Source of the DNA: Candidatus Sumerlaeota bacterium
Lineage (GTDB): Bacteria > Bacillota > SLNR01
NCBI GenBank assembly: GCA_007132905.1
Contig: SLNR01000060.1
Coordinates: forward strand, 1,442-65,441
Length of the DNA stretch: 64,000 nt
Direction: 5' to 3'
The notes beneath the pieces are model-generated. The model did no database searches. It worked only from the letters and a program-made list of their open reading frames with translations, and was not told the origin of the DNA. Made by a program: the position numbers and the translations under genes. Below are positions 1 through 64,000 of the stretch, in pieces; the stretch's first letter is position 1, and each line of letters starts with the position of its first letter.

Positions 1-936
1 AGAGATATGTTAGGCGTTGAAAACGGAAGAGGCCAAGGTGAACCAATCTTGGAGATCATCAAAGATTACGATTTAAAACAAAAGATTGAAACCGCTTTGG
101 AAAAGAAAGAGGAAATGACTTATGAAATAAAAATTATTCTGCCGACAGAGAGAATATTGGAAACCCATGTTACACCACTTGAAACAGAAAATAAAACACC
201 ATCTTCTGTTGTGATGGTCGTCCTGCAGGATATTACTGCATTTCAAAAACTGGCTCAAATGCGTTCAGATTTTGTGGCGAATGTCTCTCATGAGCTTCGC
301 ACTCCCTTGACTTCAATTAGGGGTTTTGCGGAAACGATCATTGAGGAAGGTTTTGAGGATGAAAAATCCGCAAAACACTTTATAAATATCATAAAACAGG
401 AAGCTGATCGCTTAACAAGACTGATTGATGATTTATTGGATTTATCCCGCATCGAATCGGGGGAAGTGCGTATGAGTTATAAAAAGACCAACCTTAATAA
501 TCTAATCTCAGAGACATTGGAAAAATTGCATTCTCAGCTTGACAAGGCAAGCATTGAACTTCATGTCGATATGCCAAAAGAAACAATATTATTAACGGCC
601 GACCCCGATAGAATCAGCCAGGTGTTAATCAATTTTATCGATAACAGCATGAAGTATACCCATAGAAATGGTAAAATATGGGTAAGGGTCAAGGAAGAAG
701 AACAAACGGTTCAGGTGGAAGTGGAAGATAATGGCGTAGGCATTCCTTCCCAGGATTTGGATCGAATTTTTGAACGTTTTTACCGGGTCGACAAAGCTAG
801 AACAAGGCGTTCCGGGGGGACAGGGCTTGGGCTTGCGATTGTAAAACATATCGTTGAAGCACATGGCGGCCGGGTCTTTGTGAACAGCACCCCTGGAAAA
901 GGTACTACTTTCGGTTTTCTGCTGCCTAAAGACTAA
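1..936 (+). CDS. phoR: sensor histidine kinase, PhoR-like (5' end outside window)
   Basis: The frame is open to the window edge. H-box [14 protein letters not shown] is followed by ATPase boxes DNGVGIP and [11 protein letters not shown]. It lies next to a Na/Pi-PhoU gene. Confidence 0.8.
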
Positions 937-1056
937 GAAAGAGTTAACCAAAAATTAATCAAATCTTAATAAATAGCTTATGTTTGCAAGATACAATAGA
1001 CAGTGAATAATGATATTGTTTTCGGGCAGGACCCAACAAGGAAGGCAGGAACGAAG

Positions 1057-2654
1057 ATGGAGATTGCATTTGGATTTGTAGGCGGTCTTGGGCTTTTTAT
1101 CATGGGCATGAAAATCATGGGCGATGGACTGCAGAAGGCTGCCGGGGAGAGAATGAGGCGTCTATTAGAGGTGCTCACCACCAACCCTTTTATGGGTGTT
1201 TTGGTAGGGGCTTTGGCCACAGTTACGGTGCAGAGTAGCAGTGCCACCACGGTAATGGTGGTGGGTTTTGTTAATGCAGGGCTTATGAGTTTAAAGCAGG
1301 CTATTGGCGTCATCATGGGGGCAAACATTGGAACCACCGTAACGGCTCAAATTATTGCTTTTCGACTAGAACATTATGCACTTCCGGCCATTGGTCTGGG
1401 TGTTTTTCTTCATTATTTCAGCAGAGGAAGGGGCCCAAAATATTTTGGGCAGATTCTCATGGGTTTTGGGGTTTTGTTTTTGGGTATGGGAACGATGTCT
1501 CAAGCGATGATCCCGCTTCGGGAATCTCCCCTCTTTGTGAATTTGATCACTGGGGTGGGAAGAAATCCGTTCTTGGGGGTTTTGGTTGGTTTTGCTTTTA
1601 CGGGCATCGTGCAGAGCAGTTCAGCTACGATTGGGGTACTGCAGGCACTTGCAGGACAAGGACTTATTAGTATGAGCGTGGCTTTGCCTATTCTTTTTGG
1701 TGAAAATATCGGTACTTGTGTGACGGCCATGTTGTCGAGTTTGGGAACATCGGTGAATGCCAGAAGAGCGGCTTTGGCACATCTGATCTTTAACTTGGTT
1801 GGGGCGATAGTTTTTATTATCCTGCTGCCGGTGATGATACGATACATCTCTTTGACAGCTGCTGATGCTATGCGGCAGATTGCCAATGCCCATACGGTTT
1901 TCAATGTAGCGAATACAGTCATACAGTTCCCGGCTATTGCTCTGCTCCATCATATCGTAAAGCATTGGTGCCCGGTGAGGACATTATCATCGAAAGGGGG
2001 ACTAGGTATATTGATAAGCGATTGATGCAGACTCCGGCGGTAGCACTGGGACAGGCTCAAAAGGAAATTGTCAGAATGGGCAGGATGGCTTTGGAATCAA
2101 TGGAAGATGCTAAAAGAGGTTTTATTGAAGAAGATAGTCAGCTGGTTGATAATGTGTTAAAACGCGAAGAGGTGTTAAACGATTTAGAAAAAGAAATAGT
2201 CGATTTTCTAGTGATTTTATCCCAACAGCCAGTTAGGGAAGAGCAGAATGAAAAGATCAATATCTTACTTACGATTGTCAATGATATTGAACGAGTCGGG
2301 GATCATTTAGAAGATATCGCTGACTTTGCTATCGAAAAAAAGGAGAACAGGCTGCCGTTTTCCGGCTATGCGGTGGAGGAATTAGAATACATGTTTTCGA
2401 AAGTGAAGAATCTTTATGCCTCGGCGCTAGAGACACTCGAAAAAGACGACCCGCAAATGGCGCGGGAGCTGCTGCCTTTTGAAGATGAGATCGACCAAAT
2501 AGAGAAGGATTTGAGAAAAAGCCATATTCAGCGTCTTCATGAGGGAAAATGCTTCACTGCCAGTGGAGTCATATTCTTGGATGTGGTCAACTACTTAGAG
2601 AGGATTGGAGATCATTCCACCGTCATTGCCGCGGCCGTGATGGGGGAATTCTAA
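1057..2654 (+). pseudogene. Na+/phosphate cotransporter (NptA family) with C-terminal PhoU-like domain, interrupted by a frameshift near 1963-1965
   Basis: ORF 1003-2025 carries the transporter repeats (QSSSATT twice). ORF 1965-2654 carries LVPGED... plus the PhoU-like helices (ERVGDHLEDIA, ERIGDHS). In relatives this is one polypeptide. The two frames overlap by 61 nt, and restoring one nt in codon 'ca-' at 1963 would give IVK(H/Q)LVPGED. Likely start is ATG 1057 (MEIAFGFVGGLGLF) after AGGAAGG. Confidence 0.6.
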
Positions 2655-2743
2655 AAGATCAGGCGCTTTTGCTTTCTGTTTAAGGGCAGGAACTTTCTGG
2701 CAGATGAAGAAAAAGAAAATGAAGGTAAAAATGAGCTTGATAA

Positions 2744-3763
<1,020 letters not shown>

Positions 3764-3780
3764 GAAAGAGAGGGATCAGG

Positions 3781-4965
3781 ATGGAGAAAAAAACAGTCCG
3801 CGATATGAACCTAGCCGGTAAAAAAGTCCTGGTGCGGGTTGATTTCAATGTGCCTATTGACAGTCAGGGCATTATTGCTGATGATAAGAGGATTAGAGAA
3901 GCTGTCCCTACAATTGAATATATTTGCCGTAAAGGCGGGCGTGTGATTCTCATTTCGCATCTAGGCAGACCTAAAGGAAAGATTGTTTCCAAGTTTCGTT
4001 TGGATCCGGTGGCAGAGCGCTTATCGAAAATACTTGGGAAAAAGGTGGTCAAATGCGATGATGCACTAGGTTTTAAGGTAAAAGAGGCGATCGGGGCCAT
4101 GAAAAACGGCGAGGTCGTTTTACTTGAAAATATCCGTTTTTATGCAGAAGAAGAAGAAAATGATGCAGAATTTGCGCAGCAGCTGGCCAGCATGGGAGAG
4201 ATTTATGTAAATGATGCTTTTGGGGCGGCGCATCGGGCCCACGCTTCCACGGAAAAAATTGCGTCTTATCTTCCTTCCGGAGCTGGTCTGTTGATGGAAA
4301 AGGAAATTTCTGTGATGCAGAGCGTTTTGTCTGAACCGAAAAGGCCCTTTGTAGCGGTGATCGGCGGTGCGAAGGTGTCGGATAAAATTGGAGTTTTAGA
4401 AAACTTGCTTGATAAGACAGATGTTTTAATCATCGGAGGCGGTATGGCCAACACATTTTTAAAGGCCAAAGGGTACCAAGTGGGAAGTTCTCTTCTCGAA
4501 GAGGATAAAGTAAAGACTGCCTCAGATCTTTTGGCCCGGGCAGAAAATATTGGCAGAGAGGTTTTTCTCCCTTCTGATGTGGCTATCGGAAAAGGAATTG
4601 ACGATTCCTCCCAAGTACAGATGGTGCAGGCTGACTGCATTCCTGAGGGATGGATGGCTTTAGACATCGGGCCAAAAACGCAAAAAAAATATGCTGAAAT
4701 GGTCATGAAAGCAGCTACAGTAATTTGGAATGGCCCAATGGGTGTTTTTGAACAAGAAGCATTTGAGAAGGGGACAAAAGCTATAGCAGAAGCCATCGCC
4801 AGATCAGAGGCTGTTTCTATTGTCGGCGGAGGCGATTCGGCCGCGGCCGTTGAGAAATTTGGCCTGGCCGACAAAATGACTCATGTGTCTACCGGTGGAG
4901 GAGCTTCTTTAGAGTTAATGGAAGGGAAAATCTTACCCGGAATTGCGGCCTTAGATAATAAATAG
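3781..4965 (+). CDS. pgk: phosphoglycerate kinase
   Basis: KKVLVRVDFNVP N-terminus and typical 394 aa length. ATG 3781 follows GAGGGA. The ORF-track start at 3706 would overlap gap. Confidence 0.95.
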   Translation: MEKKTVRDMNLAGKKVLVRVDFNVPIDSQGIIADDKRIREAVPTIEYICRKGGRVILISHLGRPKGKIVSKFRLDPVAERLSKILGKKVVKCDDALGFKVKEAIGAMKNGEVVLLENIRFYAEEEENDAEFAQQLASMGEIYVNDAFGAAHRAHASTEKIASYLPSGAGLLMEKEISVMQSVLSEPKRPFVAVIGGAKVSDKIGVLENLLDKTDVLIIGGGMANTFLKAKGYQVGSSLLEEDKVKTASDLLARAENIGREVFLPSDVAIGKGIDDSSQVQMVQADCIPEGWMALDIGPKTQKKYAEMVMKAATVIWNGPMGVFEQEAFEKGTKAIAEAIARSEAVSIVGGGDSAAAVEKFGLADKMTHVSTGGGASLELMEGKILPGIAALDNK

Positions 4966-4997
4966 ATAAAAAGGGATAAGTTACTGGGAGTGGTGTA

Positions 4998-5771
4998 ATG
5001 AAACGAAAAATAATTGCAGGTAACTGGAAAATGTTTAAAACCATTTCCGAATCAATGGATTACATAAAGGAATTTCCTTTGGAAGGGATGCCGGCATTGG
5101 ATGTGGATGTTGTTTTATGTCCTAATTTTTTATCCGGTGCTGTGTTGGCTGGACATGATAAATTAAATCAGGCCGGCGTGTACCTAGGTGCTCAAAACGG
5201 TCATTGGGCAAAAGAAGGAGCTTATACAGGAGAAGTCTCCATGGCTATGATAGCAGAAGCGGGATGTCGGTATGTCATCGTAGGGCACTCAGAGCGGCGA
5301 ATGCAGGCAAATGAAAAGGATGAAACCGTACAGAAAAAAGTGAAAGCGGCGATTGATAACAAGTTAATTCCCATTCTTTGTGTCGGGGAGACGAAAGAAG
5401 AAAGAGATCAGCAAAAAACGGAGGAAGTGATCGAAAAGCAGATCAAAGTGGGTTTAGAAGGTATTTCTTTTCCTGATCCTCATGAACTTGCTGTCGCTTA
5501 CGAACCGGTATGGGCGATCGGCACCGGCGAGCCGGCCAGCCCTCAAGATGCTATACAGGCGAATAGAAAGATTCGCCATCTGTTAGCTGATTTAGCAGGA
5601 AGAAAATGGGCCCAAGAAGCACGAATCTTGTACGGAGGAAGCGTAAAGCCTGAAAACATCGGCTCGTTTTTGCAAGAAGACGAGATTGATGGCGCCTTAA
5701 TAGGGGGGGCAAGTCTTGATCCGCACGCCTTTAAGGATATGGTGAGGACGGCATCTAAAAGGAGGTTTTAA
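4998..5771 (+). CDS. tpiA: triose-phosphate isomerase
   Basis: IAGNWKM, VGHSERR, AYEPVWAIGTG and GGASL motifs. Confidence 0.96.
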   Translation: MKRKIIAGNWKMFKTISESMDYIKEFPLEGMPALDVDVVLCPNFLSGAVLAGHDKLNQAGVYLGAQNGHWAKEGAYTGEVSMAMIAEAGCRYVIVGHSERRMQANEKDETVQKKVKAAIDNKLIPILCVGETKEERDQQKTEEVIEKQIKVGLEGISFPDPHELAVAYEPVWAIGTGEPASPQDAIQANRKIRHLLADLAGRKWAQEARILYGGSVKPENIGSFLQEDEIDGALIGGASLDPHAFKDMVRTASKRRF

Positions 5772-5772
5772 A

Positions 5773-7323
5773 GTGGGCGGCAGTGTTGATCAGCTGATGC
5801 TCGTGATTGTGGACGGCTGGGGCTTGAGAGAAGAGAAAGCCGGCAATGCCGTGAAAATGGCGAGAACACCTCACTTGGACAGATTCCTGGCCGCCTATCC
5901 CTCTACCCAATTGACAGCTTCGGGAGAGGCTGTTGGCTTGATGGCCGGCCAGATGGGAGATTCGAATGTGGGACATTTAAATCTAGGGGCCGGACGGATT
6001 GTATACCAGGATTTGGTAAGGATCAGCCAGGCTATAAAAGACGGGGAATTAAAAAAAAATAAAGTTATTCAAAGAGCCCTTGAGGAAGCAAAAGAAGAAG
6101 GGAAAAGCCTCCATTTGATGGGACTTTTATCCGACGGAGGAGTCCACAGCCACATAGAACATTTATTTGGCCTGCTTGATCAATGTCAAAGCCAGGATAT
6201 TGATTCTGTATATGTCCATGCTTTTCTTGATGGTCGTGATGTGCTGCCCAAGAGTGCAGACACATACATTAAGGCCTTAGAGGCAAAACTAGAAAATTAT
6301 AAGGGGGCCAAACTGGCGACGGTAATGGGACGTTATTACGCAATGGACCGAGATAATCGTTGGGATCGAATTGAGAAAGCGTACCATGCTATGACTGAAG
6401 GGGTCGGTCGCAAGACAGAAACAGGCAGGGATGCAGTGGCACAAGCCTACCAGGCCGGGGAAACGGACGAATTTGTTTATCCGACGGTTATTGTCGATGA
6501 TGAGGAAAAGCCGACCGGCACAATAAAAGCAAAAGATGTCATTTTGTTTTTTAATTTTAGAGCCGATCGGGCGAGGGAAATAACCAGGGCTTTTATAGAA
6601 AAAGAGTTTGAGAGAATTTCACGTCCATCGGGTTTTCTAGATGTTCATATGGTGTGCATGACTGAGTATGATAAAACGATTGATGCTCCGGTAGCTTTTT
6701 TGCCTAAATACATTCAGAACTCGCTGGGTGAGGTGTTGAGCAGGGAAGGAAGGCTGCAGTTGAGAATTGCCGAGACAGAAAAATATGCGCATGTAACTTT
6801 TTTTTTCAATGGAGGACAAGAAGAGCCGTTTTCTAAAGAGGAGCGTTTTTTAGTTCCCTCTCCGCCTGTATCCACTTATGATCTAGTACCGCAGATGAGT
6901 GCTCATGGAGTTAAAAACAAATTGATCTCCTCATTGAGAGAGGGAAAATACCAAGTATATATTGTTAATTTTGCGAATTTGGATATGGTAGGGCACAGCG
7001 GAAATTTCCCTGCCACTGTAAAAGCGGCGGAAACTGTGGATCAATGTGTGGGCGAAATAGCAGAAGAGATGGCGCTGCAAAAAGGATGCATGCTGCTCGT
7101 CTCCGATCACGGAAATGCAGAAGATATGATTGAAAATGGAACCGGGAAACCTTACACCTCCCATACTTCCAATGCGGTCCCCTTTGTACTGGTGGACCAA
7201 AGATTTCGGTACTGCCGCTTAGCGGAAGGGATTTTGGGTGATGTGGCGCCGACCATATTGGATATTCTGAATATAGAAAAGCCGGCAGAAATGACGGGGC
7301 ATTCCCTTTTGCGCTGTGACTAA
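5773..7323 (+). CDS. gpmI: 2,3-bisphosphoglycerate-independent phosphoglycerate mutase
   Basis: LVIVDGWG, GDSNVGHLNLGAGR and SDHGNAE motifs; 516 aa. The GTG start abuts the tpiA stop. ATG 5797 is an alternative start. Confidence 0.93.
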   Translation: MGGSVDQLMLVIVDGWGLREEKAGNAVKMARTPHLDRFLAAYPSTQLTASGEAVGLMAGQMGDSNVGHLNLGAGRIVYQDLVRISQAIKDGELKKNKVIQRALEEAKEEGKSLHLMGLLSDGGVHSHIEHLFGLLDQCQSQDIDSVYVHAFLDGRDVLPKSADTYIKALEAKLENYKGAKLATVMGRYYAMDRDNRWDRIEKAYHAMTEGVGRKTETGRDAVAQAYQAGETDEFVYPTVIVDDEEKPTGTIKAKDVILFFNFRADRAREITRAFIEKEFERISRPSGFLDVHMVCMTEYDKTIDAPVAFLPKYIQNSLGEVLSREGRLQLRIAETEKYAHVTFFFNGGQEEPFSKEERFLVPSPPVSTYDLVPQMSAHGVKNKLISSLREGKYQVYIVNFANLDMVGHSGNFPATVKAAETVDQCVGEIAEEMALQKGCMLLVSDHGNAEDMIENGTGKPYTSHTSNAVPFVLVDQRFRYCRLAEGILGDVAPTILDILNIEKPAEMTGHSLLRCD

Positions 7324-8619
<1,296 letters not shown>

Positions 8620-8709
8620 AGCGGGTAATGGTTTTTTGGTTCTCTTTATTGTTATTTTTATTGGGTTGTGCTAGAATAACCCTGTTGACTTTATTTTCCC
8701 GGACAGGAG

Positions 8710-8943
8710 GTGGCGTGGTTGCTGCGGACGGTGTTAACAACTTTACATTTTTTAATATCAATTGGACTGATTGCTAGTATTTTGCTGCAGTCCGGACGCA
8801 GTGCCGGCCTGGGCGCGATTTCTGGTGGTGCAGAGACCTTTTTTGGAAAGAAAAAGGGTTTGGATGATCTTTTTGGAAAGCTGACCATAGGATTTGCCGC
8901 GGCTTTTATGGCATTTGCTCTAATACTAACTATTGTTGATTAG
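8710..8943 (+). CDS. secG: preprotein translocase subunit SecG
   Basis: 77 aa two-TM protein with LLQSGRSAGLG...FFGKKKG, typical of SecG, and the usual position after eno. In-frame TTG 8719 has better spacing from AGGAGG 8705-8710. Confidence 0.85.
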   Translation: MAWLLRTVLTTLHFLISIGLIASILLQSGRSAGLGAISGGAETFFGKKKGLDDLFGKLTIGFAAAFMAFALILTIVD

Positions 8944-8972
8944 TGCTTTGATTCTATAACACTAATTTTACT

Positions 8973-8998
8973 GTGAGACGGGTGGATGCCCGTCTCAC
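8973..8998 (+). terminator. perfect 10-bp hairpin GTGAGACGGG/CCCGTCTCAC between secG and hppA (no U-run)
   Basis: Read directly: arms 8973-8982 and 8989-8998, loop TGGATG. It is followed by AAAGATG, so it is not a canonical intrinsic terminator. Confidence 0.4.
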
Positions 8999-9059
8999 AA
9001 AGATGTCAAGATGTAATTTTTGGTCCATTAATAGTCATATCATACAGGAGGAGAGGTAT

Positions 9060-11024
9060 ATGGACGCATTTGTTTTGATTGCAGTGGCAGCTGGAATTGT
9101 GGCTTTGGTTTTTGCTTATATTCTGATAGGCCGGATTAATAGAAGTGACGAGGGAACGGATCGTATGAAAGAAATTGCCCATGCGATTCACGAAGGGGCA
9201 ATGGCTTTTATGGGGAGAGAATATCGAGCATTGGCTTTTTTCGTTCTAATTCTGTTTATCGTGCTTGCGGTCGTAATGAAATGGCAGACATCCGTTGCTT
9301 TTCTAGCCGGGGCTGTATGTTCGGGTTTGGCCGGCTATATCGGCATGAACGTGGCTACAAAAGCCAACGTAAGAACTTCGCAGGCAGCCAATGAAGGCAT
9401 CAATAAAGCTCTCGGAGTTGCTTTTTCAGGAGGAGCCGTTATGGGCATGTCGGTGGTTGGTTTAGGATTGGTTGGTTTAGGTATTGTCTATATTGTTTTT
9501 CGAGAGCCTGAAATCGTGAATGGTTTTGCTCTGGGAGCTAGTTCGATTGCCTTGTTCGCTCGAGTAGGTGGAGGAATCTACACAAAAGCGGCTGATGTGG
9601 GCGCTGATTTGGTGGGTAAGGTGGAAGCCGGTATTCCAGAAGACGACCCGCGAAATCCGGCTGTTATTGCGGATAATGTGGGAGATAATGTAGGCGATGT
9701 GGCCGGTATGGGAGCGGATTTGTTCGAATCATACGTAGGAGCGATTATTGCGTCCATTGCTATAGGAGTCGTTCAGTTTGGGTTTCCCGGGGTGGCGCTG
9801 CCCTTTGCATTGGCAGCTTCGGGAGTGGGGGCTTCTATTATAGGAACTTTCTTTGTCAAGACGGGAGAAGGGGCAAGTCCAAGTAAGGCTTTACAAAACG
9901 GAACCTTAATAAGCGGGCTTTTAGTTCTGGTGGCTTCGTTTTTCTTATCTAGATTCATTATTGGAGAGATGGGTCCTTTTTATGCCATCACCTTAGGATT
10001 AGTGGTGGGAATCATCATAGGGCAGGTTACCGAATATTATACTTCACCGGATAGAAAACCTGTGCAGGGTATCGCCGAATCTGCTCAGACAGGAGCTGCG
10101 ACAACTATCATCAGCGGTTTAGCCGTGGGAATGAGAAGCACAGCCGTTCCAATTCTGTTTATTTGTATGGCCATTTTCGGCGCCTATCGATTTGCAGGCT
10201 TATACGGTATTGCTTTAGCTGCTGTAGGTATGCTTTCGACAACAGGGATGACGGTGGCCGTGGATGCTTATGGCCCTATTGCGGATAACGCCGGCGGCAT
10301 TGCCGAAATGGCTGAGATGGACAAAGAGGTTCGAAAGGTCACGGATGAACTTGACGCAGTTGGAAATACAACGGCAGCCATCGGAAAAGGGTTTGCCATC
10401 AGTTCGGCGGCTTTGACGGCTTTGGCTTTGTTTTCTGCTTACGCAACAGCAGTAGGGTTAACCGCTGAGCGATTCTCGCTAATCAACCCCGAGGTAATTG
10501 TAGGAGTCTTCCTCGGTGCGATGCTGCCCTTCTTATTTTCTTCTATGGCTATGGAAGCAGTGGGCAAAGCAGCTTTCCAGATGATTGAAGAAGTTAGAAG
10601 ACAATTTAGAGAAATTCCGGGGATTATGGAAGGCAAAGCAAAGCCCGATCATGCTCGCTGTGTTGATATTAGTGCGGCGGCCGCTCTAAAAGAAATGATC
10701 CTACCTGGCTCCTTAGCGATCGTGGCTCCGCTTTTAGTAGGTCTGGTTCTGGGGAAAAATGCTTTGGGTGGATTGTTGGCCGGAGCGACATCGGCCGGTG
10801 TAATGATGGCTATTATGATGGCCAATGCCGGCGGTGCCTGGGATAATGCGAAAAAATACATTGAAAGCGGACATTATGGGGGGAAAGGAACAGAAACACA
10901 TGCAGCTGCCGTGGTTGGTGATACGGTCGGGGATCCTTTTAAGGATACAGCCGGTCCGTCTTTGAATATTCTGATCAAGCTCATGTCAATCGTAGCTCTT
11001 GTGTTTGCGCCCTTGTTTTTATAG
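9060..11024 (+). CDS. hppA: membrane-bound ion-translocating pyrophosphatase (K+-dependent type signature)
   Basis: Motifs [39 protein letters not shown] and [14 protein letters not shown] 9060 follows GGAGGAGAGG; the 8973 extension is not hydrophobic or conserved-looking. Ala in GNTTAAxGKG marks the K+-dependent clade. Confidence 0.93.
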
Positions 11025-11033
11025 ACTGACGAT

Positions 11034-11075
11034 AAGAAGGCTTCGCTTTCAGGGTGGAAAGGAGCCTTCTTTCTA
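11034..11075 (+). terminator. hairpin after hppA
   Basis: AAGAAGGCTTC (11034-11044) pairs with GGAGCCTTCTT (11061-11071), 11 bp including one G-U. A short TTCT tail follows. Confidence 0.55.
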
Positions 11076-11126
11076 TGAGCAAAGAGCAAGGATGTTGGAT
11101 TTGCGGTGGCGCGGCCCTTAGAAAAC

Positions 11127-11155
11127 TTTACAAAAAGGTAGGTAGATGGTAAAAT
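11127..11155 (+). promoter_or_regulatory. sigma-A type promoter (TTTACA, 17 nt spacer, TGgTAAAAT)
   Basis: -35 at 11127-11132 and extended -10 at 11147-11155, placed about 30 nt ahead of the riboswitch. Confidence 0.6.
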
Positions 11156-11184
11156 ACGATTAACGCCGTTTTGCTAGTTTCAAA

Positions 11185-11315
11185 CTGAATAGGACGCTGA
11201 ATCATTATGAGCGGGGGAACCAACTTTTGGGGTGAATCCGGATATTCGGTAGGGTCGCTCTCTTTCGATCCGAACCCGTCAGCTAACCTCGCAAGCGCAG
11301 GAAAGAGACGATCTT
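11185..11315 (+). promoter_or_regulatory. c-di-AMP riboswitch (ydaO-yuaA class)
   Basis: Conserved blocks in order: GAGCGGGGGAACCAA, TTGGGGTGAATCC, GGTAGGG, CCGAACCCGTCAGCTAACCTCGCAAGCG, GAAAGAGA. They are near-identical to the blocks I remember from the B. subtilis ydaO leader. Boundaries are approximate. Confidence 0.85.
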
Positions 11316-11369
11316 TCTCAGTCACTTAAGTTTGAGCTCTGTGCTTGCTGTGGAATGTTTGTGAAAGCA

Positions 11370-11396
11370 CCCCTGCGGACAGCGGGGTTTTTTCTT
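11370..11396 (+). terminator. intrinsic terminator acting as the riboswitch expression platform
   Basis: CCCC(T)GC, loop GGACA, GCGGGG, then TTTTTTCTTT, 38 nt before the first ORF. Confidence 0.7.
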
Positions 11397-11433
11397 TCAT
11401 AAACCATCTTTAATGGAGTGAGGGGATGATCAT

Positions 11434-12570
11434 ATGGGACAAAATGTTGATTCTCCTATGCCGGAAAACAGTAAGAAAAAGTATGCTGTAATCGGTGGGG
11501 GACACGGAGGATTAGCCATGGCGGGAGCTTTGGCAGTTCAAGGTTTTTCTGTTAATATGTTTAATAAAACGGCTGAGCGTATCAAGTATATAAAGATGAT
11601 GGGAGGAATCCAGGTTTCCGGAAAAATGGACGGCTTTGGCCGTTTAAACCGGGTGACGCATCGGATTAAGGAAGCGCTAGAAGATGTAGATATCATTATG
11701 GTTGTTATCCCTGCGACCGGGCATCGCTATGTCGCGGAAATCTGCGCCCAGTATTTACAAGACGGGCAGATGGTGGTTTTAAACCCGGGTCGGACAGGCG
11801 GAGCTTTGGAGTTTAGGGCAGTTCTTAGAAAAGCTAACGTAAAGGCAGATGTCATTATTGCCGAGGCTCAAACATTTATCTTTGCCAGCAGAACGATTGG
11901 TCCGGCTCAAAGCAGAATATTTGGTATCAAGAATGTCGTACCGGTGGCTGCGTTGCCGGCTATGAAAACCAGCCGGGTGGTGGAAGCTTTAAAGGAAGCT
12001 TTTCCTCAATTTGTTCCGGCTGACAATATTCTGCAAACTAGCTTTGACAATATCGGAGCGATTTTTCATCCTGCCCCTACAATATTAAATAGTGCCCGGA
12101 TTGAATCGACAGCAGGAGATTTTGAATATTATCATGAGGGCATTACGCCGGGGGTAGCCAAGATAATTGAACAAATGGATCATGAAAGGATTGCGGTGGC
12201 CGATGCTTTGGGCTTAAAAGCGATTTCTTCTCATGAATGGTTAGATTCTGCATACGGGGCGACCGGAAGCACACTTTATGATGCAATTCAAAATAACATT
12301 GGCTATAAAGGAATCAAGGCGCCTTCAAATCTTCAGCACCGCTATATCTTCGAAGATGTACCGGCAAGTTTGGTTCCGATTGCGTCCATTGGAGATATGC
12401 TTGGGGTAGAGACCGAGATGATCAAGGCGATCATTCGTCTTGCCACTGGAATTCACGGCGTGGATTATTGGAGCACAGGAAGAAATGTCCAGCGCCTGGG
12501 CATTGCGGGAATGACAGCAGAGCAGATTGTCGAGTTAGCTGAAAAAGGAAATGATGATAACGAAAATTAA
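11434..12570 (+). CDS. NAD(P)-dependent opine (octopine/nopaline-type) dehydrogenase family protein
   Basis: N-terminal Rossmann VIGGGHGGLAMAG, and overall resemblance to the opine dehydrogenase family including the C-terminal helical domain; 378 aa; GAGGGG RBS. Confidence 0.75.
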   Translation: MGQNVDSPMPENSKKKYAVIGGGHGGLAMAGALAVQGFSVNMFNKTAERIKYIKMMGGIQVSGKMDGFGRLNRVTHRIKEALEDVDIIMVVIPATGHRYVAEICAQYLQDGQMVVLNPGRTGGALEFRAVLRKANVKADVIIAEAQTFIFASRTIGPAQSRIFGIKNVVPVAALPAMKTSRVVEALKEAFPQFVPADNILQTSFDNIGAIFHPAPTILNSARIESTAGDFEYYHEGITPGVAKIIEQMDHERIAVADALGLKAISSHEWLDSAYGATGSTLYDAIQNNIGYKGIKAPSNLQHRYIFEDVPASLVPIASIGDMLGVETEMIKAIIRLATGIHGVDYWSTGRNVQRLGIAGMTAEQIVELAEKGNDDNEN

Positions 12571-12590
12571 AGCGAAGGAGGATGCTGTGT

Positions 12591-13574
12591 ATGATGCATG
12601 TTGGGCTGTTGTACAGTCAAAGCGAAATCGACAAGGATATGGAGCATGAAGTAAATCCTCACGGGGCCATTCAAATGGATGTTACTGTGAAGGCCATAGA
12701 AGGGGCCTTAAAGGAAAACGGCCACAAGGTTACCTTGATTCCGGCAGGTCTTGATTTGCTTCAAAGACTTCCGCAAATTGAAAATTTGGATATTATCTTT
12801 AACGCTTCCACAGGAATCACCAAAAAAAGCCAGCAGGCTCATGTGGTGGCCATGTTGGAAATGCTCGATGTTCCTTTTGTCGGATCGAGTCTTTCGACTC
12901 ATATATTAGGCCTTCATAAACAGATAACGAAAAGGATCTTCATGACGGCTGGTATTCCGACCCCAAAATTCCAGATGTTTTTTACCGGGGAGGAACCGCT
13001 TGACAAAGAGCTCAATTTTCCTTTGATCATTAAACCCGACCATGAAGGTTCGAGTATCGGGATTACCAAGGACAGCGTAGTACACGATGAAGAGACGTTA
13101 AGAAAAAGAGTCAAAATAATGGTAAAAGAATTTGACCAGCCGGCTCTTTGCGAGGAGTTTATAAAGGGAAGAGAATTTACAATTGGAGTTTTGGGTAACG
13201 AAGATCCGGAATTATTCCCGATTGAGGAGATTATTTTTGATCATCGCGATACAGATAAATTAGGTGCGATGACTTTGGATATTAAGGCCAGAGATGCGAT
13301 TAAACCGAAAGCGCCGGCTGATCTTGATGAAGAGAAAGCCGAAGAAATGCGCAAATATGCTTTGATGGGTTATCATATTCTTGGGTGCCGCGACTTTGCT
13401 CGCATTGACATTCGAATGGATGAAGATGAAGTACCTTATTTCCTTGAAGTGAACACCCTTCCGGGTATGCAGCCTGATTACAGCGAGTTCCCGCGAATGT
13501 CGGTGGTTGCCGGATATGAATATAAGGATTTAGTCGAAAAACTGATGAGCGTTGCCTTAGAGCGGTATAAGTAG
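12591..13574 (+). CDS. ATP-grasp ligase, D-alanine--D-alanine ligase-like
   Basis: PLIIKPDHEGSSIGI, EEFIKGREFTIGVLG and FLEVNTLPGM (Mg/ATP site) motifs. ATG 12591/12594 is properly spaced from AAGGAGG 12575-12581. The track start 12582 abuts the RBS. Confidence 0.8.
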   Translation: MMHVGLLYSQSEIDKDMEHEVNPHGAIQMDVTVKAIEGALKENGHKVTLIPAGLDLLQRLPQIENLDIIFNASTGITKKSQQAHVVAMLEMLDVPFVGSSLSTHILGLHKQITKRIFMTAGIPTPKFQMFFTGEEPLDKELNFPLIIKPDHEGSSIGITKDSVVHDEETLRKRVKIMVKEFDQPALCEEFIKGREFTIGVLGNEDPELFPIEEIIFDHRDTDKLGAMTLDIKARDAIKPKAPADLDEEKAEEMRKYALMGYHILGCRDFARIDIRMDEDEVPYFLEVNTLPGMQPDYSEFPRMSVVAGYEYKDLVEKLMSVALERYK

Positions 13575-13608
13575 TAAGGTATTTGTTTTTATAAACAGCA
13601 AGGAAAGG

Positions 13609-13659
13609 GAATTGCCGGCGGAAGCACAATGGTTAGTTTTGTGCGGCCGCCGGCAATTC
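13609..13659 (+). other. long intercistronic hairpin (about 19 bp) without U-run
   Basis: GAATTGCCGGCGG-AA-GCACAA / TTGTGC-GG-CCGCCGGCAATTC, arms 13609-13629 and 13639-13659. Confidence 0.6.
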
Positions 13660-13695
13660 TGTAATGACCTGCTTGAAATGACAAGGAGGGAAGCT

Positions 13696-14097
13696 ATGAA
13701 GAATAGACGTGACAGCATGTGTTTTGCTTGTGGAGAAGATAACCCCATCGGACTCCATCTGTCTTTTTCGGTTCTATCTGAAGATGAGATTCAAACGAAC
13801 TTTGTTGTCAAAGAAGAGCATCAAAGTTATGATGGAATGATGCACGGTGGATTAATGGCTGTTTTGCTGGATGAGGTGATGGGGAAACTGCTTTCTTTGA
13901 AAGGATTATATGCGCCGACCGCTAAGCTGGAGATCCGGTATCGCAAAGAGGTTTGTGTCGGCGAAAAGCTAACCATCTACGGCAGGATAGTTTCAATGCG
14001 GGGCAGAATGATAGAGATGGAAGCGAAAACTGAGCAGGCTGATGGGAATATTGCAGCCGAGGCTAAAGGAAAATTTATGAAAACAGACCGTAATTAA
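13696..14097 (+). CDS. hotdog-fold (PaaI-type) thioesterase
   Basis: CFACGEDNPIGLHLSF and GMMHGGLMAVLLDEVMG are typical of PaaI/4HBT-like proteins. ATG 13696 lies 6 nt after GGAGG. Confidence 0.75.
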   Translation: MKNRRDSMCFACGEDNPIGLHLSFSVLSEDEIQTNFVVKEEHQSYDGMMHGGLMAVLLDEVMGKLLSLKGLYAPTAKLEIRYRKEVCVGEKLTIYGRIVSMRGRMIEMEAKTEQADGNIAAEAKGKFMKTDRN

Positions 14098-14112
14098 GGA
14101 CTACTTGAAAGC

Positions 14113-15519
14113 GTGGCGAACTCTATGGAACTAGTTTTACTCGCGGATATTGGAAGCACTTATACCAAATTACTGGTGGTTGATATAGGGAGTTTTTGTG
14201 TTGTTAGTAAAGCTTTTGGATTGACGACAGCAAAACAGGATATCACCATAGGTTTGCGGGCGGCCTTAGACGATATGGAAAAACAAACAGGTTTTACACT
14301 TAAGGACTTTCGCCACCGTTTGGCCTGCTGTAGTGCCGCCGGCGGTCTGCAGATGGCTGCGATTGGTCTGGTTCCCGAATTGACCGCGGAAGCGGCTAAG
14401 CGGGCCTCTTTGGGTGCTGGAGCTAGGGTGCTGAAAACCTATTCCTATGAGATGACAGAAAGTGACAAAGAGGATTTAGAATCACAGCCTTGCGATATTA
14501 TTCTTTTGGCTGGAGGGACCGATGGTGGCGACCGATCAGCGATAAGGCATAACGCCAGATGCTTGGCAAGCACATCTTTGCAAGTTCCGGTGATTGTGGC
14601 AGGTAACCGTATTGCCGCAGATGAAGTTAAGGAAATCCTGCAGACAACGGGAAAGGAAGTCATTGTAACCGAAAATGTGCTGCCTTCTTTAAAGAAGTTG
14701 AATATCGAGCCGGCCCGCAAAGCGATCAGGGAGGTTTTTATTGATAAGATTATTGAAGGCAAGGGATTTGAACAGATACAAGATATGTTAGGGAGTATAT
14801 TAATGCCGACGCCTGCAGCGGTGATGGAGGCGGCTCGTTTGCTTTCTGGAGGCTTAGAGAAAAAAGACGGTTTGGGAGATTTGGTGGTTGTTGACATAGG
14901 TGGGGCCACGACAGATGTTCATTCAGTCGCCGAAGGGGTGCCAACTACGCCCAATACAGTTGAAAGAGGACTCCCGGAACCCTTAGTAAAAAGAACGGTG
15001 GAGGGAGACTTAGGATTGAGGGTAAGTGTTTTGTCTCTGCTGGAAGCAGCTGGAGTTGAGCATATCCAAAAAGAAATAGACGGCAGTGAAGAAGGACTGC
15101 GAAAGAAAATTGAACTACTGTCAAAGCAGATTGATTACCTCCCGGCTTCGGATGAAGACTCAAAGTTAGAAGCGGCTCTTGCCAAAGCGGCGGCGGAAAT
15201 TGCTATGAACAGACATGCCGGTTTTTTGGAGAAATTGACGACTCCCAGCGGTATTATGTATTCTCAAACAGGCAAAGATCTAACTCGTGTTCGTTATGTC
15301 ATCGGAACAGGAGGAATTTTTGCCCATTCTCCCTATGCCGAGGCAATATTGAAAAAGGTGTGTATGGATCCAAAGCGGCCGGATCGACTTAAACCGACCG
15401 ACCCCAAACTTATTATTGACAAACAATATTTGCTTTGGGGTATGGGGCTTTTGCAAAGTTATGATCCAAAAGCTGCTTTAAAGATGATGAAGAAGAGAAT
15501 CATTGAGAACGAAAAATGA
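14113..15519 (+). CDS. MutL-like ASKHA ATPase (glutamate mutase component-L family, putative B12-enzyme chaperone/reactivase)
   Basis: ADIGSTYTK and VVDIGGATTDVHS phosphate-binding motifs; length about 465 aa. ATG 14125 is an alternative start. Confidence 0.7.
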   Translation: MANSMELVLLADIGSTYTKLLVVDIGSFCVVSKAFGLTTAKQDITIGLRAALDDMEKQTGFTLKDFRHRLACCSAAGGLQMAAIGLVPELTAEAAKRASLGAGARVLKTYSYEMTESDKEDLESQPCDIILLAGGTDGGDRSAIRHNARCLASTSLQVPVIVAGNRIAADEVKEILQTTGKEVIVTENVLPSLKKLNIEPARKAIREVFIDKIIEGKGFEQIQDMLGSILMPTPAAVMEAARLLSGGLEKKDGLGDLVVVDIGGATTDVHSVAEGVPTTPNTVERGLPEPLVKRTVEGDLGLRVSVLSLLEAAGVEHIQKEIDGSEEGLRKKIELLSKQIDYLPASDEDSKLEAALAKAAAEIAMNRHAGFLEKLTTPSGIMYSQTGKDLTRVRYVIGTGGIFAHSPYAEAILKKVCMDPKRPDRLKPTDPKLIIDKQYLLWGMGLLQSYDPKAALKMMKKRIIENEK

Positions 15520-15652
15520 TGGACTAAAGAGTGGATACAAAACAGGCATGGTTTTTCTGATCTGCTGGAGAGCAATGGTCATTATTGTTAATGAGAAAGA
15601 GCCTGCTTTACATAAAAAGAGAAAAAAGGATGGACGATGAGGGGGAATAGCA

Positions 15653-17302
15653 ATGACGAAAATATTGGCAGCTTCTTTGGGAGAGTGTGTTCATGTAGCG
15701 GGGATTATGAATTTTTTGCGGCTGGCAGAGGATCAGGGGCACGAGACGGAATTTTTAGGTCCGGCGACTTCCATTGAGGAATTCATCGGAGCCATCCGGG
15801 AAGTAGATCCGGATATTGTGGCGGTGAGTTATCGACTGACTCCTGAAACAGCAGAAAGTTTGTTAGAAGAATTCAAACAAGCCCTTGAAGAAGCGGGTCT
15901 TGCTCAACGTCGGTTTTGTTTCGGGGGAACTCCCCCGGTAGTCGAAGCAGCCAGAAAACTTGATTTTTTTGAGATGACTTTTTCCGGTGAGGAGCCTGTG
16001 GAACATGTCATTTCATATATTAAAGGACAGGACCCAACCGAGCTTAAGGAATCTGATTTTGCGGCAAAAATTATACCGCGGATGGAAAATAAGAAACCTT
16101 TTCCTGTTATCCGGCATCACTTTGGCCTTCCCGCTGAAACAATTGAACCGACTCTGGAAGGGATTAAAAAGATCGCTGATGCTCAGGTCCTCGATGTAAT
16201 TTCACTGGGGCCGGACCAAGATGCACAGGAAAATTTCTTTCACCCGGAAAGAATTAATCCATCTAGAAGAGGAGCAGGAGGGGTACCGGTACGAACCGAA
16301 GACGATTTCAAAGCTTTGTATGAGGCTACTAGAAGAGGAAATTTTCCTCTTATGCGTTCGTACAGCGGCACCAAAGATCTATTAGAATACGCAGAAATGC
16401 TCTGCAGAACTATTCGCAATGCGTGGTGCGCCACTTCAACTTTTTGGTTTAATGCTCTCGATAAAAGAGGACCTATGCTTTTGGAGGAATCGATTAACGA
16501 GCATTTTAAACTAATGGCTTGGCACGGCAGAGAGGATGTTCCGGTAGAGGGCAATGAGTCCCACCATTGGGAACTTCGCAACGGGCATGATGTGGTGGCG
16601 GTGGTTTCATCATACATCAGTGCTTATGGATGTAAAAAAGCGGGCGTGAAAGATTACATTGCACCCTATATGTTTAATACTCCTCCTCATTTATCCGATA
16701 AGATGGATTTGGCAAAAATGCTGGCAAAGGCAGAAATGATTGAGTCTCTTGAGGATAGAAGTTTTCGTTGTTACCGACAAACAAGAACCGGTTTACTTAG
16801 TTATCCGGTGGATTTAGATTATGCCAATGGACAGCTTGGGGCCTCGATTTATCTGCAAATGGCGATGAAACCTGATATTATCCACGTGGTTGCCTCCTGT
16901 GAAGCAAACCACGCAGCCCGGCCGGAGGATATTATCGAAAGCTGTAAAATGGCTCGTCAGATTATTCAAAAGTGTATTTATGGAATGCCGGATATGACGG
17001 TTGATCCTGAGATTCAAGAAAGAAAGACTGTTCTAATGGAGGAAGCAAAGCAGCTGCTAGAAGCTATCAGAAGCTTGGGAAGTGAATCCGATGAAGATCC
17101 GCTTTTTGATGCGGCAGTCCTGGCCAAGGCAGTTAAGGTTGGTCTTTTGGATGCCCCCCAGCTAAAAGGGAATCCCCTGGCGTGTGGGCAGGTTGAAACA
17201 AAAATTCACAACGGTGCCAACTATGCCGTTGATCCCGAGACAAAAGAGATTCTTACCGAAGAGGAGAGAATTGAAAAAGTCTTTGCTAACTGGAGAGAAT
17301 AA
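15653..17302 (+). CDS. B12-binding-like domain fused to a large uncharacterised C-terminal domain
   Basis: The N-terminal ~130 aa align by eye with glutamate mutase S (GECVHVAG versus GSDCHAVG; VSYRL...; FGGTPP). The remaining ~420 aa are not recognisable to me. Confidence 0.6.
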   Translation: MTKILAASLGECVHVAGIMNFLRLAEDQGHETEFLGPATSIEEFIGAIREVDPDIVAVSYRLTPETAESLLEEFKQALEEAGLAQRRFCFGGTPPVVEAARKLDFFEMTFSGEEPVEHVISYIKGQDPTELKESDFAAKIIPRMENKKPFPVIRHHFGLPAETIEPTLEGIKKIADAQVLDVISLGPDQDAQENFFHPERINPSRRGAGGVPVRTEDDFKALYEATRRGNFPLMRSYSGTKDLLEYAEMLCRTIRNAWCATSTFWFNALDKRGPMLLEESINEHFKLMAWHGREDVPVEGNESHHWELRNGHDVVAVVSSYISAYGCKKAGVKDYIAPYMFNTPPHLSDKMDLAKMLAKAEMIESLEDRSFRCYRQTRTGLLSYPVDLDYANGQLGASIYLQMAMKPDIIHVVASCEANHAARPEDIIESCKMARQIIQKCIYGMPDMTVDPEIQERKTVLMEEAKQLLEAIRSLGSESDEDPLFDAAVLAKAVKVGLLDAPQLKGNPLACGQVETKIHNGANYAVDPETKEILTEEERIEKVFANWRE

Positions 17303-17375
17303 TGAGTGAGAGAACCCAAAGAGCACAAATAGACGGAAAAGGTGTAATTTCCAAGTAAAAAGGAGTGTTTTATGG

Positions 17376-17927
17376 ATGACTCGCGAAGAAGCGCTAAAGT
17401 TAGTTAAAAGGAATGTCAAAACAAAGAATTTAGTCAAACACATGATTGCTGCAGAAGCAGTCATGGCAGAGCTTGCTAAGCATCTAAGCGAGGATAAGGG
17501 AAAATGGGGGCTAGCCGGTTTACTTCATGACATTGACTACGAAGAAACCAAAGATGATCCCAAAAAGCACAGTCTCATCGGAGCAGAGATGCTTGATGAA
17601 TTAGGGGTTGACAGGGAGATCGTTCAGGCAGTGAGGGTGCATAATGAAGAGCACGGTATTCCCAGAGAAACGTTAATGGACAAGGCACTTTATGCTGTTG
17701 ATCCTCTGACCGGTTTAATTGTGGCCGCAGCTTTAATCCATCCGGACAAGAAAATAAGCTCCATCGACACCGGGTTTGTGATGAACCGGTTTGGCGAAAA
17801 ACATTTTGCCAAAGGAGCCAACAGAGAGAACATTAAGGCTTGCCAAGATTTTGGCATGGATCTTGATGAGTTTGTCGAAATTGGTGTAGCAGCGATGCAG
17901 GAAGTTTCTTCAGAAATCGGATTGTAG
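17376..17927 (+). CDS. HD-domain phosphohydrolase
   Basis: H...LLHDIDYE...H pattern; 183 aa; AGGAG RBS. Confidence 0.7.
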   Translation: MTREEALKLVKRNVKTKNLVKHMIAAEAVMAELAKHLSEDKGKWGLAGLLHDIDYEETKDDPKKHSLIGAEMLDELGVDREIVQAVRVHNEEHGIPRETLMDKALYAVDPLTGLIVAAALIHPDKKISSIDTGFVMNRFGEKHFAKGANRENIKACQDFGMDLDEFVEIGVAAMQEVSSEIGL

Positions 17928-18001
17928 GTAGGATAAAATACATGGGAGGATCGCGGTTACTGCGACTCTCTTCATAATAAAAAAGAAGGATGAGGTTTTT
18001 T

Positions 18002-20140
18002 ATGGATAAACAAGATTTGATAAAAGAAATTATGGGAAAGAAAGAATACCGACCACTGACAAAAAAAGAGCTCCTTAAAAAGGTCTATCGACATGGTAAG
18101 GGCCAAGAAGATGGGGAGACGGTTTTAAAAGAGATGGAAAACAAAGGTGAAATTGTTAAAAATCAGTCAGGGCGCTACGGACTTCCGGGACCTATGGGTT
18201 TTGTGGTTGGAGAGCTTGAGCTAAACCCTAAAGGGTTTGGTTTTCTTCTTCCAGATGAAGAAGGAAGGCAAGATGTCTACATTGATGGTGAAAAAATGGG
18301 TTCTGCGATGCATGGCGATAGAGTCCTTGTTCGCTTGCTTAGTTCGCAATCCACTGATATGAGAAGAGAGAAAAGGGCCGAAGGGGAAGTTGTTCGGATA
18401 ATAAGAAGGTCCGACCCTGTGATTGTGGGCATTTTTCAACGGACACAAAATTACGGCTTCGTGATCCCGGATAGTCCAAAAGTTTTGGAGCACATTCTAA
18501 TCCCTGAAGGGAAAACTTCAAAAGCAAAAGACGGCCAAAAAGTAGCGGTTAAGATCGAAACGTGGCCCAAAGAACAACGCCTTCCCGCGGGGATCGTAAT
18601 AAATGTGCTCGGTCAGCCCGGAGAAGAGGAGGCTGAGAGAGAAGCAGTAGTATTAAAGCACGGATTGAAGAAAGATTTTTCGAAAGAATCTCTTCACGAA
18701 GCGGAAAAACTGGAAGAAAATATTGGTAATGAAATGGGGCAAAGGGAAGATTTAAGAGATTTGTTTACGGTAACCATTGACGATGCCGAAGCAAAAGATT
18801 TGGACGATGCTGTGTCTTTAGAAAGAATAGATGAGGATAAAGTCCGTCTTGGGGTCCACATTGCTGATGTAAGTTTCTATGTCAAGAAGGGTTCTGCCCT
18901 TGATCTTGAAGCAGGCGAAAGAGGAACAAGTGTTTATTTGATTGATCGAGTTATTCCTATGCTTCCTCCTCGATTATCTAATCATCTCTGCAGTTTAAAT
19001 GCCGATGAAGACAAACTTGCCGTTACTGTGTTCATGGATCTTGACAGCAGCGGGAACTTATTAAGTTATCGAATTGCAGAAAGCATGATACGTATAGATC
19101 ACAGGCTGACTTATGAATACACTTCTCGTCTGATCAGCGGGGATATAACCATTGAAAATGAAGCAGAAAAGAAAATCCATGACTTAGTCGTATTCTTGGA
19201 AGAAGTGAGCATGGGTCTTAGAAAAAAACGATTTGCAGCCGGAAGCATCGATTTTGATTTTCCCGAGGCGAAAATAGAGTTGGATGAACAGGGGCAGGTT
19301 TTGAATGTAAGAAGGGCAGAGAGATACACAGCCCACTGGATTATTGAAGAGTGTATGCTGGCGGCTAATCAAACGGTGGCAGAGCATATTCAAAGAAAAC
19401 AAATGCCCGGTTTATTTCGCATTCATGAGGCGCCGAATGAAGAAGCAGTGGAACATTTAAGAAATTTTCTCCCGACCTTAGGGTACCGGCTTAGGGGGAA
19501 AAAGAAGCTAACACCTAAGTCACTTCAGAAAGTATTAAAGGCATCCTCCAAAAGAGGTATGGAGCCTTTAGTAGGACGGGTAATTTTACAGGCGATGGAA
19601 CGGGCTCGCTATTCCATTGAAAATACGGGCCATTTTGGTCTAGCTTTTAAAAACTATACCCACTTTACTTCGCCCATTCGAAGATATCCGGATCTTATGG
19701 TCCATCGTTTGCTCAAAGAAGCAAATACCGAAGAAACTCATAGGAAAAAAGATAAAGTTCATTTGAAGCAACTTCGTGAAGCAGCAGTCGCTTCTTCGGC
19801 TGCGGAGAGAAAAGCGGCCGAAGCTGAATATGAGTGGGTTGATCGGAAGAAGATGGAGTTTTTAGGCGGCCAATTGGGAGAAATATTTGAGGGTATGATC
19901 AGCAGTGTCACGAATTTCGGCTTGTTTGTTCAACTTGAAAATACGATTGAAGGTCTTGTTCATATCAGTAATATGAATGATGATTACTATACCTTTGATG
20001 AAAAACACTATCTTTTAAAAGGGCGGCGTACGAAAAAGAGCTATCAATTAGGGGATAGAGTGGAAGTGCAGGTTGTAAAAGTGGATGTGTCTTCAACTCA
20101 GGCGGATTTCATTTTAGTTGACGCATCAGAGAAGGTTTAA
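18002..20140 (+). CDS. rnr: ribonuclease R
   Basis: RNB-domain motifs TIDDAEAKDLDDAVS and HFTSPIRRYPDL, plus a C-terminal S1 domain (GMISSVTNFGLFVQL). Confidence 0.93.
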   Translation: MDKQDLIKEIMGKKEYRPLTKKELLKKVYRHGKGQEDGETVLKEMENKGEIVKNQSGRYGLPGPMGFVVGELELNPKGFGFLLPDEEGRQDVYIDGEKMGSAMHGDRVLVRLLSSQSTDMRREKRAEGEVVRIIRRSDPVIVGIFQRTQNYGFVIPDSPKVLEHILIPEGKTSKAKDGQKVAVKIETWPKEQRLPAGIVINVLGQPGEEEAEREAVVLKHGLKKDFSKESLHEAEKLEENIGNEMGQREDLRDLFTVTIDDAEAKDLDDAVSLERIDEDKVRLGVHIADVSFYVKKGSALDLEAGERGTSVYLIDRVIPMLPPRLSNHLCSLNADEDKLAVTVFMDLDSSGNLLSYRIAESMIRIDHRLTYEYTSRLISGDITIENEAEKKIHDLVVFLEEVSMGLRKKRFAAGSIDFDFPEAKIELDEQGQVLNVRRAERYTAHWIIEECMLAANQTVAEHIQRKQMPGLFRIHEAPNEEAVEHLRNFLPTLGYRLRGKKKLTPKSLQKVLKASSKRGMEPLVGRVILQAMERARYSIENTGHFGLAFKNYTHFTSPIRRYPDLMVHRLLKEANTEETHRKKDKVHLKQLREAAVASSAAERKAAEAEYEWVDRKKMEFLGGQLGEIFEGMISSVTNFGLFVQLENTIEGLVHISNMNDDYYTFDEKHYLLKGRRTKKSYQLGDRVEVQVVKVDVSSTQADFILVDASEKV

Positions 20141-20214
20141 AGAAAGGACAGGTTTGTCAAAACTGGTTTACTGCCAATGAGGAGGAAATAAGCGGCACGG
20201 CGAAGCCAAGTCTG

Positions 20215-20243
20215 TTGACAAGGGGCGCTAGGTCCTTTATAAT
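20215..20243 (+). promoter_or_regulatory. consensus sigma-A promoter TTGACA, 17 nt spacer, TATAAT
   Basis: Exact hexamers at 20215-20220 and 20238-20243. Confidence 0.65.
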
Positions 20244-20357
20244 GGTAATGAAAGGTAAGCGACTCTATTTGTATGGATGACGATTTGATAGGAGCCCTCC
20301 TGGATCGACTTGGACATTTTGTCGGACTGGCGAGGGTCTATTTGTCAGAGGTGTGAT

Positions 20358-20822
20358 ATGAACGAGATGAAGGTTGTAACTGAAAACAGAAAAGCGCGTC
20401 ATGATTATTATATCGAAGAAAGTTATGAAGCGGGCATTGCGCTGACCGGAACAGAAGTAAAATCCCTGCGGGCGGGGCGCATCAATTTAAAGGACAGCTA
20501 TGCTAGAGTCGACAATGGAGAGTTGGTTCTGCACAATGTGCACATAAGCCCCTATGATCAGGGAAATCGGTTTAACCATGACCCGCTTCGGGCCAGAAAA
20601 TTACTGATGCATAAAAAAGAGATAGTAAGACTGTACAGCAAAGTCAGAGAAAAAGGTCTTACATTGATCCCTCTTCGTGTTTACTTTAATGAGAGAGGCC
20701 TGGTCAAGGTAGAGTTGGGCTTGGCCAAAGGGAAAAGGCAGTATGACAAAAGACAGGATATTGCTGAAAAGGATGCGAAAAGGGACATGGAAAGGGCTCT
20801 TAAAGATCGAGCCGTACAATAA
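20358..20822 (+). CDS. smpB: SsrA-binding protein SmpB
   Basis: [20 protein letters not shown] and [10 protein letters not shown] motifs; 154 aa from ATG 20358. Confidence 0.93.
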
Positions 20823-20842
20823 GGTCATTGATAAATCCATAT

Positions 20843-21194
20843 GGGGGCGACTAGCATCGACGGGAGCTGACAGGAATAAGAGCGGCAAGTCGAGATCCCG
20901 CATGCTCGTAAAACAGCGGACCGATTCAAATGCAAACGAAAATCACTCTTTAGCCGCTGCATAAGTGGCTAACGTCCACCTGGCTTTTGTCTATGGAGCT
21001 AGACTGGGCGCCACTTACATAGGCTGCCGACCTGGACCTGTCCAAAGATAGGTCGAAAGACGAGACGGACTAGTCCGCTTTTAATCCAGCCTTCGGGAGT
21101 AAAAACGGACGAACTTCGAAAACGAAGGATAAACTTGTAGAAGCTCTTGTTGCTGTGCTTTCGGACGCGGGTGCAAATCCCGCCGCCTCCACCA
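20843..21194 (+). ncRNA. ssrA: tmRNA (SsrA), tag ANENHSLAAA
   Basis: 5' GGGGGCG pairs with 3' CGCCTCC-A-CCA, including the G3-U70 alanine identity pair. T-arm GGGTGCAAATCCC. Tag ORF GCA...GCA TAA at 20932-20964. It lies immediately after smpB. Confidence 0.93.
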
Positions 21195-21249
21195 TTAGAA
21201 TTAGCGGCCTGTCATTGGTTATTGGTTGCGAAAATATATTGGATAATGA

Positions 21250-21277
21250 CCACTGCAGGACTGTAGTGGGTTTTTTT
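21250..21277 (+). terminator. intrinsic terminator downstream of ssrA
   Basis: CCACTGCA/TGTAGTGG 8-bp stem, then G and T7. Confidence 0.7.
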
Positions 21278-21369
21278 ATTCTAAGAGGATATGAGAAAAT
21301 TTTCTTGAAGTGGGTTGTAAGAGAAGATGCTAGTTTTTACCAGAAACTAAAGAAAGGAGCGACTGACAG

Positions 21370-22863
21370 ATGAATGAAGTAGGTCAGGTTTCACAATGGG
21401 TGACTAGTTTTCTCCCCAATGCTTTGGCGGCCTTGGCAATATTGCTTGTTGGTTGGATTGTCGCCGTTTTTGTTTCAGGAGTGGTGAAAAAAGGGGTGAG
21501 CAAAACAAAAGCGGGCACATCATTGGCTGGCTGGCTTAAAGGAGATGAAAAGGCAGAGCCGATAGAGGTGTCAAAATGGGCTGGAGCAGCGGCTTACTAT
21601 TTTGTGATGCTCTTTGTTTTAGCCGCCTTCTTTCAGTACCTAGGACTTACTTTTGTAGCTGAGCCCTTGAGAGGCTTTTTAAATCAGGCCTTTGCGTATA
21701 TTCCTCGTCTAATCGGAGCAGGGGTATTGATTTTGGTGGCCTGGATCGTTGCTACAGTATTAAAAAGGGTCATTGTTACGGTTCTTTCTAAAGCAAAACT
21801 TGAAGAGCGACTAGGTGAAGATGACATCGATACAGAGAAAAAGGGGTCTATGGTAGAGTCGTTCGCGATGGTGATCTATTGGCTGGTTTTCCTGCTTTTC
21901 TTCCCGGCGATCTTATCCACGTTGGCTTTGGAAGGATTATTGATACCTGTTCAAGATATGTTTATAGTTTTGCTAAGTTTCCTGCCTAACATTCTGGGAG
22001 CGGTTCTCATTTTTTCTTTTTCTTGTCTGGTGGCTAGAATCTTGCAGCGCTTAACCACCCATATCGTCTCTGCGGTAGGTGTAGACCGTATTGGTGAGAG
22101 CGCAAATGTTTCCTCCGTGTTAGGAGAGCAGACCATTTCAAAGCTAGTTGGTATATTGGTGTATACTTTTGTCATGGTGATTGGAATTATCGCCGCCCTC
22201 AATGCATTGGCTCTGGAAGCTATCACAGCGCCGGCAAGTCAGATGCTGGAAATGATTTTATCGGCTATACCCGCTGTTTTTGCGGCCGTGCTTGTTTTGG
22301 GAATTGCCTACCTTATCGGGCGGATTATTGCCGGTTTGGTAACAGGGGTTCTTTCAAGTATTGGATTCGACAATATATTGGAGCGTCTGGGTTTAACCAA
22401 AGAACCACAGGAAGGGCTGAAGACTCCTTCTGAGATGGCCGGATATCTTGTTTTAATAGCAGTGATGTTGCTAGCCGCTATTGAGGCGTCTGGGCTATTG
22501 GGATTTGTTTTAGTGGCGGATTTGATCGTACGGTTCATTGTGATTCTCGGTCAAGTGGCTATTGGATTGGTTATTTTTGGTCTCGGTCTTTATCTGGCCG
22601 GGTTGGCACATGAGGCTGTCATGTCCTCCGGCGGACCGCAGGCAGGTCTGTTGGCCAGACTAGCGAAAATCGCCATATTGGTGCTTGCCGGAACCATGGC
22701 CCTAAGCCATATGGGTGCTGCTCAAGAGATCATCTTTATTAGTTTTGCAGTTATCCTAGGCGCAATCGCTTTAACAGCGGTTATTGCCTTTGGCGTTGGC
22801 GGCCGGGATATTGCCTCACGAGAGCTTGATGAGATAGTGAAAAAGCTAAAAGAAAAAGAATAA
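21370..22863 (+). CDS. polytopic membrane protein built from repeated 'conserved TM helix' units (function unknown, possibly channel-related)
   Basis: At least four copies of the pattern (L/I)P..(L/I).A..L.L.(V/A)(G/A)W.VA...... are visible (LPNALAALAILLVGWIVAVF, IPRLIGAGVLILVAWIVATV, LPNILGAVLIFSFSCLVARI, IPAVFAAVLVLGIAYLIGRI). Confidence 0.6.
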   Translation: MNEVGQVSQWVTSFLPNALAALAILLVGWIVAVFVSGVVKKGVSKTKAGTSLAGWLKGDEKAEPIEVSKWAGAAAYYFVMLFVLAAFFQYLGLTFVAEPLRGFLNQAFAYIPRLIGAGVLILVAWIVATVLKRVIVTVLSKAKLEERLGEDDIDTEKKGSMVESFAMVIYWLVFLLFFPAILSTLALEGLLIPVQDMFIVLLSFLPNILGAVLIFSFSCLVARILQRLTTHIVSAVGVDRIGESANVSSVLGEQTISKLVGILVYTFVMVIGIIAALNALALEAITAPASQMLEMILSAIPAVFAAVLVLGIAYLIGRIIAGLVTGVLSSIGFDNILERLGLTKEPQEGLKTPSEMAGYLVLIAVMLLAAIEASGLLGFVLVADLIVRFIVILGQVAIGLVIFGLGLYLAGLAHEAVMSSGGPQAGLLARLAKIAILVLAGTMALSHMGAAQEIIFISFAVILGAIALTAVIAFGVGGRDIASRELDEIVKKLKEKE

Positions 22864-22960
22864 ATCGACTGTAACGGCAGCATGGCTAAGCTAAAAACGG
22901 CGAAATTTTAAGACAAGATGCTTAGTTTGTTGGAATAGAGAGGTTTGACATAAATGAAAA

Positions 22961-23003
22961 GCCCGCAGCAAAGTCATGACAGACTTTACTGCGGGCTTTT
23001 TTT
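22961..23003 (+). terminator. intrinsic terminator
   Basis: GCCCGCAG (22961-22968) and CTGCGGGC (22989-22996), followed by T7. Confidence 0.75.
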
Positions 23004-23456
23004 GACGAAATGAAGGAGCTCGGTTTATCTATACTGGATGAAAAAACTGGATGAACAAATTCTGCCGATGAAACTCAGTGAATTTGTAATGATTTTGCTG
23101 CAGAAGATGTTGCTAAAAAATCTATTCTAGCTGGGCAAGATCAGTTAGGGAGCGTTGAAGAATAAGCGAAGAAGGTAATGTTTCAACCGACTATTTCATT
23201 TTTTTAAAGATGCCTATCAGCAAGTTTAAGGGGGGAAATAGGAAAAGGGGAGGAAAAGTAAAGCAAGGGAAGGCGGTTTTGCTTGCAATGATGCGAACTT
23301 GTTTCTTTATCAAGTGCTGTTCTTTCAAAAGCTGCCTGCCAATATGGGCACTTCTCTTTTTTGATAAGGGAGTGTTTTTGAAAAGAATGGAGGATAGAGG
23401 CTGGTAAAAACAAGCAAAATAGATTACAATAATGTTATGAATACATTTTACTGGAG

Positions 23457-24419
23457 GTGCTGACATTGCCAGACCGAGCCGTTTTTGCCGGGGGATGTTT
23501 TTGGTGCATGGTGGCCCCATTTCTAAAAGAGCCGGGCGTTTATGAAGTGACTTCCGGATACACAGGGGGCACTACAGAACATCCCACTTATGAAGATGTC
23601 TGTGCAGAGAAGACAGGGCATTACGAAGCCGTTGAAGTAAGTTTTGATCCGGAGAAAACATCCTATACTCGTTTGTTGGAAATCTTTTGGCGCCAAATTG
23701 ATCCCACCGATGCAGGAGGGCAGTTTCATGATAGAGGAGATTCTTACCGAACCGCCATTTTTTACAGCGGGGCAAAACAGAAAAAAATTGCTTTAGCGTC
23801 AAAACAGGCCTTGGAAGAAAAAAATTGGTTTGAAAAACCCATTGCGACCAAGATTTTACCTTTAGAAAAATTCTATCCGGCAGAGGAAGCTCATCAAAAT
23901 TATCACCAAAAAAACCGACTTCATTACGAGATGTACCGGAGAATGTCAGGGAGGGATCGATTTTTGAAAAAACACTGGAAAGGCAAAGGCAAAAAAAATG
24001 AGTCAAATCTGAGTAAGATGCAGTGCCATGTCATGAAAGAAAACGGCACAGAGCCTCCTTTTGACAACCAATACTGGAACCATTTTGAAGAGGGGCTCTA
24101 TGTTGATGCGATTACGGGCAGGCCTCTTTTCAGCTCTCAGGATAAGTTTTCTTCAGGGTGCGGTTGGCCCAGTTTCACCAAGCCTGTTCATCCGGAGTGG
24201 ATTGAAGAAAAAGAAGACCGAAGCCATTTAATGGTTCGAACAGAGGTAAGAAGCAAAGAAAGCGATTCTCATCTTGGACATGTGTTCGAAGATGGGCCAA
24301 AACCGACCGGACTTCGCTACTGCATTAATTCGGCGGCTCTGCGGTTTGTAGCAAAAAAAGATTTAGAAAAAGAAGGATATCAAGAATATCTTGCTCTTTT
24401 TGAAAAGGAAGAGGAATGA
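23457..24419 (+). CDS. msrAB: bifunctional methionine sulfoxide reductase MsrA/MsrB
   Basis: MsrA motif GGCFWC at the N-terminus and MsrB motifs GCGWPSF, HLGHVF and RYCINS in the C-terminal half. In-frame TTG 23466 has better RBS spacing. Confidence 0.9.
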
Positions 24420-24435
24420 AAAACTGTTATAAAAC

Positions 24436-24475
24436 AAAAAGTCGGTCTTATGAAAAAGACCGACTTTTTGTTTTG
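24436..24475 (+). terminator. intrinsic terminator after msrAB
   Basis: GTCGGTCTT/AAGACCGAC stem flanked by an A-tract and a T-tract. Confidence 0.8.
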
Positions 24476-24573
24476 GCGGAAAAAAAGGTTGGAGAACAGG
24501 AAAAGATATATTGAAGTAGAATTATAAACTTTACGAATATTATAATAATTGTCGTGACTAAGGGAGTGATTTT

Positions 24574-25761
24574 TTGAGTAAGCATAGGCCGACATGGATA
24601 GAAATTAACTTGGACAATGTGGCGCATAATGTTCGAAAAATCAAAGAGAGGGTGGGAGAGCAGGTCTGTTTGATGGCTACTGTAAAAGGAGATGGCTACG
24701 GGCACGGCAGTTATGAGGTAGCGAGTGTGGCGTTGAAAAACGGCGCAGAAAAACTTGCTGTTGCCATGGTCGACGAAGGTGTCATGCTGCGCAGAAAAGG
24801 AATAAAGGCCCCGATTTTGATTTTAGGTGTATCTCCTTTGGAAGCTGTTGAAAATATTGTGGAGTATGATTTGATGCAGGCGGTTTGTTCGATAGAGCTT
24901 GCCGAGGCCATATCAAAAGAAAGTGTAAAGCAGGGTAAGAGAATGAAGGTAAATATTAAAGTTGATTCAGGTATGAACCGAATCGGGGTTAGGCCCGCGG
25001 AAGTAGTTAGTTTTACAAAGCAGGTAAGAGATCTTCCCCATTTGGAAATAGAAGGCGTATTCACCCATTTTGCAACAAGCTATTATGAAAAGGATTTTGT
25101 TGAAAAGCAGTACCAGGCATTTAAAGAAGCACTTGCCAGCTTGGAGGAGGCGGGACTAGATATCCCATACAGGCACTGCAGTAACAGCGGAGCCGTGGTC
25201 AATTTCCCGCACACCTATTTAGATCAAGTGAGGCCCGGATCAATGCTCACTTCACCCGTAAAGGCTCAATTTCCGGATTTACAAATGGATTTGCGTTATT
25301 GCTTTTGCTGGAAGACAAAGGTGGCTTTCCTTCATGACATGAAAAAGGGCGAAAGCCTTGGGTATAATCTAGTTTACACCGCCGACAGTGATCGAAGGAT
25401 CGCCGTTTTACCTGTCGGATGGGGAGATGGCCTCCCGGCTGATCTTTCCAACCAGGGAGAAGTTTTGATTTCCGGCGAGCGCTGCCCGATACGTGGCCGG
25501 ATATGTATGGATCAAACCATGGTGGATGTGACAGAAATCAAAGAGATAAATGTAGGCGATGAAGTTGTTCTGTTAGGGTCACAAAAAGATCAGGAAATAT
25601 CTCATTTAGAATGGACTACTATTTTAGGCGGCTACAACAACCATATTGTGGTTCGTTGTTTAGTGACCAATCGGGTCCCCAGAATTTTTATCTATCAAGG
25701 AAAAGAGGCGGGGAAAAGAGTGCCTTTGCGTCCTGAAATGAACAAAGAGATTGTTTTTTAG
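24574..25761 (+). CDS. alr: alanine racemase
   Basis: PLP-lysine region ATVKGDGYGHG, and PVGWGDG with R.CMD near the C-terminus; TTG start. Confidence 0.9.
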   Translation: MSKHRPTWIEINLDNVAHNVRKIKERVGEQVCLMATVKGDGYGHGSYEVASVALKNGAEKLAVAMVDEGVMLRRKGIKAPILILGVSPLEAVENIVEYDLMQAVCSIELAEAISKESVKQGKRMKVNIKVDSGMNRIGVRPAEVVSFTKQVRDLPHLEIEGVFTHFATSYYEKDFVEKQYQAFKEALASLEEAGLDIPYRHCSNSGAVVNFPHTYLDQVRPGSMLTSPVKAQFPDLQMDLRYCFCWKTKVAFLHDMKKGESLGYNLVYTADSDRRIAVLPVGWGDGLPADLSNQGEVLISGERCPIRGRICMDQTMVDVTEIKEINVGDEVVLLGSQKDQEISHLEWTTILGGYNNHIVVRCLVTNRVPRIFIYQGKEAGKRVPLRPEMNKEIVF

Positions 25762-25790
25762 GAAGCAAAAGCCTGCTTCCTTTTTTTTTT
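25761..25790 (+). terminator. intrinsic terminator after alr
   Basis: GGAAGCA/TGCTTCC stem followed by T10. Confidence 0.85.
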
Positions 25791-25883
25791 GCCCGATTGG
25801 GGGCAGGGTTTGCCGCCAGTGTGTAGAAAGGAATTTACTGTTCCGTAGAAATAGAATAGGATTTGACTTTAGGAGGAATGAAA

Positions 25884-27299
25884 ATGGGGAAGACTGTAAT
25901 GGATTGGATCGATCAAAACGAGAAAAAGTTGATTGAATTGAGTGATCAAGTCTGGGAATACGCCGAAGTGGCTATGGAAGAATATCGCTCAAGTTCTCTT
26001 TTAGCCGATTATCTGGAAGAATTGGGTTTTAAGGTTGAACGAGGCGTGGCGGAAATGCCGACGGCTTTTGTGGCCAGCTATGGAAAAGGAAAGCCAGTAG
26101 TCGGCATACTGGGAGAATACGATGCTCTACCGGGACTCAGCCAAGAAGTGGATCCTGAACAAAAGCCGATAGAAAAAGGAGCGCCGGGCCAGGGTTGCGG
26201 GCACAATTTGTTCGGGGTGGCTTCTCTAGGTGCCGCAGCGGCGGTTAAAGAAGCCATCGACCAAGGAAAGGTAAAAGGAACCGTCCGCTTTTACGGCTGT
26301 CCTGCTGAGGAAACATTAACGGGGAAAGTATACATGGTAAAGGCCGGTCTTTTTGAAGATGTCGATATTTCATTGGCCTGGCATCCGGGCGGAATTAATT
26401 CGATGTGGATTGGCAGTGACCAGGCGATGAATTCAGCCAAGTTTCGTTTTTACGGGAGAACGGCCCATGCCGCCGGCGATCCTTGGAACGGAAGAAGCGC
26501 TTTGGATGCTGTGGAGTTGATGAATGTGGGCTCGAATTATCTAAGAGAACATATCATAACGGACGCCCGTGTTCATTATGTGATTACCAATGGAGGAGAG
26601 GCACCAAATATCGTTCCGGACGAAGCGGAGGTTTGGTATTATGTTCGTGCTCCGAAGCGGCATCAGGTAGAAGAGATTTACGACCGTCTTGTTAAAATTG
26701 CCGAAGGGGCTGCCTTGATGACAGAAACTGAGCTAGAAATTGATTTCCTTACCGGTTGCTACAACTCTCTCCATAACCATACGGTGGGGGATGTTTTGTT
26801 TGAGAAATTAGAAGAAGTGGGAGCGCCTTCGTTTAGCGAAGCGGACAAAGCTTTTGCCGAGAAGGTTAGCGAATCTTTTAAACCTAAACAAAAAGAGACT
26901 GCGGTGAGCAAATATTCTTCTGAAGCCGCCGAAAAGTTAATGGAAAAGCCTCTTTGTGATATCGTCATCGAGCCCCAGGGAGCAGGTCGCGTTTCAGGTG
27001 GATCTACGGATGTAGCCGATGTGAGTTGGGTGACGCCAACCGCGCAGTTTACGACAGCCTGCAATGTTTTGGGAGCTGCGGGTCATTCCTGGCAGTTTAC
27101 GGCAGCAGCCGGAATGGGTATCGGCCACAAAGGGATGATTACGGCCGCTAAAGTACTTGGCCTGGGAGCCTTGGAGTTTTTAAACGATGAGCAGTTGGTC
27201 GACAAGGCCAGAACTGAATTTAAAAACGCAGTCAAAAAGAATCCTTATTCTTCTCCTCTCCCAAAAGAAGCCAAACCACCAGTGAAAAAGCCAAAGTAG
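25884..27299 (+). CDS. M20-family amidohydrolase (AbgB-like)
   Basis: GEYDALPG, GCGHNLFG and YGCPAEE motifs. ATG 25884 lies 7 nt after AGGAGG. Confidence 0.8.
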   Translation: MGKTVMDWIDQNEKKLIELSDQVWEYAEVAMEEYRSSSLLADYLEELGFKVERGVAEMPTAFVASYGKGKPVVGILGEYDALPGLSQEVDPEQKPIEKGAPGQGCGHNLFGVASLGAAAAVKEAIDQGKVKGTVRFYGCPAEETLTGKVYMVKAGLFEDVDISLAWHPGGINSMWIGSDQAMNSAKFRFYGRTAHAAGDPWNGRSALDAVELMNVGSNYLREHIITDARVHYVITNGGEAPNIVPDEAEVWYYVRAPKRHQVEEIYDRLVKIAEGAALMTETELEIDFLTGCYNSLHNHTVGDVLFEKLEEVGAPSFSEADKAFAEKVSESFKPKQKETAVSKYSSEAAEKLMEKPLCDIVIEPQGAGRVSGGSTDVADVSWVTPTAQFTTACNVLGAAGHSWQFTAAAGMGIGHKGMITAAKVLGLGALEFLNDEQLVDKARTEFKNAVKKNPYSSPLPKEAKPPVKKPK

Positions 27300-27314
27300 A
27301 TCCAAAAGCACATC

Positions 27315-27347
27315 AAAGGCCTGGGGCAGTATCTCCAGGCCTTTTTT
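27315..27347 (+). terminator. intrinsic terminator
   Basis: AAAGGCCTGG/CCAGGCCTTT stem followed by a T-run. Confidence 0.85.
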
Positions 27348-27508
27348 AAATATGGTGTAACAACAAAACATCATTTTGCTTTGCGAAGTCAGCAAGGTTG
27401 ACGAAGAGTGTCTATAAAGATGTATTCGTAAGGGAAAGAGAGACAAAGGAAGGATATAGATTTCAAGAGTCGAACACGTAGAATACACCGACAGTAGGAG
27501 TGAATTTT

Positions 27509-28030
27509 GTGCCTGTTTTTTTGAGTTTTTTCATAATATTTGCAGCTCGGCTAATCGATGTTACTTTGATGACGATACGTATGCTGATGATTATGCGCGG
27601 GAAACGTCTAGAGGCTTCTTTGATTGGTTTTTTTGAAATGATCATTTACATGTTTGCTTTAAGTCAAATCTTCCATAATCTTGATAATTTTTATAACATC
27701 ATTGCTTTTGCTTTGGGCTTTTCTTCAGGAAATTATTTAGGCATGATGCTGGAAGAGAAAATGGCTATGGGTTTTGTTACGGTCCATGTGATTTCAAAAG
27801 GGCATGCAGATATAATCATTGAAAGTTTAAGAGAGGCAGGTTTTGGCGTCACGGTGGTGAATGGGATGGGGCGCTATCGTCTGAGAAAGATGATGTATAT
27901 CAATGCCAAGCGAAAAGACCTTCCTCCTTTGCTTAAGAGAATAGATGAACTTGACCGGGAAGCCTTTGTTACAGTATTAGATACAAAGGCCATCAAGGGT
28001 GGTTTTATGTTTAACAGGAAGGATAAGTAA
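27509..28030 (+). CDS. UPF0316/DUF2179 small membrane protein
   Basis: Three N-terminal TM helices with IDVTLMTIRMLMIMRGKR, then a soluble alpha/beta tail. GTG 27509 lies 8 nt after AGGAG. Confidence 0.7.
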   Translation: MPVFLSFFIIFAARLIDVTLMTIRMLMIMRGKRLEASLIGFFEMIIYMFALSQIFHNLDNFYNIIAFALGFSSGNYLGMMLEEKMAMGFVTVHVISKGHADIIIESLREAGFGVTVVNGMGRYRLRKMMYINAKRKDLPPLLKRIDELDREAFVTVLDTKAIKGGFMFNRKDK

Positions 28031-28115
28031 AGAGAATGTTTTTCGGCAGGGAAGCCAGGGCATGAGTTAGTTCTTGAGATCAAGCAAGTAAGCGGCTGAG
28101 AAAGGACTGAAGAGG

Positions 28116-28877
28116 ATGAAAACGAGTATGTTGGGCGTCAGTGCCGCTTTTCCTTCTGAAGGAGATGCTTGCTCTGGCTATCTAGTTCACAGCGAAGATA
28201 CAAAAATTTTGTTAGACTGTGGTTCGGGGATCATGTCAAGATTGCCTCGTTTTTCTTCTTACGATGATGTAGAGGCGGTCTTGATTTCTCATCTTCATGC
28301 CGATCATTATCTGGATGTGCATATTCTCCGTTACGCTTTAGCTTATAGCCAGCATAAAAAAACCCCCTTTAAAAAAGTGCCTTTACTGATGCCTCCCGGG
28401 GATTATGCCCGCCTTGCCAATGAGGCATCGGCAGAAAGAAACAAACTTGATGATGTTTTTCAACCTGCCTCCATGAGTGAAAAATCAAAAATCAGACTAG
28501 GTTCTTTTGAGCTGTCTTTTTCTTTGATGAACCACCCGCTCCAATCATTTGCTATGAAAGTTTCAGGACGACTGGGAAAAACAATGGTGTACTCCGGAGA
28601 TACCGGGTGGACTGAATCGCTTATTGAATTTGCCAAAGATGCTGATCTATTCCTGTGCGAAGCGACTCTGCAAGAGAAAGATAAAGAGCGGGCATTTGAT
28701 GCCGGCCATTTAACAGCGACTCAAGCTGGAGAAATAGCAAGCCGGGCCAAGGTAAAAAAACTTGTTCTTACTCATATATGGCCGGAATATGAAAAGCATC
28801 AAAGTTTATTAGAGGCGTCAGAAACATTCAGCGGTTTTATTGAACTGGCTGAAGTGGGCGGTACGGTTGAAGTTTAG
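28116..28877 (+). CDS. MBL-fold metallo-hydrolase
   Basis: HLHADH motif, downstream D/H ligands (SGDTG, THIW); 253 aa. Confidence 0.8.
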   Translation: MKTSMLGVSAAFPSEGDACSGYLVHSEDTKILLDCGSGIMSRLPRFSSYDDVEAVLISHLHADHYLDVHILRYALAYSQHKKTPFKKVPLLMPPGDYARLANEASAERNKLDDVFQPASMSEKSKIRLGSFELSFSLMNHPLQSFAMKVSGRLGKTMVYSGDTGWTESLIEFAKDADLFLCEATLQEKDKERAFDAGHLTATQAGEIASRAKVKKLVLTHIWPEYEKHQSLLEASETFSGFIELAEVGGTVEV

Positions 28878-28894
28878 TGGAAGGAGGAAAGCCC

Positions 28895-29737
28895 GTGCGT
28901 GATATTCATGTTAAGGAAGTAGGCGAGACAATATCTTCTTTATGCAAGGAGGCCAACACTTGCTTGCCCGCTGATGTCTATGCGGCGATTGAAAAAGCAC
29001 GCCAGTCGGAGACAGAGGATAGGGCAAAAAAAATCTTAAAAATGCTTTTAGAAAATGCGGACTTAGCCTGTCGTGAAAGGATGGCGATATGTCAGGATAC
29101 CGGGCAAGTGGTGGTTTTTCTAAAGATCGGCCAGGATGTACATTTTTACGGGGGCCTTCTTTTGGAGGCGATTCAACAAGGAGTTCGCCAGGCTTACAAG
29201 GAAGGTTGTTTCCGCACTTCGGTTGTAGAAGAGCCTTTGAGGCGAGACAATACCAAGGACAATACGCCGGCGGTGATACACACTTACATTGTGCCCGGAG
29301 AAGAGGTTCATATTCAAGTTATGCCCAAAGGGTTTGGAAGTGAAAACATGAGCCGTCTAGCCATGATGAAGCCGGCTGAAGAGAAAGCAGGAATGGTAGA
29401 TTTTGTCGTTGAATCTGTACATAAGGCAGGGGCAAATCCTTGCCCGCCGATCGTGGTGGGCGTGGGTATGGGCGGTACGATGGAGAAGGCGGCGCTTTTA
29501 TCAAAAGAAGCCCTTCTCCGGCCCATTGGGAGCGCCAATGATAAAAAAGAGCTTCAGCCCATAGAGGAAGAACTGCTCGATAAGATCAATGAAATCGGTA
29601 TCGGGCCTCAAGGGTTAGGGGGAAAAACCACGGCTTTGGCCGTTCATATTAAAACGTATCCAACTCATATTGCCGGGCTTCCTGTGGCAGTGAACTTTTC
29701 CTGCCATGCCACTCGCCATGCTGAGCGGGTACTTTAA
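28895..29737 (+). CDS. class I (Fe-S) fumarate/tartrate hydro-lyase, alpha subunit
   Basis: CQDTGQ, PKGFGSEN and PPIVVGVGMGGT motifs. GTG 28895 follows GGAGG and gives about 280 aa. Confidence 0.88.
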   Translation: MRDIHVKEVGETISSLCKEANTCLPADVYAAIEKARQSETEDRAKKILKMLLENADLACRERMAICQDTGQVVVFLKIGQDVHFYGGLLLEAIQQGVRQAYKEGCFRTSVVEEPLRRDNTKDNTPAVIHTYIVPGEEVHIQVMPKGFGSENMSRLAMMKPAEEKAGMVDFVVESVHKAGANPCPPIVVGVGMGGTMEKAALLSKEALLRPIGSANDKKELQPIEEELLDKINEIGIGPQGLGGKTTALAVHIKTYPTHIAGLPVAVNFSCHATRHAERVL

Positions 29738-29754
29738 GTACGGGGGAGGGCATA

Positions 29755-30291
29755 ATGGGGAAAATCTGGGAAATAAAACTGCCTTTAAAAGATGAAGACA
29801 TTCATAAATTGAAATGCGGTGATGAGGTATGGCTGACCGGTGTCATGTATACGGCTCGAGACGCGGCTCACAAGCGGTTCATGTGTTTGCTGGAAGAAAA
29901 ACAGCCGCTGCCGATCCCCATTGAAAGTGCGGTCATTTACTATGTCGGACCCTGTCCTGCCAAGCCGGGAGAAGCCATCGGTTCTGCCGGGCCGACAACA
30001 AGCGGCCGCATGGATTCATATACCACAGAACTCTTAGATAAAGGTTTGAAAGGGATGATAGGCAAAGGGGACCGATCAAGTGAGGTTATTGAAAGCATGA
30101 AGAAGAACAAGGCAGTCTATTTTGCTGCTGTGGGCGGAGCGGGTGCTTTGCTTGCCTCTCATATCCGACGGGCAGAACCCATTGCTTTTTGCGATCTTGG
30201 CCCGGAGGCGGTGTATCGATTAGAAGTTGAACGTTTTCCGGTATTTGTGGCTGTCGATGCGTTTGGTGAGAATGTTTATGATAGGAAATAG
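29755..30291 (+). CDS. class I fumarate/tartrate hydro-lyase, beta subunit
   Basis: [24 protein letters not shown] and [14 protein letters not shown] motifs. Confidence 0.88.
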
Positions 30292-30307
30292 GAAGGGGAT
30301 GACAAGG

Positions 30308-31051
30308 ATGAAAAGAACAGACGGGAGGGATCAGGACGAGCTTAGGCCGGTCCGTATCAGCAGAAATTACCTTCCTTATGCTGAAGGTTCAGCGATGATC
30401 GAAATCGGAAACACAAAAGTAATTTGTACGGCTACGGTGGAGGATAAAGTCCCCCCTTTTCTAAAAAAGGAATCGCATGGTTGGATCACCGCAGAGTATA
30501 GTATGCTTCCTAGAGCCACTCAAGTGCGGACCATTCGCGAAAGTTCTCGAGGAAAAGTGAGCGGCAGGACTTTTGAAATCCAGCGGCTTATAGGGAGAGC
30601 GCTAAGATCGGTAACTGATTTAAAAGTGTTGGGAGAAAGGACTATCTGGATCGACTGCGATGTGATCCAGGCGGATGGGGGAACCCGAACGGCGTCAATT
30701 ACGGGATCATTTATCGCCTTGGTGGATGCGCTGAATTATTTATATCGGCGTCAGCTTATTGAGTCCATTCCGGTTACTGATTTTCTGGCGGCGATCAGCG
30801 TTGGAATTTTTCACGACGAGGTATTGCTTGATTTGTCATTTGAAGAAGATTCTGAGTGCCGAGTAGACATGAATGTGGTCATGACGGGGCAGGGAGAATT
30901 TGTTGAAATTCAAGGAACAGGCGAAAGTGCTCCTTTTACCCGACGCGAACTAGATAAAATGCTCTATGTCGGACAAAACGGAATTATGGAGATGATCGGC
31001 TATCAAAAGGCGGCTTTGGGCGAGATCATAATGGATATTGGTTTATTGTGA
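30308..31051 (+). CDS. rph: ribonuclease PH
   Basis: [25 protein letters not shown] and [18 protein letters not shown] motifs. ATG 30299 is an alternative start. Confidence 0.93.
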
Positions 31052-31060
31052 GGAGGACCT

Positions 31061-31669
31061 ATGCAGATTATTTTAGCTACAAAAAACGAAGGCAAGGTAA
31101 GAGAGTTTAAACAATTAATGAAAGATCTGCCGCTTCAAATTCGCTCTCTTAAGGAAAAAGATAATTCGATCGATATTGAAGAAAGCGGGGAGACATTTAA
31201 AGAAAATGCGGTGATTAAAGCAAGGGTTGCGGCAGAAAGATTTAACCAAACGGCTGTGGCGGATGATTCGGGGCTAGAAGTCGATTTTTTAGAAGGAAGA
31301 CCGGGAGTTTTTTCGGCCAGGTTTGCCGGACAAGGGGCAAATGATCGGGAAAACAATCAGAAACTCCTCAAAGAGCTCAAAGGAGTTCCGGATGCGAACA
31401 GGACAGCGCGTTTTCGGTGCAGCATAGCGCTTGTAACCCCGGATGGAAACGTGTTTGCAGAAGAAGGTACTTGTGAAGGGGTTATTGGACATGTCGAAAA
31501 AGGAGATTCAGGGTTTGGCTACGATCCGTTATTTTATGTGCCTGAGTTTAAAAAAACGTTTGCTGAGCTTGATATGGAAACAAAAAACCGCATTAGCCAT
31601 AGAGCCAAGGCGTATAGAAAAGCCCGGGAAATCCTCACGGATTTGCTTTTAAAATATCGAGAAACCTAA
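31061..31669 (+). CDS. rdgB: XTP/dITP diphosphatase (RdgB/HAM1 family)
   Basis: ATKNEGKVREF, ADDSGLEVD, GFGYDP.F and SHRAKA motifs. Confidence 0.92.
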   Translation: MQIILATKNEGKVREFKQLMKDLPLQIRSLKEKDNSIDIEESGETFKENAVIKARVAAERFNQTAVADDSGLEVDFLEGRPGVFSARFAGQGANDRENNQKLLKELKGVPDANRTARFRCSIALVTPDGNVFAEEGTCEGVIGHVEKGDSGFGYDPLFYVPEFKKTFAELDMETKNRISHRAKAYRKAREILTDLLLKYRET

Positions 31670-31688
31670 GATAATGGTGGTGGATAAG

Positions 31689-32177
31689 ATGCGTTTTGGG
31701 ATCATGAGTGATTCTCATGGTGATATGAAGCAGGTGGAGAAAGCCGTTGAGGATATGGGACAGGTTGATTATATCTTGCATGCGGGGGATCATTATCGAG
31801 ATGCGTTAGCGCTGCAGGAAAAAATCCAAACAAAAGTTGTTGGTGTCGGCGGGAATTGTGATTTAATGATGCAGACACCAAAACAGCATATTGGTAAGTA
31901 CGGAGGTAAAAAACTCCTGCTCATACACGGGCACCAGTATGGTGTAAAAAGAGGACTTCAGTCGCTGGTGGCTCATGCCAAACAGAGAAGAATTGATATG
32001 GTAGTTTTCGGGCACACTCATATTCCGACGGTAGAAGAAATGGATAAAGTGCTTCTCTTCAACCCAGGCAGCGTCGCTTTTCCACGTTATAGAGGAAAAC
32101 CAACCTACGGAATTATTGACATTGATGAGGAGGGAATAATTCCTAAAATTGTGTCTTTGCCCAACAATGTTGGGTAA
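31689..32177 (+). CDS. YfcE/MJ0936-type metallophosphoesterase
   Basis: SDSHG, GD, GNCD, HGH and GHTH motifs in order. Confidence 0.85.
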   Translation: MRFGIMSDSHGDMKQVEKAVEDMGQVDYILHAGDHYRDALALQEKIQTKVVGVGGNCDLMMQTPKQHIGKYGGKKLLLIHGHQYGVKRGLQSLVAHAKQRRIDMVVFGHTHIPTVEEMDKVLLFNPGSVAFPRYRGKPTYGIIDIDEEGIIPKIVSLPNNVG

Positions 32178-32351
32178 TAACTTGTTTTTGGAAAAGATAT
32201 AAATCTGGTTTGAATATAATCAATATGGGCTGAAGAATATCACTAGGGGTATTACCTAACAGATCAGTTTTAAGAATATTTTTAAAAAAAGATCGCAGAC
32301 AAAAACGGTCAAACGGCAGACTGCAGATAGAATGAATTTTTTCAGACTTTC

Positions 32352-32380
32352 TTGACAAATACAAAGGCATATGAGATACT
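32352..32380 (+). promoter_or_regulatory. candidate upstream promoter of the tRNA cluster (TTGACA, 17 nt spacer, TGaGATACT)
   Basis: Hexamers read at 32352-32357 and 32375-32380. Confidence 0.4.
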
Positions 32381-32457
32381 AAATACCGCGGTAAACGCTG
32401 TTCCTTAAAAGTTGGCATTTGCCTTAGCGAAAAAGAGTTTCTCGCCAAGTGATAAGT

Positions 32458-32487
32458 TTGACTTTACCTCGATATTTGTGATATATT
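32458..32487 (+). promoter_or_regulatory. proximal tRNA-cluster promoter (TTGACT, 18 nt spacer, TGaTATATT)
   Basis: -35 at 32458-32463 and extended -10 at 32479-32487, about 20 nt ahead of tRNA-Pro. Confidence 0.55.
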
Positions 32488-32508
32488 AGGAGTTGTCTGT
32501 GGAAAAAG

Positions 32509-32585
32509 CGGGGTGTAGCTCAGTTTGGTAGAGCACTTGGCTTGGGACCAAGGGGTCGTGGGTTCAAATCCCTCCGCTCCGACCA
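32509..32585 (+). tRNA. tRNA-Pro (UGG)
   Basis: Hand-folded cloverleaf. Acceptor CGGGGTG/CGCTCCG, anticodon loop CTTGGGA, CCA encoded. One T-stem mismatch. Confidence 0.88.
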
Positions 32586-32610
32586 TTTTCTCTGCAGGCG
32601 AGCAGGTCAG

Positions 32611-32684
32611 GCGGGTGTAGCTCAGTGGTAGAGCGGGAGCCTTCCAAGCTTCATACGAGGGTTCGATTCCCTTCACCCGCTCCA
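32611..32684 (+). tRNA. tRNA-Gly (UCC)
   Basis: Acceptor GCGGGTG/CACCCGC, anticodon loop CTTCCAA, T-loop TTCGATT, CCA encoded. Confidence 0.92.
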
Positions 32685-32692
32685 TAATATTT

Positions 32693-32768
32693 GCGCCTGT
32701 AGCTCAGAGGATAGAGCAACGGACTTCTAATCCGTTGGCCGTAGGTTCGACTCCTACCAGGCGCGCCA
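32693..32768 (+). tRNA. tRNA-Arg (UCU)
   Basis: Acceptor GCGCCTG/CAGGCGC, anticodon loop CTTCTAA, CCA encoded. Confidence 0.92.
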
Positions 32769-32787
32769 ATTTTGATGAGATGTTTGT

Positions 32788-32864
32788 GGTGGGTGTAGCT
32801 CAGCGGTTAGAGCACTGGACTGTGGCTCCAGGTGCCGGGGGTTCGATTCCCCTCACTCACCCCA
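32788..32864 (+). tRNA. tRNA-His (GUG) with encoded G-1
   Basis: The extra 5' G opposite discriminator C, anticodon loop CTGTGGC, CCA encoded. Confidence 0.92.
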
Positions 32865-32892
32865 TGATAGTATTACAACAATACATGTTTTT

Positions 32893-32969
32893 GCGCCCGT
32901 AGCTCAGCTGGATAGAGTAACAGACTTCGAATCTGGGGGTCGCAGGTTCGAATCCTGCCGGGCGCGCCA
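32893..32969 (+). tRNA. tRNA-Arg (UCG)
   Basis: Acceptor GCGCCCG/CGGGCGC, anticodon loop CTTCGAA, CCA encoded. Confidence 0.88.
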
Positions 32970-32988
32970 GGATAATCAAGATATGTGT

Positions 32989-33062
32989 TGGGGCGTGGCC
33001 AAGCGGTAAGGCACGGGATTTTGGATCCTGTATCGTTGGTTCGAATCCAGCCGCCCCAGCCA
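32989..33062 (+). tRNA. tRNA-Gln (UUG)
   Basis: Acceptor TGGGGCG/CGCCCCA, anticodon loop TTTTGGA, CCA encoded. Confidence 0.9.
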
Positions 33063-33099
33063 TTTTTTGTTTTTTTGTGTTTTCACGATGAAGAGGAAT

Positions 33100-33184
33100 G
33101 CGAGGGTGGCGGAATTGGCAGACGCGCTAGACTTAGGATCTAGTGCCTTCGGGCGTAAGGGTTCAACTCCCTTCCCTCGCACCA
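33100..33184 (+). tRNA. tRNA-Leu (UAG)
   Basis: Class II tRNA with long variable arm TGCCTTCGGGCGT, anticodon loop CTTAGGA, CCA encoded. Confidence 0.92.
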
Positions 33185-33192
33185 AAACAGGT

Positions 33193-33267
33193 GCGGAAGT
33201 AGCTCAGTGGTAGAGCATCGCCTTGCCAAGGCGAGGGCCGCGAGTTCAAATCTCGTCTTCCGCTCCA
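33193..33267 (+). tRNA. tRNA-Gly (GCC)
   Basis: Acceptor GCGGAAG/CTTCCGC, anticodon loop TTGCCAA, CCA encoded. Confidence 0.92.
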
Positions 33268-33276
33268 AATAATGAA

Positions 33277-33301
33277 CTGGTAGCTATACCGGTTTTTTTT
33301 T
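33277..33301 (+). terminator. short hairpin plus T9 after the tRNA cluster
   Basis: CTGGTA/TACCGG 6-bp stem (one G-U), loop GCTA, then T9. Confidence 0.6.
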
Positions 33302-33335
33302 GCCATTTCTTCCCTTTTGAGTGTCGCTTTCTTAT

Positions 33336-33364
33336 TTGGTATGGTCAGCAAGCTGTGGTATAAT
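33336..33364 (+). promoter_or_regulatory. tig promoter (TTGGTA, 17 nt spacer, TGgTATAAT)
   Basis: Hexamers at 33336-33341 and 33359-33364 with an extended -10 TG. Confidence 0.6.
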
Positions 33365-33450
33365 GGATACGCGTGAAGATATGGAGAACGATTGGGAAAG
33401 AATATAGATAGGTATATTTTCAATTCAGATAGATTCTAAGGAGGAGAATT

Positions 33451-34758
33451 ATGAAAACTAATCTAGAAAAACTGGAAAATGACAAAGTCCAACTAGAAAT
33501 TACCATGGAAGAAGAAGAAACAGAAGAGGCGATTGATAAGGCTTCGCGGGAGCTAGCAAACAAAGTTAAAGTTCCCGGATTCAGAAAAGGAAAAGTGCCC
33601 CGCAATGTCATAGAGGCAAGGTTAGGGCAGGGCGCGATCATGGAAGAGGCCTTAGAAACACTCCTGCCTGAAGGGTATGGAAAAGCGATTGAAGAAAAGG
33701 GCATTGAACCTATTGACCAGCCGCAAATTGAAATCGTTCAAGCAGAACCTGAAAAGCCTTTGGTTTTCAAAGCAACAGTACAGTTGCGGCCTGAAGCCGA
33801 GTTAGGCGAGTATAAGGGAGTAGAAGCGAAGATAGAGGATTATGAAGTAACAGATCAAGATGTGGACAACTCACTTGAAAAGCTGCGCGAGACACATTCT
33901 AAGATGATCAACATCGAGGGGCGGGCAGCCGAAAAAGGGGATCATATAGTCATTGATTTTGAAGGATTCATCGATGGACAGCCTTTTGAGGGCGGAAGCG
34001 CAGAAGGTTATTCATTGGAGTTGGGTTCAGAGTCTTTTATCCCCGGCTTTGAAGAGCAGCTGTTTGGGGTTAAGACCGGTCAGGAAAAAGAAGTCAAAGT
34101 TTCTTTCCCGGAGGATTATCATGTGGAAGAGCTGGCCGGGAAAGAAAGTACTTTTAAGGTGAGCGTAAAAGAGATTAAGAAAAAAATCCTTCCGGAATTG
34201 GACGATGATTTCGCCAAAACAGCCAGCGAGTTTGCCACGCTGCAGGAATTGCGTGAAGATACAAAGGAGAATCTAGAACAGACAGCAGTAGATGCGATTA
34301 AAAGAAATTTTGAGAACGAGGTGCTTTTGAAAGTAGTGGAAAATGCCGATGCAGAGGTACCCCAGGTTATGGTTGAAAAGCGAATGGAACAAATGATGGA
34401 GCGAACCGGTGAAGAATTGAAAAGACAAGGTATTTCAATGGAAGATTATCTAAAATATGTAAACAAAACAGAAGAAGAACTGAAAGAAGAGATGAAACCC
34501 AATGCAGAAAGAGAAGTGAAGACAGAACTGGTGTTAGAAGCAGTGGCAAAAGAAGAAGGCCTTGAGGCTTCAGAAGAGGACATCAACGAAGAGATCAATA
34601 AGATTGCTGAAGCCTATTCCCAAGAGCCGGATACAGTAAGAAGCACATTTGAGTCACAGGGAACGATTCCGATCATCGAAAAAAACATTCAGATGCGAAA
34701 AGCTATTTCCTTTTTAACTGAGCATGCCGAAGAAAAGAAAGAAGAGAAACAAGAGTAG
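33451..34758 (+). CDS. tig: trigger factor
   Basis: GFRKGKVP ribosome-binding signature, central FKBP-type domain (DF.G..DG..FEGG); 435 aa; upstream of clpP-clpX. Confidence 0.95.
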   Translation: MKTNLEKLENDKVQLEITMEEEETEEAIDKASRELANKVKVPGFRKGKVPRNVIEARLGQGAIMEEALETLLPEGYGKAIEEKGIEPIDQPQIEIVQAEPEKPLVFKATVQLRPEAELGEYKGVEAKIEDYEVTDQDVDNSLEKLRETHSKMINIEGRAAEKGDHIVIDFEGFIDGQPFEGGSAEGYSLELGSESFIPGFEEQLFGVKTGQEKEVKVSFPEDYHVEELAGKESTFKVSVKEIKKKILPELDDDFAKTASEFATLQELREDTKENLEQTAVDAIKRNFENEVLLKVVENADAEVPQVMVEKRMEQMMERTGEELKRQGISMEDYLKYVNKTEEELKEEMKPNAEREVKTELVLEAVAKEEGLEASEEDINEEINKIAEAYSQEPDTVRSTFESQGTIPIIEKNIQMRKAISFLTEHAEEKKEEKQE

Positions 34759-34805
34759 GAAATGGCTGGTTTGCTAGAATGAATCATTGAAAAGAGGTGA
34801 AAGCT

Positions 34806-35402
34806 GTGAATTTGGTGCCGATTGTCGTTGAACAAACAAGCCGAGGTGAAAGGGCCTATGATATTTATTCCCGGCTGCTTCGCGAACGAATCCTTTTTGT
34901 AGGAAGTACGATCGATGATAATATTGCCAGTTTAGTTATCGCTCAGCTTCTCTTTTTGGAAAGTGAAGATCCTGAGAAGGATATTAGCATTTACATTAAT
35001 TCCCCGGGAGGAATGGTGCACTCCGGGCTTGCGATTTACGATACGATTCAATACATTAAACCCTCTGTTTCTACCTTGTGTGTAGGACTTGCGGCTAGTA
35101 TGAGCGCGGTGCTGCTGGCAGCAGGCACAAAAGGAAAAAGATTTGCCCTTCCTCACAGCCGGGTGATGATCCACCAACCGATGGGCGGCATTCAAGGGCA
35201 GGCAGCTGATATAGAAATTCATGCCAAAGAGATTCTCAAAACAAGAGAAAGATTAAATGAAATACTATCTCTTCATACAGGCCAGCCGCTTGACACGATC
35301 AAGAGAGATACGGACCGAGATTTTTTCATGTCAGCATCGGAAGCGAAAGACTACGGGGTTATTGATGAGGTATTTGAGCCCCGCAAGGAAGTAGGCAAGT
35401 AA
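34806..35402 (+). CDS. clpP: ATP-dependent Clp protease proteolytic subunit
   Basis: [33 protein letters not shown] (Ser) and MIHQP (His). GTG 34806 fits the usual N-terminus. The track start 34797 overlaps the RBS. Confidence 0.95.
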
Positions 35403-35424
35403 GCGAGCAAAAGAGGTGGTTTTA

Positions 35425-36693
35425 ATGAGTAAGTATGATGATGAGAAAGGGCAATTGAAATGCTCTTTTTGCGGGAAAAACCAAGAACAAGTTAAGAAGC
35501 TTGTGGCAGGGCCCAGTGTATATATTTGTGATGAGTGTATTGAGCTCTGCAATGAGATCATAGATGAAGAGCTCAATTTTGAAGAGGAGTTTACCGTCGA
35601 GGAGATCCTTAAGCCTTCAGAGATCAAGGAAATCCTGGATCAATATGTTGTCGGGCAGGAAAGGGCCAAGCGAACTCTTTCCGTGGCCGTCTATAATCAT
35701 TACAAGAGAGTGAACATCGATTCTAAAATGGATGATGTTGAACTTCAAAAAAGCAATATTGTGATGATGGGGCCGACCGGCTCGGGTAAAACACTGCTAG
35801 CTCAAACCCTAGCCCACATCCTCAATGTCCCTTTTGCTATTGCGGATGCGACTTCCCTTACAGAAGCGGGCTATGTCGGGGAGGATGTGGAAAATATTCT
35901 CCTGAAACTCATACAGGCATCTGATTATGATGTGGAAAGAGCGGAAAAAGGGATTATCTATATAGACGAAATAGATAAAATTACCCGAAAGTCAGAAAAC
36001 CCGTCCATCACTCGCGATGTTTCCGGAGAGGGCGTGCAGCAGGCGTTGCTGAAAATTTTGGAAGGAACGGTAGCCAGTGTTCCGCCCCAGGGAGGCAGAA
36101 AACATCCCCAACAGGAGTTCATTCAAATTGATACAACCAATATTCTCTTTATTTGCGGGGGTGCTTTTGAAGGCATACATAAGCTTATTCAGGCCCGCAT
36201 CGGCAAAAAAGGAATGGGATTTGGCGCCGATATCAAAGATGAGGAGAGGAAAGAAAGCAGCGCTTTATTAAAGCATGCTCTGCCGGAAGATCTCCTTCAT
36301 TATGGGCTGATCCCGGAATTTGTAGGACGGGTTCCGATTATTGTAACATTGGATTCACTAGACCAAAAATCTTTGGTAAAAATTCTCACCGAACCAAAGA
36401 ATGCGCTGGTTAAACAATACAAAAAAATATTTGAAATGGAAGATGTTGAGCTTGAATTTCTCGAAGAAACTTTGGAGGAAATTGCCAAAGAAGCCATGGT
36501 AAGAAATACAGGTGCCCGAGGACTGCGGGCCATCATGGAAGATGTTATGTTGGATGTGATGTTTGACATGCCTTCCCGCAAAGATATTTCGAGATGTGTA
36601 GTGACAAAAGAAGTCATTACGAATAAGCAGGAACCTCTTCTCATAACGACAGAGAAAAAGAAAAAGAAGAGGAAGAAAGAAGAGACAGCTTAA
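35425..36693 (+). CDS. clpX: ATP-dependent Clp protease ATP-binding subunit ClpX
   Basis: Zinc finger CSFCGK...CDEC, Walker [17 protein letters not shown]. Unusual Lys-rich C-terminal tail. Confidence 0.96.
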
Positions 36694-36717
36694 CACGGTC
36701 CATGACCGTGTTTTTTT
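36694..36717 (+). terminator. intrinsic terminator after clpX
   Basis: CACGGTC, loop CAT, GACCGTG, then T7. Confidence 0.8.
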
Positions 36718-36801
36718 CTTGTCAGGGTAAAAGTTAACCGTGAGAGGATTTGCAGAGAATAAGTAGAATATTAGTTAAGATTAGTACAGGAGGTGTTTGG
36801 T

Positions 36802-39135
36802 TTGACTAGAGATAAGAACGATCCTGATGCGATCCGTGAACTTCCGCTACTCCCTTTACGGGGTGTTTTGGTTTTCCCTTATATGGTGATCCATCTTGAT
36901 GTAGGCAGAGAAAAATCAATCAAGGCTGTTGAAGAGGCAATGGCTCAAGAAGAATTGATTCTTCTTGTTTCCCAGCGTGACCCCAAGACAGACAATCCTT
37001 CAGTGGAGGACCTTTATTCAGTGGGGACGGTTGCAGAAGTGAAGCAGTTGATCAAGATTCCCGGCGGGGCTATTAAAGTTCTCGTCGAGGGAAAAGCCAG
37101 AGGAAAAATTGAAGAGATGTTTTCGAATGAAGAATTTACCCTAGCTCGTGTTCAAGAGATGGCGGATGAGGAAGAAAAGAATCCCGAGATTCGAGCTTTA
37201 ATGAGAAGTGTAATGAACCAATTCGAACAATACTCCAAATTGAGCAAAAAGGTTACTCCGGAAACGATGATGACTACCGCCTCGATTGAAGAGGGGGGCC
37301 GGCTGGCAGATATTATTGCTTCCAATTTGAGTTTGCGTGTTGAAGAAAAACAAGCATTGCTGGAAGCTTTCTCAGTAAAAGAACGTTTGGAGAAAATTCT
37401 GGCGATCATGACCGAAGAGAATGAAATATTGGATCTTGAGAAAAAACTAAATATCCGAGTCCGAAGACAAATGGAAAAAACCCAAAAAGAATACTACCTT
37501 CGCGAGCAAATGAAAGCCATTCAAAAGGAACTAGGCGAGAAAGATGACAGACAGGCAGAGACCGATGAGCTTCGCGAAAAAATGACAGAACTTGATTTGC
37601 CAAGTGAAGTAGAAGAAAAAATTGAAAAAGAGATCGAAAGACTTGACAAGATGCCTCCGATGGCGGCAGAAGCCGTTGTGGTTCGCAACTATATTGATTG
37701 GCTCTTATCGCTGCCTTGGACCTTTCAGACAAAAGACCGGTTAGATATTAATTTCGCTCAAGAAATCCTCGATGAAGATCATTATGGTCTTCATAAAGTG
37801 AAAGAAAGAATTTTGGAATTTTTGGCCGTTCGCTCTCTTTCAAAACAAATGAAAGGACCGATCCTCTGTTTGGTGGGGCCGCCGGGAGTCGGGAAAACAT
37901 CCCTTGCCAAATCGGTTGCCAGAGCCCTCGAGAGGAAGTTTGTAAGGATTTCTTTAGGTGGGGTTCGTGATGAGGCAGAAATACGCGGCCATAGGAGAAC
38001 ATATATTGGATCAATGCCCGGGAGAATTATTCAAGGTGTGAAGCAGGCGGGTTCCAAGAATCCAGTCTTTTTGATGGATGAAATCGATAAGCTAAGTTCG
38101 GATTTTAGAGGAGATCCGGCCTCAGCTCTTCTTGAAGTTCTTGACCCTGAGCAGAACAGCACTTTCAGCGATCATTACATTGAAATTGCGTATGATTTGT
38201 CTGAAGTCATGTTTATTACTACCGCCAATGTGCAGCACAGTATCCCAAGAGCACTGCTCGATCGTATGGAAGTGATTTACATTTCCGGTTATACAGAGGA
38301 AGAAAAAATGAACATCGGTGTGAAATTCCTTTTGCCAAAACAGCTTGAAGAAAATGGGCTTTCAAAAAGCCAAGTAAGCCTGAAGACAGAAGTTATGTAT
38401 AAAATAATTAGGGAATATACCAGAGAATCTGGAGTTCGAAATTTAGAAAGGGAGCTGGCAACGGTTTGTCGAAAAGCAGCTCGAAAAATTGTTCAAAATT
38501 CACAGACAAGAGTACGAATCACAGAAAAAAACTTGCCTTCTTATTTAGGAATCCCCCGCTACCGATACGGCACGGCAGAAAAAGAGCACGAAGTGGGAGT
38601 GGCTACCGGGGCAGCGTGGACGCAAACAGGTGGAGATTTGCTTTCCATTGAGGCCTCCTTGATGTCCGGCAGTGGGAAACTGACTTTGACGGGAAAATTG
38701 GGCGATGTCATGAAAGAGTCTGCTCAAGCCGGATTTAGTTACATCCGATCCAAAGCAAAAGAGTTCAAATTAAAAGAAGGTTTCCAGGAAAAGAACGATG
38801 TGCACATCCACATTCCGGAGGGTGCTATACCAAAAGACGGGCCTTCGGCAGGGATCACTATGGCAACTGCGATGATGTCGGCCTTTTCTAATCAAAAGAT
38901 CCGTAAAGATGTAGCTATGACCGGTGAGATTACTCTCAGGGGTAGAGTGCTGCCAGTAGGCGGGGTCAAGGAAAAAGTACTTGCCGCGCATCGGGGCGGC
39001 ATTAAAAAGATTATTCTACCTGTGGATAACAAGAAGGATATGGAAGATATTCCTAACAATGTGCAAAAGAGTATTGAATTTTACTTCGTTGAGCATATGG
39101 ACGAAGTGCTCGAGATAGCCATGGCCGATAAATAG
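36802..39135 (+). CDS. lon: ATP-dependent protease Lon
   Basis: Walker [10 protein letters not shown], catalytic PKDGPSAG (Ser) and LPVGGVKEK (Lys). TTG 36802 lies 8 nt after AGGAGG. GTG 36793 overlaps the RBS. Confidence 0.95.
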
Positions 39136-39148
39136 GAAGGGGTTTTCA

Positions 39149-39748
39149 TTGAAGGTTCATAACGCTGAATTCATTTTAAGTGCAGTCAATGAGGCGCAGC
39201 TTCCTGCAGATGGACGCCCGGAGGTTGCGTTTGCGGGGCGGTCAAATGTGGGGAAATCTTCACTGATTAATACTTTGACTTCTCGCAAACATCTTGCTAA
39301 AACAAGCAATACCCCTGGTAAAACGCGGCAGTTGAATTGCTATTTGATCAACAATGAGTTCTATTTTATTGATCTGCCCGGATATGGGTATGCGAAAGTG
39401 TCCAAAGCAGAAAGAGAGCAATGGGGCCAATTTATTGAAGAGTATCTTTTGGAAAGAGAATCGCTTTTAGGAGTGATTCAGATTGTGGACAGCCGGCGTC
39501 CCCCAAGCCCTGATGATAAGACCATGTTCGAATGGTTTATGTATAACCAGATGCCTACCATTGTCGTGGCTTCAAAAGCAGACAAAATTCCCAAATCCAA
39601 ACGGGGCAAAAGTATCAAAGAGATAAGGCAAGCATTCATGATGGAAGCCCTTCAGCCTGTGGTTTTGTTTTCATCAGCAACAGGTGAGGGGAAGGAAGAA
39701 CTTTGGGGATACATTTCAGATATGGTGGTCTCTGAGCAGTCTGGGTAG
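39149..39748 (+). CDS. engB: ribosome-biogenesis GTPase EngB/YsxC
   Basis: GRSNVGKSSLIN (G1), DLPGYGY (G3), SKADK (G4); conserved position after lon. Confidence 0.92.
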   Translation: MKVHNAEFILSAVNEAQLPADGRPEVAFAGRSNVGKSSLINTLTSRKHLAKTSNTPGKTRQLNCYLINNEFYFIDLPGYGYAKVSKAEREQWGQFIEEYLLERESLLGVIQIVDSRRPPSPDDKTMFEWFMYNQMPTIVVASKADKIPKSKRGKSIKEIRQAFMMEALQPVVLFSSATGEGKEELWGYISDMVVSEQSG

Positions 39749-39776
39749 TTTTACCTGATTTTGGTCGGATGATTTC

Positions 39777-39806
39777 TTGACAGATGAAAGATGGGTTGTA
39801 TATAAT
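39777..39806 (+). promoter_or_regulatory. promoter of the valS leader (TTGACA, 18 nt spacer, TATAAT)
   Basis: Hexamers at 39777-39782 and 39801-39806. Confidence 0.6.
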
Positions 39807-39811
39807 ATACG

Positions 39812-40055
39812 GGTAAGTTACTCATATTTTTATGACAATGACCGGAAGAAGTACACGACTGCTTCGACAGAGAGGGGACCCTGGGCTGAAAGTCTCCAAA
39901 AGACGTGGAAGGTCGTTCGGGAGTTTCTCTGTGGAAATGAGTACACGGGGACGGTGAAGTCCGTTAGAGCTCAAGGGTCCCGGAATCCGGGGAACGAAGG
40001 TGGTACCGCGGAAAACCTCATTCCGTCCTTTGACGGTTTGAGGTTATTTTATTTC
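39812..40055 (+). promoter_or_regulatory. T-box leader (tRNA-Val sensing presumed) with terminator
   Basis: AGAGAGG stem-I element, conserved T-box core AAGGTGGTACCGCG at 39997-40010, and terminator AAACCTCA...TGAGGTT with a T-rich tail at 40013-40055. Directly upstream of valS. Confidence 0.85.
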
Positions 40056-40071
40056 CGAAGGAGGAATAAAT

Positions 40072-42741
40072 GTGGTTGATAAAAAGACACTTCCGACTGT
40101 TTATGATCCATCGAAAGTAGAAACAAAGTGGTATGATTATTGGGAAGAAAAGAAATTTTTCCATGCCGAGGTAGATCAGAATAAAAAGCCTTACAGCATT
40201 GTGATTCCTCCTCCGAATGTGACAGGATCTCTTCATATGGGACATGCTTTAAACAATACACTGCAGGATATTCTAATTCGCTGGCGGCGCATGAAGGATG
40301 ACAATGTTGTTTGGATTCCCGGTACTGACCATGCCGGAATTGCAACACAGGTAGTAGTTGAGAAAAAGCTTGCGCAGGAAGGTCTAACAAGACACGATTT
40401 AGGCAGGGAAGCTTTTATAGATAAAGTGTGGGAATGGAAAGATAAATACGGCAACACCATTTTAGAACAGTTAAAGCGTTTGGGTGCTTCTTGTGATTGG
40501 GACAGGGAAAGGTTTACCATGGATGAGAGATGCTCGAAGGCTGTTCGCACAGTGTTTATTCATCTCTACGAAAAGGGTTTAATCTATCAAGGAAACTTCA
40601 TCATTAACTGGTGTCCTCGATGTCTGACAGCTTTATCGGATCTTGAAGTTGAATATGAAGAAATCGCAGGACATTTGCATTATGTCAAATACCCCATTGA
40701 AGACAGTCCTACTTTTATTAAAGTAGCCACAACCCGGCCCGAGACTATTCTCGGAGATACTGCTATTGCAGTACATCCCGACGATGAACGCTTTAATGAC
40801 CTTATCGGCAAAACAGCTGTTCTTCCTATCATAGAGAGAAAACTCCCCATTATAGCCGATGAATATGTTGATCCTTCCTTTGGGACGGGAGCTGTAAAAG
40901 TTACACCTGCTCATGACCCAAATGACTTTGCTATCGCGCAGCGGCATGGTCTTGAAAGTGTCACCGTCATCGATGAGCATGGAAGAATGAATGAGAATGC
41001 TGGTAGATACGATGGCATGGATCGATATGAATGCCGAAAGGAAATATTAAATGACCTCCAAGTGTTAGGACTTCTGGCAGAAGTTGAAGATAATCCGCAC
41101 TCTGTAGGACACTGCTCACGCTGCGATGCAGCTGTGGAGCCTTTGTTGTCTCGTCAGTGGTTTGTTCGGATGAAACCCTTGGCCGAACCGGCGATGGAAG
41201 TGGTAGAGAAAGGGACCATCAAATTTGTTCCGGCTAGATTTAAAAATACCTATATGCATTGGTTGGAAAACATTCATGACTGGTGTATTTCCAGGCAGTT
41301 GTGGTGGGGTCATAGAATTCCGGCGTGGTATTGTGATGAATGCCGGCATGTAACAGTGGCAATGGAAGAGCCTGATGTATGCGAAAAATGCGAAAGCGGC
41401 TCGCTTAGACAAGATCAGGATGTTTTAGACACTTGGTTCAGCTCTGCGCTGTGGCCCTTTTCGACCCTGGGATGGCCGGAAAAAACGCCGGAGCTTGAAC
41501 AGTTTTATCCCACAGCTGTTTTGGTTACGGGTTATGATATTATTTTTTTCTGGGTGGCTAGGATGATTTTTATGGGTTTAGAATTCATGGATGAAATTCC
41601 TTTTCACGAGGTTTTTATCAATGGGTTGATTCGGGATGCAGAAGGAAAAAAGATGAGCAAATCTCGCGGCAACACCATGGATCCTTTGGAAATAATCGAG
41701 GAATACGGAACTGATACTTTAAGATATACCTTGGTTACAGGGAGTTCTCCTGGCAGTGATATCCGCCTATTTACTGAAAAATTTGAGGGCATCCGAAATT
41801 TCGCCAATAAGATTTGGAATGCGTCCCGTTTTGTTATGATGAATCTTGATGAAGATGAGGCATATACGGAAATAGACCTGACATCATCAGATCTGGCCCT
41901 TTCTGATAGATGGATTTTAAGCAGAAGCCAAGAGGTTCTCAAAGAAGTGGACCGGTTGCTGGCGAGATATGATATTGGCGAGGCAGGAAAAACTCTATAT
42001 GATTTTATATGGAGCGAATTCTGTGATTGGTACATCGAGTTGGCTAAGCCTAGGTTAAATGATCCCCAGCAGCCACAGGATAGAAAACAAGTGCAGCATA
42101 TTTTGTGGCATGTGCTGAAGGGAACAATGGAAATGATGCACCCATTCATGCCTTTTATCACAGAAGAGATCTGGCAGCACCTTCCTCATGAGGGAGATAC
42201 CATTATGTATGCGGCCTGGCCCGAGGTAAAGGAAGAACTAATCGATGAACAAGCAGTCAAAAAAATGAATCTTTTAATGGAGATTGTTCGAATTATCAGG
42301 AATATTCGAGTCGAAATGAATGTGAAGCCGGCTCAAAAAGTGGATGCTATTTTACAGTGCAGTGACCCCGAGGCGCAAATGACAATCGGCGAAAATCAAT
42401 CTTTGCTTGAAAAAATTGCCGGATTATCATCTTTTGTTGTCGAAGACGCTAGTCGACAGAAACCAAAACAAGCTATGTCGGGTATAGTCGAAGGGGTAGA
42501 GGTTTTTGTTCCTCTGCAAGGATTAATAGATCCGGATAAAGAGATTTCCCGGCTCAACAAAGAGCTAAGCACGGCTCTAAAGGAACTCGAGAAAGTGGAA
42601 AAGAAATTAGTTGACCAGGAATTTATCCAAAAAGCGCCTAGTCACATAGTGGAAAAGGAAAAAAGTAAGCAGAGCGAGTTTAAAGAAAAAGCCGAAAAAA
42701 CGCAAGAACGCATCAAGCAGCTAAAAGAGCTGAAAAAGTGA
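40072..42741 (+). CDS. valS: valine--tRNA ligase
   Basis: HIGH-type PPNVTGSLHMGH, KMSKS, and a C-terminal coiled coil; 889 aa. GTG lies 7 nt after AGGAGG. Confidence 0.97.
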   Translation: MVDKKTLPTVYDPSKVETKWYDYWEEKKFFHAEVDQNKKPYSIVIPPPNVTGSLHMGHALNNTLQDILIRWRRMKDDNVVWIPGTDHAGIATQVVVEKKLAQEGLTRHDLGREAFIDKVWEWKDKYGNTILEQLKRLGASCDWDRERFTMDERCSKAVRTVFIHLYEKGLIYQGNFIINWCPRCLTALSDLEVEYEEIAGHLHYVKYPIEDSPTFIKVATTRPETILGDTAIAVHPDDERFNDLIGKTAVLPIIERKLPIIADEYVDPSFGTGAVKVTPAHDPNDFAIAQRHGLESVTVIDEHGRMNENAGRYDGMDRYECRKEILNDLQVLGLLAEVEDNPHSVGHCSRCDAAVEPLLSRQWFVRMKPLAEPAMEVVEKGTIKFVPARFKNTYMHWLENIHDWCISRQLWWGHRIPAWYCDECRHVTVAMEEPDVCEKCESGSLRQDQDVLDTWFSSALWPFSTLGWPEKTPELEQFYPTAVLVTGYDIIFFWVARMIFMGLEFMDEIPFHEVFINGLIRDAEGKKMSKSRGNTMDPLEIIEEYGTDTLRYTLVTGSSPGSDIRLFTEKFEGIRNFANKIWNASRFVMMNLDEDEAYTEIDLTSSDLALSDRWILSRSQEVLKEVDRLLARYDIGEAGKTLYDFIWSEFCDWYIELAKPRLNDPQQPQDRKQVQHILWHVLKGTMEMMHPFMPFITEEIWQHLPHEGDTIMYAAWPEVKEELIDEQAVKKMNLLMEIVRIIRNIRVEMNVKPAQKVDAILQCSDPEAQMTIGENQSLLEKIAGLSSFVVEDASRQKPKQAMSGIVEGVEVFVPLQGLIDPDKEISRLNKELSTALKELEKVEKKLVDQEFIQKAPSHIVEKEKSKQSEFKEKAEKTQERIKQLKELKK

Positions 42742-42763
42742 AGCATATATGCTTCACTTTTTT
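42738..42763 (+). terminator. intrinsic terminator after valS
   Basis: GTGAAGCAT/ATGCTTCAC palindrome followed by T6. Confidence 0.8.
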
Positions 42764-42842
42764 ACTAAATGGGTAAGTTGCAAAAGAAGGAAGTAATTTT
42801 TTTGTAACGAATACAAATGGCAGCTCGATAGGAGGAGTCGGG

Positions 42843-44150
42843 ATGGATTATCTTGAGGCGATGTCGTATTTAAAAAGCCTCCAGAAATTCGGCATACAAC
42901 TGGGATTAAAGAGAATGGAATCTCTTCTTAAAAAGATGGGGAATCCGCAAGAGAACCTATCCTGTCTTCATATTGCCGGGACAAACGGCAAGGGGTCTGT
43001 AGCTGCAATGATTGCGTCTATGTGCGGTGCGGCCGGATGGAAAACAGGCTTATTTACTTCCCCGGCTTTGCAACGATTTAATGAAAGGATCAAGATCAAT
43101 GGGTTGATGATCCAAGACCATCAAATAGCCGACATCCTCACCGGGATTCATCCTTTAGTGGGAGAAGTCGAAAAAGAAGGCGAACAGCCTACCGAGTTTG
43201 AAGTGGTCACGGCGGCTGCTTTTGAATATTTTCATCGAAAGGGAGTGGATTTAGCTGTTTTTGAAGTAGGACTGGGAGGCCGGCTTGATTCTACCAATGT
43301 GATCAAAGCACCTCTGGTTTCTGTTATCACTACTGTCGGGCTGGACCATACCCAGATACTTGGGCACACAATTGAGCAAATCGCCGGGGAGAAAGCTGGC
43401 ATCATTAAAGAAAAAGGCGATGTGGTCAGCGGAGTGAAGAATCAAGAAGCCAGAAGCGTGATTGAGAAAAAGTGCAAAGAGCAGTTGGCGTCTCTTTTTC
43501 AAATCAATGAGCATATAAAAGGGGTGCTGCTTAGATATGAAGAAAAAGGGCAGTACATCGCCATCGAGACAGACAGAAAATATTACGACGAATTGTATTT
43601 ACCGTTGCTTGGCAGTCACCAATTGGATAACGCGTTGCTGGCTGTTAAGGCAGTCGAATTGATCAGCCAAAAAGGTTTTACAGTCACCAAAGAGACCGTG
43701 AGAAAGGGCCTGGCGTCTGTATGTTGGCCTGGCCGCATGGAGATAATGCAAAAGAACCCGACCGTGATCATCGATGGGGCGCACAATTTAGACGGAGCAA
43801 GAGCATTGAAAAAGGGACTTGAAGATTTGTATCCCGAAAAAAGCATCTTCTTTGTGCTCGGCATCTTAGAAGATAAAAATTGGCCGGGCATGATTGAGGT
43901 ATTGATGTCTATGGCGAGTCAGGCAGTAGCAGTGAGTCCTACCAATGTAAGAGCTTTGGATTCTCATGATTTGCAAAAGGAAATCAAACGGCACGACAGG
44001 GAGGCCAAAGCTTACTCTTCTGTGCAAAGCGGGATTGAAGCAGCGTTGGCAGAGGCAAAACCGGATGAAGTCATTTGCATTGCCGGTTCTTTGAGCACGG
44101 CCGCCGAAGCCAAGTCTTTTTTTGAGAAGGAAAAGGGAAAAATGAAATAG
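42843..44150 (+). CDS. folC: folylpolyglutamate synthase / dihydrofolate synthase
   Basis: P-loop HIAGTNGKGS, Mur-ligase pattern DGAHN, and the usual position after valS. Confidence 0.9.
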   Translation: MDYLEAMSYLKSLQKFGIQLGLKRMESLLKKMGNPQENLSCLHIAGTNGKGSVAAMIASMCGAAGWKTGLFTSPALQRFNERIKINGLMIQDHQIADILTGIHPLVGEVEKEGEQPTEFEVVTAAAFEYFHRKGVDLAVFEVGLGGRLDSTNVIKAPLVSVITTVGLDHTQILGHTIEQIAGEKAGIIKEKGDVVSGVKNQEARSVIEKKCKEQLASLFQINEHIKGVLLRYEEKGQYIAIETDRKYYDELYLPLLGSHQLDNALLAVKAVELISQKGFTVTKETVRKGLASVCWPGRMEIMQKNPTVIIDGAHNLDGARALKKGLEDLYPEKSIFFVLGILEDKNWPGMIEVLMSMASQAVAVSPTNVRALDSHDLQKEIKRHDREAKAYSSVQSGIEAALAEAKPDEVICIAGSLSTAAEAKSFFEKEKGKMK

Positions 44151-44396
44151 ATCTTGGGCTTGGGTATATGCAATAATTCTGGCATAAAGCAAGCTTTTCA
44201 AGCAGCGATATTTGACTGAAAATTACATTATTTCATATTGAGAGACAAAATTCAGTCTTTTTCCTTCTCTTTTGATAGTTCCTCTGTTATAATAACAGGT
44301 GTTGCTAGAAATAGAGAACATAAGATTTTGCTTTTGCAGGAAAACCTGCATGAACGACCATAACATGAGTAAAGAATTTACAAGGAGGCGGTTTCT

Positions 44397-44756
44397 GTGC
44401 CCCTAACTATTGCCGAGATAAAGGACTTGCTGGGTGCAGAGGTTCTAACAGAGAATATTGATTTAAACCGGCCGATTTTGGCAGCTTGCGCTTGCGATTT
44501 ACTTAGTGATCTTTTGGCTTTTTCCCGCGAGCAGTCGGTTCTTCTAACCGGTCTGGTAAACCCTCAGGTAATCAGAACAGCAGAAATGATTGATTTATCG
44601 GGCATTGTTTTTGTAAGAGGCAAAAAACCGCCGGCTGGGGTCATAGATTTAGCGAAAAACCTTGAAATTATATTAATGACTACAGAAAAAACGATGTTTG
44701 AGTGCAGCGGCATTCTCTACACTGCTGGATTGGAAGCGACTTTTGTAGAAAGATAG
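44397..44756 (+). CDS. DRTGG-domain protein
   Basis: 119 aa with ...DLLSDLL...LLTGL... and a C-terminal fold signature shared with the paralogue at 46594. GTG start after AGGAGG. Confidence 0.65.
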   Translation: MPLTIAEIKDLLGAEVLTENIDLNRPILAACACDLLSDLLAFSREQSVLLTGLVNPQVIRTAEMIDLSGIVFVRGKKPPAGVIDLAKNLEIILMTTEKTMFECSGILYTAGLEATFVER

Positions 44757-44787
44757 ACTTACCTAAACTTAAAGCGGGGGTAAGGGT

Positions 44788-45228
44788 ATGGACAAACAGC
44801 AGGACAAGAATTCAGAAATAAAGGTATCTTTTAATATAGAAGGAAAAGATTTCAATGCTGCCGGGGAGGCCTCAAGCAGAATCAAGTCGATTCTTCAGCA
44901 ATTGGGGATCCGTTCTGCTATATGCCGGCGGACTGCCATAGTGGCGTATGAAGCGGAAATGAATATCGTAATTCATGCTGAAAAAGGAAAGATGACTCTG
45001 CAGGTACATCCGGATAGCATTGAATTAAAAGTTGAGGACGAAGGACCCGGGATTGACGATCTGGAAGAAGTTATGGTCGAGGGATTCTCTACTGCTCCGG
45101 ATTATATTCGCGAGATGGGTTTTGGAGCAGGTATGGGATTGCCTAATATTAAACGTTCTTCAGATGAATTTCATATTGAATCCGAAGTGGACAAAGGAGT
45201 TTCCTTGTGGGTGAAGATTTATTTATAG
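44788..45228 (+). CDS. GHKL-ATPase-only protein, anti-sigma-factor/Ser-kinase-like (RsbW/SpoIIAB type)
   Basis: 146 aa; N-box AYEAEMNIVIHA and G-boxes EDEGPGI and GFGAGMGLPNI. No HisKA or sensor domain. Confidence 0.7.
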   Translation: MDKQQDKNSEIKVSFNIEGKDFNAAGEASSRIKSILQQLGIRSAICRRTAIVAYEAEMNIVIHAEKGKMTLQVHPDSIELKVEDEGPGIDDLEEVMVEGFSTAPDYIREMGFGAGMGLPNIKRSSDEFHIESEVDKGVSLWVKIYL

Positions 45229-45254
45229 AGTCCTGAGGAAAGCGGTGAACACAA

Positions 45255-46607
45255 ATGGATGAGAGGTATTTCCATTCCGTTCGACTAGAAGAGGACAAAT
45301 GCAAAGGTTGTACCGTATGCATTAAGGGATGTCCAACAGAGGCAATCCGCGTCAGGGACGGGCAGGCGAATATCATTGAAGAACGTTGCATCGACTGCGG
45401 CGAATGCATTCGGCAATGCCCAAACCATGCCAAGATTGCCGTGGCAGACTCCCTTGATGATCTTAAAAAATATAAATACAATGTGGCTTTGCCGGCGCCA
45501 ACCTTTATGGGGCAGTTTCGGCCGGATGTTCCTCCGGAGAAGATTTTAGGGGCATTGATTTATTTAGGTTTTGATGAAGTCTTCGAAGTTGCGCAGGCAG
45601 CGGATTATGTGTCGGCTGCCATTCGCGAGTATCTAAAAAAAGAAAACCTGCCGAAGCCGCTGATATCTTCGGCTTGTCCGGCAGTGGTGCGTCTGATTCA
45701 AGTCAGATTTCCGGATTTGATTCCCCATATAATCCCTTTGGAAACACCAATGGAGATTGGGGCCAAACTGGCGAAAGCAAAAATCGAAAAGGATAAAGGG
45801 TTACCAAAAGAAGACATAGGGGTCTTTTTCATCACTCCTTGTCCGGCTAAGGTAACAGCGGTGAAAGAACCAGTTGCTATGCAGGAGTCGAATGTGGATG
45901 GGGTCATTCCCATCGATGATATTTATGGAGAGATTTTAAAGGCTATTCCCCATGTCGGCAAAGAGAGCGAAAGTCAAGCAACAGGAGCCGGACTGGGCTG
46001 GGCCCGGGCCGGTGGTGAAAACACGGCAGTAGGTCTGGAAGAGGGATATTTGTCGGTGGACGGCATTCAAAATGTGATCAATGTGCTGGAAGAAGTGGAG
46101 ATGGGTAAACTTGATGATGTGGTTTATCTGGAATGTTTGTCTTGTCCGGGAGGTTGTATTGCAGGTCCTTTGACGGTGGAAAATAAATTTATCTCACGAG
46201 TAAGAATAGGGAAACTGGCGGATAAGCAAAAAAAACCCTTTGAGCCGGAAGATGATTTGGATCAGTTGATTGAAGAAGGCTTCTTTTCCGGCCAAGAAAA
46301 GATTACGCCCCGCCCCATTATGCAGCTAGATTCAGATATATCAAAAGCCATCAAACTCATGGCAGAACTAGAAACGACACTGGAAGACCTGCCCGGAATT
46401 GACTGCGGTTCCTGTGGGGCACCGACCTGTCGAGCTTTGGCGGAAGATATTGTAAAAGGATTGGCCCTGGAAACAGACTGCGTTATCAAATTGCGCGAGA
46501 AAGTACATGAGCTTGCAAAAGAGATGCTAGATCTCTCCGAGAAGGTTCCTCATGCGATGGGGAAAAAGTCAAACGGTAATCGAGGTGGAAAAGATGAAGT
46601 TGAATGA
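45255..46607 (+). CDS. sensory-type [FeFe]-hydrogenase homologue (group C/D-like, HydS-like)
   Basis: Two N-terminal CxxCxxCxxxCP motifs. H-cluster motifs are present but altered: SSACP (45666-45680) for TSCCP, TPCPAK for MPCxxK, ECLSCPGGCIAG for ExMxCxxGCxxG. An extra C-terminal Cx2Cx4Cx16C lies at 46404-46481. Confidence 0.8.
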   Translation: MDERYFHSVRLEEDKCKGCTVCIKGCPTEAIRVRDGQANIIEERCIDCGECIRQCPNHAKIAVADSLDDLKKYKYNVALPAPTFMGQFRPDVPPEKILGALIYLGFDEVFEVAQAADYVSAAIREYLKKENLPKPLISSACPAVVRLIQVRFPDLIPHIIPLETPMEIGAKLAKAKIEKDKGLPKEDIGVFFITPCPAKVTAVKEPVAMQESNVDGVIPIDDIYGEILKAIPHVGKESESQATGAGLGWARAGGENTAVGLEEGYLSVDGIQNVINVLEEVEMGKLDDVVYLECLSCPGGCIAGPLTVENKFISRVRIGKLADKQKKPFEPEDDLDQLIEEGFFSGQEKITPRPIMQLDSDISKAIKLMAELETTLEDLPGIDCGSCGAPTCRALAEDIVKGLALETDCVIKLREKVHELAKEMLDLSEKVPHAMGKKSNGNRGGKDEVE

Positions 46608-46932
46608 TGTGAAAGACGCTTTGAACTTAAAAACAGAAAGCGGAGAAGAGTTACTAAACAGGGAAATTAAAGGGGGTTATACATCCGACCTTTTAAGCGA
46701 TGTGATGGCAAATGCCAGCGAAGGAGATATATGGATTACACTGCAGACACACCAAAATGTGGTGGCGGTGGCGTCTCTGCTGGGATTAAGCGCGGTGATC
46801 ATTACCGGGGGATCAAAACCGGAAGACAACACCTTGGAAAAAGCAAAAAAAGCCGAAGTGCCAATATTGTCATCGCAACTACCATCCTTTGAATTAAGCG
46901 GAAAAGCATACGCAATTATTGGATCTGATTAA
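46594..46932 (+). CDS. DRTGG-domain protein (second copy)
   Basis: GYTSDLLSDVM...VIITGG is paralogous to 44397-44756. ATG 46594 follows GAGGTGG and overlaps the preceding stop by 14 nt. Confidence 0.65.
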   Translation: MKLNDVKDALNLKTESGEELLNREIKGGYTSDLLSDVMANASEGDIWITLQTHQNVVAVASLLGLSAVIITGGSKPEDNTLEKAKKAEVPILSSQLPSFELSGKAYAIIGSD

Positions 46933-46935
46933 GCT

Positions 46936-47679
46936 ATGCTATCCCGGTATTTCATCGATTTTCATATTCATACCGCGTTATCTCCCTGCGCGGACAATCA
47001 GATGACTCCCAAGAGAATTATCGAGGCGGCTGTTTCACATGAACTCCATATTATTGCGATTACCGATCATAATTCAGCTGAAAATGTACCAGCTCTTTTG
47101 AAGGCGGCGGAACATCAGCCAGTGACGGTAATCCCGGGTATGGAGGTTCAGACACGTGAGGAAGTCCATCTTGTTTGTCTTTTCCCTGGGGTGAAAGAAA
47201 TTATGGTCTGGCAGCATTTTGTTTACGAAAGATTACCGGACAGAAAAAACCGGGAGGATTATTTTGGAGAGCAATGGGTCTTTGATGAAAATGGAAAACC
47301 CTTGGAAAAATGTGACCGATTATTAATTGCGTCGACCTCGCTGGGTTTAGAAGAGACAGTAGAGAAATGTCAAGAGTACGGAGGGATTTGTTATCCCGCT
47401 CACGTGGACAGGTCGAACAACAGCATCATCAGCAACCTTGGCTTTATCCCGGAAAAGCCCGTTTTCCCGGCGGTGGAAATATCCCCTATGATAAAGTCAG
47501 AGGACGCTCTTAAACGATTTCCTTATCTGGAAAAATATACTTTGATCGGCTCCTCGGATGCACATCAATTAGAAGAGATCCTTTGGGCCCGGTCAGAAAT
47601 ACATATAGAAAATCCGGTATTTTCAGAGATAGCATTGGCACTAGAAGGAGAAAAACAAAGAAAGGCGGTGACAATCTGA
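46936..47679 (+). CDS. PHP-domain phosphoesterase
   Basis: DFHIHT, AITDHNS and further His/Asp ligands (YPAHVD, SSDAH); 247 aa. Confidence 0.75.
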   Translation: MLSRYFIDFHIHTALSPCADNQMTPKRIIEAAVSHELHIIAITDHNSAENVPALLKAAEHQPVTVIPGMEVQTREEVHLVCLFPGVKEIMVWQHFVYERLPDRKNREDYFGEQWVFDENGKPLEKCDRLLIASTSLGLEETVEKCQEYGGICYPAHVDRSNNSIISNLGFIPEKPVFPAVEISPMIKSEDALKRFPYLEKYTLIGSSDAHQLEEILWARSEIHIENPVFSEIALALEGEKQRKAVTI

Positions 47680-47754
47680 AGTTTTGGCGTGAATAGGGTT
47701 AGGCTTTATCCATAAATAGATGATCTGCGATCAGAACGAAGGAGGAGAAGGCAA

Positions 47755-48246
47755 ATGGCAGAATGCAGTTGTGCCGATTGCGGTATCACCGAAGAGATGT
47801 ACCAGCAGTTGGATGAAACCATTGAAAAGCAAAAGGGTCAGGCAGGTGCTTTGATTCAGGTTCTCCATAAAGCCCAAGAAATTTTTGGTTATCTGCCTAA
47901 AGAAGTTCAAGTGTATGTGGCGGATAAATTGGATGTTCCTGTCACCGAGGTTTATGGTGTGGTTACTTTCTATGCATTTTTCTCAATGACCCCAAAAGGG
48001 AAGCATTCCATCGGTATCTGTATGGGAACGGCATGCTATGTTAAAGGAGCGGGCCAGATATTGGATTCATTGAAGGCCAAGTTGAAAGTGGATGTAGGTG
48101 GAACCACTGAAGATGGATTGTTCACATTAGAAGTGCTTCGCTGCATCGGAGCCTGCGGTCTGGCTCCGGCGGTTATGATTGGTGACGATGTGTACGGAAG
48201 GTTAACCTCAGATAAAGTTGATGATATTTTGGCCAAATACCAATAA
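47755..48246 (+). CDS. hydC: NuoE-like [2Fe-2S] subunit of multimeric [FeFe] hydrogenase (set 1)
   Basis: Cys pattern ICMGTAC...C..ACGLAP, typical of NuoE/HydC; 163 aa. Confidence 0.85.
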   Translation: MAECSCADCGITEEMYQQLDETIEKQKGQAGALIQVLHKAQEIFGYLPKEVQVYVADKLDVPVTEVYGVVTFYAFFSMTPKGKHSIGICMGTACYVKGAGQILDSLKAKLKVDVGGTTEDGLFTLEVLRCIGACGLAPAVMIGDDVYGRLTSDKVDDILAKYQ

Positions 48247-48262
48247 ACGGAGAATATAACCC

Positions 48263-48817
48263 ATGCGCGAATTATCACTGCATATTTTGGACATTGTGCA
48301 AAACTCCATAGAAGCGGGTGCGAGTGAGGTTATACTTGAAATTAATGAAGATCCGGATTCCGATCTGTTCGAGATGATCATACGGGATAATGGTAGGGGT
48401 ATGACGCCGGAAATGGTCCAGGGCGTTACAGATCCCTTTGTGACAACAAGAACCACTCGTAAGGTCGGGCTGGGTATTCCGCTGTTTCACAGTGCAGCCG
48501 AGCAGGCAGGTGGGGATCTTGTTGTTGATTCTGAAGTGGGAAAAGGAACAACCATAAGAGCCAATTTTTCGCACAAACATATTGATCGGGCTCCCCTCGG
48601 AGATATGGTAGGTACCATATTAGCTTTGTTAGGGTCCAATCCGCGCATGGAATTGGTCTATCGGCATCGATACAAAGATAAAGAGTTTGAGTTTAGAACC
48701 GAAGACATCAGGGAAACATTAGAGGATATTGAGATCAGTCACCCCATGATCCTCGGCTGGATTCGCAATCATTTGCAAGATGGTTTGGCAGAAATCTACG
48801 GAGGTGAGAGAGAGTGA
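48263..48817 (+). CDS. GHKL-ATPase-only protein embedded in hydrogenase set 1
   Basis: LHILDIVQNSIEAGA (N-box), RDNGRGM and GLGIP (G-boxes). No H-box or sensor domain. Its stop overlaps the next start (GTGA, 48814-48817). Confidence 0.7.
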   Translation: MRELSLHILDIVQNSIEAGASEVILEINEDPDSDLFEMIIRDNGRGMTPEMVQGVTDPFVTTRTTRKVGLGIPLFHSAAEQAGGDLVVDSEVGKGTTIRANFSHKHIDRAPLGDMVGTILALLGSNPRMELVYRHRYKDKEFEFRTEDIRETLEDIEISHPMILGWIRNHLQDGLAEIYGGERE

Positions 48818-49176
48818 AAACGCTAAAAGAGCTTGAAGAACTTCGAAAAAAAGCGCAGGAATCGACTCGTCTGCGCGAAGGCGATAAAGGAAGTAAAATT
48901 GTGATTGGCATGGGTACCTGCGGGATCGCGGCAGGAGCAAGAGAAGTGATGGCGGCTGTTATGGACGAAATAAATAAGCGAGACATCGATGATGTAGTGG
49001 TCACTCAAACAGGTTGTGTTGGGGTATGCGAGCAAGAACCGATCGTCGAAGTAATGCGACCTGGGCAGGAAAAAGTGACTTACGGACGTATCGATGAAGA
49101 GAAAGCGAGAAAAATCATTGCCCAGCATATAGTCAATGGACAAATCGTTGGAGATTGGGTTATTTCCACATCGTAA
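48814..49176 (+). CDS. thioredoxin-like [2Fe-2S] ferredoxin (HydD-like, set 1)
   Basis: GMGTCGIAAG...TGCVGVCEQEP; 120 aa; about 75-80 percent identical by eye to 53015-53380. Confidence 0.8.
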   Translation: MKTLKELEELRKKAQESTRLREGDKGSKIVIGMGTCGIAAGAREVMAAVMDEINKRDIDDVVVTQTGCVGVCEQEPIVEVMRPGQEKVTYGRIDEEKARKIIAQHIVNGQIVGDWVISTS

Positions 49177-49257
49177 TGTTAAAATATGGCTAAAAGCCAG
49201 CTGAAAATGAAAGATGGTTAGGCTTGATAAGCAACCATATATAGAGGAGGTCTAGCA

Positions 49258-51051
49258 ATGGAAAGGATTCGTTCCCAGGTTTTGGTCTGCGCCGGTGCAG
49301 GATGTATATCCTCAGGCTGCAAAGCGGTCCAAAGTGCGTTACTGGATGAACTGAAAAATCTTGGCATTGATGAAGAAGTAAAAGTAGTGGAGACAGGCTG
49401 TATGGGCCCCTGTGATCTAGGGCCGATTGTAGTTGTGTATCCTGAAGGGATCTTCTACTCCCAGCTGACACCCGAAGATGCTCGAGAAATTGCAAGAGAA
49501 CATCTTAACAAGGGTAGAATCGTACAACGTCTTCTTTACCAAGTTCCCGGAGAAGAGGCTCCTTCTCAAGAGCGGGAAGATATCGGATTTTTTGAAAGGC
49601 AGACACGAATCGCTCTGCGCAATACAGGGTCGATCGATCCGGATATTATCGAAGAATACATAGCTCGCAATGGTTATGTAGCGATGGGTAAAGCATTATC
49701 GGAAATGAAGCCGGAAGAAGTCGTGGATACAGTGAAAAAATCAGGCCTGCGCGGAAGGGGCGGCGGCGGATTTCCCGCGGGCCTCAAATGGGAGTTTACT
49801 GCCAAAGCGCAGGGATCTCCAAAATACATTGTTTGTAATGCGGACGAAGGCGATCCGGGTGCTTTTATGGATCGAAGTGTTTTAGAAGGAGACCCACACA
49901 GCATTATTGAATCAATGGTGATCGCCGGCTACGCAGTAGGATCAAACCAGGGTTATGTGTATGTTCGTGCCGAGTATCCATTGGCCATCCGGCGTTTGGA
50001 TCATGCGATCAATCAGGCTCGTGATTTTGGATTGTTAGGAGAAAACATTTTCGGTTCCGGATTTAATTTTGACATGGAGATTCGAATAGGAGCCGGAGCT
50101 TTTGTCTGCGGAGAAGAGACAGCTTTGCTTCGTTCTATTGAAGGCAAACGAGGCGAGCCAACTCCAAAACCACCTTTCCCGGCTAATCAGGGGCTGTGGG
50201 GTAAACCAACCCTGATTAACAATGTGGAAACGTTTGCTAATATCCCGCCCATTATCGAAAAGGGTTGGGAATGGTTTAGTGAAATTGGTACTGAAAAGAG
50301 TAAAGGAACAAAGGTATTTGCACTGGCAGGAAAAGTGGCCACCTCCGGTTTGGTCGAGGTAGCCATGGGAACCACTCTTCGTGAAGTGGTGTATGATCTA
50401 GGCGGAGGAATTCCCGGCGGGAAAGCTTTTAAGGCTGCACAGACAGGCGGCCCTTCCGGTGGATGTCTGACAGCGAAGCATCTTGATACTCCGATGGATT
50501 ATGAATCGTTAATCTCAGCAGGCTCAATGATGGGCTCAGGCGGACTCATCGTTATGGATGAGGATACCTGCATGGTGGATGTAGCCAAGTTTTTCCTTGA
50601 GTTTACCGTAGATGAATCATGCGGTAAGTGTCCTCCTTGTCGTATCGGGACAAAAAGAATGCATGAAATCCTTACCCGAATCACCGAGGGAGAAGGGCAA
50701 GACGGCGATTTAGAGAAATTAGAAGCTTTGGCCGTGACCGTAAGAAATGCATCGTTGTGCGGTCTGGGCCAAACGGCGCCGAACCCTGTATTAAGTACCA
50801 TCCAATATTTTAGAGATGAGTACGAAGCTCACATTCAGGACAAGAAATGTCCGACAGGAATCTGTCAAGCGCTGATTACCTACCGGGTGATTGACGATAA
50901 ATGCATCGGATGTGGTATGTGCGCGCGGGTTTGCCCTGTTGATGCTGTATCGGGGAGCCAAAAAGAAGTGCACAGCATTGATCCTAAAACATGCATTAAA
51001 TGCGGTGCCTGTTTGGAAAAATGTCCCGTGGATGCTATTGAGAAAGTTTAA
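49258..51051 (+). CDS. hydB: NuoF-like flavoprotein subunit with N-terminal [2Fe-2S] and C-terminal 2x[4Fe-4S] domains (set 1)
   Basis: [15 protein letters not shown] (FMN/NADH site), [10 protein letters not shown] (N3 cluster), C-terminal [12 protein letters not shown] and [12 protein letters not shown]. Confidence 0.9.
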
Positions 51052-51111
51052 TTAATATAAACAAGAAGAAAATGATTTTGAATCTGTCTTAGACAAAAGG
51101 AGTGTGAAATT

Positions 51112-52851
51112 ATGTCAACGGTAACACTAACCATTGACGGTCGTGAGATTCAGGCCGAACAAGGTGATACTGTGCTGGAGACCGCTAAAAAAGCCGGAAT
51201 TCATATCCCCACATTATGTTATCTCGAAGAGATAAATGAAATAGGTGCTTGTCGTGTATGCGTGGTTGAAGTTGAAGGAGGAAAAGCGCTGCAGACTGCC
51301 TGTACTACGCCGGTTGCAGAAGGAATGAAGATTAAAACAGCTTCTCCGGCTGTAAGACATGCACGAAAGATCGTGGTGGAACTGCTTTTATCCGATCATC
51401 CTAGCGACTGCCTAAAATGCATTCGCAATCAAAATTGCGAGTTGCAGTCATTAGCGGATGATCTTGGAATCCGCGAGATTCATTATGAGGGAGAAAGAAA
51501 CCAAAGGCCCATTGACGATTTAAGTGCTTCAGTGGTGAGAGACCCGGAAAAATGCATCAACTGCCGTCGGTGCATTTCGACCTGCAACGATGTTCAGAAT
51601 GTCTACGCTTATGCAATGGCGGAACGGGGATTTAAAAGCACGGTTACTCCCGTTTTTGAAGAGCCTCTGAGTGAAGTAGCCTGCACCAACTGCGGGCAGT
51701 GCATTTTGGCTTGCCCTACCGGTGCTTTGCACGAAAAAGACGAAACCGAAAAAGTTTGGGAGGCCTTGGCCGATCCCGAAAAGCATGTAGTAGTGCAAAC
51801 GGCGCCTTCGGCCCGGGTATCTATCGGTGAAGAGGTAGGCATGGAGCCCGGGTCACTGGTCACGGGTAAATTAGTAGCGGCTTTGCGCAGAATCGGATTC
51901 GATAGGGTGTTTGATACGGATTTCACGGCGGATCTGACCATTTTAGAAGAAGGTCATGAATTCCTTCAAAGATTGGAAGAAGGCGGGACACTCCCGATGA
52001 TCACCTCTTGCAGCCCGGGTTGGGTAAAGTACATCGAACACTTCTATCCCGATTATTTGGATCATCTCTCTACGGCCAAATCACCTCAGCAGATGTTTGG
52101 CACGCTGGCAAAAACATTCTATGCCGAGGAAGCCGGGATTGACCCGAAAAATATTGTCTCTGTATCCATTATGCCTTGTACGGCCAAAAAGTTCGAAGCA
52201 AATCGACCCGAGATGGACGACAGCGAATTTCAAGATGTGGATGTGGTATTGACAAATAGAGAATTAGGTAGAATGTTCAGGGAAGCGGGTGTAAAATTCG
52301 AACCCCTGCCGGACGAGGAATACGATAATCCCTTGGGGATTTCAACAGGAGCCGGACTTATCTTTGGTTCGTCCGGGGGCGTGATGGAAGCAGCTTTGAG
52401 AACGGTTTATGAGGTACTGACGGGCGAGACCCTGGAAAAACTTGATTTTGAAGGGGTGAGAGGTCTTGAGGGAATTAAGGAATGTTCCGTCCTGGTGGGT
52501 GACCTTGAGGTGAAAGTTGCAGTGGCCAACGGACTCGGCAACGCTCACAAGCTGATGGAGTTGATCAGCGAAGGGAAAGCTGATTATCATTTCATAGAGA
52601 TCATGGCTTGTCCGGGCGGGTGCATAGGTGGCGGCGGCCAACCGATTCCGACCAATCAGGAAATCAAAGAGAAAAGGATGGCAGCTATTTACAGCGGTGA
52701 CAAAGGCATGAAAATCAGAAAATCTCACGAAAGTCCAGCCATCAAAGAAATCTATGAGAAATTTCTCGGAGAACCTATCGGGGAAAAATCACATAAATTG
52801 CTGCATACACTTTACACAAAGAGAAGCAAGTTTCCCAAGCTTGAAGAATAA
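51112..52851 (+). CDS. hydA: [FeFe] hydrogenase catalytic subunit, M3 architecture (set 1)
   Basis: N-terminal [2Fe-2S] and [4Fe-4S] domains. H-domain motifs TSCSPGW, MPCTAKKFE and EIMACPGGCIGGGGQP. Confidence 0.92.
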   Translation: MSTVTLTIDGREIQAEQGDTVLETAKKAGIHIPTLCYLEEINEIGACRVCVVEVEGGKALQTACTTPVAEGMKIKTASPAVRHARKIVVELLLSDHPSDCLKCIRNQNCELQSLADDLGIREIHYEGERNQRPIDDLSASVVRDPEKCINCRRCISTCNDVQNVYAYAMAERGFKSTVTPVFEEPLSEVACTNCGQCILACPTGALHEKDETEKVWEALADPEKHVVVQTAPSARVSIGEEVGMEPGSLVTGKLVAALRRIGFDRVFDTDFTADLTILEEGHEFLQRLEEGGTLPMITSCSPGWVKYIEHFYPDYLDHLSTAKSPQQMFGTLAKTFYAEEAGIDPKNIVSVSIMPCTAKKFEANRPEMDDSEFQDVDVVLTNRELGRMFREAGVKFEPLPDEEYDNPLGISTGAGLIFGSSGGVMEAALRTVYEVLTGETLEKLDFEGVRGLEGIKECSVLVGDLEVKVAVANGLGNAHKLMELISEGKADYHFIEIMACPGGCIGGGGQPIPTNQEIKEKRMAAIYSGDKGMKIRKSHESPAIKEIYEKFLGEPIGEKSHKLLHTLYTKRSKFPKLEE

Positions 52852-52866
52852 AACTATATAGCAAGT

Positions 52867-52894
52867 AAAAGGGTGGGATGTATCCTGCCCTTTT
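52867..52894 (+). terminator. hairpin plus T-run after hydA (set 1)
   Basis: GGGTGGGAT/ATCCTGCCC (two G-U pairs) followed by TTTT. Confidence 0.55.
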
Positions 52895-53014
52895 GCATAA
52901 GTGAAATAAACTGAAAATTCCCATTAATCGAATATCGGAAGGGAAAAATGCGATTGTGGCGAATCTTTTAGAAAAATATAAAGGAAGGCCTGTCGTTTTG
53001 AGGAGGTGAAAATA

Positions 53015-53380
53015 ATGAAAACCCTAAAGGATTTAGAAGAACTCAGAAAAAAGGCGCAGGAATCGACTCGCTTAAGAGAAAGCAGCGAGGGCACAAAAAT
53101 AGTTGTGGGGATGGGCACTTGCGGTATTGCGGCCGGGGCACGGGATACAATGTCCGCGGTGATGGACGAAATCTCCAAAAGAGACATAGAAGATGTTTCC
53201 ATAACACAAACAGGTTGTGTGGGCATGTGTGAGCAAGAACCTATTGTAGAAGTGGCTCGCCCCGGCCTGCCCAAGGTAACTTACGGGCATATCGATGCCG
53301 AAAAAGCCAGGAAAATCATTGCCCAGCATATTGTTAATGGACAGATTGTCGGCGAATGGGTAATTTCAACCCAAGATTAA
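53015..53380 (+). CDS. thioredoxin-like [2Fe-2S] ferredoxin (HydD-like, set 2)
   Basis: Paralogue of 48814-49176. ATG 53015 lies 8 nt after AGGAGG and gives the matching N-terminus MKTLKDLEEL. Confidence 0.8.
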   Translation: MKTLKDLEELRKKAQESTRLRESSEGTKIVVGMGTCGIAAGARDTMSAVMDEISKRDIEDVSITQTGCVGMCEQEPIVEVARPGLPKVTYGHIDAEKARKIIAQHIVNGQIVGEWVISTQD

Positions 53381-53404
53381 GGAAGGATAGAGGAGGTGAG
53401 TCAT

Positions 53405-53902
53405 ATGGCAGTGACTGAACAACAAGGAACCGAAAGAGATGATGTGAACATGGAGGCGGTAGAAAAAATTATCGCTAAATACAAGAATAGAGTGGGGGAT
53501 CTGCTGCCGGTTTTGCATGAGGTTCAAGAGGAAACGAAATATCTCTCAGAAGATGTATTAGCCGTCGTGGCAGAAAAGATGGACGTCCCGTTGAGCAAAG
53601 TATACGGCGTGGCTACTTTTTATTCTCTTTTCACTGTGAAGCCAAAGGGCGAATACATTATACGTGTGTGTGAAAGCGCTCCCTGCCATATTGTCGGAGC
53701 GCAAGATGTATATGATGCCCTAGAGGAGGAACTGGGTATCAAAGCGGGAGAAAATACGTCCGATGGCAAATTTACTCTGGAATTTGCCAGCTGCATTGGC
53801 GTCTGCGGGGTGGCCCCGGCCATTATGATCAACGAGGAGGTCTATGGCAATCTCACGCCTGAAATGATCCCCGGAATCCTTGATAAATATAGGAAAGAGT
53901 AG
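53405..53902 (+). CDS. hydC: NuoE-like [2Fe-2S] subunit (set 2)
   Basis: VCESAPCH...CIGVCGVAP. ATG 53405 lies 8 nt after AGGAGG. Confidence 0.85.
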   Translation: MAVTEQQGTERDDVNMEAVEKIIAKYKNRVGDLLPVLHEVQEETKYLSEDVLAVVAEKMDVPLSKVYGVATFYSLFTVKPKGEYIIRVCESAPCHIVGAQDVYDALEEELGIKAGENTSDGKFTLEFASCIGVCGVAPAIMINEEVYGNLTPEMIPGILDKYRKE

Positions 53903-53938
53903 ATAAGCGGCTAAGAATCGAGAAAGGGAGGGGTAAGT

Positions 53939-55567
53939 ATGGAATTCTACCGCTCGCACATTTTGGTTTGTGCCGGGACGAACTGTGTACTAAACGGCAG
54001 TAAAATGGTAGAACGAGCTTTCAATAAGGAACTGGAAAAGCGTGATCTTGACAAAGAAATAAAGATTGTCGAAACCGGATGCTTTGGCATCTGCGACCAC
54101 GGTCCTACGATCGTCATCTATCCCGAAGGAGTACTTTATTGTAGGGTGAAAGAAGAAGACGTGCAGGAAATCGTGGAAGAACATATTGTTAAGGGCCGCA
54201 TTGTCGACCGGCTCCTTTATAGAGAAGAGATTGTGCCGAAAGCTAGACAGACGGTACGGGAAGTTGACTATTTTAAAAAACAAGAACGTATCGTTTTGCG
54301 AAATTGCGGAATTATTGATCCGGAGAGCATTGAGGAGTATATTTCCCGCAACGGATACGAAGCACTCGGCAAATGCCTGTCAGAACTTAGCAGAGACGAG
54401 ATTATTGAAGAGATAAAAGAATCAGGTCTTCGCGGCCGGGGAGGAGCCGGATTTCCCACGGGCTTGAAATGGGAGTTTACTAAAAAAGCAGAAGGCGATC
54501 AGAAATATGTGATTTGCAATGCCGATGAAGGGGAACCGGGTACCTTCAAAGACCGACTTATCTTGGAGGGAGATCCCCACAGTGTTATAGAGGCCATGAC
54601 CATTGCCGGTTATGTGATCGGTTCGAATAAAGGAATAGTATATTTGCGAGGGGAATATTCGCTTTCTCTGGAAAGACTGAAACAGGCGACAGATCAAGCC
54701 AGAGAATATGGTCTCTTAGGTGAAAATATATTCGGGACTGAATTTAGTTTTGATATAGAAATAAGAGAGGGCGCCGGTGCGTATGTCTGCGGAGAAGAGA
54801 CAGCTTTAATTGAGTCCATTGAAGGAGACAGAGGTGAACCTCGCTACAAACCTCCTTATCCCACGAACCAGGGATTATGGGGAAAGCCGACGCTGGTTAA
54901 TAATGTAGAAACATTAGCAAACATCTCTCCGATCATCCTGCAGGGTGGCTGCTGGTTTAAGGCCATCGGAACAGAAAACTGCCCGGGCACAAAAGTGTTT
55001 ACCATGACAGGAGATATCAACAATAAAGGGCTTATCGAAGTACCTATGGGAATCACTTTGCGGGAAGTCATCTATGAGATCGGTGGAGGCCTTCCCGGCG
55101 GCAAGAAATTCAAGATGGCACAGACGGGAGGAACCTCCGGAGGATGTATTCCGGCTGAGTATTTAGATTTGCCAATGGATTATGATACTTTGGCTGATGC
55201 CGGAACAGCGTTGGGATCGGGAGCTTTGTTGATTATGGATGAAACCCATTGTATTGTTGACATCACAAAATGTTTCATGCAATTTTTTAAACATGAATCA
55301 TGCGGTAAATGTACCCCCTGTCGGGAAGGCACACTGCGCATGAAGCAGCTCCTTGATAAAATCTCCAGGGGTGAAGGGGAGCAAAATGATATCAAAGTGA
55401 TTGAAGCCTTATCGCGCACAATGATATCTTCTGCTTTATGCGGTCTTGGGCAGGCGGCCCCCAATCCGGTTATGACGACGCTGAAATTCTATCGCGATGA
55501 ATATGATGCTCATATAAATAACCGGACCTGTCCAACCGGTGGGTGCGAGCTTGTACAGCAAGCATAA
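53939..55567 (+). CDS. hydB: NuoF-like flavoprotein subunit lacking the C-terminal 2x[4Fe-4S] domain (set 2)
   Basis: GRGGAGFPTGLKWEF and ESCGKCTPCR are present. It ends at ...CPTGGCELVQQA, where the set-1 paralogue continues for about 65 aa. Confidence 0.9.
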   Translation: MEFYRSHILVCAGTNCVLNGSKMVERAFNKELEKRDLDKEIKIVETGCFGICDHGPTIVIYPEGVLYCRVKEEDVQEIVEEHIVKGRIVDRLLYREEIVPKARQTVREVDYFKKQERIVLRNCGIIDPESIEEYISRNGYEALGKCLSELSRDEIIEEIKESGLRGRGGAGFPTGLKWEFTKKAEGDQKYVICNADEGEPGTFKDRLILEGDPHSVIEAMTIAGYVIGSNKGIVYLRGEYSLSLERLKQATDQAREYGLLGENIFGTEFSFDIEIREGAGAYVCGEETALIESIEGDRGEPRYKPPYPTNQGLWGKPTLVNNVETLANISPIILQGGCWFKAIGTENCPGTKVFTMTGDINNKGLIEVPMGITLREVIYEIGGGLPGGKKFKMAQTGGTSGGCIPAEYLDLPMDYDTLADAGTALGSGALLIMDETHCIVDITKCFMQFFKHESCGKCTPCREGTLRMKQLLDKISRGEGEQNDIKVIEALSRTMISSALCGLGQAAPNPVMTTLKFYRDEYDAHINNRTCPTGGCELVQQA

Positions 55568-55599
55568 CTGAAGAAATTTGAGCAAAGGAGTGTAGATAG

Positions 55600-57330
55600 A
55601 TGGACATGGTAACCTTGACGATTGACGGTCAACAGGTGCAGATGCCGCAAGATTCGACTATTTTAGATGCGGCCGAAAAAGTCGGTGTTCACATTCCGAC
55701 GCTTTGTCACCATCCTGACCAAAGCATCAAAGCGGTCTGCCGGGTTTGTGTTGTTGAGGTGGAAGGCAGCCCTCTTCTTCAGCCTGCTTGCGCCTTTCCC
55801 GTTGCAGAGGGGATGGTTGTAAAAACAAGTACGCCCGCCGTTCGAGAAGCAAGAAGAGTGGTTGTGGAATTAATGCTGTCGAGACATCCGGAAGACTGCT
55901 TACAATGTGAAAGAAATTTAAATTGCGAACTGCAGGAAGTTGCTGAAAATTTGGGGATCCGGAAGGTTCGTTTTGATCATGAGGATCGAAACATCCCATT
56001 AGATGAATCAACTCCTTCTATGGTAAGAGATATGGATAAATGCATTCTCTGTCGGCGCTGTGTGACAGTATGCGATGAGACGCAAGCTGCCAATGTGTTG
56101 TACCCGATTAATAGAGGATCGGACACGATGATTTCCACCGCAGTTGAAGATGATCTGATGGAAGTGTCTTGTGCTTTATGCGGTCAGTGCATCAATGTTT
56201 GTCCCACGGGTGCCATTCGAGAAAAAGATGATACCAATATGGTATGGGAAGCGTTAGCTGATCCGGATAAGCACGTGGTTGTGCAGACAGCACCGGCCAT
56301 TCGAGTGAGTATCGCCGAAGAAATGGATATTTTGCCTGGCGAGGCGACAGTAGGGAAAATGGTCTCAAGCCTAAGAAGACTAGGGTTTGACAAGGTTTTC
56401 GATACGAATTTCACAGCGGATCTGACGATCATAGAGGAAGGGCACGAATTTTTGGAGCGTCTGGAAAAAGGCAAAACGATGCCAATGATTACCTCCTGCA
56501 GTCCGGGATGGATTAAGTATATTGAGCATTTTTACCCGGACATGCTCGCGAATTTATCTACTTGCAAATCTCCTCAACAGATGTTTGGGGCTTTGGCAAA
56601 AACGTTCTATGCCGAAAAAGAGGGTATTGATCCAAAAGACATCTACTCGGTGTCCATTATGCCCTGCACTGCCAAAAAGTTTGAGGCGACCCGTTCTGAG
56701 ATGGCGGACAGCGGCTACCAAGATGTGGACGCAGTACTGACTACTCGGGAATTGGGCCGCATGATGCGGGAAGCAGGCATTCAATTTGAGGAATTGCCGG
56801 ATGAAAAATTCGATGAGCCCTTCGGAATTACCACCGGCGCGGGGGCGATTTTTGGAAGTACAGGCGGTGTAATGGAAGCGGCTTTGCGAACAGTATATGA
56901 AGTAGTGACAGGCGAAGAACTGGAAAAACTCGATTTTGAAGAAGTAAGAGGTTTGGCTGGGATCAAAGAGGCGACCGTTCAAGTGGGAGATCTCCCTGTA
57001 AAAGTTGCAGTCGCTCACGGGCTAGGCAATGCAAAGAAGGCCTTAGACTTGATTGCGGAGGGCAAAGCGGATTTTCAGTTTTTGGAAATCATGGCCTGCC
57101 CTGGAGGGTGCATCGGCGGAGGTGGACAGCCGATACCGACCACGAATGAAATCCGTCAAAAAAGAATTGATGCTTTATACAAGCACGACCAATCTCTGGA
57201 ATTAAGAAAATCCCATGAGAATCCGGCTGTTAAAGCCTTGTATGACGAGTTTTTAGAAGAGCCCTTGGGTGAAAAATCTCATAAGCTACTCCATACTCAC
57301 TATACGAAGAGGGCAAGATACAAAAAATAA
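55600..57330 (+). CDS. hydA: [FeFe] hydrogenase catalytic subunit, M3 architecture (set 2)
   Basis: Same domain order and motifs as 51112-52851 (TSCSPGW, MPCTAKKFE, EIMACPGGCIGGGGQP). Confidence 0.92.
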   Translation: MDMVTLTIDGQQVQMPQDSTILDAAEKVGVHIPTLCHHPDQSIKAVCRVCVVEVEGSPLLQPACAFPVAEGMVVKTSTPAVREARRVVVELMLSRHPEDCLQCERNLNCELQEVAENLGIRKVRFDHEDRNIPLDESTPSMVRDMDKCILCRRCVTVCDETQAANVLYPINRGSDTMISTAVEDDLMEVSCALCGQCINVCPTGAIREKDDTNMVWEALADPDKHVVVQTAPAIRVSIAEEMDILPGEATVGKMVSSLRRLGFDKVFDTNFTADLTIIEEGHEFLERLEKGKTMPMITSCSPGWIKYIEHFYPDMLANLSTCKSPQQMFGALAKTFYAEKEGIDPKDIYSVSIMPCTAKKFEATRSEMADSGYQDVDAVLTTRELGRMMREAGIQFEELPDEKFDEPFGITTGAGAIFGSTGGVMEAALRTVYEVVTGEELEKLDFEEVRGLAGIKEATVQVGDLPVKVAVAHGLGNAKKALDLIAEGKADFQFLEIMACPGGCIGGGGQPIPTTNEIRQKRIDALYKHDQSLELRKSHENPAVKALYDEFLEEPLGEKSHKLLHTHYTKRARYKK

Positions 57331-57339
57331 GAGGAGACA

Positions 57340-57366
57340 GGGCTCCTGAAAAAGGGGCCCTTTTTC
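57340..57366 (+). terminator. intrinsic terminator after hydA (set 2)
   Basis: GGGCTCC/GGGGCCC 7-bp stem (one G-U) followed by T5. Confidence 0.7.
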
Positions 57367-57406
57367 TTACGGAATCAGGATAATACGGATGAATATTTTC
57401 TTTTTA

Positions 57407-57415
57407 TGCTATAAT
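57407..57415 (+). promoter_or_regulatory. extended -10 element TGcTATAAT ahead of the DUF4321-maf-radC-mre genes
   Basis: Read directly. The -35 region (GGATGA) is weak. Confidence 0.4.
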
Positions 57416-57475
57416 AAGGCTATGCAAATAAGTCTCATTATGAATGAGAGCTGTTTGGAAGGAGAAGGTAGCCAA

Positions 57476-57721
57476 ATGAAGAAAGTGCAAGGAGGGATGG
57501 TTCTTTTTCTTTATCTGCTAGTCGGTGGATTCATCGGCAGTGTATTGGGAGAGGTGTTAAGTTCTGTGATTCCCATTTTAAAAGAAGGCATTTCCCTGGG
57601 ATTAAACCCTCCGGCTCAGCTAAATCTTTGGTTTTTAGGGATTACTTTCGGGTTTTATATTAAACTTAACCTGGCCGGTGCTTTGGGTATGGCCGTTGCG
57701 CTTGTCTCTTGGCGGAGATAG
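57476..57721 (+). CDS. DUF4321-type small membrane protein
   Basis: 81 aa; GGFIGSVLGEVL...GFYIKLNLAGALG; typical position in front of maf in Clostridia. ATG after GGAGAAGG. Confidence 0.65.
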   Translation: MKKVQGGMVLFLYLLVGGFIGSVLGEVLSSVIPILKEGISLGLNPPAQLNLWFLGITFGFYIKLNLAGALGMAVALVSWRR

Positions 57722-57810
57722 TTTTTTACACAAGGCAGGTTTTTAGAAAACGGTAGTTGAGCTATACTGATATGCGGGCAGGAATAGAACTTAAAATCGG
57801 GGTGTGGTCA

Positions 57811-58383
57811 ATGAAGCAAATCATTCTTGCCTCAAAATCACCACGCCGGCATGAGCTTCTCAAGCAGATCGGAATTAAGCATCAACTTGCTGACAGCCAT
57901 TTTGATGAATCGTCTGTTGAAATGGATTCACCAGAAAAAACAGCCGCTGTGCTGGCAGTGAACAAAGCTAGAAAAATTGCCCGCCTAAACCCTGATGATC
58001 TGGTTATCGGGGCGGACACGCTGGTAATATTTCAAGATAAAATCCTCGGCAAGCCTCGAGATTATGAGGAAGCTTATCATATGCTGTCCAATCTTAGCGG
58101 ACAAACTCACTGCGTTATAACAGGACTGGCCTTAGTTTCCATTAACCCCCCAAAAGAATTGACCTGCTGCGAAAAAACAAAGGTCACGTTTCGTGACCTT
58201 GAAAAACAAGAAATTGAGAGTTACCTAGATTCAGGAGAAGCTTGGGACAAAGCCGGTGCTTATGGGATTCAAGGGAAAGCAGCGACGTTTGCTAAAAAAG
58301 TGGAAGGATGTTATTTTAATGTGGTGGGCCTTCCCTTGGCCCGCTTCGTCATGATGCTAAAAGAGTGGGATATTCGAATCTGA
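57811..58383 (+). CDS. maf: Maf-family nucleoside-triphosphate pyrophosphatase
   Basis: ILASKSPRR, GADT, KAGAYGIQG and VVGLPL motifs. Confidence 0.92.
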   Translation: MKQIILASKSPRRHELLKQIGIKHQLADSHFDESSVEMDSPEKTAAVLAVNKARKIARLNPDDLVIGADTLVIFQDKILGKPRDYEEAYHMLSNLSGQTHCVITGLALVSINPPKELTCCEKTKVTFRDLEKQEIESYLDSGEAWDKAGAYGIQGKAATFAKKVEGCYFNVVGLPLARFVMMLKEWDIRI

Positions 58384-58502
58384 TGATCTAGATTACCAAA
58401 GAGAGGAGTGCCGCCGACAAATCAAATCTCGCTGCTAAAAAAGACACTTGTACGAATCGACTTACCAATCAATGCAGAATACAATGAAGAGCGAGGTAGA
58501 AT

Positions 58503-59225
58503 ATGAAAACTAAAAAATACTATCATATAACTTTAAAAGACATGAAAGTGGATGACAGACCCCGGGAGAGGCTGATGCGGTTTGGTCCTGGGGTATTGGC
58601 GGATTACGAACTGCTAGCCATTATTCTTCAATCAGGAACGAGAAAAGAATCTGTGCTGGAATTGTCCAAGAGGGTTTTGGGTCGTCCCGGGATGGTTGAT
58701 GGATCCGGGCAGAGGAGATGGAGATCGTTGTCTGAAGCGACGGTGGAAGAATTATGTTTGATCAGAGGAATTGGAAAAGCCAAAGCTATTCAAATCAAAG
58801 CGGCTTTGGAAATGGGGAAGCGACTATCAGGAGAAGAATCATCTAAGCCTTCCATTATTCGATGTCCTGAGGATGCAAGTCAGTTGGTTATGAATGATAT
58901 GCGTTTTCTGGATCGAGAACATTTTCGCATTTTACTTTTGAACACCAAAAATCACGTGTTGGGCATAGAATCTGTTTCGGTGGGAAATCTAAATACAACG
59001 ATTGTCCATCCTCGGGAGATTTTCAAATCTTCCATCAGGCGAAGTGCAGCTGCGGTTATTCTGGTTCATAACCATCCAAGCGGCGATCCAGAACCTAGCA
59101 AAGAAGATTGCGAGATCACCAAGCGTCTTTGCGATGCCGGGGAGCTATTAGGCATTAAAGTATTGGATCATATAATCGTAGGCGATCGAAAATTTGTAAG
59201 TTTAAAGGAACGGCAGCTAATGTAA
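58503..59225 (+). CDS. radC: RadC-family JAB/MPN domain protein
   Basis: N-terminal HhH region and JAMM motif [11 protein letters not shown]. Confidence 0.9.
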
Positions 59226-59238
59226 AGGAGGAAACAAG

Positions 59239-60273
59239 GTGTTCGCATTTTTTAATAAGTTTTCAAAAGATATGGGTATTGACTTGGGAACGGCCAATAC
59301 GTTGGTCCATGTGAAAGGAAGAGGGATTGTACTCCAAGAACCTTCCGTTGTGGCCTTACAAAAAGATACAAAGACAATTTTGGCTGTCGGTGAAGAGGCA
59401 AAAAGGATGATCGGTAGAACTCCGGGCAATATTATTGCTATACGGCCTTTAAAAGATGGAGTCATCGCCGATTTTGAAATCACTCAGACAATGCTGAAAC
59501 ATTTTATCGGAAAAGCGAATAAAAACAAGTCTTTTGTGAAGCCGAGAGTGGTTGTCTGTGTTCCTTCCGGTATTACCGAAGTAGAAAAACGGGCTGTTAC
59601 AGATGCAACTGTTCAAGCCGGTGCGAGGGAAGCCTATCTTCTGGAAGAACCTATGGCGGCTGCCATTGGTTCGGGTCTTCCCGTGGATGAGCCGACCGGC
59701 AGCATGGTGGTGGATGTGGGGGGCGGAACAACGGAGGTCGCAGTAATTTCGTTAGGTGGAATTGTGTCAAGCCGTTCGATAAGAATCGGCGGAGACGAGA
59801 TGGATGACGCCATCATACAGCATATTAAAAGAAGTTATAATCTCATGATTGGCGAAAGGACGGCGGAAGAAATCAAAATGAATATTGGCGCGGCTCTATC
59901 TTTAAACCCGGAGGAAGAGACGGAAATTCGCGGCCGTGATCTGGTAACAGGCCTGCCTAAGACAGTCTCCATCACCTCTTCGGAGATCCACAAAGCGCTG
60001 GCTGAGCCTGTGACAAATTTGATTGATGCCATCAAAATCACCTTAGAAAGAACCCCTCCTGAACTATCTTCTGATGTGATGGACCGCGGCATCATGCTGA
60101 CGGGAGGGGGAGCTTTGTTAAGGGAGTTTGATAAACTTGTTGCCGAAGAAACCGGCATGCCTGTCCATCTAGCCGAGGATCCTCTATTGTGTGTGGTAAG
60201 AGGGGCTGGCGCGGCTTTAGACGGACTCAATCGCTGGAAAAAGGCCTTGCAATCCCCAAAACGAATAAGTTAA
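59239..60273 (+). CDS. mreB: rod-shape determining protein MreB
   Basis: IDLGTANT and [14 protein letters not shown] actin-fold motifs. GTG start after AAGGAGG. Confidence 0.96.
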
Positions 60274-60282
60274 ACAGAGGGC

Positions 60283-61119
60283 GTGATTGTTTTGCTGTGG
60301 CTTTCAAAAAACAGGAAATGGATTATTTCTGCCATACTGGTCTTCGCCCTGCTTGCTTCCATTGGTTTTACCTCTCAACGTTACCGGGAAATAACAACCT
60401 TTGAAAGTTTTGTTGTGGATGCTTTCTCCACCATACAGAAGCCTTTTCAGACAGCCGGTTCTGTTGTCAGTCGGTTTTTTGATCAGATATCACAGATTCG
60501 CACTTTAAAGCAGGACAATGAGAGTATGAGAAAAGAACTGGAAGAAATAAGAAGTGAATACTTACATCTTATTGAGAGAGAAAAAGAAAACCAGCGCTTA
60601 AGAGAGTTGCTTGATTTTAAGGAGGAGACTCCTTTTGAGACTTTGAGCGCGTCGGTGGTCGGGAGAAGTTCTACTCACTGGTACGGCACCATTACATTAG
60701 ATCAAGGTTCCCGAGATGGGGTAAAAAGAGATATGTCAGTGGTAACCGGCAAGGGGCTTGTCGGCCGGGTAACGAATACAACTGATAGAACTTGCACGGT
60801 ACTGCTTTTAATGGATCCCGACAGCGGAGTAGGCGCTTATGTGCAGAGAACTAGAGACCAAGGTGTCGTTTTAGGACAGCCAGGACGGGAAAATCTATTG
60901 GAGATGAGGCTCTTTTCTCGTGAAAGCCAAGTGGAGGAAGGGGATCCTGTGCTGAGCTCAGGATTAGGAGAAATTTTTCCCAGAGAAATCCCCATCGGTA
61001 CCGTGGAAAGTGTAGTGATGCGAGAATATGGGCTGACAATGTATGCGCTTATTACCCCATACGTGGATTTTGATCGACTTGAAGAAGTCTTAATATTAAA
61101 GACTTCACAGGAAAACTGA
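60283..61119 (+). CDS. mreC: rod-shape determining protein MreC
   Basis: N-terminal TM helix, coiled coil (ENQRLRELL), and beta domains with GLVGRV and SGLGEIFP. Confidence 0.9.
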   Translation: MIVLLWLSKNRKWIISAILVFALLASIGFTSQRYREITTFESFVVDAFSTIQKPFQTAGSVVSRFFDQISQIRTLKQDNESMRKELEEIRSEYLHLIEREKENQRLRELLDFKEETPFETLSASVVGRSSTHWYGTITLDQGSRDGVKRDMSVVTGKGLVGRVTNTTDRTCTVLLLMDPDSGVGAYVQRTRDQGVVLGQPGRENLLEMRLFSRESQVEEGDPVLSSGLGEIFPREIPIGTVESVVMREYGLTMYALITPYVDFDRLEEVLILKTSQEN

Positions 61120-61138
61120 TCTGTAAGGAGGAAATATT

Positions 61139-61630
61139 TTGACGGGGTTTCTCACCGGTTGTTTGGTTGTGTTTAGTATCCTTGTCCAATCCACCATATT
61201 CAACCGGGTAACTCTATTCGGTGCCAGCCCAGACCTGGTATTGATCCTTACTGTTCTTTTTGGTTTTCTGAGGGGTTCGAGATTGGGAGCTTGGGTGGGG
61301 TTTGGAGGAGGAATTCTCCAGGATATCCTATCCGGACAGTTTATCGGCGCCAATGCTCTGACCAAAATGGCGGTCGGGTATTTGGCAGGCCTTATGGAGG
61401 GGAAATTTTTTTCAGACAATCCTGTTACACCTATGCTGTTGCTGTTTGTTGGGACGATCGGGAACGAGATTTTGTTTTGGCTCATTTTAGCGTCCTTTGG
61501 ACGGAGCATTCCGCTGTATGTGGCCGCATTACGACTTATTTTTCCCGTTGCCGTCTTAAACAGTGTTCTAGCCCCTTTTATTTTTTCTCAACTTAGAAAG
61601 TTGGATCGTTTCTTTAAGGACTTGGATTGA
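61139..61630 (+). CDS. mreD: rod-shape determining protein MreD
   Basis: 163 aa, 5 TM helices, conserved position after mreC. TTG start after AAGGAGG. Confidence 0.8.
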   Translation: MTGFLTGCLVVFSILVQSTIFNRVTLFGASPDLVLILTVLFGFLRGSRLGAWVGFGGGILQDILSGQFIGANALTKMAVGYLAGLMEGKFFSDNPVTPMLLLFVGTIGNEILFWLILASFGRSIPLYVAALRLIFPVAVLNSVLAPFIFSQLRKLDRFFKDLD

Positions 61631-61645
61631 TGGAGGAAGGTTTAC

Positions 61646-63487
61646 ATGGCGGATAAAACGATTATGAAAAGAGTGAAATTTTTTTCTTTCCTTATCATTT
61701 TTATGATGCTGTTTCTCACGATGAGACTGGGGTATTTGCAGATCATTAAAGGACAGGAATTAGCTGCATTGGCTGACGGCAATAGAATTCGGCTAATGCC
61801 TATTACTGCCCCTCGAGGATCGATCTATGATCGAACAGGAACGCTTATGGTAACCAGCCGGCCCGCTTACTCTGTTTCGATTATGCTGCTTGATTTGGAA
61901 GATGCAGAGCAGGTTGTACTTGAGTTGAGCCAGTTGCTTGATGTCGATTTTGAAGAAATTATGGATGAAATCGCCAGGAGGCAGAGTCAGCAGAGGCTCT
62001 TTGAGCCCATACCTGTGAAAGTGGATATTGACGAGAAGGCACATACAATGTTGGAGGAGCGGCGGGCGGATTTACCCGGTGTTATCATTGAAGTTGAAAC
62101 GGTGCGTGAATATGTCATGGGTCCTTTGGCGGCGCATGCTCTCGGATATGTAGGACCGTCGGAGACAGAGAACCGGATTGAAGGCAAGACCGGTTTGGAG
62201 AAGGTTTATGATGAATCTTTGTCAGGAATAGATGGCGGCAAACAAGTTGAAGTGAATGCGAGAGGCACTTATGCGCAGGTAATCGGGCAGGAGGATCCGA
62301 TACCGGGTAGTGATTTGGTGCTTACCTTAGACGCAGATCTTCAGGAAACAGCTGCTTTGGCTCTGGAAGAAAGTATGGAGAGGACAAGAAATCACCCAAG
62401 AAACCCCTTTCGAAATGCTCACCAGGGAGCAGTGGTAGCTTTGGACCCTAACAACGGGGAAATACTGGCTTTTGTGAGTTTGCCGTCTTACGATCCTAAC
62501 ATTTTTGTGACGGGTTTGTCCTCAAGTGATTGGGAAGATCTCAACGATCCGACTATGAGGCCGCTTATTAACCGTGTTAGCGGAGCGACCTATCCGCCCG
62601 GATCTGCTTTTAAAATGGTAACCGCCAGCGCTGGCCTTCAAGAAGGGGTAGTCACTTCATCGGAAAGATTATCCTGTCGAGGAACCTACCATATAGCCGA
62701 TGCCAGATGTTGGGTAAGAAGTGGGCATGGGGCTTCTAATATGATCAGAGGACTGGCGGTTTCCTGCAACTTATATTTTTATGAGGTGGGGCGCCGATTG
62801 GGCATTGATCGTATTGCCCATTACGCTGATCAATTTGGTTTTGGGAAACAGACAGGAATTGATCATGATGTGGATCGGGCAGGCACGCTGCCTTCTGTTG
62901 CCTGGAAACAAGAGCGTTTGAATCAGCCTTGGTGGCCTGGTGAGACGATTTATGCGGCCATTGGCCAGGGTTTTCATGCCTTTACACCACTGCAGCTGGC
63001 TGGTTACACAAGTACGGTTGCCAACGGCGGCACGCGCTATACCCCTTATTTGGTGAAGGAAATTATTGACAATGAAGGGGAGGTGTCTGCTGAATTTTCG
63101 CCGAAGACTCCTGAACCGAAAGTAGCTCAGGTTTTGGATGTTGATGCTGAACACATTGAAACGGTAAGACAGGGCATGAAAGGGGTTACCGAAGGAGAGG
63201 GAACGGCCGCTTGGGCTTTCAGGCGTTTCCCGATTTCGGTTGGTGCCAAAACAGGCACAGCTCAAAACAGTACCGGTGACAATCATGGTGTTTTTGTAGC
63301 GTTTGCTCCTTTTGAGAATCCAGAGATTGTGGTGGCTGTTCTTGTTGAACAAGGAGGAGCGGGCGGTACTACCGGCGCCCCTGTGGCTGTGGCGATATTC
63401 GAGGAGTTTTTTGGGTTAAATGAAGAAGATGACAGCGGCCAGGTTATTCCCGATGAGACAGCTCCTTTAGGAGTGGAGGAGAGCTAG
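61646..63487 (+). CDS. mrdA: penicillin-binding protein 2 (elongation transpeptidase)
   Basis: SAFK (SxxK), SCN (SxN) and KTGTA motifs, with an N-terminal TM anchor. Confidence 0.92.
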   Translation: MADKTIMKRVKFFSFLIIFMMLFLTMRLGYLQIIKGQELAALADGNRIRLMPITAPRGSIYDRTGTLMVTSRPAYSVSIMLLDLEDAEQVVLELSQLLDVDFEEIMDEIARRQSQQRLFEPIPVKVDIDEKAHTMLEERRADLPGVIIEVETVREYVMGPLAAHALGYVGPSETENRIEGKTGLEKVYDESLSGIDGGKQVEVNARGTYAQVIGQEDPIPGSDLVLTLDADLQETAALALEESMERTRNHPRNPFRNAHQGAVVALDPNNGEILAFVSLPSYDPNIFVTGLSSSDWEDLNDPTMRPLINRVSGATYPPGSAFKMVTASAGLQEGVVTSSERLSCRGTYHIADARCWVRSGHGASNMIRGLAVSCNLYFYEVGRRLGIDRIAHYADQFGFGKQTGIDHDVDRAGTLPSVAWKQERLNQPWWPGETIYAAIGQGFHAFTPLQLAGYTSTVANGGTRYTPYLVKEIIDNEGEVSAEFSPKTPEPKVAQVLDVDAEHIETVRQGMKGVTEGEGTAAWAFRRFPISVGAKTGTAQNSTGDNHGVFVAFAPFENPEIVVAVLVEQGGAGGTTGAPVAVAIFEEFFGLNEEDDSGQVIPDETAPLGVEES

Positions 63488-63566
63488 AGGAAGAAAGGAA
63501 TAAGATCATAGCGTGACGAATGATGTTTGTCATGGAGCATAAAGAGGGACTGCGGAGGAATTGTCG

Positions 63567-64000
63567 ATGGATATTCGTAAAGAAGAACCTGTGATAAAAG
63601 GAAATAAAGACGGTTTGGTGGTGCTGCTGGATGGATATCAGCCAGTGCAGGCCCATCTCCAAGGTATTAAGGACAGAATTGGATCGGCCGAGAACTTTTT
63701 CAAAAACGCAAAGGCTTCTTTGCAGATTAAAAACCAACCCTTAGATGAGGAAGGGGTAAAGGCGGTTAGAGATCTTCTCAAAGAATGGAATATAACGGTC
63801 GAAAAAGTATCTTACCTGGATGAGGGAAAAAGCGAAGGTGAGGTAAATGAAAAAGAGCAGGTTAAAAAAAGCGGTGACAGTGAAAAGGAGACTGACTTGC
63901 TGGCCCAAGAGATACACCAAATGTTGGATTATGAAAAAACCATCCAGAGAGACGAGAAGAGGACGCAAGGGCGAGAGAAGAAACGAAAGCAGCCCAAAGA
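63567..64000 (+). CDS. minC: septum site-determining protein MinC, N-terminal part (runs off window; absent from the ORF track)
   Basis: The frame is open from ATG 63567 (8 nt after GGAGG) to the window end. IKGNKDGLVVLLD resembles MinC N-domains, and the position after mrdA is typical. A charged linker follows. Confidence 0.6.
   Translation, partial: MDIRKEEPVIKGNKDGLVVLLDGYQPVQAHLQGIKDRIGSAENFFKNAKASLQIKNQPLDEEGVKAVRDLLKEWNITVEKVSYLDEGKSEGEVNEKEQVKKSGDSEKETDLLAQEIHQMLDYEKTIQRDEKRTQGREKKRKQPK

Follow-up and report, generated by a model that had tools for sequence, protein, structure and literature searches.

A c-di-AMP riboswitch heads an operon that contains an opine dehydrogenase (ODH) and a putative B12-dependent mutase, and, judged from sequence, this link to c-di-AMP is systematic and represents the rule among Firmicutes carriers of the pair. 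The operon lies in the window, the whole 64,000-nucleotide stretch of a Candidatus Sumerlaeota bacterium (contig SLNR01000060.1) that was analysed, and all elements listed there by a preliminary description were found in place. In 2009, the B12-protein/ODH pair, with neighbouring genes for Ddl and asparagine synthase, had already been proposed to form a novel B12-dependent family (PMC2667541), and it is also mentioned in the paper on the Halothermothrix orenii genome (PMC2626281). Zhang et al. and Mavromatis et al. treated the pair as an orphan in that year, and our literature search found no later characterisation of it. The preliminary claim of an undescribed system therefore stands in part, in that the pair had already been predicted and the systematic c-di-AMP link is what is new here, whereas the statement that the cassette maps to no characterised pathway holds, as it matches none. 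A c-di-AMP link recurring across dozens of species points to a small-molecule pathway tied to salt and potassium balance.

The leader opens with a sigma-70-type promoter-like site (11127..11155, forward strand; TG-extended TTTACA-17-TAAAAT), which scores 10/12 in a consensus scan and whose two hexamers (-35 and -10) vary little or not at all in an alignment of the window with four relatives of its clade (L001-L004), in agreement with the promoter proposed earlier. It is followed by a c-di-AMP riboswitch aptamer of the ydaO/yuaA class (11185..11312, forward strand), and the Rfam search bears out the riboswitch suggested from the letters alone: RF00379 matches over the full model (1-134) with 101.1 bits (E 7.7e-23) against a gathering score of 38, and no other credible Rfam match occurs within 11000-18100, even at E<=1. 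The orthologous aptamers of L001-L004 score 97-108 bits. Downstream, the terminator scan detects an intrinsic terminator, the putative expression platform (11371..11397, forward strand; CCCTGC-GGACA-GCGGGG then TTTTTTCTTT), with the hairpin spanning 11371-11387 and the T-run directly after it. This terminator, also anticipated, is retained in relatives: a hairpin with a T-run is present in 5/5 window-clade leaders, with stem sequences that differ between them, and ahead of the first gene in 37/40 riboswitch-bearing leaders. In a candidate antiterminator, the invariant aptamer segment GCGGGGGAAC would pair with the terminator 5' arm, a pairing that is better than shuffles in only 3/5 leaders. 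Taken together, these sequence features identify the leader as a genuine c-di-AMP riboswitch whose expression platform is of the terminator type.

Five close-set genes follow on the forward strand, with a possible sixth behind them, separated from 5' to 3' by gaps of 11, 37 (or 121), 15, 133 and 73 nt; the gaps and the scan, which finds no terminator-like site within any intergenic gap of the cassette, agree with the layout described before. The first gene (11434..12570) encodes a 378-aa NAD(P)H oxidoreductase of the opine dehydrogenase family (PF02317, 175 bits), the enzymes of which join an amine and a 2-oxo acid reductively. Among solved structures, the protein is closest to Arthrobacter CENDH (1bg6, E 1.4e-84), and its His212, Arg303 and Asp308 align to His212, Arg324 and Asp329 of scallop octopine dehydrogenase, so that the predicted catalytic triad is intact and supports enzymatic competence. 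The literature search yielded a single expression result, an increase of the Thermoanaerobacter ODH in an ethanol-adapted strain (PMC3751872), which is uninformative on salt. The second gene (12582..13574) encodes a 330-aa Ddl-family ATP-grasp ligase, whose C-terminal domain matches PF07478 with 141 bits and for which DdlA is the top PDB match (E 1e-31); the Ddl N-terminal domain was not detected by domain profile search, and the protein falls under all NCBIfam Ddl/Van cut-offs (best 175 bits vs 243). The third gene (13696..14097) encodes a 133-aa PaaI/4HBT-type hotdog-fold thioesterase (PF03061, 43.5 bits; TIGR00369, 37.9 bits vs cut-off 36.6). The mechanical ORF begins at TTG 13612; because an AGGAGG Shine-Dalgarno sequence lies 5 nt 5' of ATG 13696 and the product in a public MAG is annotated as 133 aa, this ATG is most likely the true start. 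A long intercistronic hairpin without a T-run occupies the Ddl-hotdog gap (13609..13660, forward strand; -38.3 kcal/mol, z = -6.4 vs shuffles); hairpins of other sequence lie in the same gap of L001 and L002 (z -1.8 and -2.3), and none comparable was seen there in L003.

The fourth gene (14113..15519) encodes a 468-aa GlmL-type B12-mutase accessory protein, which scores 606.6 bits with NF040745 (equivalog cut-off 475) and 560 bits with PF13941 and belongs to an ASKHA-like "MutL" family distinct from mismatch-repair MutL. The fifth gene (15653..17302) encodes a 549-aa protein in which a B12-binding domain (PF02310, residues 3-119) is fused to a GlmE-like TIM barrel, a putative adenosylcobalamin-dependent mutase. 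Its AF2 model (pLDDT 87.9) finds GlmE as the top Foldseek match (1cb7_B, E 2.4e-17), followed by OraE, KamD and MCM, and hhalign aligns it to the GlmE profile over 430 columns with 97.8% probability (E 4e-12). Fold search and profile comparison thus identify the protein as a distant homologue of glutamate mutase (GlmS+GlmE), and together with the GlmL score they uphold the earlier assignment of a B12-type mutase with its chaperone. In the B12 motif DxHxxG, Cys replaces the canonical Asp, which renders the cobalamin-binding mode uncertain. In a profile alignment at 16% identity, which may be locally wrong, Arg100, Glu171 and Tyr181 of GlmE correspond to an invariant Gln192, a deletion and Asp270 of the cassette mutase, respectively. 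Since the glutamate-binding residues are unconserved, the mutase probably uses a substrate other than glutamate, and the glutamate- or methylaspartate-derived substrate first envisaged becomes doubtful. Glu171 of glutamate mutase contacts the amino group of the substrate, and its loss would fit an N-substituted one. The possible sixth gene (17376..17927, forward strand) encodes a 183-aa HD/HDIG phosphohydrolase (PF01966, TIGR00277) weakly similar to YqeK-type Ap4A hydrolases; it lies 3' of the mutase gene in the window, in L001-L003 and in the MAG copy, and in no other locus examined.

The arrangement of aptamer and cassette was found in 40 further loci from different species, a recurrence that argues for more than chance. 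Specifically, of 38 testable Bacillota loci, 33 have the riboswitch 5' of the ODH/mutase pair, and all four window-clade relatives, L001-L004, which also keep cassette synteny, have it 5' of the cassette. Among Clostridia/Tissierellia-branch loci, 34 of 60 carry the aptamer 150-340 nt 5' of ODH-mutase; 10 of these 34, most from cultured strains, pass the Rfam gathering threshold with 89-105 bits, and the re-confirmed carriers include Thermosediminibacter, Fervidicola, Thermoanaerobacterium, Anaerosalibacter and Tepidanaerobacter. Two Chloroflexota loci, L022 and L055, have the riboswitch and opposite gene orders. A second, protein-level link echoes the riboswitch in this phylum, in which homology places DarA-type c-di-AMP receptor genes (PF06153, 70-108 bits, GGFL motif retained) within or next to the cassette in eight loci. 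In particular, such a gene leads a DarA-GlmL-(ODH)-mutase operon in L011-L014 and L016, adjoins the riboswitch in L055, and in L061 and L207 occurs in tandem at the close of a mutase-ODH-AsnB-UPF0316-CBS-permease cluster. Control by c-di-AMP is not universal, given that both riboswitch and DarA are absent from most Chloroflexota loci and from all Actinomycetota, Aminicenantes and Bacteroidales loci.

ODH adjoins the mutase in about 70/80 and 54/60 loci, and the two are also fused (P0030, P0142); elsewhere the mutase is fused to an ATP-grasp domain (P0128) or its barrel to GlmL (P0146, P0150, P0156). These fusions and the synteny in L001-L004 support the initial view of the five genes as a single functional unit, but the conserved core is merely ODH and mutase, with ligase, hotdog protein and GlmL being additions restricted to particular lineages. 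An AsnB-type glutamine-dependent amidotransferase stands by the pair in 10 or more loci. The ATP-grasp ligases and this amidotransferase consume ATP and would neutralise carboxylates, which lends the cassette a biosynthetic flavour. Further neighbours are of ion or osmotic type, namely a permease, a CBS protein, an MscS channel and a Na+-pyrophosphatase.

In studied Firmicutes, c-di-AMP drops on potassium limitation or osmotic upshift. We consider it an evenly balanced proposition that the leader is an OFF switch for an uncharacterised small-molecule pathway whose product is an osmotic or ion solute. At high c-di-AMP, the aptamer would fold and the terminator form, halting transcription ahead of the genes; at low c-di-AMP, RNA polymerase would read into the operon, and the cell would most likely make a rearranged opine-type solute. 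ODH and mutase would act together as a two-enzyme core, with ODH making an opine from an amine and a 2-oxo acid, or running backwards, and the mutase, a single-chain adenosylcobalamin enzyme of glutamate mutase descent with a remodelled substrate pocket, acting on the opine that ODH makes or consumes, an N-carboxyalkyl amino acid, to rearrange its carbon skeleton. GlmL would maintain mutase activity and the ligase would amidate a carboxylate; the hotdog thioesterase implies a thioester step for which this scheme does not account. The product would most likely serve osmotic or potassium/glutamate homeostasis, as an organic solute or counter-ion; known c-di-AMP riboswitch regulons are centred on K+ and osmolyte functions (PMC7266159; PMC3766115).

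Alternatively, though we regard this as unlikely, the cassette may serve degradation, either of an amino acid or of an opine-like compound taken up from outside, with c-di-AMP adjusting glutamate or amino-acid pools. The canonical GlmE and GlmL relatives are catabolic, which counts against solute synthesis, and in a profile scan GlmL adjoins canonical GlmE, in glmS-glmL-glmE operons, at 66/80 GlmL loci. By analogy, glutamate mutase opens the methylaspartate route; opine dehydrogenases are reversible, and the minimal Firmicutes operon has two genes only. A B. subtilis study links c-di-AMP to glutamate homeostasis (PMC7857571). However, neither in the window nor in most loci is the pair accompanied by a methylaspartase-type lyase, a hydratase or an uptake transporter, the recurring ATP-consuming extras are typical of biosynthesis, and the glutamate-binding residues are lost.

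Ddl-family ligases and AsnB-type amidotransferases both work in peptidoglycan synthesis, and their recurrence by the pair might indicate a role in altering cell-wall precursors, such as the production of an unusual building block that is amidated or resembles a D-amino acid. Wall-remodelling genes are also a recognised ydaO-regulated class (PMC7266159; PMC3766115). Such a wall role is improbable, as most loci are without the ligase, the window ligase stays under every Ddl/Van cut-off, no linked Mur ligase or other wall gene was seen, and in Anaerosalibacter the Ddl-like gene lies 5' of the riboswitch and hence outside its control.

The riboswitch could also govern the leader or first gene only, with internal promoters driving the rest, to which the 133-nt gap before the mutase gene, the Ddl-hotdog hairpin and promoter-like hexamers within the cassette (e.g. 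12106-12135 and 13805-13833, 10/12) might point. We find this highly improbable: promoter-like sites barely exceed expectation (18 vs 13.9 +/- 3.8 in shuffled sequence), the gaps are free of terminators, the riboswitch heads the block in L003 even with its gene order shuffled, and in most Firmicutes it lies directly 5' of overlapping or abutting ODH and mutase genes. A role of the 549-aa protein as corrinoid methyltransferase or carrier is barely credible despite its database names ("methionine synthase", MCM cobalamin-binding subunit, "cobalamin-binding protein"), the best sequence matches of its N-terminal domain to methyltransferase-system corrinoid proteins (4jgi, 1y80, 7xcn) and the missing DxHxxG Asp, since its 430-residue C-terminal part is GlmE-homologous with an AdoCbl mutase barrel-like fold, GlmL, an AdoCbl-mutase accessory protein, co-occurs with and is fused to proteins of its type, and no linked methyltransferase partner genes were seen.

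A c-di-AMP riboswitch aptamer (RF00379; 11185-11312, forward strand) leads the cassette, matching the covariance model over its full length (positions 1-134 of 134) with 101.1 bits and an E-value of 7.7e-23 against a gathering score of 38, and a permissive Rfam rescan of 11000-18100 yields no further RNA family that is credible. A TG-extended promoter-like site, TTTACA-17-TAAAAT (11127-11155, forward strand), lies 30 nt upstream of the aptamer, and a GC-rich terminator-like hairpin followed by TTTTTTCTTT (11371-11397, forward strand) lies 59 nt downstream of it. The ATG of the opine dehydrogenase (ODH) gene, at 11434 on the same strand as the aptamer, is located 3' of this hairpin. The covariance-model search of the leader thus confirms the c-di-AMP riboswitch named in the preliminary description, whose structural reading proves largely right, as the riboswitch, the promoter-like site, the terminator and the same-strand ORFs are all found where it had placed them. 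In the leader alignment, the promoter/aptamer/hairpin layout is kept in the four window-clade relatives L001-L004.

Minimum-free-energy folding of the leaders neither reproduces the aptamer nor reveals a clear antiterminator. A candidate competing helix pairs the invariant aptamer segment GCGGGGGAAC with the 5' arm of the terminator and beats shuffled sequences in three of five leaders; an expression platform consisting of the terminator with this candidate GCGGGGGAAC helix is weakly supported and not definable with confidence. [quoted passage not shown] At high c-di-AMP, the aptamer would be stabilised, the terminator would form and transcription would end before ODH, while low c-di-AMP would permit read-through into the cassette. 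Such OFF-type regulation of the cassette is well supported by analogy and conservation. The ydaO/yuaA c-di-AMP riboswitches of Bacillus precede, for example, kimA/ktrAB and kdpFABC. The window aptamer belongs to the same class, is full length and has a terminator-type platform; unlike its Bacillus counterparts, it precedes soluble enzymes rather than K+/osmolyte transporters or wall hydrolases. Additionally, many Firmicutes leaders among loci L167-L224 (for instance L170, ~4790-4825) carry a near-identical terminator stem, (A/G)CUAUGG...CCAUAG(C/U), the arms of which are similar or complementary to CAGCUAAC, a conserved segment of the aptamer; this hints at a common switching helix unlike that of the window clade.

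The first gene (11434-12570, forward strand) encodes a protein that belongs to the opine dehydrogenase family PF02317 (175.2 bits, cut-off 30), for which a reductive condensation between an amino acid and a 2-oxo acid is the putative reaction. Its N-terminus matches NAD_Gly3P_dh_N and NAD_binding_2 over residues 17-115 and contains a VIGGGHGG motif. The protein aligns end to end with the Arthrobacter N-(1-D-carboxyethyl)-L-norvaline dehydrogenase CENDH (1bg6; E 1.4e-84), and its residues His212, Arg303 and Asp308 align to His212, Arg324 and Asp329 of Pecten octopine dehydrogenase (3c7a), the catalytic triad of that enzyme. The window ODH thus shares an end-to-end alignment with CENDH and the His/Arg/Asp triad with octopine dehydrogenase; unlike them, its gene is genomically locked to that of a B12 mutase, whereas the characterised CENDH and octopine dehydrogenase enzymes, to our knowledge, function alone.

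The second gene (12582-13574, forward strand) encodes an ATP-grasp ligase with the Ddl C-terminal domain PF07478, which scores under all curated Ddl/Van cut-offs (best model NF002378, 175 bits against 243), and a domain-model search finds no Ddl N-terminal domain in it. Because the curated models are missed and only the C-terminal domain is recognised, the protein is filed as a Ddl-family ATP-grasp ligase rather than as a D-alanine--D-alanine ligase. It is followed by a hotdog thioesterase of the 4HBT/PaaI type (13696-14097, forward strand; 133 aa; PF03061, 43.5 bits, cut-off 20.6), for which TIGR00369 is marginal (37.9 against 36.6 bits). We moved the hotdog start to the ATG at 13696 because AGGAGG lies 5 nt upstream and a 133-aa product is called in a public MAG, whose B12 protein is identical to that of the window. 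The GlmL gene (14113-15519, forward strand; NF040745, 606.6 bits against a cut-off of 475; PF13941, 560 bits) is separated by 133 nt from the mutase gene downstream, and its product is assigned as the GlmL accessory protein by the equivalog model together with the B12-mutase neighbour. Beyond the mutase, a possible sixth gene (17376-17927, forward strand) encodes an HD/HDIG protein with a generic HD phosphohydrolase match; assignment as a c-di-AMP phosphodiesterase was rejected, as it would rest on this generic HD/HDIG match and a weak YqeK-like similarity. A terminator scan finds no terminator-like site in any intergenic gap of the cassette. The ligase-hotdog gap contains a near-perfect long hairpin, GAATTGCCGGCGG...CCGCCGGCAATTC (13609-13660; -38.3 kcal/mol, z -6.4), without a T-run, which might have a role in processing or stability; hairpins of other sequence occupy the same gap in L001 and L002, and none is present in L003.

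The fifth gene (15653-17302, forward strand) encodes a 549-aa protein in which the Pfam match is limited to a B12-binding domain at residues 3-119 (PF02310, 43.7 bits). Searched against the PDB as a single sequence and as a 40-sequence profile, it is recognised only through the B12 domain, the other matches being de novo TIM barrels. A confident AlphaFold2 model from the 40-sequence alignment (pLDDT 87.9, pTM 0.85) contains a Rossmann-like domain and, after it, an alpha/beta barrel. Specifically, the best Foldseek match of this model is the catalytic glutamate mutase subunit GlmE (1cb7_B; E 2.4e-17, TM 0.65), with ornithine 4,5-aminomutase, lysine 5,6-aminomutase and then acyl-CoA mutases next in order. 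For comparison at the family level, a GlmE alignment was assembled from 66 loci with canonical glmS-glmL-glmE operons fetched with a GlmL profile; a GlmL single-sequence genome scan gives no matches, and the alignment profile was needed. The family aligns to the GlmE profile in hhalign with 97.8% probability and an E-value of about 4e-12 over 430 columns, at 16% identity. Some family members reach PF06368 (GlmE), such as P0128 (27.5 against 26.6 bits), and the window protein itself matches neither PF06368 nor a GlmE model and scores 21.1 bits with the GlmS equivalog NF002612 (cut-off 110).

In the B12 domain, the DxHxxG motif reads C-V-H-V-A-G, with His14 and Gly17 invariant and a nearly invariant Cys12 at the position of the Asp. 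The glutamate-binding residues of GlmE, namely Arg66, Arg100, Arg149, Glu171 and Tyr181, are found at exactly these positions in the C. tetani protein. In the 16%-identity alignment, Arg66 corresponds to His156 (with Arg154 in phase), Arg100 to an invariant Gln192, Arg149 to Ser236 (with Arg235 adjacent) and Tyr181 to Asp270, while Glu171 falls in a deletion; for Arg66 and Arg149, candidates exist only nearby (His156/Arg154 and Arg235), and the low identity is a caveat on the whole mapping. A canonical glutamate mutase is rejected on the unconserved substrate residues and the missed equivalog models, and the 549-aa protein should not be filed as one on this sequence comparison. The database name 'methionine synthase', or a corrinoid methyltransferase, is likewise rejected as the main reading, given the barrel of GlmE type and the ties to GlmL. 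Like GlmS/GlmE/GlmL of Clostridium cochlearium and C. tetani, the window system has a B12 Rossmann domain, a GlmE-homologous TIM barrel and a GlmL partner. It is distinct from GlmS/GlmE in that the subunits are fused in the order S-then-E into 549 aa with ~14-16% identity to GlmE, the B12 motif is CxHxxG, Arg100, Glu171 and Tyr181 are not conserved, and there is no methylaspartase neighbour, the obligatory partner being opine dehydrogenase. Taken together, these comparisons lead us to conclude that the 549-aa protein is a putative member of the glutamate-mutase lineage in which S and E form a single chain and the pocket has been remodelled, and that its substrate is probably other than glutamate.

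An exhaustive profile search returns 273 cluster representatives (50% identity) at E<=1e-30, by which the mutase family shows strong conservation and is compact. Paralogues of 600-635 aa (P0161, P0163, P0166, P0168 and similar) form a group that matches only in the barrel (profile ~140-545) and has a different N-terminus of ~190 aa without a Pfam match; it may be a sister family equipped with a different cofactor-binding module. ODH adjoins the B12 gene, in either order, in about 70 of 80 loci, each set of which comes from different species and is dominated by Chloroflexota, and 54 of 60 Firmicutes-side loci show the ODH-then-mutase order or its reverse. GlmL occurs in about 16 of the 80 loci, among which the Ddl-like ligase and the hotdog protein are found together only in L001-L004, the closest relatives of the window. 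The partners are also fused: ODH to the mutase in P0030 (924 aa; its cluster has 17 sequences) and P0142, the mutase to an ATP-grasp ligase in P0128, and the mutase barrel to GlmL in P0146, P0150 and P0156. The orphan B12 family of 2009 thereby gains a glutamate-mutase-like fold, a chaperone and partners shown by the fusions to be obligatory.

The riboswitch is kept in all of L001-L004 (97-108 bits), also in L003, where the gene order is rearranged. In L004, group II intron domains (RF02001, 134 bits, and RF01998; 2694-2989) separate the riboswitch from the pyrophosphatase gene, and both riboswitch and cassette are intact. In a wider scan of all loci with a covariance model built from five window-clade leaders, the aptamer is found 150-340 nt upstream of ODH in 34 of the 60 Firmicutes-side loci. 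By record label, these are 33 of the 38 Bacillota loci for which sufficient upstream DNA was available, and one labelled Varibaculum; none of the 16 loci from other phyla in this 60-locus set has the riboswitch. Ten of the 34, mostly cultured strains, also exceed the gathering threshold of Rfam on re-examination (89-105 bits). The aptamer also lies directly upstream in two Chloroflexota with opposite gene orders, L055 and L022 (Rfam 98.8 and 73.8 bits), and 37 of 40 riboswitch-bearing leaders contain a hairpin and a T-run downstream of the aptamer and ahead of the first gene. Among the Firmicutes-side loci, the single notable exception is a cultured carrier, Anoxybacter fermentans (L081), which lacks the riboswitch. 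An ISL3-family transposase (7140-8342) lies directly upstream of ODH in this locus and may have displaced the leader, and a Crp-family regulator gene follows the mutase. In L185, L193 and L196 (Anaerosalibacter and a relative), a same-strand Ddl-like gene (~3747-4599) lies upstream of the riboswitch and is therefore outside its control, unlike that of the window.

In riboswitch-less Chloroflexota, genes for DarA, the PII-like c-di-AMP receptor (PF06153), adjoin or join the cassette at about 70-108 bits (cut-off 27). Above-cut-off matches of 69.5-107.8 bits occur in L011, L012, L014, L016, L055 and L207, and a TTGGFL or AGGFL loop is seen in the DarA-type translations. DarA heads the DarA-GlmL-ODH(-ODH)-mutase operons of L011-L014 and the DarA-GlmL-mutase operon of L016; in L055, a DarA-type gene lies just upstream of the riboswitch. 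L061 and L207 contain a same-strand cluster that comprises, in this order, mutase, ODH, an AsnB-type amidotransferase, a UPF0316 membrane protein, a CBS-pair protein, a CitMHS/ArsB/NhaD-type permease and, at its end, two DarA genes in tandem. By their match to PF06153 and their TTGGFL loop, these cassette-linked proteins are assigned as DarA/PstA-type receptors with putative c-di-AMP binding; unlike the known receptor genes, they lie inside or beside an enzyme operon. A 2023 review lists no known target for Firmicutes DarA/PstA, the partner of which 'has escaped its identification' (PMC10636490), and in a 2026 preprint on S. aureus the first target of PstA is reported to be GlnR (PMC13484208). 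The role of DarA/PstA has been called a long-standing question, for which the darA-GlmL-ODH-mutase operons offer candidate partners.

[quoted passage not shown] As in the window, the reported proteins have a distant N-terminal B12-binding domain and always lie beside a pfam02317 octopine/nopaline dehydrogenase, with a D-Ala:D-Ala ligase and asparagine synthase nearby in some genomes. Those papers give no function, GlmE-like barrel, GlmL link or c-di-AMP connection, and, compared with their neighbourhoods, the window has ligase, hotdog and GlmL as additional genes, all in a single block led by the riboswitch. The preliminary description had presented the cassette as a candidate undescribed system and guessed at the making or degrading of a glutamate- or methylaspartate-derived compound; the core is an orphan known since 2009 (PMC2667541, PMC2626281), and the guess is undercut by the GlmE substrate residues not being conserved. 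Full-text searches, with the gene lists of the primary riboswitch papers (which may include ODH) outside their scope, found no later characterisation of the pair and no paper tying it to c-di-AMP; a full-text search for ODH, cobalamin and mutase together also found none, and neither did a mixed search among the 40 papers listed of 691. The c-di-AMP link to the pair, through the riboswitch in Firmicutes and putative receptor genes in Chloroflexota, is systematic in these genomes and appears new, as do the assignment at fold level and the evidence from fusions.

Because ODH and the mutase are paired and fused, the product of one enzyme would be the substrate of the other, either the ODH product for the mutase or the reverse. 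In GlmE, one residue holds the free amino group of the substrate; its loss in the mutase would fit an N-substituted (opine-type) substrate. The recurrent ATP-grasp ligases and the glutamine amidotransferase would convert carboxylates to amides, which is what an acidic opine needs to become a neutral solute. In N-acetylglutaminylglutamine amide (NAGGN) synthesis, an ATP-grasp ligase and an AsnB-type amidotransferase (Ngg/AsnO) build a charge-neutral N-capped osmolyte. The likeness lies in these two enzyme types and is an analogy only, as NAGGN is made without a B12 mutase and without an opine dehydrogenase. A role in osmotic or K+/glutamate homeostasis is suggested by the predicted expression at low c-di-AMP and by the permease, CBS protein, MscS channel (L083) and Na+-pyrophosphatase neighbours. 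The main rival is a catabolic role of the cassette; the hotdog thioesterase fits neither this scheme nor the solute-making one. Pursuing the solute-making scheme, we tentatively propose a joint 'opine mutase' reading, which as a whole we consider rather unlikely: ODH would equip an amino acid with an N-carboxyalkyl (or transient imine) handle, the resulting secondary amine would be rearranged by an adenosylcobalamin enzyme that works without PLP, and amidation or ligation would yield a compatible solute or organic counter-ion of a new class, with c-di-AMP gating the pathway directly, by RNA in Firmicutes and by DarA binding to pathway enzymes in Chloroflexota. We know of no B12-enzyme rearrangement of a secondary-amine substrate without PLP. 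If this reading were true, the mutase, GlmL or ODH would be an enzymatic DarA target. The fold, the partners and the probable non-glutamate substrate of the family make a new adenosylcobalamin reaction plausible. c-di-AMP signalling is understood mainly via K+/osmolyte transport and a few protein targets, and a pathway of soluble enzymes that most Firmicutes carriers place behind the riboswitch would represent a novel type of c-di-AMP output. Cultured carriers include Tepidanaerobacter, Thermosediminibacter, Fervidicola, Anaerosalibacter, Thermoanaerobacterium and Halothermothrix, and the follow-up value is high because such hosts exist.

Several further features recur around the cassette. In L083, the MscS-type mechanosensitive channel gene (4178-5032) adjoins an ODH::mutase fusion on the opposite strand. 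A UPF0316-type small membrane protein (DUF5698 + DUF2179; NF003191, 219 bits) recurs beside the cassette in Chloroflexota and Actinomycetota (L033, L039, L040, L043, L049, L061, L067, L073, L076, L205, L207-L209, L214 and L217). In the window, the Na+-translocating pyrophosphatase gene (8973-11024; NF001960, 1034 bits) lies directly upstream of the leader, with an inverted repeat, AAGAAGGCT...AGCCTTCTT (11034-11071), after its stop codon, and the pyrophosphatase-riboswitch-cassette order is conserved in L001-L004. Downstream, RNase R (17990-20140) is followed by a perfect 12/12 promoter-like site (20215-20243) and tmRNA (20843-21194, 177 bits), an arrangement common to L001-L004; adjacency of rnr and ssrA is the usual neighbourhood. 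Finally, eight clustered tRNA genes and a T-box leader (113.9 bits) are located at 32509-33264 and 39829-40033.

Follow-up and report, generated by a model that had tools for sequence, protein, structure and literature searches.

A widespread cassette of DRTGG, GHKL and PHP proteins with a putative plug-in sensory hydrogenase beside electron-bifurcating hydrogenase genes

The genes D1, K, hydS, D2 and P, co-directional on the plus strand (44397-47679) of the window analysed here (64,000 nucleotides from a contig of a Candidatus Sumerlaeota bacterium), form a typical example of a regulatory cassette, widespread and uncharacterised, found beside electron-bifurcating enzymes. The sensory hydrogenase HydS is not the core of this system but a plug-in H2 sensor. 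An earlier note described five tightly packed ORFs upstream of hydrogenase genes, and this layout is confirmed: gaps of 31 nt (D1-K), 26 nt (K-hydS) and 3 nt (D2-P) separate the genes, D2 overlaps hydS by 14 nt, and 75 nt lie between P and hydC. The five domain assignments made there (DRTGG, RsbW-like ATPase, sensory hydrogenase, DRTGG, PHP) all hold by Pfam and profile comparison (Table 1). Its module boundary, however, has to be moved, as it left out K2. This ATPase gene, set among the hydABC genes, is the sixth cassette member: it is present in 101 of the 119 loci carrying P, and P-K2 fusions occur naturally in several organisms.

Table 1. Cassette, hydrogenase operon and candidate signals in the window
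Feature	Position	Strand	Description
Candidate extended -10 promoter element TGTTATAAT	44285-44293	+	folC-D1 intergenic region; read from sequence
D1 (DRTGG-1)	44397-44756	+	119 aa; paralogue of D2; GTG start, AGGAGG ribosome-binding site
K (SpoIIAB/RsbW/RsbT-like GHKL ATPase, putative Ser/Thr kinase)	44788-45228	+	146 aa; Pfam HATPase_c, HATPase_c_2
HydS (group D/M2e putative sensory [FeFe] hydrogenase)	45255-46607	+	450 aa; Pfam and motifs
D2 (DRTGG-2)	46594-46932	+	112 aa; Pfam DRTGG; overlaps end of hydS
P (PHP-family metal-dependent phosphoesterase)	46936-47679	+	247 aa; Pfam PHP, 43 bits
HydC (NuoE-like [2Fe-2S] subunit, bifurcating hydrogenase)	47755-48246	+	Pfam 2Fe-2S_thioredx, 182 bits
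K2 (second stand-alone GHKL ATPase)	48263-48817	+	184 aa; Pfam HATPase_c, HATPase_c_3
HndB/HydD-like thioredoxin-fold [2Fe-2S] protein	48814-49176	+	Pfam 2Fe-2S_thioredx, 24.9 bits
HydB (NuoF-like, C-terminal 2x[4Fe-4S] domain)	49258-51051	+	Pfam Complex1_51K, NADH_4Fe-4S; Fer4 at residues 543-595
HydA (catalytic group A [FeFe] hydrogenase)	51112-52851	+	Similarity to HydA1 structures
Intrinsic-terminator-like hairpin and T run	52865-52896	+	After hydA; closes the ten-gene unit

The HydA encoded downstream matches HydA1 of Acetobacterium woodii (7q4v, 694 bits) and the electron-bifurcating hydrogenase subunit HydA1 in 8a6t (669 bits), and the last 4 nt of K2 are shared with the HndB/HydD-like gene. 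The hairpin after hydA (folding energy -20.9 kcal/mol as RNA, z = -5.2 relative to shuffled sequences, then UUUU) and the lack of a terminator-like site between P and hydC support a single predicted transcription unit from D1 through hydA. At its upstream end, TGTTATAAT is kept in the closest relative (L161) and not in L162; it counts as a candidate only, since matches to the promoter consensus were no commoner than in shuffled sequence.

About 130 independent loci in many phyla repeat this gene order, so that the association of the five genes exceeds chance. Across 80 HydS-centred loci, K accompanied HydS in 71 of 74, D1 in 68 of 74, D2 in 65 of 75 and P in 63 of 75, and HydABC genes lay downstream of the cassette in 38-44 of 64. 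Several of the components are also found fused: D1 with K (L001, L002, L008), D2 with the C-terminus of HydS (P0013/17/25/29/41/56/96/103/120 and at least eight further 50%-identity cluster representatives), and CBS domains with K in cassettes that lack HydS. Such fusions are evidence that the parts act together and have compatible stoichiometry; they do not establish a specific interface. Every one of them joins genes that are already adjacent.

The D1-K-D2-P-K2 cassette also exists without HydS, K being then either stand-alone or fused to CBS domains, and these forms retain the signature motifs DLMSD, DLLS[DC], HxHTxLSPC and GFGAGMG. Among loci with a classifiable catalytic subunit, those with HydS had HydA in 48 cases and non-hydrogenase partners in 7, while HydS-less loci had HydA in 2 and non-hydrogenase partners, formate-dehydrogenase-like or HdrA-like NuoEF enzymes, in the other 9 of 11 (Fisher p = 1.3e-5), an association confounded by phylogeny, since most HydS-less loci come from Chloroflexota. 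As the cassette occurs without HydS, mostly beside non-hydrogenase NuoEF partners, we regard HydS as an interchangeable H2 input. It is also important to note that D1-K-HydS-D2-P stands in about 12 loci that have neither a NuoEF enzyme nor K2 in the vicinity, and K-HydS alone in some others, so the target of the cassette need not be adjacent.

HydS itself fits the group D/M2e sensory type by its active-site substitutions and C-terminal cluster, in agreement with the proposed group C/D assignment, and every motif listed for it earlier is present when checked against the Desulfovibrio hydrogenase in the PDB and 20 homologues. It matches Fe_hyd_lg_C, two Fer4 domains and PF04060 in Pfam, with two N-terminal [4Fe-4S] motifs and no PAS domain. 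All four H-cluster cysteines (C141, C196, C297, C301) are kept; Ala occupies the position of the proton-relay Cys C299 (SSAC141P), Thr that of M353 (TPC196) and Leu that of M497 (ECLSC297), and the C-terminal C384x2C387x4C392x16C409 motif (PF04060) is invariant. One might still take HydS for an extra catalytic hydrogenase and its small neighbours for unrelated passengers, given the retained H-cluster cysteines and N-terminal clusters and the slow H2 turnover by TamHydS of Thermoanaerobacter mathranii. However, the replaced relay Cys and flanking Met residues, the strict synteny with K, D1, D2 and P across phyla and the gene fusions leave this reading scarcely credible.

The best PDB match of K is the anti-sigma F factor (1til, E = 2.7e-7, equal length), which bears out its description as an RsbW-like GHKL ATPase, and among 73 orthologues E55, N59, H63, D84xGxG88 and G111FGAGMGL118 show 97-100% conservation. 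The cassette enzymes look functional: K and K2 both have invariant ATP-binding motifs, and P has an invariant metal site. D2 scores 32.6 bits against Pfam DRTGG and D1 19.3 bits, above and below the 25.2-bit threshold, respectively; profile-profile comparison by hhalign aligns the two over their full length (probability 99.85%, E = 1e-30). Orthologue alignments reveal invariant D34-L-x-S37-D38, T51 and R74-G-K76-x-P78 in D1, and D32-L-L-S35, W47, N55 and A84 in D2, whose ATG start (MKLND) is backed by orthologue starts (M1 in 96%). D2 also weakly matches the CBS-DRTGG-CBS regulatory insert region of family II pyrophosphatase models. What has been reported beside TamHydS as an "AraC regulator" is probably a DRTGG protein under a wrong name, namely the 112-aa DRTGG-2: some sources name its orthologues AraC or transcriptional regulator, and Pfam finds no HTH in D2.

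K2 is, over its full length, 47-52% identical to the C-terminal half of PHP-GHKL fusions (P0139/146/147/170/174/216), and it tracks NuoF, 95 loci having both, 14 lacking both and 10 having one without the other. By sequence it is closest to histidine-kinase CA domains; its model matches both these and MutL/TopoVI-B-type GHKL folds. We know of no K2-like subunit in solved or purified HydABC complexes, which are described with HydA, HydB and HydC(D) only, a point against the working that we propose below. The embedding of K2 between structural genes, the chaperones Hsp90/GRP94 among its structural matches (both of the GHKL superfamily), and the cassette's company with NuoE/NuoF enzymes whether the catalytic subunit is a hydrogenase, formate-dehydrogenase-like or HdrA-like could suggest that no signalling is involved. 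The cassette would then serve ATP-dependent assembly, activation or repair of NuoEF-type iron-sulfur flavoenzymes, with HydS as a low-rate hydrogenase giving H2 electrons for reductive activation. We consider this very unlikely: K is specifically SpoIIAB-like, the swappable N-terminal or inserted modules (HydS, CBS pairs) are typical of ligand sensors, stand-alone cassettes exist without an adjacent enzyme, and a second hydrogenase set in the window has neither the cassette nor K2.

In the orthologue alignment of P, metal ligands H10, H12, H45, E70, H78, H156, D208 and H210 are invariant, as is C18; many orthologues are named "PHP family Zn ribbon phosphoesterase" by JGI. The best Foldseek matches of its AlphaFold2 model (pLDDT 97) are Endonuclease Q structures (5zb8/7k30, TM 0.72-0.74, E = 3e-14), followed by TM0559, RNase AM and the PolC PHP exonuclease domain, and by sequence it matches the RNase AM/RNM and pAp phosphatase families. 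The likeness to Endonuclease Q, a PHP-family lesion-specific endonuclease, covers the PHP core: Endonuclease Q is longer by about 150 residues (about 400 aa, P 247 aa), only the catalytic barrel is matched, sequence identity is 19-20% and the target-normalised TM is only 0.46; a further difference is that the first metal-binding motif of P contains an invariant Cys, C18. A protein phosphatase finds no support, as no CpsB/YwqE-type enzyme appears among 39 significant structural matches. Thus, P looks, in its model, like a nucleic-acid or nucleotide phosphodiesterase, and the kinase/phosphatase circuit proposed in the earlier note, which needs P to be a protein phosphatase, does not find its second half; for the working that we propose below, too, the modelled fold points away from a phosphoprotein-phosphatase role.

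It is tempting to suppose from these matches that P and K2 make up an ATP-gated PHP nuclease or 5'-phosphodiesterase that trims or cleaves the hyd transcript, some other RNA or a signalling nucleotide, so that the sensor exerts post-transcriptional control. P-K2 fusions would suit such an output, as would the K2 alignments over 170-190 residues (K2 has 184) with the MutL/PMS2/TopoVI-B ATPases, which are partners of nucleases. Still, the long alignments have rmsd 5-8 A, K2 is nearer in sequence to the CA domains, P lacks the extra parts of Endonuclease Q, and Pfam finds no RNA- or DNA-binding domain in the cassette; overall, we think this distinctly improbable.

Our own reading, held tentatively and with rather less than even confidence, is that of a six-part cassette (DRTGG-1, the SpoIIAB-type GHKL kinase K, an interchangeable sensor, DRTGG-2, the PHP phosphoesterase P and the GHKL ATPase K2) attached to operons for NuoE/NuoF-type (HydABC/Bfu-type) oxidoreductases. 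The sensor is here a group D HydS, so the input would be H2. Its binding at the H-cluster would cause a conformational change in the FeS/helix region at the C-terminus of HydS. This region may be coupled to DRTGG-2, covalently where the two are fused; such a signal, if passed, would not travel through the redox state of the cluster concerned. DRTGG-2 would pair with its paralogue DRTGG-1, which would be tethered to K and is fused to it in some species, and K would act as an ATP-dependent switch, by Ser/Thr phosphorylation or nucleotide-dependent partner exchange. The switch would set the state of a P-K2 arm acting on the neighbouring NuoE/HndB/NuoF module or its transcript, with no DNA-binding step. 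The sequences themselves show the gene content, the conserved catalytic residues, the fusions, the exchange of sensors and the company of NuoEF enzymes; the physical contacts, the acceptor of any phosphate, what P acts on and the kind of output we infer, and with them the most likely mechanism, ATP-dependent, non-transcriptional control of the NuoEF module. The literature found reports no protein-protein contact, phosphorylation or enzymatic activity for such a circuit.

A transcriptional output by classical partner switching, in which K, as an anti-sigma-type kinase, would sequester or free a sigma factor or a regulator whose gene lies in another part of the genome, with the DRTGG proteins standing in for STAS antagonists and P for the PP2C phosphatase, appears unlikely to us. 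The nearest solved relative of K, anti-sigma F SpoIIAB, and its orthologues named anti-sigma regulatory factor or RsbT fit this scheme, as do the serine phosphatase homologue HfsC in the group C operon hfsABCD, Rex genes directly upstream in 5 of 145 neighbours, and the Rex box predicted ahead of the PHP gene Tsac_1856 of Thermoanaerobacterium saccharolyticum. Yet the reported lack of a STAS protein, sigma factor or DNA-binding domain in the module holds and widens: a survey of about 145 upstream neighbours from 80 loci turned up no recurrent STAS, sigma or HTH family, and none of the genes conserved over about 130 loci codes for a sigma factor, STAS, PP2C or HTH protein. Moreover, no Rex box lies near this module, and the "AraC regulator" is most likely the HTH-free DRTGG-2. 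In one locus (L082), a group C1 HydS-PAS-histidine kinase and a sigma-54 response regulator directly precede a complete group D cassette in the same hydrogenase operon; there, the transcriptional H2 output is therefore already provided separately.

Finally, we would like to compare the cassette with known systems. The gene cluster itself has been known since about 2010-2012, and M2e hydrogenases that lie beside kinases and precede bifurcating hydrogenases are already on record. In TamHydS-type clusters (Cthe_0335, Athe_1292, Csac_1857, TTE0887, Teth39_1463), HydS likewise precedes a trimeric bifurcating hydrogenase and adjoins kinase-like genes, and nothing essential differs at the locus level; HydS and TamHydS match in domain architecture, in the loss of the relay Cys, in M353 to Ser/Thr and M497 to Leu, in the C-terminal [4Fe-4S] cluster and in having no PAS domain. 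What we add are the defined partners (two DRTGG proteins, PHP and K2), the fusions and the partners' existence without HydS. The signalling output of sensory group C/D hydrogenases, noted earlier as having no known route, is still in that position in the literature as of 2026; HydS being a plug-in sensor in a conserved cassette, its partners are concrete candidates for that route.

The group C operon also combines a sensory-type hydrogenase (HfsB/HydS with PAS) and a phosphoesterase (HfsC), at or near catalytic hydrogenase genes. In the hfs and R. albus gene sets, HfsC is of PP2C type and is paired with a SpoIIAB-type kinase. Our locus differs in having no PAS domain, DRTGG-2 taking the place after the C-terminal cluster, in a phosphoesterase that is PHP, not PP2C, and in its two added DRTGG proteins and second GHKL ATPase. 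With Bacillus partner switching (SpoIIAA/SpoIIAB/SpoIIE; the RsbR-S-T stressosome with RsbU/RsbX) it shares a small SpoIIAB/RsbT-type GHKL Ser kinase right after a small alpha/beta-domain protein, and a phosphoesterase within the operon; here, however, there is no STAS domain, PP2C or sigma factor, and the operon serves a metabolic enzyme. CBS-domain family II pyrophosphatases carry a CBS-DRTGG-CBS insert, DRTGG being a regulatory, dimerising unit attached to the enzyme. HydS-less cassettes combine the same domains, with CBS pairs fused to K beside DRTGG proteins, but DRTGG is separate or fused to the kinase or HydS, not inserted into the regulated enzyme. Lastly, the [NiFe] regulatory hydrogenase HoxBC (with the kinase HoxJ and regulator HoxA) is likewise a low-activity hydrogenase homologue serving as H2 sensor for hydrogenase genes, and differs in its metal site, its histidine kinase with PAS and its DNA-binding response regulator.

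The five plus-strand genes of the module lie where the earlier note had placed them: those for the DRTGG protein D1, the SpoIIAB-like GHKL kinase K, the 450-aa [FeFe] hydrogenase homologue HydS, the second DRTGG protein D2 and the PHP phosphoesterase P are separated by gaps of 31, 26 and 3 nt, with an overlap of 14 nt between HydS and D2. No terminator-like site was seen in the 75 nt between P and hydC, and a strong hairpin with a U run, spotted by eye and then confirmed by RNA folding (-20.9 kcal/mol, z = -5.2), follows hydA. Such an arrangement most likely indicates that the five genes make up the first half of an operon with ten genes, D1-K-HydS-D2-P-HydC-K2-HndB-HydB-HydA, where K2 is a second GHKL ATPase. 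Scans with promoter and terminator consensus patterns gave no enrichment over shuffled sequence.

Features of the hydrogenase island and its borders (window numbering)
Feature	Position	Remarks
valS-folC	40072-44150	border of the island on one side
Palindrome CTGTTATAATAACAG	44284-44298	15 nt
Inverted repeat TGCAGGAAAACCTGCA	44331-44346	in the presumed operon 5' leader
D1	44397-44756	GTG start, AGGAGG ribosome-binding site upstream
K	44788-45228	
HydS	45255-46607	
D2	46594-46932	start at 46594 is the one common to orthologues
P	46936-47679	
K2	48263-48817	
HydA, first set	51112-52851	TSCSP motif
Hairpin and U run	~52865-52896	after hydA
Second hydrogenase set	53006-57330	HndB-like, NuoE-like, NuoF-like, HydA
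HydA, second set	55600-57330	TSCSP motif
DUF4321-maf-radC-mreBCD-PBP2	57389-63487	border of the island on the other side

Two candidate control elements were rejected. The palindrome upstream of D1 is a poor operator, its TGTTATAAT part being all that the closest relative keeps, and the Rex pattern TTGTTAANNNNTTAACAA, with up to three mismatches, matched the window 7 times against 5.1 expected by chance, none of these matches being near the module. The inverted repeat in the leader is nearly identical in the closest relative, the metagenomic contig L161 (TGCAAGAAAACCTGCA), and absent in the related contig L162. In both contigs the hydrogenase island, roughly 13 kb long in the window, is likewise placed after valS-folC.

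Judging by their domains, the genes downstream of the module would encode an electron-bifurcating hydrogenase of the HydABC type, with an H-domain HydA, a NuoF-like HydB bearing a C-terminal 2x[4Fe-4S] domain and a NuoE-like HydC; HydA scores 694 bits with A. woodii HydA1, its closest solved relative. Both catalytic HydA proteins of the island carry TSCSP and not the textbook TSCCP. Since the solved A. woodii enzyme (7q4v) has the same motif, it is a known ordinary variant and no anomaly. The second hydrogenase set is 59-65% identical to the first and comes without the sensor cassette and without K2. At 542 aa, its NuoF-like subunit is shorter than the first HydB (597 aa) and is missing the C-terminal 2x[4Fe-4S] domain of the latter; the loss of these clusters is regarded as abolishing bifurcation.

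All the residues that the earlier note had singled out in HydS stood up to alignment. The four H-cluster cysteines (C141, C196, C297 and C301) align to the ligands of Desulfovibrio hydrogenase (DdH), and they are invariant in 20 homologues, as are the cysteines of the additional C-terminal Cx2Cx4Cx16C motif (C384, C387, C392 and C409). Aligned with wild-type and C178A DdH, the proton-relay cysteine (CpI C299) is replaced by Ala in SSACP, and the two flanking methionines, M353 and M497, by Thr (TPC) and Leu (ECLSC); the characterised homologue TamHydS has Ser and Leu at these two Met positions. Pfam recognises Fe_hyd_lg_C, two Fer4-family domains at residues 9-59 and PF04060 at residues 379-410, with no match to a PAS domain. 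The NCBIfam model for group B1 reaches only 147 bits against a cut-off of 450 bits, and the closest counterparts, 51-56% identical, are Thermoanaerobacterium/Thermoanaerobacterales proteins of the same synteny. By its cysteine ligands, its substitutions, its two N-terminal and one C-terminal clusters and the lack of PAS, HydS has the features expected of the group D (M2e) putative sensory hydrogenases. Members of this group adjoin protein kinases and lie upstream of trimeric bifurcating hydrogenases (Cthe_0335, Athe_1292, Csac_1857, TTE0887, Teth39_1463), and it is owing to these neighbours and this position that they are classed as putative sensors.

We then collected 80 genome loci at which a homologue of group D, 46-56% identical, is encoded; Clostridia, Negativicutes, Armatimonadota, Spirochaetes, Atribacterota and WOR-3 are represented, along with further groups. 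Components were counted with profile HMMs built from the window proteins, at loci with enough flanking sequence only. K was present at 71 of 74 loci and D1 at 68 of 74, D2 at 65 of 75 and P at 63 of 75; HydC, K2, HndB, HydB and HydA followed downstream at 38-44 of 64. The gain and loss of D2 and P go together: four loci (L033, L043, L063 and L065) retain D1-K-HydS without either, and two (L031 and L042) consist of K-HydS alone. The locus in the window is a typical member of this cassette and shows no departure from it. That HydS is a plain catalytic hydrogenase with unrelated neighbours is, considering its substitutions and the recurrence of the same partners, a highly improbable reading. At one further locus (L017, 4041-11302), K-HydS without D1, D2 and P comes after a Cache-HAMP-GAF-PAS histidine kinase and a cheW gene, which hints at a link of group D HydS to chemotaxis-type signalling in that organism.

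The earlier note had described an RsbW-like, kinase-type GHKL ATPase, two DRTGG proteins and a PHP phosphoesterase, and each of these assignments was borne out. K matches HATPase_c and HATPase_c_2 in Pfam, its best solved relative, equal to it in length, is the SpoIIAB structure 1til (E = 2.7e-7), and it scores 45.5 bits with TIGR01925, whose equivalog cut-off is 135 bits. The invariance of the N-box, G1 and G2 motifs of K makes ATP binding very probable. D2 exceeds the Pfam threshold for DRTGG (PF07085; 32.6 bits against 25.2), while D1 stays below it at 19.3 bits and matches the D2 family profile in hhalign (probability 99.85%, E = 1e-30), so that D1 looks like a clear paralogue of D2. The two share an invariant DL(L/M)S motif, the Ser of which is a candidate functional residue.

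Names in public records deserve a comment. Exact-sequence look-ups of D1/D2 orthologues returned "DRTGG domain-containing protein", "predicted transcriptional regulator" and "putative transcriptional regulator containing CBS domains"; names of the transcriptional regulator type also stand on the Thermoanaerobacterium D1/D2 clusters, and D2 of Christensenella hongkongensis (L054, 11323-11661) is named "AraC family transcriptional regulator", though Pfam finds no HTH or other DNA-binding domain in these single-domain proteins of 109-117 aa. An "AraC regulator" has been reported beside TamHydS, and such misnaming makes it most likely that this regulator is D2. If so, the only published link to transcription falls away: the one transcription factor that the literature has put forward is probably a product of misannotation, and misnamed DRTGG proteins are a likely source of error in published statements on gene context.

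No other conserved regulator takes its place. What lies upstream of the module varies from locus to locus (SPOR, folC, valS, ABC transporters), Rex occurs in 5 of 145 upstream neighbours, and the 25 commonest families of these 145 include none of the STAS, sigma or HTH type. Pfam finds no STAS domain in the ten operon proteins, and PP2C, sigma factors and other DNA-binding outputs were found neither in the module of the window nor in its conserved surroundings. We also rejected the idea of a conserved regulator beside stand-alone cassettes, as the genes after them are unrelated, bar a GGDEF-EAL protein in two related loci. In these two Bacillota MAGs (L014, 7954-11037; L015, 12668-15787) the cassette, with neither hydrogenase nor K2, is followed by a 7TM-GAF-GGDEF-EAL protein. 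Thus, the statement that STAS, sigma and DNA-binding partners are missing holds for the module and, at the level of conserved families, for its neighbourhood in other genomes. A transcriptional partner switch with an unlinked target, to which a SpoIIAB-like kinase would lend itself and which would have to find these partners elsewhere, seems unlikely to us.

Natural fusions link the components further. HydS-D2 fusions of ~515-573 aa, in which the appended domain is clearly orthologous to D2, also occur in at least 8 further 50%-identity cluster representatives. D1-K fusions (~270 aa) are found at L001, L002 and L008, and P-K2 fusions measure ~430 aa, their C-terminal half being 47-52% identical to the window K2 over its full length. 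The fourth fusion is CBS-CBS-K. All four join existing neighbours and therefore argue for co-function and shared stoichiometry, not for a particular interface. The unit of five genes in the earlier note was drawn too narrowly: P-K2 fusions and the presence of K2 at 101 of 119 unique loci with P place K2 within the cassette. K2 and NuoF occur together at 95 loci, are both missing at 14 and disagree at 10. Two short proteins, P0372 (214 aa) and P0441 (195 aa), consist only of a PF04060 Fe-S domain and a D2-like DRTGG domain; they are either free-standing C-terminal HydS-D2 units or truncated metagenomic gene calls. At L081 (83-5011 and 9436-10221), a NuoE/HndB/NuoF/formate-dehydrogenase-like operon and a cassette in which P is fused to K2 are transcribed divergently, and a small soluble HisKA+HATPase_c protein (261 aa) comes after the cassette.

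The metal ligands of P (H10, H12, H45, E70, H78, H156, D208 and H210) are invariant, in agreement with its Pfam PHP match, and the top fold matches of its model (pLDDT 97) are all PHP proteins. The best in Foldseek is Endonuclease Q (TM 0.72-0.74), followed by TM0559, RNase AM, a pAp phosphatase and polymerase PHP domains. However, P has 247 aa against ~400 in Endonuclease Q and lacks the extra parts of that enzyme; the TM-score normalised to Endonuclease Q is 0.46 and the identity 19-20%. CpsB/YwqE-type protein phosphatases are absent both from the sequence matches and from the 39 Foldseek matches with E <= 1e-3, and histidinol phosphatases from the latter. Hence, the "phosphatase" half of the kinase/phosphatase circuit proposed earlier, though it may still be right, is unsupported by the fold of P, which resembles the Endonuclease Q and RNase AM types. 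Such a fold might suggest a PHP nuclease gated by ATP, with RNA or nucleotides as its substrate; considering the differences from Endonuclease Q, we hold this to be quite unlikely. The first metal-binding motif, HxHTxLSPC, includes an invariant cysteine, C18, kept in every cassette variant, those without HydS included; C18 could serve as an unusual metal ligand or respond to redox state. Aligned PHP sequences of the RNase AM type read HSHTTASDG here, with Asp at the C18 position.

A second survey, anchored on P and not on HydS, returned 134 unique P loci. HydS stands between K and D2 at 96 of them. Fifteen loci, mostly from Chloroflexota, comprise D1, a CBS-CBS-K fusion, D2, P and K2, and nine, Syntrophales and Nitrospirota among them, have D1-K-D2-P-K2 with a short K. 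A single Anaerolineae locus (L083, 4708-7768) encodes a DRTGG protein, a K2-type ATPase, a 399-aa Fer4+CCG (HdrD/GlpC-like) protein and a PHP protein; the Fe-S/CCG protein stands where HydS is found elsewhere and may act as a further plug-in sensor. The motifs DLMSD, DLLS[DC], HxHTxLSPC and GFGAGMG are retained in all cassette variants. Where the catalytic subunit could be classed, HydS loci had a true HydA in 48 cases and a non-hydrogenase partner in 7, against 2 and 9 for loci with K and without HydS (Fisher p = 1.3e-5, ignoring kinship); the non-hydrogenase partners are formate-dehydrogenase/NuoG-like or HdrA-like. The occurrence of HydS-less variants and this shift in partner type show HydS behaving as an interchangeable input, with the NuoE/HndB/NuoF module as the constant neighbour of the cassette; the central place given to HydS at the outset has to be abandoned. 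An assembly or repair system for the enzyme would share this constant neighbour, and would leave the exchange of inputs aside; we regard it as improbable. In a Syntrophomonadaceae MAG (L082, 2356-6039 and 7181-16664), a complete group D cassette, here with HydS fused to D2, and its hydrogenase operon are preceded directly by genes for a HydS-PAS-HisKA-HATPase protein of group C1 and for a sigma-54 response regulator. Two types of H2 sensor thus serve one operon, which suggests that they differ in output.

Taken together, gene content, conservation, fusions, sensor swapping and co-occurrence, all of them observed, incline us, tentatively, to see the cassette as regulating the adjacent NuoEF-type enzyme in an ATP-dependent way and not through transcription, with HydS giving the H2 input. 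HydS would signal to D2 by a conformational change relayed through its C-terminal region; D2 would pair with its paralogue D1, attached to K; K would change state by phosphorylation or partner exchange; and the P-K2 arm would execute or reset the output, on the enzyme or its transcript. We infer every contact in this chain, as well as the phospho-acceptor, what P acts on and the nature of the output. More doubtful is the wider proposal that a DRTGG pair, a SpoIIAB-like kinase, a PHP protein and a second GHKL ATPase form an undescribed multi-phylum cassette gating NuoE/NuoF-type bifurcating enzymes after transcription (enzyme or mRNA). With the same reserve, its plug-in sensors might read H2 (group D HydS), adenine nucleotides (CBS pairs) and, possibly, the thiol/redox state (the Fe-S/CCG protein). 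Were this true, the long-sought signalling partners of group D HydS would be identified, and flavin-based bifurcating enzymes would be under dedicated ATP-dependent control.

The finding of the earlier note is real and its domain-level annotation correct. The gene cluster itself has been recognised since about 2010-2012; what is new is its defined composition, its fusions and its modular sensors, which make HydS signalling directly testable. In the open-access literature, we found no paper linking DRTGG or PHP proteins to hydrogenases or Bfu-type enzymes. Group D HydS has been the subject of intensive spectroscopy, TamHydS among others, yet its partners are still sought: a 2026 study found that H2 does not reduce the C-terminal cluster and called the identification of interaction partners critical and still needed. 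Candidates can now be named: D2, naturally fused to HydS, D1-K and P-K2. According to our survey, other bifurcating enzymes of the NuoEF type also appear to have this cassette beside them. If confirmed, this would bear on how anaerobes adapt the production or uptake of H2, and possibly their formate metabolism, in response to product pressure and energy state, on interspecies hydrogen transfer and the hydrogen economy of rumen and gut, and on the engineering of biofuel strains such as Thermoanaerobacterium and Clostridium thermocellum, both carriers of the same cassette.

Finally, we would like to compare the cassette with known signalling systems. By sequence, K2 is a CA domain of the histidine-kinase type that stands alone and carries an additional domain of ~80 residues, and its model (pLDDT 86.5) aligns over nearly its full length, at high rmsd, with MutL/PMS2/TopoVI-B ATPases. 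It has no HisKA match, and we rejected a permuted histidine kinase, as the His106 of its H-box-like HIDRAPLG is found in only 33 of 49 orthologues. K2 thus does not appear to be a two-component histidine kinase, having the CA domain and missing both HisKA and a conserved phospho-acceptor His. The resemblance to kinase/phosphatase partner switching, in turn, is confined to the SpoIIAB/RsbW-type kinase; STAS antagonist, PP2C and sigma factor have no counterpart here. Overall, we conclude that the cassette is a putative signalling system that is neither two-component nor a canonical partner-switching module.
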